Both the position numbers and the translations under genes were made by a program. Positions 1-28,177 of a stretch of DNA of 28,177 bases are shown one piece after another (position 1 is the first letter of the stretch; every line of letters begins with the position of its first letter). Source of the stretch: an uncultured Lachnospiraceae bacterium (GTDB lineage: Bacteria > Bacillota > Clostridia > Lachnospirales > Lachnospiraceae). The stretch is taken from NCBI GenBank assembly GCA_902766845.1, contig CACXFD010000028.1:1-28177 (forward strand), written 5' to 3'. The notes under the pieces are model-generated. The model was not told the DNA's origin. It was given only the letters and a program-made list of their open reading frames with translations, and searched no databases.

Positions 1-11
1 CCCCGGCCGGC

Positions 12-1052
12 TCACTTCTCCGGCGCCCCGGCCGGCTTCTTCCGGCTCCGCCGCAGCGCGGCAAACAGAGCCTGGCAGGCCGCGGCCAGCACGATATCGA
101 TCGCGGCCGCCGCCAGCATATTCACATACGGCGACATCGACCCGCCGCTTCGGTCCACCAGCGCCTGCTGGACCGGGAAGCCCCACAGGTACATGAAATA
201 GGACAGTTCTCCCGCCGCCCCGAGCCGGGCCGGGATCTGACGGACCCCTCCGAACCAGAGGAACATCAGCGCGTACGGAAGCAGCAGGATCATGCCGATC
301 CGGCCGGCCCCGAGCGCGAACAGCACAGCCGTCCCGGCCGCGGCCGCGCACGCGGCCCATCCGGACAGACGCACCTTTGCGCGGCAGACGTTATACAGAG
401 TCCCCACATAAAAGAGCGCGATCGGTTCCGCGGCCGTGCTCAGGATCGGATATCTCCTTCCCAGCAGGAACAGGGCCGCCACACCGGCCGCCGCGGCCGG
501 CGCGGTCAGCCAGTACTTTTTTTCTTCAAACAAATGCAGCTTGTGCGCCAGAAAGCAGGCACAGAAGCAGGCGAACTCGACCGGAAGGGTCCACAGGGCG
601 CCGTTCACGGTCGGGCCGTAGGCGTTGCGGGCAAAGACGCCGGGCAGCGTATGGACCGGCAGCATCAGCGCGTTCAGCGCGTATCGCCAGGTGCCCGGGT
701 CCGTAAAGAACGACGCCGCAGGCAGCTCGCTGAAGAGCGCGCCCGCCCCGATGCAGACCGCCACCACGAGGGCCAGCGGAGGCAGGAGCCTTTGGAGCCG
801 TTTCCCGAGGAACGACAGCCGGGCCGGATAGCGCCGGACACTGTCGACGGCCAGATATCCTCCGCAGAGGAAAAACAGGTCAACGGCCACCGCGCCGAGC
901 GTCGTCTGGCCCTTCGTCAGGGCAAACAGCCACTCCGTACGGTTATCGCCCCGCGACAGCGCGAACGCGTGCGAGACGATCACGAGGAGCGCGGCCAGAA
1001 AACGGCATAGCTGCAGGTTGTGGCTCTTTCCGGTAAAATCGGATAATCTCAT
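12..1052 (-). CDS. Acyltransferase family 3 (OafA/YrhL-like) membrane O-acyltransferase, no SGNH domain
   Basis: 346 aa, highly hydrophobic. N-terminal 'LCRFLAALLVIVSHAF', 'AVDLFFLCGGYL', RxxR-type 'KRLQRLLPP', 'NGALWTLPVEF' and 'LSYFMYLW' are typical AT3 motifs. Confidence 0.88.
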   Translation of the reverse strand: MRLSDFTGKSHNLQLCRFLAALLVIVSHAFALSRGDNRTEWLFALTKGQTTLGAVAVDLFFLCGGYLAVDSVRRYPARLSFLGKRLQRLLPPLALVVAVCIGAGALFSELPAASFFTDPGTWRYALNALMLPVHTLPGVFARNAYGPTVNGALWTLPVEFACFCACFLAHKLHLFEEKKYWLTAPAAAAGVAALFLLGRRYPILSTAAEPIALFYVGTLYNVCRAKVRLSGWAACAAAAGTAVLFALGAGRIGMILLLPYALMFLWFGGVRQIPARLGAAGELSYFMYLWGFPVQQALVDRSGGSMSPYVNMLAAAAIDIVLAAACQALFAALRRSRKKPAGAPEK

Positions 1053-1071
1053 GCGGCAGCTTTCCCCTCTG

Positions 1072-3012
1072 TCATCGTCCGAACGGCAGGTACATGCACC
1101 GGTATACGGTCCACAGCGTCGCGCACGCGGCCAGCGACAGGACGGCGCCCGTGTACAGGCCCTGCGGGATCTTCAGCTTCGCGCGGTCGGTGAAGAACAG
1201 CACGAAGACAGGCGCGAGCAGCGGCAGGTAATAGCGCGGCTGCACACCGGCGATGACTGATGCGCCGACCGGAGTATACGAGATATACAGCGCAGTCCAG
1301 ATCAGGACCATGCAGCTTCCGCACAGCAGCAGGAACGCGGCGCGCCGGCCCCATGTGAGCTGACCCGCCCGCTCCGGCCGGTCCGTGAGCAGCGTCCCGA
1401 GGATAAAGATCGGGAAGAACCAGCGCAGCGGCGTGGCCTGCAGGTGCCCGAGCTGCCCGTAGATCTGAAAGCTCAGCAGGAAGTTGTACAGGTTTCCGAA
1501 GATCGATCCGAGCAGCAGCTTCGTATAGCCGACCGGATCGGCCAGGATATGCGCGATCTGTCCGCCCGCGTCGGTCTCGCCGCCGCGCGTGTCCGTCATG
1601 GCTTCGGTGTTCATCAGCGTCGGCAGGATGAACGTGCTCATCATGGCCAGGAAAGCCAGCACGACGCAGGTCTTCATGATCCAGAGCTGCGCGCGGCTCC
1701 CGAACTTCCGGTTCGGGATCAGCAGCGCGGTCAGGATCAGCGGCGCGTACACGGCCTTCGTGAGGCACCCCACGGTGAACGCGGCGCCGGCCACCAGAAA
1801 CGCCGACCAGCGGATCTTCTCGTCCGGCGTCAGGATCTCGCGGATCACGATCGCCATCGCGAGAGTCAGGCATCCGATCGCGGTCGCGTCATACGAATAC
1901 GTGGCGGCCAGGAACAGCGGCGTCGGCATCAGGGCCGCGCCGGCCAGCAGGCGCTTGCAGACCGGGATGGCCCGGATCGCGAAATACATCAGCAGGATAT
2001 AGGCCATCAGGTTTCCGAGGCGTCCCAGCCGGAAGCACCAGGAGAACGGCAGGCGCAGCAGCAGGCCGATCTTCAGGAAGACCGCCTCGACCAGGTACCC
2101 GCCCGTATACTGGCCGGCCAGGGTCCGCGGCTGTGTATAGTAGACCGGGCCGTCGGCACCGGTATTCAGCGCGCCGTCGAGCGCGGACTGTTCCTCGGCG
2201 CCGTCAGGCTGGCTGTACGGCCAGTTGAACGTGGCCGGGATGAATTCGTGATAGGTGGTCGCGGAGACCTCCATGTCCCGCGGAAACTGCGCCACACAGT
2301 AGGTCCGGTAAAAATGTGCTTCCTCGTCCCAGCTGACCTTGTTCGTCGGAAGCATGACGATCATCAGGATCCCGAGGATCGCGGCCGCGCAGGCAAACGC
2401 CTGCTCGGTCCGGACCGCGAACCGCTCCCGGAAGATCCACAGCAGGCAGATCAGAAAGACCGCCCCGCCGGTCAGCAGGAGCAGACGCAGGTTGATCTGC
2501 TGCGTATTGGAGACCGCAAGGCTTTTGAGCAGAACCGTCTCGCCGCGGCTCCCGTCCTCCGAAAACGAGAACGACAGCGTGATCCGCTCCGCGCGGCTCT
2601 CGAGGGGCACGTACGAGGTGGCCAGGTACTGCGGCACCGCATCCTCGATCCGCACAAGTCCCGGCACGCCCTGTTCGTTCACGGTATCCGCTTCCACGAC
2701 CGCGTCCATCAGCATCGGATGCTCCGCGGTATAGACCAGTTTATCCACATAGCCGGGCAGGCGGGTCACCGTGATCCGGCTCTCCGGTCCCATAACGATC
2801 CCGTCGGGCGTCACCTCGGCGTTCTCGACCGCGGCCTGCGCCAGCGGCAGTTCGATCACGCCCCGTTCCGCTTCCGGCAGGGACAGCAGGTGACGATTGT
2901 CCCAGACCATGACCGCGCAGGCAGCCGCGACCGCGAGCGCCAGCGCGAGCAGGCACAGGACCCACCGCGGCGTCCGGCTCTTTTTCCGTTTCAGTTTCTT
3001 TTCTTCCGCCAT
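1072..3012 (-). CDS. DUF2142-like polytopic membrane protein (predicted GT-C glycosyltransferase) with an N-terminal extracytoplasmic domain
   Basis: 646 aa. 'WDEEAH' acidic motif follows a TM segment, then many TM helices, 'SYDA' and 'GVQPRYYLPL' near the C-terminus. GGAGG RBS upstream. Confidence 0.75.
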   Translation of the reverse strand: MAEEKKLKRKKSRTPRWVLCLLALALAVAAACAVMVWDNRHLLSLPEAERGVIELPLAQAAVENAEVTPDGIVMGPESRITVTRLPGYVDKLVYTAEHPMLMDAVVEADTVNEQGVPGLVRIEDAVPQYLATSYVPLESRAERITLSFSFSEDGSRGETVLLKSLAVSNTQQINLRLLLLTGGAVFLICLLWIFRERFAVRTEQAFACAAAILGILMIVMLPTNKVSWDEEAHFYRTYCVAQFPRDMEVSATTYHEFIPATFNWPYSQPDGAEEQSALDGALNTGADGPVYYTQPRTLAGQYTGGYLVEAVFLKIGLLLRLPFSWCFRLGRLGNLMAYILLMYFAIRAIPVCKRLLAGAALMPTPLFLAATYSYDATAIGCLTLAMAIVIREILTPDEKIRWSAFLVAGAAFTVGCLTKAVYAPLILTALLIPNRKFGSRAQLWIMKTCVVLAFLAMMSTFILPTLMNTEAMTDTRGGETDAGGQIAHILADPVGYTKLLLGSIFGNLYNFLLSFQIYGQLGHLQATPLRWFFPIFILGTLLTDRPERAGQLTWGRRAAFLLLCGSCMVLIWTALYISYTPVGASVIAGVQPRYYLPLLAPVFVLFFTDRAKLKIPQGLYTGAVLSLAACATLWTVYRCMYLPFGR

Positions 3013-3016
3013 CCGG

Positions 3017-3475
3017 TCAGTCCTCCGCGGTCTCGCCGCTGTGCGGCTCTGTGCCGTCCGGCACGTCGTCTCCGGTGGAAAGGCCGTTCTCCCGGCCCGT
3101 TCCGCTTTGTGCGCCGGCCGCCGCGGGGGCCTCCGTCCGGTCCGCGGTCCCGGTCTTCATCAGCGCGATCTCCTGCGCCATCTGCTTGATCTTCTTCTGG
3201 GTGTTCGACAGCGCTGTGCTGAGCATGAAGACCAGCATGAGCAGGAACAGCATGCCGAGCAGGAACAGCATGTTGCTCGGCGTCGCGATGCCCATCAGGC
3301 GGGCCAGCCACACGGGGATGCCCGGAAAGATATCCAGCAGCAGCAGGATCAGCGCCATGCCGGCCCAGGGCAGCGCAAAGCGGAACTCGATCTTTTCACG
3401 GCGCGTCATCCGGACCAGATGCAGCAGGCCCAGTACGATCAGGCACCCGATGATGATCTGCAGACGGATATTCAT
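3017..3475 (-). CDS. DUF2304-family small membrane protein (GacJ/Rv3632-like) with an acidic low-complexity tail
   Basis: Three hydrophobic segments, 'LARLMGIATPSNMLF' and the coiled-coil-like 'IKQMAQEIALM'. Start overlaps the upstream GT2 stop (ATGA). Confidence 0.8.
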   Translation of the reverse strand: MNIRLQIIIGCLIVLGLLHLVRMTRREKIEFRFALPWAGMALILLLLDIFPGIPVWLARLMGIATPSNMLFLLGMLFLLMLVFMLSTALSNTQKKIKQMAQEIALMKTGTADRTEAPAAAGAQSGTGRENGLSTGDDVPDGTEPHSGETAED

Positions 3476-4191
3476 ACGCTCTCCTTTTTGCGCAGCGGCA
3501 GTTTATGGGCCAGCAGCACCGCTGCTGAGACTTTGATCATATAATACCCGCCCTTCAAAAGCGAGATCGAAGAGACGCCGCCCTGGCGCTCCCGCATCTG
3601 CACCGGCATCTCGCGCACGGACGCGCCGCTGCGCAGGATGCTGGTCACGCTCTCGGGCTCGGGATAATCCTTCGGATAGTCGTCGGCAAAGCATTCGATC
3701 AGGCGCCGGCCCGCCATCCGCATGCCCGACGTCGGGTCGGTCACGGTATGGCCGGTGCGCAGCCGGATCAGGGCCGTGAAATAACGAATCCCAAACTGGC
3801 GCAGAGCCGAAGACTGGAAGCCTTCGTGCGTGATGAAGCGGGAGCCGATCATCATGTCCAGGCCCTCTTCCTCCATCCGCTGCGCCATCTCCTCGAGATA
3901 CCGCGCCTCGTGCTGACCGTCCCCGTCGAACTGGACCGCCAGCTCATAGCCATGCTCCTTCGCGTACCGGTAGCCGGTCTGCACGGCCCCGCCGATACCG
4001 AGGTTGACCGGCAGGTCCAGCATCGGGAAGCCGTTTTGCCGGCAGATCGTGCGCGTACGGTCCGTCGAACAGTCGTTGACCACGATGTAATCGAACGACG
4101 GCGCGTTCTCCCGCACGTCCGCCACGGTCCGTACGATGCTCTCCTCTTCATTGTAAGCCGGAATGATGACCAGCCGTTTCTTCTCGCTCAT
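3472..4191 (-). CDS. GT2 glycosyltransferase, DPM1/GacI/PpgS-like polyprenyl-phosphate sugar synthase
   Basis: 'IIPAYNEE', 'VVNDCSTD', 'NLGIGGAVQTG', 'QFDGDGQH', 'IGSRF', 'DPTSGMR', 'REMPVQMRERQGGVSS'. Start set at MSEKK (4191); alternative ATG at 4230. The ORF-track start at 4326 overlaps the upstream gene. Confidence 0.85.
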   Translation of the reverse strand: MSEKKRLVIIPAYNEEESIVRTVADVRENAPSFDYIVVNDCSTDRTRTICRQNGFPMLDLPVNLGIGGAVQTGYRYAKEHGYELAVQFDGDGQHEARYLEEMAQRMEEEGLDMMIGSRFITHEGFQSSALRQFGIRYFTALIRLRTGHTVTDPTSGMRMAGRRLIECFADDYPKDYPEPESVTSILRSGASVREMPVQMRERQGGVSSISLLKGGYYMIKVSAAVLLAHKLPLRKKESV

Positions 4192-4244
4192 GAAACCGTT
4201 CGCCGGACCGATCCGGCGCCTTTCTGTCATTCTGGCCGCGTCCG

Positions 4245-5093
4245 TCAGGCATTCTTCCCGCTCGGATGCAGGGCCTGCTTGATCTTCATGTAATAGTGGA
4301 TGATGCGGCTGCGGACGCGGCGCCACAGCACGCTCACCTCGGTAAAGAGGCGGCCGTAGCCGAGCACCGGCGCGTGCTTTTCCACGAGGCGGCGGTGTTC
4401 CGCCACGTAGACCCGGCCGCGCGTGCCGCTCCCCATGACCTGGTCCGTGTTGCTGTCCGCACGCACGCGAAAGCCGTTCAGCAGCTCATGGAGGATGTAG
4501 ACGTCGCCCTCCTCGGCGAGCCGCATCCAGAACTCGAAATCGAGGATGTACGTAAAGCTCTCGTCGAAGCCGCCCAGCCGTTCGGCGTCCGTCCGGCGAA
4601 ACATCGTATCGCAGGGGGCCCCGAAAAAGTTGTTGACCATGGCCGATATCTTCGCGAGGCGCCGGCCGCTCATGCGGCCGCGCACCGGGTAGCGCCGGAA
4701 GGCCCCGATCCGCACGTCGTCGCCGTTGATCAGCGCGGTATCGCTCATGACCAGCGTCACGTCCGGAAACTGCGACAGGCACGCGGCCTCCTTGCGCACG
4801 CTGCCCGGATAGAGCAGGTCGTCCGCGCACAGGAGCTTCACATACTCGCCGCGCGCGGCGCGGATGGCCTGGTTCCAGTTTCCGCCCATGCCCGCGTTCA
4901 CGTCGTGCGGGATCAGGCGGATCCGATCGTCTCCGATGGCCGCGACCACGTCCCGGGTCCGGTCCGTGGAAGCATCGTCGGAGACCACGACCTCGAGCGG
5001 CTCATAATCCTGCGCGAGCACGGACCGCACGGTCCGTTCGATCGTGGCTTCGTTGTTATAGGTGGGGATGCAGATGCTGACCAGGGGATTCAT
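4245..5093 (-). CDS. GT2 family glycosyltransferase
   Basis: 'VSICIPTYN', 'VVSDDASTD', 'LLCADDLL', 'LDFEFWMRL': GT-A fold motifs. Confidence 0.88.
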   Translation of the reverse strand: MNPLVSICIPTYNNEATIERTVRSVLAQDYEPLEVVVSDDASTDRTRDVVAAIGDDRIRLIPHDVNAGMGGNWNQAIRAARGEYVKLLCADDLLYPGSVRKEAACLSQFPDVTLVMSDTALINGDDVRIGAFRRYPVRGRMSGRRLAKISAMVNNFFGAPCDTMFRRTDAERLGGFDESFTYILDFEFWMRLAEEGDVYILHELLNGFRVRADSNTDQVMGSGTRGRVYVAEHRRLVEKHAPVLGYGRLFTEVSVLWRRVRSRIIHYYMKIKQALHPSGKNA

Positions 5094-5114
5094 ACGATGC
5101 TCCCGTTCTGTAGA

Positions 5115-6128
5115 TTATTCGTTCTTCTCCCACCACGCCGGTGTGCCGGTGAAGGTCAGGACCAGCAGGCGCGGGAGGCGGCGGTAGTGCCGGCCGAGCC
5201 GGTATCCGATGTATTTCCAGCCGCTCTGCCAGATGAAGCGCACGGCCTGGGCCGGATGCACCGACCGCAGCAGCTGGCCGGTGACGCGGCGCACATAGGC
5301 GATCCCTTCCCCTTCCGAGGGGACGCCCTCGAAGACCTCGGGGTGCATCGCCTGCGAGACGCCCAGGTCAAAGCTCCGTTTGAACTGCTGCTTCGCGGTA
5401 TAGCGGTGCGAATGATAGACGCAGGCCTGCGCCGCGTAGGCCACGGCGTATCCGGCCTTCTGTGCGCGCGCCGCAAAGACCATGTCCTCGTTGAAGACCA
5501 TCGGCTCCGGGAAACCGCCGAGGGCCTCCCAGACGCTGCGCCGGTAAGCCGCACAGACGTTGGAGCAGAAATAGGTCCGGATCCCGAGCTCCGGCAGGTC
5601 CGCCTCGGTCTGCAGCCGGCCTTCCTTCGGATAATTGAATGCGCGGCTCAGCTGCTCGGCGATGTCCGCGCGCTTCTTCGGGAGCTGGCGCGCGTAAGCC
5701 GCGGCGATCAGCGGCGTGCCGCCTGCGCGGACCTCGTCCGCCTGCCCGGCATCCGCCTCCGGGGCCGCGCCGTCCGGCCGGCCGTTTTCCGGATACAGCG
5801 CTTCCAGCAGCCGGGCGAACGTATCCGACCCGGACGGCAGCGCGTCCTGCGTCATGCAGATCACGGTCTCGCTGTTTCCGAGGCGCACGCCCGCATTGCG
5901 GGTCCCGCCGTGATCGAAGTCCGCGGGCTCCAGGAACTGCAGGCTCAGCGGGATGCCCTTTTCCGCCAGGATCCCGCGGACCTCCTCTTCCTGATCGAAC
6001 GAGTCGCCGGTGATCATCAGGATCACGCGCGCGACCTCCACGCCCCGCTGGCGGCAGACGCGGCGGATCAGGATCGGGAAGGCGCCGTCCGGCGCGCAGA
6101 CAGGGATCACCAGGTCCGCGCGCCTCAT
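5115..6128 (-). CDS. GT2 family glycosyltransferase, rhamnosyltransferase (RfbN-like) type
   Basis: 'DFDHGGTRN', 'MTQDA', 'AYARQLP', 'FCSNVCAAYRR', 'FNEDM', 'VYHSH'. Start overlaps the glf stop (ATGA). Confidence 0.8.
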   Translation of the reverse strand: MRRADLVIPVCAPDGAFPILIRRVCRQRGVEVARVILMITGDSFDQEEEVRGILAEKGIPLSLQFLEPADFDHGGTRNAGVRLGNSETVICMTQDALPSGSDTFARLLEALYPENGRPDGAAPEADAGQADEVRAGGTPLIAAAYARQLPKKRADIAEQLSRAFNYPKEGRLQTEADLPELGIRTYFCSNVCAAYRRSVWEALGGFPEPMVFNEDMVFAARAQKAGYAVAYAAQACVYHSHRYTAKQQFKRSFDLGVSQAMHPEVFEGVPSEGEGIAYVRRVTGQLLRSVHPAQAVRFIWQSGWKYIGYRLGRHYRRLPRLLVLTFTGTPAWWEKNE

Positions 6129-7231
6129 GCGAAGTGCTCCTCATAGGCGTCCAGCGCGCGCCGGACCACCTTGTCCATATCGTAATAGCTGTATTCGCCG
6201 AGACGTCCGCCGAAGAGCACGCGCGGCTCCTCGAGCGCGAGCGCCCGGTAGCGCTGGTACAGCGCGCTGTTCGCGTCGTCGTTGACCGGATAGTACGGCT
6301 CCATGCCCTCGGCGTATTCCGCGGGATATTCGCGCGTGATCACGGTCTTCTCCTGCTGCCCGAACGCGAAATGCTTGTGCTCGATGATCCGCGTGTACGG
6401 GATCTCGCGCTCGGTATAGTTCACGACGGCCACGCCCTGGTAGTTGTCCGTATCCAGCACCTCGGTCTCGAAGCGCAGGCTCCGGTATGCCAGCCAGCCG
6501 AGCTTCCCGCCGTAATACTGGTCGATGGGGCCCGTGTAGACGATCCGGTCCGCCAGCGCGTTAAAACCGGCCTTGTCCTCCAGGTAATCGGTATTCGTGC
6601 GGATCTCGCAGCCCTCGTAGAGCTTTTCGATCAGCGCGTTGTAGCCGTCCTCGGGAATGCCCTGGTGACGGTCGTTGAAGTAGTTGTTATCATACGTGAA
6701 GCGCACCGGCAGCCGGCGGATGATGAAGGCCGGCAGGTCTTTGCAGGAGCGGCCCCACTGCTTTTCGGTATAGCCGCGGACCAGCTTCTCGTAGACGTCG
6801 CGGCCCACCAGCGAGATGGCCTGCTCTTCCAGGTTTTGAGGCTCGCCGGTGATCTCCCGCCGCTGCTCCTCGATGACGGCCCGCGCCTCTTCGGGCGTGC
6901 GGATGTTCCAGAGCGTGCGGAACGTGTTCATGTTGAACGGGAGGTTGTACATCTCTCCCTTGTAGTTCGCGACCGGGCTGTTGGTGAACCGGTTGAACGG
7001 CACGAGGCCCGTCACGAAGCGCCAGACCTCTTCATCCGACGTGTGGAAGATGTGCGCGCCGTAGCGGTGCACCTGGATGCCTTCGATCTCCTCGCAGTAG
7101 AGGTTCCCGCCAATCTGCGGACGCTTTTCGATCACGAGGACGCTCTTTCCGTCCCGGCGCGCGCAGTGCGCGATCACGCCGTTATACAGGCCCGCGCCGA
7201 CCAGCAGCAGGTCATACTTCCGTTCGCTCAT
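6125..7231 (-). CDS. glf: UDP-galactopyranose mutase
   Basis: 368 aa. FAD-binding 'VGAGL', 'HRYGAHIFHT', 'YTEKQWG', 'RIIEHKHF', 'EPYYPVND', 'GGRLGEYSYYDMD'. Confidence 0.97.
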   Translation of the reverse strand: MSERKYDLLLVGAGLYNGVIAHCARRDGKSVLVIEKRPQIGGNLYCEEIEGIQVHRYGAHIFHTSDEEVWRFVTGLVPFNRFTNSPVANYKGEMYNLPFNMNTFRTLWNIRTPEEARAVIEEQRREITGEPQNLEEQAISLVGRDVYEKLVRGYTEKQWGRSCKDLPAFIIRRLPVRFTYDNNYFNDRHQGIPEDGYNALIEKLYEGCEIRTNTDYLEDKAGFNALADRIVYTGPIDQYYGGKLGWLAYRSLRFETEVLDTDNYQGVAVVNYTEREIPYTRIIEHKHFAFGQQEKTVITREYPAEYAEGMEPYYPVNDDANSALYQRYRALALEEPRVLFGGRLGEYSYYDMDKVVRRALDAYEEHFA

Positions 7232-8594
7232 ATGAATCTCCTTTCTTCCGCTCGCGGCTCACGTACAGCCACAGCAGGAACGTAATTCCGTAATAGAACC
7301 AGGTCGTCGGATTGGAAAACCAGGTCGTGAAAAAGCTCAGGATCAGGTACATCGCGGTCTGCGCGAACAGGAGCCGGACCGCCGGATCCGCACCGTGCCG
7401 GACCCGCAGCGTCTGCAGCAGGGCGCAGGCCGCTCCGAGCGCAGCCGCAAAAGCCGCCACGCCGATGACGCCGAAATCGTAATAGGCGTCATAGATCAGC
7501 GTCAGGGTGGTCAGTTCCCACTTGGTGGTATAGAGAGGGAGCGCGGCCCATTCCGGATGCGAGAACTTCAGCCCCGTGACCGCGATGACCGGAAACAGCT
7601 GGCGCAGTCCGTGCGCATGGGCCGGCAGGTCCCGGACCAGCACATGGAAGTTCTCGTAATTGTTTGCGATATACATATACGGCTGCGTCACGTAGATCGG
7701 CGTAGCCGCATCCTTCATCTCAAAGATCCCGTTCAGGTACGTTACGTCGTGGTGGCGCGCAAAGGTCAGGGCCACGTAGATCGCTGCCAGGACTACGGCG
7801 CCGGCGGCCAGCCGGCCGGCCCGCACGCGCCGTCCCGCGAGCAGGAGGCACAGAAGCGCAAGGCCCGCGGAAAAGACCAGCTGGAAGCGCGAAACACACA
7901 GGATCGGCAGGGCAAAGGCCGCGGCCATGACCGCGGTCTGTTCCAGCGCGGTCCGGCGCGTCAGGGCCTTGCGGCGGGCCGTTTCCGCCAGGTACTGGAC
8001 CGCCAGCGGCGGGACCAGCACGCAGCTGACCGTGAAATAATGGATCCCGGTCAGATGAAAATAGGAATAGGCATGCGGTTCGGGCGAAAACAGCGGGATG
8101 AACCGCAGGGTGACCGCCTCCGTCACAAACGCGGTCCAGGCCGCCAGGAGCAGGACCAGCTCCGCGATCCGGAGGCGGCGAAGTTTGGCGTCATCGGATG
8201 AGACGGCCGGGCGGTCCGATTCCGTCTTCCCGCCATTTCTCTCCGCGCGTCCGCGCAGCCGGCGTTCCGACAGCGCACAGACGGCCGCGTAGACAGCCGC
8301 AAAGCACAGCCAGGCCAGATACAGCGAGAGCCAGGTCACGGCGTCCCACGGCTCCGAGAGCCGGGACAGCTTCAGACAGGCCACGGCCTGCCCGCCCAGC
8401 CAGAACAGGCTGTAGAGGCCGGCCGGGTCCAGCAGGTCCCACTCGCCGCGGCCGCGATGCATGAAGCCCGCGGCGCCGGCCACGGCCGCGGCGGCCATCA
8501 AAAGGGCCGCGGCCCCGGTCTGCCCGTGCACAGAAAAAGCAGCAGCGCTGCCGTAACAGACCGATACGAGGGCGCAGACTGCCGCTTTTTTCAT
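7212..8594 (-). CDS. Wzy-like oligosaccharide-repeat polymerase (polytopic membrane protein)
   Basis: 460 aa with about 11-12 hydrophobic segments, a large loop ('YMYIANNYENF...TNLTT'-like 'WELTTLTLIYDAYYDFG') and 'FFTTWFSNPTTW'. Sits in a glycan locus and overlaps the glf start by 20 bp. Confidence 0.65.
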   Translation of the reverse strand: MKKAAVCALVSVCYGSAAAFSVHGQTGAAALLMAAAAVAGAAGFMHRGRGEWDLLDPAGLYSLFWLGGQAVACLKLSRLSEPWDAVTWLSLYLAWLCFAAVYAAVCALSERRLRGRAERNGGKTESDRPAVSSDDAKLRRLRIAELVLLLAAWTAFVTEAVTLRFIPLFSPEPHAYSYFHLTGIHYFTVSCVLVPPLAVQYLAETARRKALTRRTALEQTAVMAAAFALPILCVSRFQLVFSAGLALLCLLLAGRRVRAGRLAAGAVVLAAIYVALTFARHHDVTYLNGIFEMKDAATPIYVTQPYMYIANNYENFHVLVRDLPAHAHGLRQLFPVIAVTGLKFSHPEWAALPLYTTKWELTTLTLIYDAYYDFGVIGVAAFAAALGAACALLQTLRVRHGADPAVRLLFAQTAMYLILSFFTTWFSNPTTWFYYGITFLLWLYVSRERKKGDSYERTEV

Positions 8595-8595
8595 G

Positions 8596-8868
8596 TCAGA
8601 TCTCTTCTCCCAGACCGCTCTCGATCAGTGACACGATGGTCTCCAGCGCCTGTTCCTCATTTTTTCCCTTGCAGGTGAATTCGAGTTCGTCCCCGCACGA
8701 GACGCACGCGCCGAGCACGCTGAGCACGCTCTTGGCGTTCCCGCTGACGTTCCCGAACCGGAACGTGATCGCGCAGCCTTCGAATTTCACGGCCGCGTTG
8801 CAGAGCACCCCGGCCGGCCGCAGGTGCAGCCCGCTCGGATTGATGACTTTGACTTTCTTTGATACCAT
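8596..8868 (-). CDS. HPr-family phosphocarrier protein
   Basis: 90 aa. 'GLHLRP' with His at position 15; 'NAKSVLSV' contains the Ser46-equivalent (Ser47). Confidence 0.92.
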   Translation of the reverse strand: MVSKKVKVINPSGLHLRPAGVLCNAAVKFEGCAITFRFGNVSGNAKSVLSVLGACVSCGDELEFTCKGKNEEQALETIVSLIESGLGEEI

Positions 8869-8880
8869 GGCTTGTTTCCT

Positions 8881-10224
8881 TTATTCTTCCGTACCGCGGT
8901 CCGATTCCTCGGTCTCCGGTACCGTGCTTTCCGGTTCTGTCTGCCCTTCGGCGGTCTCGTCCGTTTCCGACTCGGTGCTTTCCGGCTCCGCGGCCACGAG
9001 GACCGTGACCGGCTGATACGAGGTGATCTCATACGCGCCGGCTTCGAGCGTCACCTGCGGCTCCAGGCGGTGCGTGCCGGCGTCCAGTCCGCCGACCGCT
9101 GCGACCGGATGCAGGCCGGCCACCGTCACATGTTCCAGGTCCTCCGCGAGCCCGCGCAGCGTCACGCTCCCGGCCGACCCGTCCGCGATCTCATAGAGGA
9201 AGCCGGGCTCCCGCCCCTCCAGCGTGATCTCTTCGGGTTCGAACGAGAACGTACGGCTCTCGAGCTTCTCAATGACCAGCGTGACGGTCAGCGACCGCTC
9301 CGCGTCCGCGGCGAGGCTGATGCCGTCCGGCAGGAACTCCGTCAGGTCCAGTACGACCACGCGGTCCGACGAGGCGCCTTCCACCGACAGCCGGTCCGTA
9401 TCCACGACCAGGCTCGTAAAGTTCCCGAGGGCCGATTTCAGTCCGTATACCGTAGCGGTGGCCTGGCTCAGGACCGCCTCGCTGTAGAGGTATCCTTCCG
9501 CAGCCGTCCCGCTGACCGGGCCGAGCACGATCGGGACCGTGCTGGATTTCAGGATCTGCATCGAAACGCTGACCGTATCCGTGCTGAGCTCCAGCTGCTG
9601 GTCGGACAGCACGACCGCGTCTCCGTTCTTGTCATAGAGCTGGACCGCTCCGTCCACGCTCACCGCCCCGACCTGATCCGTCACGTCCACGACTACCGAC
9701 GCGCGCCCCAGGCGGGCCAGGTTCCGGGCCGGGCCGGTCACATGGACCGAGGCGGGCGAGGCGGCCTGACTCACGACCGTGTAGCCGTCCGCCAGCGTGC
9801 CGCGCGTATCGATCTCGACCGGAAGCTCCAGCGAATCGAGCTCATCGGTGGTGATCCGCGCGACCGTGGTCCGCAGCGTCACGGTGTTCTCCCGGATGGA
9901 GCTGTCGTTGATCCGCATATGGATGGGCAGCGTCCCGGTATCCGGATACCATTCATTCATGTCCACGTACAGCGTGAAATCCGACGCGGTCACGCTGTTC
10001 CACTGGCTCTGACGGACGTTCACCATCACCGAGCCGACCGTGTCCACCGTATACGTTTTTCCGATGTTCGTCAGGACCTCTTCGTTTTCCACCGTGATCG
10101 GCAGGTTCGAGATCGTCTTGACGATGGTCGCGTCGGTGCTGTTCACGACGCCGAGCCATAAGAGGACGGCCAGCGCCAGCGACAGCAGCTTCAAGCCGAT
10201 ATTATTCGTCAGCTTTTTTGCCAT
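8881..10224 (-). CDS. cdaR: CdaR (YbbR-domain) regulator of diadenylate cyclase
   Basis: N-terminal TM 'LKLLSLALAVLLWLGVV', repeated beta-rich YbbR-like segments ('SPASVHVTGP'), acidic tail. Overlaps the cdaA stop by 23 bp. Confidence 0.88.
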   Translation of the reverse strand: MAKKLTNNIGLKLLSLALAVLLWLGVVNSTDATIVKTISNLPITVENEEVLTNIGKTYTVDTVGSVMVNVRQSQWNSVTASDFTLYVDMNEWYPDTGTLPIHMRINDSSIRENTVTLRTTVARITTDELDSLELPVEIDTRGTLADGYTVVSQAASPASVHVTGPARNLARLGRASVVVDVTDQVGAVSVDGAVQLYDKNGDAVVLSDQQLELSTDTVSVSMQILKSSTVPIVLGPVSGTAAEGYLYSEAVLSQATATVYGLKSALGNFTSLVVDTDRLSVEGASSDRVVVLDLTEFLPDGISLAADAERSLTVTLVIEKLESRTFSFEPEEITLEGREPGFLYEIADGSAGSVTLRGLAEDLEHVTVAGLHPVAAVGGLDAGTHRLEPQVTLEAGAYEITSYQPVTVLVAAEPESTESETDETAEGQTEPESTVPETEESDRGTEE

Positions 10225-11068
10225 TGCTCAGCCATCCTTTCCAGAATTGTTTCTTTTCCTGCGGCTTGGACACGCACAGGCGCATCAGCTCCGCGCGCAG
10301 GTCCTCGGGACTCAGGCCCCGGTACAGGTCCGTCTCATACGCCATCGAGATCTTGCCGGTCTCCTCCGATACGATGACCGTGACCGAATCCGTGACTTCA
10401 CTGATGCCGACGCCGGCCCGGTGACGGGTCCCGAGCGCCTTCGAGATGGTGCGGTTCTCCGACAGCGGCAGGTAGCAGGTGGCCGCGGCTACGCGGTCTC
10501 CGCGCACGATGACGGCGCCGTCATGCAGCGGCGTGTTGTGTTCAAAGATATTGATCAGCAGCGGCGCGGTCAGCTTGGCGTCCACCGCGATGCCGGTGCG
10601 TTCATACTCTCCGAGCCCCACGGAACGCTCGATCACGATCAGGGCGCCGGTGCGGGCGCGTCCCATCACCTCCGCGGCCTCGACGATCTGGTTCGCGCAT
10701 TCCTCGGTGAACCCGCGGCTGCTGTTGTGCGGTCCCAGCAGGTCCCCGAAGATGCCCCGCGTGCCCATCTGCTCCAGCGCGCGGCGGATCTCCGGCTGAA
10801 AGATCACGATCAGCGCGATGATACCGACGCTGAAGATGTTCTCCACGAGCCAGAGGATCGTGTTCATCTGGAAGATGTTCGCGATCAGGATAAAGGCGAG
10901 CAGAACGAGCCCGCCCTTCAGCAGCGCCCACGTATTGGTCCTCTTGATCCAGGCGATGATCGTATAGAACAGCACCGCGAGGATCAGGATCTCCAGCACG
11001 TCGACGACGCGGATGTGCGGGATGCCCGCCGAAAAATATTTGTTGAAGAATTCGGATATCGCCTGCAT
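10202..11068 (-). CDS. cdaA: Diadenylate cyclase CdaA (DacA)
   Basis: Three N-terminal TM helices, 'IVIFQPEIRRALEQMG', catalytic 'HDGA' and 'GTRHRA' motifs, 'VSEETG'. Confidence 0.96.
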   Translation of the reverse strand: MQAISEFFNKYFSAGIPHIRVVDVLEILILAVLFYTIIAWIKRTNTWALLKGGLVLLAFILIANIFQMNTILWLVENIFSVGIIALIVIFQPEIRRALEQMGTRGIFGDLLGPHNSSRGFTEECANQIVEAAEVMGRARTGALIVIERSVGLGEYERTGIAVDAKLTAPLLINIFEHNTPLHDGAVIVRGDRVAAATCYLPLSENRTISKALGTRHRAGVGISEVTDSVTVIVSEETGKISMAYETDLYRGLSPEDLRAELMRLCVSKPQEKKQFWKGWLSNGKKADE

Positions 11069-11180
11069 GGTTCCTTCCTTTTTCCGTTTTAGCTCTTACA
11101 CGGCGGCCGCGGGCCGCCTTCGGGAACTCTCTCAAGGCTGCGTGGCCCCGGGCGCTTTCCGACCTTTTGGGCCGCTCCGG

Positions 11181-12530
11181 TCAGGTCTTGTCCGCGGTCT
11201 CCTCGCGGGAGGCCTCGTGGGCGCTGGTGCCCAGCTCTTTGGAGCCGGAGACCGATTCCACGAACATCTCCTCGAGCGCGGCCTCGATCCGCTCCTCCAG
11301 TCCCTGCGAAAGGATCTCCTCCTCTTCCGGCGCCAGATCCACCGGGGCTTCCTCGGAGGATACGGCCGGCTGATCCGGGCGAGACGTCTGATCCAGGCGC
11401 GCTGTCTGATCCAGGCGCGCTGTCTGATCCAGGCGGGATGTCTGGTCCAGGCGCGACGTCTGGTCCTTCACGGCGTCCCGGGCCTTCTGCAGGTCCATGG
11501 TGCGGCCTTCGAAGACATCCGCCTCGAACGCCTTGGCTTCCGGCACCGGCGCGGCCGCGCGCGCGGGCTCTTCCCGGTCTTCCTCCGGCCGGCTCTTCTT
11601 GCGGCCGGCGATCTGCGTGACCGTCACGTCGGTCTGGGCGACCGCGTACTTGGGCACGGCCTTGACGTAGTAATAATACGTATCGTCCTCGAACTGCGCG
11701 TATTCGGTGCGCGTGTAATCCAGCAGGAAGAAGAAGAATTCAAGGATCAGCGCCAGCACGATCGAGATCAGCGTCCCCGCGATCACCCAGCCCACCGGGA
11801 GCGAGGTGATATCCAGCGCAAAGATCCCGCCGAGGATCCCGGCGACCGACAGCACGCCGCCGGCCAGGATCGCGATCAGCCAGGCATACTGGACGCTGAG
11901 CCTGCGCACGGCCCAGACCACGATCACGACCGCGCAGAACACCGCGATCAGGAGCCACATGGCCTTGGCGTCCTTCAGGTACAGGATCAGCTGGGTATAG
12001 CGCTGCAGCACCGGCAGCGAGGACGGATCCCGCAGCGAGGAGGCGTTCGTCTGCACGAAGCGGATGATGTAGCTGATCATCACGCCCAGGCCTACCGGGA
12101 TGGCGCCGAACGGCCCCATCATCAGGCCCACGCAGATCGGGATCACGTACGGGATATGGAACATGTACAGGAGCGGGAGCAGCACCACGATGATGCTGTT
12201 TCCGGGCTGGAACACGTAGTAAGCGCAGAACATCACGAGGAAGATCACCGCCACGGTCAGGAACACTTCCGTGGACAGCGCCCACAGATGCGCGAGCAGG
12301 ACGATCATCGCGAAGAACGATACGCTGCCCCAGGAGAGCAGGCCGCAGATCACGGCCAGCAGCGCCTCCACGCCCGGGTGCCGGAGCACGGACATGTATC
12401 CGAGCGAGCGGCCCAGCATGAAGAAAGCGAGGAACGCGGTCAGCGCCCGCAGGGCGGGATCGATATAGCGGCTGTATTTTCCGTAGAACGCGCGCAGCCA
12501 GTCGCGGAAGAGCAGGACGCGAACGATCAT
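11181..12530 (-). CDS. Hypothetical polytopic membrane protein with an acidic, repeat-containing C-terminal tail
   Basis: 449 aa. About 300 aa of alternating TM segments, then 'EYAQFEDDTYYYYVKAVPK' and a low-complexity tail with DQT(S/A)RL repeats. Start overlaps the upstream stop (ATGA). Confidence 0.8.
   Translation of the reverse strand: MIVRVLLFRDWLRAFYGKYSRYIDPALRALTAFLAFFMLGRSLGYMSVLRHPGVEALLAVICGLLSWGSVSFFAMIVLLAHLWALSTEVFLTVAVIFLVMFCAYYVFQPGNSIIVVLLPLLYMFHIPYVIPICVGLMMGPFGAIPVGLGVMISYIIRFVQTNASSLRDPSSLPVLQRYTQLILYLKDAKAMWLLIAVFCAVVIVVWAVRRLSVQYAWLIAILAGGVLSVAGILGGIFALDITSLPVGWVIAGTLISIVLALILEFFFFLLDYTRTEYAQFEDDTYYYYVKAVPKYAVAQTDVTVTQIAGRKKSRPEEDREEPARAAAPVPEAKAFEADVFEGRTMDLQKARDAVKDQTSRLDQTSRLDQTARLDQTARLDQTSRPDQPAVSSEEAPVDLAPEEEEILSQGLEERIEAALEEMFVESVSGSKELGTSAHEASREETADKT
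11370..11466. repeat. Coding 18-bp tandem repeat, about 5.4 copies, encoding DQT(S/A)RL
   Basis: Plus-strand units start at 11370, 11388, 11406, 11424, 11442 and 11460 (partial); consensus ctgatccaggcgcgctgt. Confidence 0.92.
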
Positions 12531-12949
12531 TTCTCTTTCTCCTTTCCGCTCTCCGCGGTCTCGGGCGCTTCATACGACCGGGCCAGGTCTTTCAGCGTCT
12601 GCGCGTACTCCCGCAGATGCCGGCGGCGGATCCGGTAACGAAGGGTGTAGACGATCAGGCTGATCATCAGATACGCGACCAGCACGATCGCGTAATACAG
12701 CAGGATCTTGCCGGCCAGCCCGAGCAGGCCGTGGATCGTGGTCTGCGTCAGGACCTCCTCCCAGTGGTATGCCATCCACATGGCAACGCCGGCCAGAAAG
12801 CCGACCGTCACGACGATCAGCGTCTGGACCGTATGCAGGGCCACGTAATCATCCCGGAAGTACTGCCCTGTGCGCAGTTCTTTCCTCTGCTGCTTCTCCG
12901 CGTACAGCGAGGCCCGCGTCATCTGTTTGATCTTTTCGGGATCCAGCAT
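12527..12949 (-). CDS. Hypothetical two-TM membrane protein
   Basis: 140 aa with a charged N-terminus, two TM segments and a basic C-terminus. AAAGGA RBS upstream. Confidence 0.8.
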   Translation of the reverse strand: MLDPEKIKQMTRASLYAEKQQRKELRTGQYFRDDYVALHTVQTLIVVTVGFLAGVAMWMAYHWEEVLTQTTIHGLLGLAGKILLYYAIVLVAYLMISLIVYTLRYRIRRRHLREYAQTLKDLARSYEAPETAESGKEKEK

Positions 12950-13140
12950 CGGAGCGGTTCCTTTCGCGTAAATAGTCTGTAAGGCTCATCGGACGCCCTC
13001 GCGGCGGCCGCGAACGCCCTTCAATCGTACCAAAGCAAGCGCCTGCCGGTCCTGTTCCCGGGGCAGCCGCTCTCCCTGTGTACGCTTGCCCGCGGCCGGC
13101 CGCCCGTAAAACGAAAATGGCCCGTCCGCTTCGTGGTTTC

Positions 13141-13149
13141 AGTATACCA
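13141..13149 (-). promoter_or_regulatory. Extended -10 sigma-A promoter (TG-G-TATACT), probably for the 12949->12 gene run
   Basis: Minus strand reads gtgTGgTATACT in an AT-richer intergenic patch. No convincing -35. Confidence 0.5.
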
Positions 13150-13260
13150 CACATCACCCGGATTGAATAGTGCAAAATCCTGACTTTTCTGTGTCGAAAG
13201 CATTTCAAAAAGCACCCGGAATTGTGACGGATATCCAGCTCCACGGCCGCGTCCGCAGAC

Positions 13261-13293
13261 AAAAAAGCCCGCAGGCATCTGCCTGCGGGCTTT
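13261..13293 (-). terminator. Intrinsic terminator of hsp20
   Basis: 13-bp perfect stem aaagcccgcaggc / gcctgcgggcttt with a 4-nt loop, followed by a U-tract on the minus strand, 30 bp after the stop. Confidence 0.9.
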
Positions 13294-13322
13294 CGCGTTT
13301 TCCCTGTTCTGTTGTTGGCCGG

Positions 13323-13778
13323 TCAGCCTTCGATCTGGATGGTCTTCTTTTCGGGGACCTTCGGGGCGTCCTTCTTCGGGACGCACAGCGTCAGCACGCC
13401 GTTCTCGTATTTCGCCTTGATGTCTTCTTCGGTGAGGTTCTCGCCCACGTAGAAGCTTCTCTGCATCGAGCCCGAGTACCGTTCTCTGCGGATGACCTTG
13501 CCCTTCTTCTCCTCTTCCTTCTCCATGCCCTTGGCTGCGCTGACGGTCAGGTAGCCGCCGGTCAGATCCAGATGGATGTCTTCTTTCTTGAAGCCGGGCA
13601 GGTCGATGGCCACGTCGTAATGATCATCATGTTCATGGACGTCCGTCTTCATCATATGGTCCGCATGGCGGCCGTACAGCTTGCGTTCGGTCTGATCCAT
13701 ATCTCTGAATTCCGGGAATTCCGGGAAGCGGAACCAGTCATCCAATAAGTTCTCTTCAAAAATGCTGGGCAGTAACAT
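13323..13778 (-). CDS. Hsp20/alpha-crystallin small heat-shock protein
   Basis: 151 aa. 'MKTDVHE', 'IDLPGFKKEDI', 'RRERYSGSMQRSFY', 'AKYENGVLTLCVPK'. AAAGGAGG RBS. Confidence 0.96.
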   Translation of the reverse strand: MLLPSIFEENLLDDWFRFPEFPEFRDMDQTERKLYGRHADHMMKTDVHEHDDHYDVAIDLPGFKKEDIHLDLTGGYLTVSAAKGMEKEEEKKGKVIRRERYSGSMQRSFYVGENLTEEDIKAKYENGVLTLCVPKKDAPKVPEKKTIQIEG

Positions 13779-13953
13779 GATCTATTCCTCCTTTACTCAG
13801 TCGAAAAATACGTTTCTGTCGAGCAAGGGGACGGACTGTTTCGGGCCGGCCGCTTCGATGCCGTTTCCGTACCGCGCGGCCTTTTTGGCCTTTGACCTTT
13901 CCGGAGGTCCCGGCCGGTTCCCCGAACGTCCTCCGTTCCTTCGTTCTGCCTAC

Positions 13954-13982
13954 GTTATACCACACTTGTTAGCACTCGTCAA
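13954..13982 (-). promoter_or_regulatory. Sigma-A promoter of hsp20
   Basis: TTGACG (13982-13977), 17-bp spacer, TG-G-TATAAC (-10 at 13959-13954). AT-rich tract upstream. Confidence 0.88.
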
Positions 13983-13995
13983 GAGTGAGTGCTAA
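13969..13995. promoter_or_regulatory. CIRCE element (HrcA operator)
   Basis: Exact match to TTAGCACTC-N9-GAGTGCTAA: ttagcactc gtcaagagt gagtgctaa. Confidence 0.97.
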
Positions 13996-14027
13996 CAAAA
14001 TTTGTGAATTTTTTGTGTCCTCCGTCC

Positions 14028-15440
14028 TTACCGGTCTGCGCCGGCCGCAGCCGCTTCCTCCGCCAGCCGCTTCACGCGCCGGTACTGCGTGATCCGCATC
14101 GTCAAAAAGCAGGCCAGTCCGCCGATCACGTTGGAGACCGGTTCCGCGAGGAACACGCCGGTCACGCCGAAGCCCAGCGCCGGCAGGACCAGCGCGAGAG
14201 GCACCACGATGATGACCTTCCGGAGCAGCGAGAAAAAGATGCCGTGGCGCGCGTCGCCGAGGGCCTGGAAGACCATCTGCCCCGCGAACTGCAGCGCCAT
14301 GAAGACAAAGCCGAAGAAGTAGAGCCGCAGCATGCCGATGCCAAGTTCCGTCATCTGCGCGTCATCGGAGAAGATGCCGAACCACAGCCGCGGGAACAGC
14401 ACCACGGCCAGCCAGGCGAGCGCGGTATAGACCACGCCGATCACGGTGCCCGTATCGATCCCCTGCAGCACGCGCCGGTACGCCTTTGCCCCGTAATTGA
14501 AGCTGATGACCGGCTGGGACCCGCTCGTGACGCCGTTGACCGGGAGCGTGAAGATCTCGCGGACGGAATTGACCACGGTCATGATGCCCACATAGATATC
14601 GCCGCCGTAGCGCTGGAGCGTGCTGTTGCAGACGACCTGGACCAGGAAATTGGTCGCCTGGACGATGAAGTGCGGCATGCCGATCCGGATGATGTCCGGG
14701 GTGATCCCGCGGCGGATCCGCACGTTCTCCCGCCGCAGCCGGATCAGCGCGACGCGCCCGCACAGGAAGGACAGGATCCAGGCCGCGGACACGGTCTGGC
14801 TGATCACGGTCGCGATCGCCGCGCCGGCCACGCCCAGCTTCAGCACGAAGATGAACAGCGGATCCAGCACGATGTTGAGCCCGGCTCCGAGCACGATCGA
14901 CATCATGCCGATCCGCGGGAAGCCCTGGGCGTTGATGTAGTTGTTCAGGCCCGTCGCGAGCATGGACGGGACGGTCCCGATCAGGTAGATCCGCAGGTAC
15001 GCGGACGCGTAGGCGTACGATACGTCGCTCGCGCCGAACGCGTACAGGACCGGCCGGCAGAATGCGTAGCCGAGCACGGTCAGGACCGCGCCGGAGACCA
15101 GGATCAGCGCGCAGGAATTGCCGAGGATCCGCCCCGCGGTCACCTCGTCCCCGGCGCCGCGCCGCATCGAAAAGAGCGGGACGCCCCCGTTCCCGAACAG
15201 GGCCGCAAAGGCCAGGATCAGCGTGATGCACGGAAACGTGAGGCCCACGCCGGTCAGCGCCATGCCGTCCCCGCCGTTCATGTGCCCGATGTAGATCCGG
15301 TCCACGACATTGTAGAGCAGGTGGACCAGCTGGGCCAGCGTCAGCGGGACGGCCTGGGCCACGATGTTCTTCCAGACCGGGCCTTTGGAAAAATCGTTCG
15401 TATGCAGTTTTGAGGTCGTGACTTCCGGCTGTCCGCTCAT
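14028..15440 (-). CDS. MATE family efflux transporter
   Basis: About 470 aa, 12 TM pattern. 'LYNVVDRIYIG', 'NNYINAQG', 'NIVLDPLFIF', 'GVAGAAIATVISQ', 'QPVISFNYGA'. Start chosen at 15440 (GAGG upstream); alternative 15455. Confidence 0.93.
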   Translation of the reverse strand: MSGQPEVTTSKLHTNDFSKGPVWKNIVAQAVPLTLAQLVHLLYNVVDRIYIGHMNGGDGMALTGVGLTFPCITLILAFAALFGNGGVPLFSMRRGAGDEVTAGRILGNSCALILVSGAVLTVLGYAFCRPVLYAFGASDVSYAYASAYLRIYLIGTVPSMLATGLNNYINAQGFPRIGMMSIVLGAGLNIVLDPLFIFVLKLGVAGAAIATVISQTVSAAWILSFLCGRVALIRLRRENVRIRRGITPDIIRIGMPHFIVQATNFLVQVVCNSTLQRYGGDIYVGIMTVVNSVREIFTLPVNGVTSGSQPVISFNYGAKAYRRVLQGIDTGTVIGVVYTALAWLAVVLFPRLWFGIFSDDAQMTELGIGMLRLYFFGFVFMALQFAGQMVFQALGDARHGIFFSLLRKVIIVVPLALVLPALGFGVTGVFLAEPVSNVIGGLACFLTMRITQYRRVKRLAEEAAAAGADR

Positions 15441-15543
15441 GTCTCTTCGCCTCATTTCGTATGTTCCGTTCTCCGGCCGCAGGCTGTCGGCACCGGCCGT
15501 CAGCCGAGGCCGCTCCGTTGCGGCCGACCCGCAGGGCCGGCCG

Positions 15544-16224
15544 TCAGCCGTCTTCCCGCCCGAGAAGATAGTCCCGCAGGATCTCCCCGATCTTCGGGCT
15601 GTGCACGATATACGATCCGTGATCCTCGCCGGGCAGGATCCGCAGCTGCGCGCCGGGAATGCCTGCGGCGATGCGGCGCGTCTCGGCCTCGCGGATCAGG
15701 TCTCCGTCCCCGGCCAGCACCAGCGTGCGCGCCGTGATCTTCGCGAGGTCCGCGTCCGTGATCCGCGGCTCCTGAAGCATCAGCCTCGTCAGCGGATCCT
15801 TCTTCCAAAGGTACGACAGCCGGAAACGCAGCCGCAGGCCCGCCTTGACGCCGCGCGGAGTCAGATTGGCCCCGCTGACGATCAGGTCCGTGATCCGGTC
15901 CGTCTGCCCCGCGGCCAGCAGGCCCACGATCCCTCCGTCACTGAAGCCGTAGAAGACCGCGTTCCGCAGATCCAGCTGTTCCAGCAGGCATACGATATCG
16001 CGCGCCATATCCGTGTAGTGCAGGCCGCCGGCCAGCTCCGCAAGCGGCGTGCTCCGGCCGTGTCCGCGGCTGTCCGCGCCGTAGCAGGTGAAGCTTTCCC
16101 GCAGAACGGCGACGGCCTCGTCAAAGATCGTATGATCCTCGCCGTTTCCGTGCACCAGGATCAGGGGCCGGCCGGAGCCGGTCACTTCATAAAACAGGTC
16201 GATCCCGTTGACATGCGCGGTCAT
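15544..16224 (-). CDS. Alpha/beta-fold hydrolase
   Basis: 226 aa from MTAHVNG (GGGAGG RBS; ATGA overlap with the upstream gene). 'HGNGED', nucleophile elbow 'GFSDG', 'GDGD' and 'EDHGSY' fit a Ser-Asp-His triad. Confidence 0.9.
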   Translation of the reverse strand: MTAHVNGIDLFYEVTGSGRPLILVHGNGEDHTIFDEAVAVLRESFTCYGADSRGHGRSTPLAELAGGLHYTDMARDIVCLLEQLDLRNAVFYGFSDGGIVGLLAAGQTDRITDLIVSGANLTPRGVKAGLRLRFRLSYLWKKDPLTRLMLQEPRITDADLAKITARTLVLAGDGDLIREAETRRIAAGIPGAQLRILPGEDHGSYIVHSPKIGEILRDYLLGREDG

Positions 16225-16673
16225 GCTTTTGCCTCCCGGAGGTCCTTTTCCGGCGCGCCCGCGCCGGGGCCGCCGGCCCCGGCCGCTTCCCGTCGGTTCA
16301 GTTCTTTTTCGATCCGGTTCAGCGTCCCGAAGAAGCGGTGGGTCGCGATCATCGGCCCGAAAAGCGGCAGGCCCAGCGTGTTCCAGCCGAACATGTGCCA
16401 AAACGACGTGTGCGGCCCTTCGATCCCGAGCTCGGCGGCCTTTGCCTTCAGCTCCTCGGAGATCCGCGCCATCCAGACGATCGTGTACAGCGTCAGATCC
16501 GGCAGCCCCAGCAGATACGCCTGCCAGTACGGCTGCGTCTTATGGCCCAGGACCTCATCGAGCTCCTTCTGCAGGCCGCAGAGCGGCATGTAGAACAGAA
16601 AGAAGGTCCCGGCCGTGAAAAAATCGATCCAGCCGAACCAGAAGCCCGGCCGGTCGGTGTGTTTGAACTTCAT
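16221..16673 (-). CDS. DUF4234-like small membrane protein
   Basis: Two similar hydrophobic units ('DFFTAGTFFLFY', 'LTLYTIVWMARISEEL') plus 'GPMIATHRFFGTLN'. Family assignment is by recall only. Confidence 0.6.
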   Translation of the reverse strand: MKFKHTDRPGFWFGWIDFFTAGTFFLFYMPLCGLQKELDEVLGHKTQPYWQAYLLGLPDLTLYTIVWMARISEELKAKAAELGIEGPHTSFWHMFGWNTLGLPLFGPMIATHRFFGTLNRIEKELNRREAAGAGGPGAGAPEKDLREAKA

Positions 16674-16770
16674 GGTGCTTCCCTCACTGCGCGGACGCCC
16701 GCAAAAGCGTCCGCTGTGATGACCGCCTCCGGGGCGGCCTTTTGCGCCTTCCGCCGTCTGCGCCTGCCGC

Positions 16771-17739
16771 TCAGCAGACCTCGACCAGCTCGATGCGGAA
16801 ATTCAGCGCCTTGCCCGCCATCCGGTGGTTGGCGTCAAAGGTCACCGTCTCCGCGTCTTTGGCCGCGACCGTGACCGGGAACGGCCGGCCCGAAGGATCC
16901 TGCAGATAGACGTTCTGTCCCGCCTCCAGGTCTTCCGCGCCGGGCATCTGTTCGATCCGGACCGTAAAGACGGCGCGCGGATCCCGTTCGCCGTACGCCT
17001 CGTCGGGCATCAGGCGGACGTCCACGACCTGCCCCACCTCCATGTCCGCGACCGCGGCGTCAAAGCCCCGGATCATCTGGCCGATGCCGCAGGTGAACTC
17101 GAGCGGTTCCCCGCGGTCATAAGAAGAATCGAACTGAGTCCCGTCATCCAGGGTCCCGCGGTAATGTACGAGGCAGGTCTTTCCGACGTTGCGGCCCCGG
17201 ATGGCCTGCACCTGCTCGTCGGAGCCGTCTCCCGCGGCGCTCCCGCCGCAGCAGCCGCCGTCTTCGCCGCAGCCGTGCCCGTCTTCATGCTCTCCGCAGC
17301 CGGCCTCGTGATGGCCGCAGCCCTCCTCGCCGTGATGGCCGCACTCGTTGCCTTCACCGTGATGGCCGCAGGCGTCCTCGTGATGACCGCACTCATGACC
17401 TTCTCCGTGATGGTGATCACAGTTCGATCCCGTGTTCACGAGCTCTCCGCGCAGATAGGCCTCCACGGCCTCGTCCGCGCTTCCGGACGCGCCGGCGCAC
17501 AGCTCGATGCCGCAGCTCTCGAGCGCGGCCTGCGCCCCGCCGCCGATGCCGCCGCAGATCAGCACGTCAACGCCCTGCCCGCTCAGCAGGCCGGCCAGCG
17601 CGCCGTGCCCGGTCCCGCCGGACCCGATGACCTCGGACCGGACGACCTTTCCGTCTTCGACTTCATAGACCTTGAACGTTTCGGTGCGCCCGAAATGCTG
17701 GAAGATCTCACCCTGCTCATACGTTACAGCGATTTTCAT
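16771..17739 (-). CDS. Fusion: NifB/NifX-family domain + His/Cys-rich linker + SlyD/SlpA-type FKBP peptidyl-prolyl isomerase
   Basis: N-terminus 'KIAVTYEQGEIFQHFGRTETF...VDVLICGGIGGGA'. C-terminus 'VHYRGTLDDGTQFDSS...GQMIRGFD...AYGERD...DANHRMAGKALNFRIELV' with an insert-in-flap segment. GGGAGG spacing favours the second ATG (17739) over 17742. Confidence 0.9.
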   Translation of the reverse strand: MKIAVTYEQGEIFQHFGRTETFKVYEVEDGKVVRSEVIGSGGTGHGALAGLLSGQGVDVLICGGIGGGAQAALESCGIELCAGASGSADEAVEAYLRGELVNTGSNCDHHHGEGHECGHHEDACGHHGEGNECGHHGEEGCGHHEAGCGEHEDGHGCGEDGGCCGGSAAGDGSDEQVQAIRGRNVGKTCLVHYRGTLDDGTQFDSSYDRGEPLEFTCGIGQMIRGFDAAVADMEVGQVVDVRLMPDEAYGERDPRAVFTVRIEQMPGAEDLEAGQNVYLQDPSGRPFPVTVAAKDAETVTFDANHRMAGKALNFRIELVEVC

Positions 17740-17820
17740 CATAACCTCCCGCGGTCCGCCTGCGGCGTCCGCTTACCTTTTTCGCTTACAGTTCCCGCTG
17801 ACAACACTTCTCCGGACCGC

Positions 17821-19044
17821 TTAAAACGCCCACTTGCCGCGGCGCAGCACCGGCACGGTCCGGCCGTCGCGCGTGACCGCGTCGATGTCCAGCCCTTCAT
17901 AGCCGATCATGAAATCCACGTGAATCATCGAGTCGTTGACGCCGAGCTGACGGCACTCCTCGAGCGTCTTGTGCTCGAAATCTTTGATCGTATCGGCAAA
18001 GCCCATGCCGAGCGCCAGATGGCAGGCCGCGTTCTCATCGAACAGCGTCTCATAGAAGAGCAGACCGGATTCGGAGATCGGCGAATCGACCGGGACCAGC
18101 GCGCACTCGCCCAGGTAGGCCGCGCCCTCGTCCATCGCGATCATCTCCTCGAGCAGGGCCTGGTTCTTCTCCGCTTTGACCTCGACGGCCCGGCCGTTCT
18201 CGAAGCGGACCATGAAGTCCTCGATCAGCTGGCCCTGATAGGACAGCGGCCTGGTGGCGTAGACGACGCCTTCCGCCTTGCCGCGCATCGGCGAGATGAA
18301 GCATTCCTCGGTCGGAATGTTCGGGTTGAAGAAGACGCCGCTCAGCGTGCGGTCTCCGCCGCCCTTGAACTCCGCCTCGGGGATCATGCCCACGGTCAGG
18401 TCCGTGCCGTTATCCCCATGATAGCGCAGCTCGGCGATGCCGAGGCCGTTCAGGTACGCGCAGCGGTCCGCCAGGTCCTTGTTGTGAGCCTCCCAGGCCG
18501 CGACCGGATCCTCGTCCACGCGGGACGTAAACAGGATGGCCTCCCACAGCTTTTCGACGGCCTGCCCCTTCGAAAGCTCCGGGAACAGCTTTTTGGCCCA
18601 GGCCACGCCCGGCACGGCCGCGATGCACCACTGGTACCGGTTCTCCATCTGATCGCGGTACGGCTTGAGGATCGGGTAGCGCTTCCGGCCGGCCTTCGCC
18701 ACCTTCTTCTGATCGATGCCCTTCAGCCCGTCGGGATCTTCCGACACCAGATGGATCCGGCACGGGAGCGCGTCGACGTAATGCTGCAGGCGGGCCTTCT
18801 CCCACTCTTCGACCCTGGCCAGCGACGTGACCGACTGATGCCGGACATGGAGCTTTTCGAGCGGCTGATAATGAAAATCTACCCGGACCTTGCCGGCTCC
18901 GGCCTTGTAGCATTCGTCGACCAGCAGCTCGACGAACTTCGGCTGGTCCAGGCCGCAGTTGATCACGACTTCCTGGCCCTTCTGAATGCTGACGCCGGCC
19001 CGTGCGATCAGGCGGGCGTATTTGCGCAATACGGTCTGTTTCAT
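17821..19044 (-). CDS. Aminopeptidase, peptidase family M29 (AmpS/AmpT/PepS-like)
   Basis: 407 aa. 'PNIPTEECF', 'YLGECALV', 'TLFDENAACHLALG', 'NDSMIHVDFMIG'. AAGGAGG RBS. Confidence 0.94.
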   Translation of the reverse strand: MKQTVLRKYARLIARAGVSIQKGQEVVINCGLDQPKFVELLVDECYKAGAGKVRVDFHYQPLEKLHVRHQSVTSLARVEEWEKARLQHYVDALPCRIHLVSEDPDGLKGIDQKKVAKAGRKRYPILKPYRDQMENRYQWCIAAVPGVAWAKKLFPELSKGQAVEKLWEAILFTSRVDEDPVAAWEAHNKDLADRCAYLNGLGIAELRYHGDNGTDLTVGMIPEAEFKGGGDRTLSGVFFNPNIPTEECFISPMRGKAEGVVYATRPLSYQGQLIEDFMVRFENGRAVEVKAEKNQALLEEMIAMDEGAAYLGECALVPVDSPISESGLLFYETLFDENAACHLALGMGFADTIKDFEHKTLEECRQLGVNDSMIHVDFMIGYEGLDIDAVTRDGRTVPVLRRGKWAF

Positions 19045-19107
19045 CTGAGGTCCTCCTTCACGGTCCTTTCAAAACGCTCCGCGCGACCCTCGGTCCGCGT
19101 TTTCCGG

Positions 19108-19210
19108 GATCTGTGTCTTTTTGATGATCTGTGATCTTTCGATGATCTGCGTCTTTTCGATGATCTGCGGCTTCTCGATGATCTGCGATCATGAGAAGAT
19201 CTGCGGCTTT
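19108..19210. repeat. Intergenic degenerate 18-bp tandem repeat, about 5.7 copies
   Basis: Units beginning gatctg at 19108, 19126, 19144, 19162, 19180 and 19198; consensus about gatctgcgNYtttYcgat. Confidence 0.88.
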
Positions 19211-19216
19211 ACAGCG

Positions 19217-19244
19217 CGAGCCTGCCGATCTCTCGGCAGGCTCG
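19217..19244. other. 12-bp perfect inverted repeat downstream of lysS (GAGA tetraloop on the minus strand); no U-tract
   Basis: cgagcctgccga-tctc-tcggcaggctcg. Confidence 0.7.
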
Positions 19245-19284
19245 TTCTCAGGCTGCCGGCTGCGCGCCCGCCGCCTCCCTATTC

Positions 19285-21264
19285 TCAGTACAGCTTCGCA
19301 CCGGCCGGGATGCCCGGATCCACCATCAGCAGGTGGAGCTTCTCTTCTCCGCCCTCATCGTGCACCGCGGACAGCAGCATGCCGCAGGAGTCGATGCCCA
19401 TCATCTTGCGCGGCGGCAGGTTCGTGATCGCGATGCAGGTCTTCCCGATCAGCTGCTCCGGCTCATAATAAGCATGGATCCCGCTCAGGATGGTCCGGTC
19501 CGTGCCGGTCCCGTCGTCGAGCGTGAACTGCAGCAGCTTCTTGCTCTTCGGAACGGCCACGCAGTCCTTGACCTTCACGGCGCGGAAATCGGACTTGGAG
19601 AAGGTCTCGAAATCGACCTGGTCCTCGAACAGCGGCTCGATCACGAGGCTTGCCGGATCCGGCTTTTTCACGTCAAAGAGCGGCATGGACGGATCGTTCG
19701 CGCTCACGGCCGGGGCCGCTTCCGCCGCAGGTCCTTCCGCCGCGGTCCCGCCGGCCGCGTCCTCTTTGCTCTCGCTTCCGGTCTTCAGGCTCTTCATGGT
19801 GGGGAACGCGATCACGTCGCGGATCGCTTCGCTGTCCGTCAGCAGCATGACCAGACGGTCGATGCCGTAGCCGATGCCACCGGTCGGGGGCATGCCGATC
19901 TCGAGGGCATGCAGGAAGTCTTCATCCGTGTGATTGGCTTCTTCATCGCCGGCCGCGAAGGCCTCTTCCTGCGCCGCGAAGCGCGCGCGCTGGTCGATCG
20001 GATCGTTGAGCTCGGAATAGGCGTTGCACATCTCGCGCCCATAGATATACATCTCGAAGCGGTCCACCAGGGTCTCGTCGTCCTCTTTCTTCTTGGTGAG
20101 CGGCGAGATCTCGATCGGATGGTCGCAGACGAACGTGGGCTGGATCATCTTCTCTTCGCAGTATTCGTCGAAGAACAGGTTGATGATGTCCCCGCGCTTA
20201 TGGCGCGCTTCGTAGGCGATGTGATGCTGATCCGCCACGGCCTTCGCTTCCTCATCCGTTTTGATCTGCGAGAAGTCCACGCCCGCGTATTCTTTGACCG
20301 CGTCGATCATCGTGATGCGGCGGAACGGCTTCTCCATATCGATGACGGTGCCGTTGTAGCTGATCACGGCGCTGCCGCAGACCTTGCGCGCCAGATGGCG
20401 GAACAGGTCTTCGGTCAGGTCCATCATGCCGTTGTAATCCGTGTAGGCCTGGTAGAGCTCCATCAGCGTGAATTCGGGGTTGTGGCGCGCGTCCAGGCCC
20501 TCGTTGCGGAACACGCGGCCGATCTCATACACGCGTTCGAGGCCGCCCACGATCAGGCGCTTCAGGTACAGTTCCAGCGAGATGCGAAGCTTGACGTCCT
20601 CGTTCAGCGAATTGTAATGCGTCTCGAACGGACGGGCCGCCGCGCCGCCGGCGTTCGCGACCAGCATGGGCGTCTCCACCTCGATGAAGTCCCGCGCGTC
20701 CAGGAAGTTCCGGATCTCGCGGATGATCTGCGAGCGCTTCAGGAACGTATCCTTGACCTCCGGGTTCATGATCAGGTCCAGATAGCGCTGACGGTAGCGC
20801 ATGTCCGTATCCGTCAGGCCATGGAACTTTTCGGGCAGGGGCGACAGGTTCTTCGCAAGCAGCACCACCTCGGTGGCGTGGATCGAGATCTCGCCCATCT
20901 GCGTGGTGAAGACCGTGCCCTTGACGCCCACGATATCGCCGATGTCCATGCGCTTGAAGGCCGCGTACGGTTCCTCGCCGAGGAAATCCCGGGCCACGTA
21001 GATCTGGATCTGGCCCTTGCGGTCCTGCACGTTGGCGAACGACGCTTTGCCCATCACGCGCTTGAACATCATGCGGCCGGCCACCGCGACCTCTTTGCCT
21101 TCGAACGAGGCGTAACTGTCCTTGATATCCTGCGAATGCGCGGTCACGTCATAGCGGCGCAGACGGAACGGGTCCTTCCCCTCCGCCTGCAGCTGCGCGA
21201 GCTTCTCGCGGCGCACCTTCTCCAGCTGGTTGACGTCCTGCGGTCTGTTTCCCTGGTCTGCCAT
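19285..21264 (-). CDS. lysS: Class II lysyl-tRNA synthetase with a fused C-terminal tRNA-binding (MetRS-C/Trbp111-like OB) domain
   Basis: 'RYRQRYLDL', 'FIEVETPML', 'LELYLKRLIVGG', 'FRNEG', 'HNPEFT', 'MPPTGGIGYGIDRL'. Extra C-terminal 'DFRAVKVKDC...KLLQFTLDDG...NLPPRKMMGIDSCGMLL'. Confidence 0.97.
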   Translation of the reverse strand: MADQGNRPQDVNQLEKVRREKLAQLQAEGKDPFRLRRYDVTAHSQDIKDSYASFEGKEVAVAGRMMFKRVMGKASFANVQDRKGQIQIYVARDFLGEEPYAAFKRMDIGDIVGVKGTVFTTQMGEISIHATEVVLLAKNLSPLPEKFHGLTDTDMRYRQRYLDLIMNPEVKDTFLKRSQIIREIRNFLDARDFIEVETPMLVANAGGAAARPFETHYNSLNEDVKLRISLELYLKRLIVGGLERVYEIGRVFRNEGLDARHNPEFTLMELYQAYTDYNGMMDLTEDLFRHLARKVCGSAVISYNGTVIDMEKPFRRITMIDAVKEYAGVDFSQIKTDEEAKAVADQHHIAYEARHKRGDIINLFFDEYCEEKMIQPTFVCDHPIEISPLTKKKEDDETLVDRFEMYIYGREMCNAYSELNDPIDQRARFAAQEEAFAAGDEEANHTDEDFLHALEIGMPPTGGIGYGIDRLVMLLTDSEAIRDVIAFPTMKSLKTGSESKEDAAGGTAAEGPAAEAAPAVSANDPSMPLFDVKKPDPASLVIEPLFEDQVDFETFSKSDFRAVKVKDCVAVPKSKKLLQFTLDDGTGTDRTILSGIHAYYEPEQLIGKTCIAITNLPPRKMMGIDSCGMLLSAVHDEGGEEKLHLLMVDPGIPAGAKLY

Positions 21265-21329
21265 TCTTTCTTTCCTTTCACATACGGCCGCCCCTTCCGG
21301 AGCGGCCGTCTCTGCATGTTCCTCTCTGC

Positions 21330-21818
21330 TCAGTCGTCCTGACGCAGGATGTCCAGCACTTCGTATTCCGAGACGCCTCCGGGCGTTTCCACGCGGACCA
21401 CGTCTCCGGTGCCGTGGCCGATCAGCGCGCGTCCCACCGGGGACTCGTTCGAGATCAGGCCGGCCAGGCTGCGGGCCTCGGAAAAGCCGACGATGCGGTA
21501 TTCCACGGTCTCCTGGTATTCTTTATCGAACAGGACCACGCGGCTGCCGACGCTGATCTTATCCAGCTCCAGCTCTTCCTCTTCCACGATCTCCGCGTTC
21601 TTCAGCAGAGCGGTCAGTTCTTCGATCCGGGCTTCAATAGTGCGCTGCTCGTCTTTGGCTGCGTCATATTCCGCGTTCTCCGACAGGTCTCCGAGCTCGC
21701 GGGCTTCCTTGATCTTCTGCGCGACTTCCTTGCGGCGCACGACCTTCAGCTGCTGCAGCTCTTCCTCATATTTGTCTGCACTCGAACGCGTCAATACATG
21801 CTTTACTGCTTCTGCCAT
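21330..21818 (-). CDS. greA: Transcription elongation factor GreA
   Basis: 162 aa. 'ARELGDLSENAEYDAAK' and 'ISNESPVGRALIG'. Confidence 0.97.
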   Translation of the reverse strand: MAEAVKHVLTRSSADKYEEELQQLKVVRRKEVAQKIKEARELGDLSENAEYDAAKDEQRTIEARIEELTALLKNAEIVEEEELELDKISVGSRVVLFDKEYQETVEYRIVGFSEARSLAGLISNESPVGRALIGHGTGDVVRVETPGGVSEYEVLDILRQDD

Positions 21819-21880
21819 GTCCTCATCACCTCTATTGATTTAAACGCCGGGCCCGTCAGGGCCCGGAAACACTGGGAAGT

Positions 21881-21909
21881 ATTATAGCCCATGCCCCGCT
21901 CACTGTCAA
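21881..21909 (-). promoter_or_regulatory. Perfect-consensus sigma-A promoter of the greA-lysS operon
   Basis: TTGACA (21909-21904), 17-bp spacer, TATAAT (21886-21881). Confidence 0.92.
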
Positions 21910-22044
21910 TCACGCGGGGACGGTTTTTCTGCGCTTTTGCGTGGTTTTTCTGTCATTTGACGCATATTTTCCGCAGTTTTTTGCGGCATCTCCCCGGTCC
22001 GGCGGCTCCTTGGCACATCCTCCGGCTCATTTCCGGGGCGCGGC

Positions 22045-23028
22045 TCACGCCTCCCGGCGCGGCAGCGTCCCGAAATAGGTCCGGACCAGTTCCTCGAGCT
22101 GTTCCCGGGTCTCCGCCTCGTTCAGCTTCCGCCGCAGGGCCGACGCCCCGGGCAGGCCCGTGGTGTACCAGGCCACGTGCTTTCGCATCTCGCGCACCGT
22201 GATATACTCGCCCTTTTCCCGTACCGAGTATTCGATGTGCCGAAGGACGGTCCCGCAGATCTCTTCCGGCTCCGGGCGCGGCGGGATCGGACTGCCGGCC
22301 AGAGCCGCCTTCAGTTCCCGGAACAGCCAGGGATTGCCCTGGGCGCCGCGCGCGGCCAGCACGCCGTCCACGCCGCTCTCGGCGATGCGCCGGACCGCGT
22401 CCTGACCGGTGCAGATATCGCCGTTCCCGAAGACCGGGATCTTCACGGCCTCCCGGACGCGGCGGATCTCCTCCCAGTCCGCGCGGCCGCTGTAGTACTG
22501 CTCACGCGTGCGCCCGTGGACCGCGATCATCGAGACGCCGGCCGCTTCCGCGCGCCGCGCGATCTCGACCGCGTTCTTCGTCTTCTCGGTGAAGCCGAGC
22601 CGGATCTTGACCGTGACCGGCTTGCGGGACGCGCGCACCATGGCCTCCAGGACGGCCTGCGCGCGCGGCGGATCCGTCATCAGCGCGGATCCTTCCCCGC
22701 ACCGCACGACCTTCGGGACCGGGCAGCCCATGTTCACGTCGATCAGGTCATACGGGCCCTCCGACAGCTGCGCGGCAGCCTCGGCCATGATCTCCGGCTC
22801 CGAGCCGAACAGCTGGACCGCCAGCGGGTGCTCGTCCGGATCCGTGCGGAGCAGGTCCGCGGTATTGCGGTTATGAAAGTGCAGCGCCTTCGCGCTGATC
22901 ATCTCGGTATACAGCAGGCCGCAGCCCTGTTCCCGGCACAGACGCCGAAACGGCAGGTCCGTGACCCCCGCCATCGGGGCCAGACCTGCCGGCGTTTCGA
23001 TATGGACCGGTCCGATATCAACGGGCAT
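22045..23028 (-). CDS. dusB: tRNA-dihydrouridine synthase DusB
   Basis: 'LAPMAGVTD', 'AVQLFGS', 'DVNMGCP', 'VTVKIRLG', 'AVHGRTREQ', 'GNGDI'. Start reset to MPVDIG (23028), which has an upstream GGGAG/AGGA. Confidence 0.94.
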
Positions 23029-23099
23029 GCGTATCCTGTCTCCCTGCTCCGGACATGCGCCGCGGTCTGCAGCCGGCGTGCGGCTGCCGCGGCCTGTCC

Positions 23100-23432
23100 T
23101 CATTCATCCTCCTCCGAGAGCGGCTCCCCGAGGAAGAACACCTTATAATACGTCTGCAGCGCCTCGAAGAGCTCCCGGCGCTCCTTTTGGATCTGCTTGA
23201 TCTTGAGCTCGCTCCCGACCTCGTCGAAAAGGTAGTCGGCCTCATCGGCCCGGACCGACAGCCGGACCTCGCCGTCCTCATCGTCCAGTTCCACGGTCAG
23301 GATCCCGCCGACGTCCTCCACGTAGGACACGCAGAGGATCTTCAGCTCATCCTGCACGCCCTGCGGGAGCGAGGCAAACGCGGGGTCGAAATAATACTTC
23401 TGTTCGTAGGAATTCGCGCCGCACAGGATCAT
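23100..23432 (-). CDS. Conserved acidic hypothetical protein (DUF6145-like)
   Basis: 110 aa from '[15 protein letters not shown]'. Start overlaps the upstream stop (ATGA). Family name is from recall. Confidence 0.72.
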
Positions 23433-23737
23433 CCGGCGCCTCCCACCGTGAGCAGGCTCACGACCGCGATGCCGAGGAGCACGAGCCCCGCCAGCAGGAT
23501 GCCGAAGGCCGCCGCGGGACGGCGCCCGCTCCCGACCACGCGCAGGCGCAGCACGGCCGTCAGGATGCAGGCCGCGGCCGCGGCAAAAAAGACGATCGGG
23601 AAGCAGAACCCGAACGCCGCGGGATTCCAGATCGCGAGGATGCTCCCGGCGATCATGATCAGGCACAGCGCCGTATAGGCGATATCCGTGGCCCGGCGGG
23701 CCGCCCGGCGCTGCGCGCCGGTCTTGTATCCGTCCAT
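23429..23737 (-). CDS. Small three-TM membrane protein (possibly DUF6637-like)
   Basis: 102 aa with three hydrophobic segments. AAGGAG RBS. Family name tentative. Confidence 0.7.
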   Translation of the reverse strand: MDGYKTGAQRRAARRATDIAYTALCLIMIAGSILAIWNPAAFGFCFPIVFFAAAAACILTAVLRLRVVGSGRRPAAAFGILLAGLVLLGIAVVSLLTVGGAG

Positions 23738-23761
23738 GAGATGACTCCTTCTGTGCAGTTA

Positions 23762-23861
23762 CGGCCGGCCCGTCGGCCGGTCTTCTCAGCCGGCTTCCGA
23801 TACGGCAGGCCTTCTATACGCCGGACCGGTCTGTTTCCGGCCGGCCCGTCGGCCGGTCTTC
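23762..23861. repeat. Two identical 24-bp GC-rich direct repeats, each containing a 6-bp hairpin
   Basis: cggccggcccgtcggccggtcttc at 23762-23785 and 23838-23861. Confidence 0.88.
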
Positions 23862-23864
23862 CGT

Positions 23865-24875
23865 TCAGCCGCGGCGGTACGTCTCCGGCCGGGCCAGCGT
23901 GGCCAGCATCACGGCCTTGATCGTATGCATGCGGTTCTCGGCCTCGTCGAAGACCAGGGACTGTTCGGATTCGAAGACCTCGTCGGTGACCTCCATCTCG
24001 GTGATGCCGAAGCGTTCGCCCATCTCGCGGCCGATCTTCGTCTCCAGGTCATGGAACGACGGCAGGCAGTGCAGGAAGATCGCGTGCGGGCCGGCCGCGG
24101 CCATCACGTCTTTGGTGACGCGGTACGGCGTCAGGTCCGCGATCCGCTCCTGCCAGACCTCGTCGGGCTCGCCCATCGAGACCCAGACGTCGGTGCAGAT
24201 CACATCCGATTCGGCCGCGGCGGACACGTCCTCGGTCAGCGTGATGCTGCCCCCGCTCTCCCTGGCCCAGGCGCGGCAGGTCTCGACCAGCTCCGGATCC
24301 GGGAAGTATTTCTTCGGCGCGCAGGCCGTAAAGTGCAGGCCCAGCTTCGCGCAGACCACCATATAGGAGTTCCCCATATTATAGCGCGCGTCGCCGAAGT
24401 AGGTCAGGCGCAGGCCGGCCAGCCGGCCGAAGTGCTCGCGCACGGTCAGCATGTCCGCAAGCATCTGCGTCGGGTGATATTCATTGGTCAGGCCGTTCCA
24501 GACCGGCACGCCCGCGTGCGCGGCCAGCGTCTCCACGATCTCCTGCCCGTAGCCGCGGTACTCGATGCCGTCATACATGCGGCCCAGTACGCGCGCAGTA
24601 TCCTTGATGCTCTCTTTTTTGCCGATCTGCGATCCGGACGGATCCAGATAGGTGGTCCCCATGCCCAGGTCATGGGCCGCCACTTCGAACGAGCAGCGGG
24701 TCCGCGTGCTGGTCTTCTCAAAGATCAGGGCCACGTTGCGCCCCCGCAGATGATCGTGCGGGACGCCCTGTTTCTTCTCTGCCTTGAGCTGCGCGGCCAG
24801 ATCCAGAAAGTCCGTGATCTCCTCCGCGGTAAAGTCCCGCAGTGTCAGAAAATGCCGTCCGTACAGTGCTGCCAT
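23865..24875 (-). CDS. argF: Ornithine carbamoyltransferase
   Basis: 336 aa. 'FEKTSTRTR', '[11 protein letters not shown]', 'TDVWVSMG', 'HCLP', '[13 protein letters not shown]'. Confidence 0.95.
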
Positions 24876-24929
24876 AGCGCCTCCCCGACCGGTCCCTCCG
24901 GTCTCTGTTTCTTTAGTGAATACCTTATT

Positions 24930-24958
24930 ACTATACCCTCCGGGGCCGATTCGGGCAA
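24930..24958 (-). promoter_or_regulatory. Putative sigma-A promoter of argF
   Basis: TTGCCC (24958-24953), 17-bp spacer, TATAGT (24935-24930). A-tract just upstream of the -35. Confidence 0.6.
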
Positions 24959-24989
24959 GTGTTTTTGCGGAAGGATCGCGCCGGCAGGC

Positions 24990-25031
24990 AAAAAAAGAAG
25001 GCCGGCCGGGGCTTGTCTGCCCCGGCCGGCC
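24990..25031 (-). terminator. Intrinsic terminator of the nfeD-SPFH operon
   Basis: 13-bp GC stem ggccggccggggc / gccccggccggcc with a 6-nt loop, followed by UUCUUUUUUU on the minus strand. Confidence 0.88.
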
Positions 25032-25040
25032 CGGCGCCGG

Positions 25041-25985
25041 TCACTCTTTCTTCACGGTCTCCGACAGGGCGGCCAGCGTGCCGGCCAGACCCTGGATGTC
25101 CGACGGGATGATCAGCTTCGTGGACTGGCCGTCGGCCACCTTTTCGAGGGCCTCGAGGCTCTTGAGCCGGATCACCGCGTCGTCCGCGCCGGCTTCCTTG
25201 ACCGCACGGATACCGTCGGCCGTGGCCTGCTGCACGCGCAGGATGGCTTCGGCCTGGCCTTCCGCCTCGCGGATCATGGCCTCTTTCTTGGCCTCGGCCC
25301 GCAGGATCGCGGCCTGCTTTTCCGCCTCGGCCTGCAGGATGGCCTGTTCCTTCTTACCTTCTGCCACGAGGACCGTGGACTTCTTTTCACCTTCGGCCTG
25401 CAGGATCTTTTCACGGCGCTCACGTTCCGCCTTCATCTGGCGTTCCATGGAGTCCTGGATCTCAGCCGGCGGGATGATGTTCTTGAGCTCGACACGGTTC
25501 ACCTTGATGCCCCAGGGATCCGTCGCGATGTCCAGCTCCGTGCGCATCTTGGTGTTGATCAGCTCACGGCTGGTCAGCGTTTCATCCAGCTCCAGGTCGC
25601 CGATGATGTTACGCAGCGTGGTGGCCGTCAGATTTTCGATGGCCATCAGCGGGTTCTCGACGCCGTAGGTGAACAGCTTCGGGTCCGTGATCTGGAAGAA
25701 GACCACGGTATCGATCTGCATGGTCACGTTATCTTCGGTGATCACCGGCTGCGGCTTGAAGTCGATGACCTGTTCCTTCAGGTTCACGCGCTTGGCGATC
25801 CGGTCGATGAACGGGACCTTGACATGCAGGCCCGTTCCCCAGGTCCCCGCGTACGCACCCAGCCGCTCCAGCACCATGGCCTGCGCCTGCGGCACCACGC
25901 GGATATTCGAGATGATGAGCATCAGCACGAGGATCAGCAGCACAGCGAGCACGATCCATCCGCCCAGACTTACAGCAGCGATCAT
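25041..25985 (-). CDS. SPFH/band-7 (stomatin/QmcA-like) membrane protein
   Basis: N-terminal TM, 'GLHVKVPFIDRI', 'VITEDNVTMQIDTVVF', 'WGIKVNRVEL', coiled-coil 'AERERR...AEGEK'. AAAGGAGG RBS before ATG 25985. Confidence 0.94.
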   Translation of the reverse strand: MIAAVSLGGWIVLAVLLILVLMLIISNIRVVPQAQAMVLERLGAYAGTWGTGLHVKVPFIDRIAKRVNLKEQVIDFKPQPVITEDNVTMQIDTVVFFQITDPKLFTYGVENPLMAIENLTATTLRNIIGDLELDETLTSRELINTKMRTELDIATDPWGIKVNRVELKNIIPPAEIQDSMERQMKAERERREKILQAEGEKKSTVLVAEGKKEQAILQAEAEKQAAILRAEAKKEAMIREAEGQAEAILRVQQATADGIRAVKEAGADDAVIRLKSLEALEKVADGQSTKLIIPSDIQGLAGTLAALSETVKKE

Positions 25986-26073
25986 AGTTTCCTCCTTTGC
26001 CCCGTCGGGCATGTTTTCATGACCGGATCCTCCCGGTCAGTGTCCTGTTTCGCGTCCCGTTTTCGGGTCCGCC

Positions 26074-26493
26074 TCACTCCACGATCAGCTTCACGCCGCG
26101 GATCTCACGCACCGTGGCCTGCTGCCCGGCCGGGATCACGCGTCCGTCCGCCGAGCGGGCGGTCCACTCCTGTCCGTTCGCATCGGCCGCCCCGGTCCCG
26201 CGCACGTTGTCGATCTCCTCGGTGATCCGGACCGTGGTCCCGATCAGGCTCTCCGCGTTGGTGCGGATGACCTTGTGGTCCATCAGCTTTTTGACCGCGG
26301 GCCGTGTGGCCAGCAACAGCACCACCGAAACGGCGATGGCCGCGAAGATCTGCACGGCAGGCGAGACTCCGAGCAGGCTCAGGATCAGTCCCGCCAGCGC
26401 GCCGCCCGCGAACCAGATCGTCGTCAGGCCGGCCGTGGCGGCTTCGATGATCACGAGCACGATACCGATCACCAGCCAGATCCATGGACTCAT
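26074..26493 (-). CDS. Short NfeD-family (YbbJ-like) SPFH partner
   Basis: 139 aa from MSPWIW (AAAGGAGG RBS). Hydrophobic N-terminal half and OB-like C-terminus 'NAESLIG...GQEWTARS...VREIRGVKLIV'. Confidence 0.9.
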   Translation of the reverse strand: MSPWIWLVIGIVLVIIEAATAGLTTIWFAGGALAGLILSLLGVSPAVQIFAAIAVSVVLLLATRPAVKKLMDHKVIRTNAESLIGTTVRITEEIDNVRGTGAADANGQEWTARSADGRVIPAGQQATVREIRGVKLIVE

Positions 26494-26523
26494 CGGAAGC
26501 ACCTCCTTTGCTTTGTTGTCTCT

Positions 26524-26552
26524 ATTGTAAACGTTTGTCCGGAAATTCGCAA
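26524..26552 (-). promoter_or_regulatory. Putative sigma-A promoter of nfeD-SPFH
   Basis: TTGCGA (26552-26547), 17-bp spacer, TACAAT (26529-26524). Confidence 0.7.
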
Positions 26553-26630
26553 CCGCCGCCGCGGCGGAAACCCAGTGGTTATTTCCGCGAAAACGGAGAA
26601 TGGGGGCCGTTCGGACCGCTTCCCGGGCGC

Positions 26631-26660
26631 AAAAAAACAGCGCGGCCGCGTGCCGCGCTG
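26631..26660 (-). terminator. Intrinsic terminator of the nitroreductase gene
   Basis: 9-bp stem cagcgcggc / gccgcgctg directly after the stop, followed by 7 U on the minus strand. Confidence 0.88.
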
Positions 26661-27413
26661 TCACTCGAGAAAGAACGTCTCGACGTATTGATTCTTCTTC
26701 AGTTCTTTTTCCTGGATCCCGCTCTGGCGGAGCGATCCGGTCATCCACAGCTCCTCCGCGCCGAGCATCAGGTGCGCTTCGGCGATGCCGGCGTGGAACT
26801 GATGCGAGAGCCGGGCCCGTTTGTCCTCCACACGCGGGACAAAGATATGGATGCGGTCCCGGTAGACCACGAAGCGCCACGGCTGGCGGTTCAGGGCCGA
26901 CGGCGCGAGCCGGACGGCGGAGAGCAGGGTCTTCTGGGTCTCCCCGATGGGCTCCTTGAGGAAGAACAACTGGCTGTCGGGCTTGCGGTGCGCCCGCGCC
27001 GGATCCCGGTACAGGTCCTCCTGCGCATAGCCGAACGCGATCACGATGACCTTCTTCCTGCCTTCCGGCACCTTGCCGCGCACCTGCGTGCCGCCCTGGT
27101 AGCAGGTCGCGATCCCGCGGCTGGTCATGTACAGGACCAGATACTCCGCTGCGATGCCGGCCTTCCGCCAGGCCGCCTCGTCTTCCGGGGCGTAGATCAC
27201 GAGGTAGTGCGGCGCGCGGACCCGGAACAGCCCGCCGAGCCGTTTGGCTGCCTGCTCCGCGGACACGAGCTCCGTCTCCCAGACCAGGTCGGGGAGCATC
27301 TCTTCGACCTCCTCCTTATAGCGCCGGAGATGGGCCAGCATCTCCTCGTCCAGCGGCTGCTTCGCAAAAGCGCGCACGGACTGCCTTTTCTGTATGGCCT
27401 CGAACAGTGTCAT
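26661..27413 (-). CDS. Nitroreductase-family protein (two nitroreductase-like half domains)
   Basis: 'IQKRQSVRAF', 'LYMTSRGIATCY', and a second unit 'AVRLAPSALNRQPWRF...AGIAEAHL'. Confidence 0.85.
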   Translation of the reverse strand: MTLFEAIQKRQSVRAFAKQPLDEEMLAHLRRYKEEVEEMLPDLVWETELVSAEQAAKRLGGLFRVRAPHYLVIYAPEDEAAWRKAGIAAEYLVLYMTSRGIATCYQGGTQVRGKVPEGRKKVIVIAFGYAQEDLYRDPARAHRKPDSQLFFLKEPIGETQKTLLSAVRLAPSALNRQPWRFVVYRDRIHIFVPRVEDKRARLSHQFHAGIAEAHLMLGAEELWMTGSLRQSGIQEKELKKNQYVETFFLE

Positions 27414-27440
27414 CGTCTTCTCCCGGGATTTGTTAACAAT

Positions 27441-27449
27441 ATTGTAACA
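27441..27449 (-). promoter_or_regulatory. Extended -10 promoter (TG-T-TACAAT) of the nitroreductase gene
   Basis: Minus strand reads aTGtTACAAT about 30 nt before the ATG. No clear -35. Confidence 0.55.
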
Positions 27450-27606
27450 TATAACTTTGGAAACGGATATACAAAATCACTCGATTTTTCTTACGTTTTT
27501 CTGTCTAATCTGCTGTCCGGCGGCCCGCTCCTCCGCAGACCGGCCGGCCTTCGTCTCTTCTGCCCCGCGGCCCGCGTCCCGGCTGCCTGCCGGCCCGCAT
27601 CTTTCA

Positions 27607-27634
27607 TTGACTTTCCGCGGTTTTTCTGTATAAT
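27607..27634 (+). promoter_or_regulatory. Putative sigma-A promoter of potA
   Basis: TTGACT (27607-27612), 16-bp spacer, TATAAT (27629-27634). Confidence 0.7.
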
Positions 27635-27749
27635 TTATCTTGCATTCTTTTGTCACGGGTTCTCCGTGGCTGTCCGATCGCATGCGGCCCGCACGGGTCC
27701 AGTTTCAGGCGCGCCCGCGCCTGCACTATCTGTGTAAGGAGGTCCTGCC

Positions 27750-28177
27750 ATGAACAGACCGCTGATCGAGATGGTCGACATCTCCAAGAAGTACGATGAC
27801 ACCCTGGTGCTGGATGAGTTCAACCTGACCATCCGCGAAAACGAGTTTCTCACGCTCCTGGGACCCAGCGGATGCGGCAAAACGACGACGCTGCGTATCC
27901 TCGGCGGGTTTGAGACACCGGACACCGGCCGTGTGCTGTTCAATGGCACGGACATCACGAATCTTCCCCCGAATAAACGGGAACTCAATACGGTCTTCCA
28001 GAAGTACGCGCTGTTCCCGCACATGGACATCGCGGAAAACATCGCCTTCGGCCTGAAGATCAAGGGCAAGAGCAAAGCGTACATCGATGACAAGATCAAG
28101 TACGCCTTGAAGCTCGTCAACCTCGACGGCTTCGAGCACCGCTCGGTCACCTCGCTCTCGGGCGGCCAGCAGCAGCG
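27750..28177 (+). CDS. potA: Spermidine/putrescine ABC transporter ATP-binding subunit (5' part; runs off the window)
   Basis: Not in the ORF track; translated by hand: [17 protein letters not shown]...[23 protein letters not shown]...[13 protein letters not shown]...LSGGQQQ. AAGGAGG RBS at 27736-27742. Confidence 0.88.

Follow-up and report, generated by a model that had tools for sequence, protein, structure and literature searches.

Introduction

SlyD is a textbook folding catalyst that also carries metal. In Escherichia coli, Thermus thermophilus and Helicobacter pylori it combines an FKBP-type peptidyl-prolyl isomerase (PPIase) core with an insert-in-flap (IF) domain. Its His/Cys-rich tail is located at the C-terminus and is disordered. 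Besides delivering nickel, SlyD interacts with and supports Fe-S biogenesis (PMC10653786).

Di-Nase domains, members of family IPR003731 (Nitro_FeMo-Co), are found in a second group of metal-handling proteins. The C-terminal Di-Nase domain of MrpORP from Desulfovibrio is dimeric and binds an Fe-S cluster, whose proposed ligands are in a Cys/His-rich HFGH motif and in a CDH motif at the terminus (PMC6345978). In IssA from Pyrococcus furiosus, a Di-Nase domain and a disordered C-terminal tail together store Fe-S (PMC5524996). ORP (2wfb) binds a Mo-Cu-S cluster, as indicated by the reference list of the MrpORP study (PMC6345978). Other relatives, TM1816, TM1290, PH0822 and MTH1175, are single-domain proteins of about 110-135 aa.

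Here we describe a protein that contains both a Di-Nase domain and a SlyD-type FKBP. Its gene is located in a 28,177-nt stretch of DNA from the genome of a rumen member of the Lachnospiraceae; this stretch was analysed as a whole and is called the window below. The original prediction for this gene was a 'three-part folding/metal-insertion chaperone' with a SlyD tail moved to a new place. The three-part anatomy is borne out, and the protein is a candidate metal-handling folding helper. The proposed origin of the tail is not.

Results

The fusion is encoded by a single reading frame

The fusion gene is a single unbroken open reading frame on the minus strand (16771..17742, 323 aa, P0001). Translation from a second ATG at 17739 gives a product of 322 aa plus stop (16771-17739). 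This is the likely product, because GGGAGG is found 5 nt upstream of this ATG and homologues begin with MKIAVTY. A 322-aa protein in a public collection, P0002, is 100% identical to the fusion protein. Residue numbers in the text follow the 323-aa form. The features of the gene are listed in Table 1.

Table 1. Features of the fusion gene and its product, with positions in the window
Feature	Position	Strand	Basis
Whole CDS, fusion protein	16771..17739	-	Both Pfam domains share the frame; frame kept in homologues
Ribosome-binding site GGGAGG, 5 nt before ATG 17739	17745..17750	-	Sequence reading
Di-Nase / Nitro_FeMo-Co domain, non-nif MTH1175/TM1816/MrpORP-C type, residues 2-106	17425..17739	-	PF02579, NF041136, PDB matches, pLDDT 90-96
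His/Cys/Gly/Glu-rich disordered linker, residues 107-167	17242..17424	-	Composition; pLDDT <50; tandem repeats; 140 homologues
Short non-conserved spacer, residues 168-185, into conserved G-R-N-V-G-K FKBP start	17188..17241	-	Alignment; pLDDT <50 up to residue 177
FKBP PPIase core, residues 186-255	16978..17187	-	PF00254; alignment to FKBP12-IF(SlyD) 5i7p; invariant columns
Insert-in-flap (IF) region	16819..16977	-	FKBP_C match stops at profile position 76; four extra strands in model; SlyD TM 0.74-0.82
Last FKBP beta-strand, residues 309-323, AGKxLNFxIELVEV	16774..16818	-	Alignment

The joining of two domains in one frame could in principle be an artefact, either of chimeric assembly or of a frameshift that conceals two genes. 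The linker is a GC-rich tandem repeat, an error-prone spot for assemblies, and the source genome is a fragmented metagenome-assembled genome (MAG) of 248 contigs, 87% complete. However, the identical one-frame layout recurs in more than 100 homologues of other species, from isolates as well as MAGs. In addition, a contig from another bovine-gut run bridges 16600-17557, including the linker, and the indels in it are all in frame. The fusion frame is therefore not an assembly artefact, and we assign a negligible probability to this explanation. Translation, the homologues and the bridging contig thus confirm the one uninterrupted frame of the original prediction.

No sigma-70 promoter was found in a scan of 16100-19400, and no terminator-like site in the gaps flanking the fusion gene. 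An Rfam scan of the whole window gave no match. Contigs from a metatranscriptome run overlap parts of the fusion gene; such contigs cannot show transcription.

The N-terminal domain belongs to the non-nif Di-Nase branch

Searches with profile models found the two Pfam domains that the original prediction had expected, PF02579 and PF00254. PF02579 (Nitro_FeMo-Co) matches residues 11-97 with an E value of 7.7e-21 and 74.7 bits, against a cut-off of 26.3. The predicted 'NifB/NifX domain' was correct as to this family, but the nifX and nifB models score far under their cut-offs: TIGR02663 (nifX) gives 17.3 bits against 112, and TIGR01290 (nifB) 17.8-22.1 bits against 343.65. The radical-SAM domain needed for NifB is absent from the fusion protein in the Pfam search. 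No nif gene is found in the window or in the related loci surveyed, and the window contains no hyp gene either, as had been noted originally.

The best NCBIfam match of the domain is NF041136 (MrpORP), aligned over profile positions 264-365 of 365 with 77-81 bits against a cut-off of 450. The nearest solved relatives are TM1816 (1t3v/1o13, E 1e-12), TM1290, PH0822 and MTH1175, in the E range 1e-12 to 2e-5, and the match to ORP is weak (E 0.0036). Besides 1t3v/1o13, the PDB entries matched are 1rdu, 2yx6, 1eo1 and 2wfb. PH0822 is also the Foldseek match of the N-terminal half, with a TM score of 0.85. These sequence matches indicate that the N-terminal domain is of the non-nif Di-Nase branch of IPR003731, rather than NifX or NifB proper.

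The single-domain proteins TM1816, TM1290, PH0822 and MTH1175 share the fold and the sequence family, and TM1816 also has a His run after the domain. Unlike the fusion, they contain no FKBP. Three residues, H16 in HFG, H46 in GHG and C63 in ICGG, are invariant in an alignment of 50 diverse fusion homologues. H16-F-G and C108-D109-H110 are also present in the fusion, with C108 and H110 invariant. Unlike MrpORP, the fusion has neither a Mrp/NBP35 P-loop ATPase domain nor an orp gene context, and its tail is repeat-expanded and runs into the FKBP. The HFGH site differs as well. In the window protein it reads QHFGRTE: the second His is replaced by Arg, and the flanking Cys residues of CxHFGHCE are missing. 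Lys or Arg occupies the second His position in 133 of 140 fused proteins, whereas 18 of 20 non-fused relatives keep His there. The fused lineage may thus have a Di-Nase site unlike that of the non-fused lineage and of MrpORP.

The C-terminal half is a SlyD-type FKBP

PF00254 (FKBP_C) matches residues 186-255 with an E value of 1.4e-20. The match covers profile positions 7-76 of 94, and its end at position 76 indicates that the flap is interrupted. The FKBP half aligns through the IF segment to the chimera FKBP12-IF(SlyD) 5i7p and to the SlyD proteins of Thermus and E. coli (phmmer, about 2e-17). In Foldseek, the C-terminal half matches T. thermophilus SlyD, SlpA and archaeal FKBP26, all FKBP+IF proteins, with TM scores by target of 0.74-0.82. 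Residues Y194, F204, D205, R210, I224, F227 and Y250 are invariant in 50 homologues and correspond to active-site residues of FKBP12; in FKBP12 numbering, the positions with invariant equivalents are Y26, F36, D37, R42, I56, W59 (F in the fusion), Y82 and F99. Pfam, alignment and Foldseek thus bear out the FKBP with an SlyD-type insert-in-flap that was originally predicted, and the sequence and the model agree in identifying this half as SlyD-type.

Like SlyD, the fusion protein carries in the same chain a disordered His/Cys-rich segment, here putatively metal-binding. Unlike in SlyD, this segment is N-terminal to the FKBP, and no metal-binding tail is found at the C-terminus, as the protein stops right after the final FKBP strand (...ELVEVC). 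The fusion further differs from SlyD in its extra folded Di-Nase domain and in its score with the SlyD equivalog PRK10737 (NCBIfam), 61.7 bits against a cut-off of 174.

The linker is rich in Cys and His and variable in length

Of the 61 residues in the linker of the window protein, 14 are His, 9 are Cys and 19 are Gly. The linker starts with N-C108-D-H110-H111-H and contains (E/G)xxCGHH-type repeats, the units in order being four CGHH, CGEH, CGED and CCGG. The length, the His and Cys counts, the CGHH series and the CCGG had been given exactly in the original prediction. Fifteen residues are acidic (11 Glu, 4 Asp), and Arg, Lys and aromatic residues are absent. At the DNA level, the linker is encoded by imperfect tandem repeats (17244-17413) whose periods are 21, 27 and 48 nt.

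Across 140 fusion proteins, the linker measures 28-67 aa (median 46) and contains 3-17 His and 5-12 Cys. The opening N-C-D/H-H-H is constant and a closing CGG(G)CG is usual. C108, H110 and H111 are the sole invariant positions of the linker, and Cys is dominant in the His-poor variants. Strain-level variants of the window gene in other bovine-gut contigs show a 51-nt skip within the repeat and a 6-nt net deletion, both in frame. A fixed opening and a constant richness in Cys, combined with variable length and His content, fit a flexible metal-binding region, not a folded domain.

AlphaFold2, run on a 50-sequence alignment, predicts two confident domains (block pLDDT 90-98), with residues 111-177 disordered (pLDDT <50). 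The pTM is 0.45, and no fixed packing or docking between the Di-Nase and FKBP domains is predicted.

The linker could alternatively serve metal or Fe-S storage, buffering or detoxification, as in Hpn or IssA; it would then be a sink with a capacity set by the number of repeats, the FKBP acting as a solubility aid or being incidental. Species, and even strains, differ strongly in the length of the linker and in its His/Cys count, as is the case for His-rich storage proteins, and IssA is itself a Di-Nase protein whose disordered tail takes part in storing Fe-S (PMC5524996). However, conservation in the fusion protein is highest in the FKBP+IF half, whose active-site positions are intact, which indicates that selection acts on the folding function. 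IF-type FKBPs of Lachnospiraceae are also mostly fused, about 29 against 6 stand-alone among the matches listed. The cationic tail of IssA has a high pI, is rich in Gly and aromatic residues and contains one Cys (PMC5524996), whereas the linker is acidic and His/Cys-rich. A storage role is improbable in view of these differences.

The fusion is widespread in gut Firmicutes

We searched 200 genomes of Lachnospiraceae (GTDB family), one per genus. A survey of architecture and linker length had been proposed with the original prediction; within this family, the full one-frame fusion was found in about 29 of 201 genera. Many other genera carry the Di-Nase part alone. Both Pfam domains are present in all 120 best database matches. 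Among species-representative genomes there are at least 594 related stretches. The 80 that score best, which come from named species records, are full-length fusions without exception, and most are from Lachnospiraceae; at least 80 such records thus carry the fusion. In the ESM Atlas, the Di-Nase+FKBP architecture is found in 28 clusters, each with 50 members or more.

Named carriers include Blautia schinkii, Coprococcus comes, Catenibacillus scindens, Butyrivibrio and Pseudobutyrivibrio, and MAGs of Roseburia, Dorea and Merdimonas. Records under other labels come from Anaerovibrio lipolyticus DSM 3074, Selenomonadaceae, Solobacterium and Mogibacterium, and from Synergistes and Oscillospiraceae MAGs. 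In the trees, these are nested among Lachnospiraceae sequences, which suggests transfer or mis-binning.

The fusion is thus widespread in gut Firmicutes and already present in databases under generic names. The label 'FKBP-type peptidylprolyl isomerase' leaves out the Di-Nase half; such names are too narrow or misleading. Literature searches found no study of the fusion or of Cys/His-tailed clostridial Di-Nase proteins, in line with the original prediction, which knew of no functional characterisation. The original prediction had also named, as evidence that would count against it, homologues that are mostly split and share no gene context. Many relatives do consist of the Di-Nase part alone, and a shared context is indeed missing, but the fused proteins make up a lineage that is both large and conserved.

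Tails on non-fused Di-Nase proteins point to the origin of the linker

All 20 close non-fused Di-Nase relatives end in a Cys/His-rich tail, e.g. ...CDHHGEHHGEGHTCGSHGCGSH.... Nine of them are stand-alone proteins of 130-155 aa. The other eleven, about 257 aa long, have an N-terminal DUF134 domain; at one locus among the 20, the DUF134 and Di-Nase parts form a split adjacent gene pair. The remoter Di-Nase paralogues of the family (33-45% identity) keep HFGHCE and a Cys/His tail in 14 of 14 cases, with tails of the form ...C-H-E-H-x-H-x-x-E-C... or longer and Cys-rich. The tail is therefore present in 34 of 34 non-fused Di-Nase relatives sampled in Lachnospiraceae. The CDH motif that opens the linker is reported to be conserved at the end of MrpORP-type Di-Nase domains (PMC6345978).

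The FKBP side is different. Six stand-alone orthologues, 141-162 aa long and 61-71% identical to the fused half, were found. All six are free of His/Cys tails at both ends, and there is no Di-Nase gene within 3 kb of them. In the ORF lists of these six loci, the FKBP is not followed by an ORF of about 190 aa, the size looked for as a UreE-like partner. Tails on the Di-Nase relatives and none on the stand-alone FKBPs indicate that the linker is derived from the tail of the Di-Nase protein, which was kept and expanded when that protein was joined to a tail-less SlyD-type FKBP. The claim that a SlyD metal-binding tail had moved in front of the PPIase is contradicted by these comparisons.

In an unrooted Di-Nase tree, one branch (97/88) separates FKBP-fused from non-fused sequences, and DUF134-fused and stand-alone proteins are intermixed. 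With the HFGHCE paralogues as outgroup, the non-fused sequences form a supported clade (95/96) and the fused sequences an unresolved grade, so that the tree does not settle the number of events or their direction, fusion or fission.

No partner gene is conserved beside the fusion

The minus-strand neighbours in the window are, in order, MATE, an alpha/beta hydrolase, a DUF4234-like membrane protein, the fusion, an M29 aminopeptidase, LysRS, GreA and Dus. The M29 gene is 78 nt upstream of the fusion on the same strand, and its product had been proposed as a possible client. It is absent from 20 of 20 related loci within 7 kb, a same-genus genome included, and from 80 of 80 named loci within 4 kb. 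On this context we rejected the M29 peptidase as client or partner.

The full form of the original reading, a rearranged SlyD with its tail moved forward and an NifX-type carrier, possibly serving M29, has two observations in its favor: the linker resembles SlyD tails in composition (His, Cys, Gly, CCGG), and a binuclear metallopeptidase is encoded next to the gene. It does not agree with the family-wide occurrence of the tail on Di-Nase proteins and its lack on stand-alone FKBPs, with the 100 loci without M29, or with the nifX and nifB scores. The sequence comparisons largely refute this reading, and we consider it very improbable.

Other neighbours were also examined as partners. LysRS, GreA, the DUF4234-like protein, the alpha/beta hydrolase and HSP20 are not conserved beside the fusion in the 20 and 80 loci. 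A 246-aa Metallophos gene is found near it at 6 of 20 and 6 of 80 loci, His_Phos_1 at 1 of 20 (L026) and 5 of 80 loci plus a few metagenome places, and MATE at about 5 of 80 loci. These three are too sporadic for partners and are probably residual synteny. No hypB is found near any fusion locus surveyed. In all 100 related loci, no partner gene is conserved with the fusion. Variable, unrelated neighbours speak for a general-purpose protein rather than a dedicated maturation factor, and a general-purpose role fits the observations.

The DUF134 proteins raise a further explanation, in which the Di-Nase domain and tail sense metal or Fe-S status and switch the PPIase/chaperone on or off, with no delivery. 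Nickel bound to the tail of E. coli SlyD inhibits the PPIase activity of SlyD, a precedent for such a switch. The Di-Nase domain with its tail is often fused to or located beside DUF134, a putative DNA-binding domain with a weak Sigma70_r4 match, and a ligand-sensing regulator would be expected to have such an architecture. In the DUF134+Di-Nase+tail proteins of Lachnospiraceae, the Di-Nase domain is 60-70% identical to that of the fusion and the tail has the same chemistry (...GEGHTCG.HGCGSHSCH). Unlike the fusion, they have the putative DNA-binding domain as N-terminal partner and keep the second His of HFGH. However, the DUF134-fused domains are in a clade apart from the FKBP-fused ones (95/96), and a search for DUF134 genes, 4-7 kb around each of 100 fusion loci and across the source genome (87% complete), found none. 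Switching is also not favored by the AlphaFold2 model, which predicts no interdomain contact. We regard a sensor as unlikely, while giving it more weight than storage.

Genome content gives limited clues to the metal

The fusion is the sole Di-Nase gene and the sole IF-type FKBP found in the source genome (87% complete). In this genome hypB is present twice, in tandem, and hypA once, as an orphan; there are also two [FeFe]-hydrogenase matches. Searches for a [NiFe]-hydrogenase large subunit, a NuoD-like subunit and CODH/HCP found none at this completeness. Co-occurrence with hydrogenase genes had been suggested as a check. Across the family the association with HypB is loose: HypB scores above cut-off in 10 of the 29 genomes with the fusion, against 36 of the 172 without it, all related by descent. 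The enrichment is at most weak, and most carriers are without HypB. A strictly Ni/HypB-linked role is not supported by these counts or by the fusion loci, which have no hypB nearby. By analogy with MrpORP, IssA and SlyD, a role in Fe-S handling appears equally plausible as one in nickel handling.

Discussion

The mechanism that we propose starts from the observed anatomy of the protein, its conservation, the origin of its linker and the absence of a dedicated gene partner. We favor, at somewhat better than even chances, a SlyD-like general folding helper whose metal or cluster arm comes from the fused non-nif Di-Nase domain and its native Cys/His tail. Two proteins that are separate in related bacteria, a tailed non-nif Di-Nase protein and a tail-less SlyD-type FKBP-IF, would have been joined. 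The Di-Nase tail would thereby have become a disordered repeat linker between the domains, which probably grows and shrinks via repeat slippage. The linker, probably together with H16, H46, C63, C108 and H110-111, may bind a small Fe-S species or one of the thiophilic metals Ni, Zn, Co and Fe. An unfolded client would be kept by the IF domain, and its prolyl bonds would be isomerised at the FKBP site. Metal or cluster could then be handed over during client folding, to many clients and not to one operon-encoded enzyme. The fusion would thus be a general metallochaperone in the manner of SlyD, but assembled from another set of domains.

The linker invites a tempting misreading. In composition it could pass for a transposed SlyD tail; the comparison with non-fused relatives corrects this, and identifies it as the tail of the Di-Nase protein.

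The fusion may also serve as a 'Rosetta stone' for its components. Read this way, the non-nif Di-Nase proteins of anaerobes (MTH1175/TM1816 type) would donate metal or small Fe-S species to folding clients. We put this forward tentatively, as a possibility that is less probable than the folding-helper role of the fusion itself. If it is true, carrier, flexible metal arm, prolyl isomerase and holdase would be united in one self-contained chain, and in many Firmicutes of gut and rumen the fusion would take the place that SlyD and separate carriers have elsewhere.

Anaerobes have an abundance of non-nif Di-Nase proteins, of which few have associated biochemistry, namely IssA, ORP and the C-terminal domain of MrpORP. 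Cultured gut bacteria that carry the fusion include Blautia schinkii, Coprococcus comes, Catenibacillus scindens and Anaerovibrio lipolyticus. A fusion this widespread and conserved provides a testable hypothesis for both families: that clients bound by an FKBP-IF chaperone may receive their metal or cluster from a Di-Nase domain and its Cys/His arm.

Linker repeat variation and distribution of the fusion

Other bovine-gut runs yielded contigs on which the repeat encoding the linker differs in length but stays in frame: one variant has lost 6 nt net and another skips 51 nt (window positions 17224-17246 and 17306-17358). Repeat number therefore differs among strains. In the tree of fused and non-fused Di-Nase domains, the fusion genes of six named records (L166, L147, L157, L135, L141 and L146) nest within Lachnospiraceae sequences. 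These records are labelled Anaerovibrio lipolyticus, Selenomonadaceae, Solobacterium, Synergistes, Mogibacterium and Ruminococcaceae. Either these genes were transferred horizontally, or the MAGs were mis-binned or mislabelled.

Genomic surroundings

The inverted repeat downstream of the fusion gene may be a terminator. It has no T-run, and the terminator scan did not call it. The longest ORF of the α/β-hydrolase overlaps the DUF4234-like ORF by about 180 nt, and the hydrolase probably starts at an internal Met right ahead of the Pfam match (MTAHVNG...). The polysaccharide cluster encodes Acyl_transf_3, DUF2142 and DUF2304 proteins, three GT2 glycosyltransferases and a UDP-galactopyranose mutase.

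Features of the window around and beyond the fusion gene
Feature	Position	Strand	Remarks
Cell-envelope polysaccharide cluster	12-7231	-	
ORF, 460 aa	7212-8594	-	No Pfam match
ORF, 449 aa	11181-12530	-	No Pfam match
α/β-hydrolase, longest ORF	15544-16401	-	TTG start
DUF4234-like membrane-protein ORF	16221-16673	-	
GC-rich inverted repeat	16691-16714		8-bp stems, 8-nt loop; within 97-nt gap downstream of fusion gene
Lysyl-tRNA synthetase, 659 aa	19285-21264	-	Additional C-terminal tRNA_bind PF01588 (EMAP/Trbp111-like)
Ornithine/aspartate carbamoyltransferase and DUF6145 gene	23100-24875		Just downstream of SPFH/NfeD pair
SPFH/Band-7 gene, then NfeD-like gene	25041-26880	-	Usual stomatin/NfeD pair
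ORF, at least 174 aa	27653-28177	-	No Pfam match

Nickel-maturation genes

The genome from which the window comes (G000) carries two hypB genes in tandem (C88:4229-5534, L078/L088; TIGR00073, 225 and 235 bits), immediately preceded by a His_Phos_1 gene. Its hypA is an orphan on another contig (C9:6230-6682, L087), adjoining a GH2 glycosidase and a sugar ABC transporter. This genome, 87% complete, gave no match to the [NiFe]-hydrogenase large subunit (PF00374), NuoD-like proteins (PF00346) or CODH/HCP (PF03063). PF00374 and PF03063 were likewise not found in G144, a 98% complete genome of the same genus.

A second Di-Nase architecture

A second common architecture in the family joins DUF134, a Di-Nase domain and a Cys/His tail in a single protein of about 257 residues (related loci L050-L060). 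DUF134 is a putative DNA-binding domain; its match to Sigma70_r4 is weak. At one locus (L068:1583-2387), the DUF134 and Di-Nase parts are neighboring genes separated by 2 nt. The three-part protein resembles a regulator that responds to a metal or a cluster.
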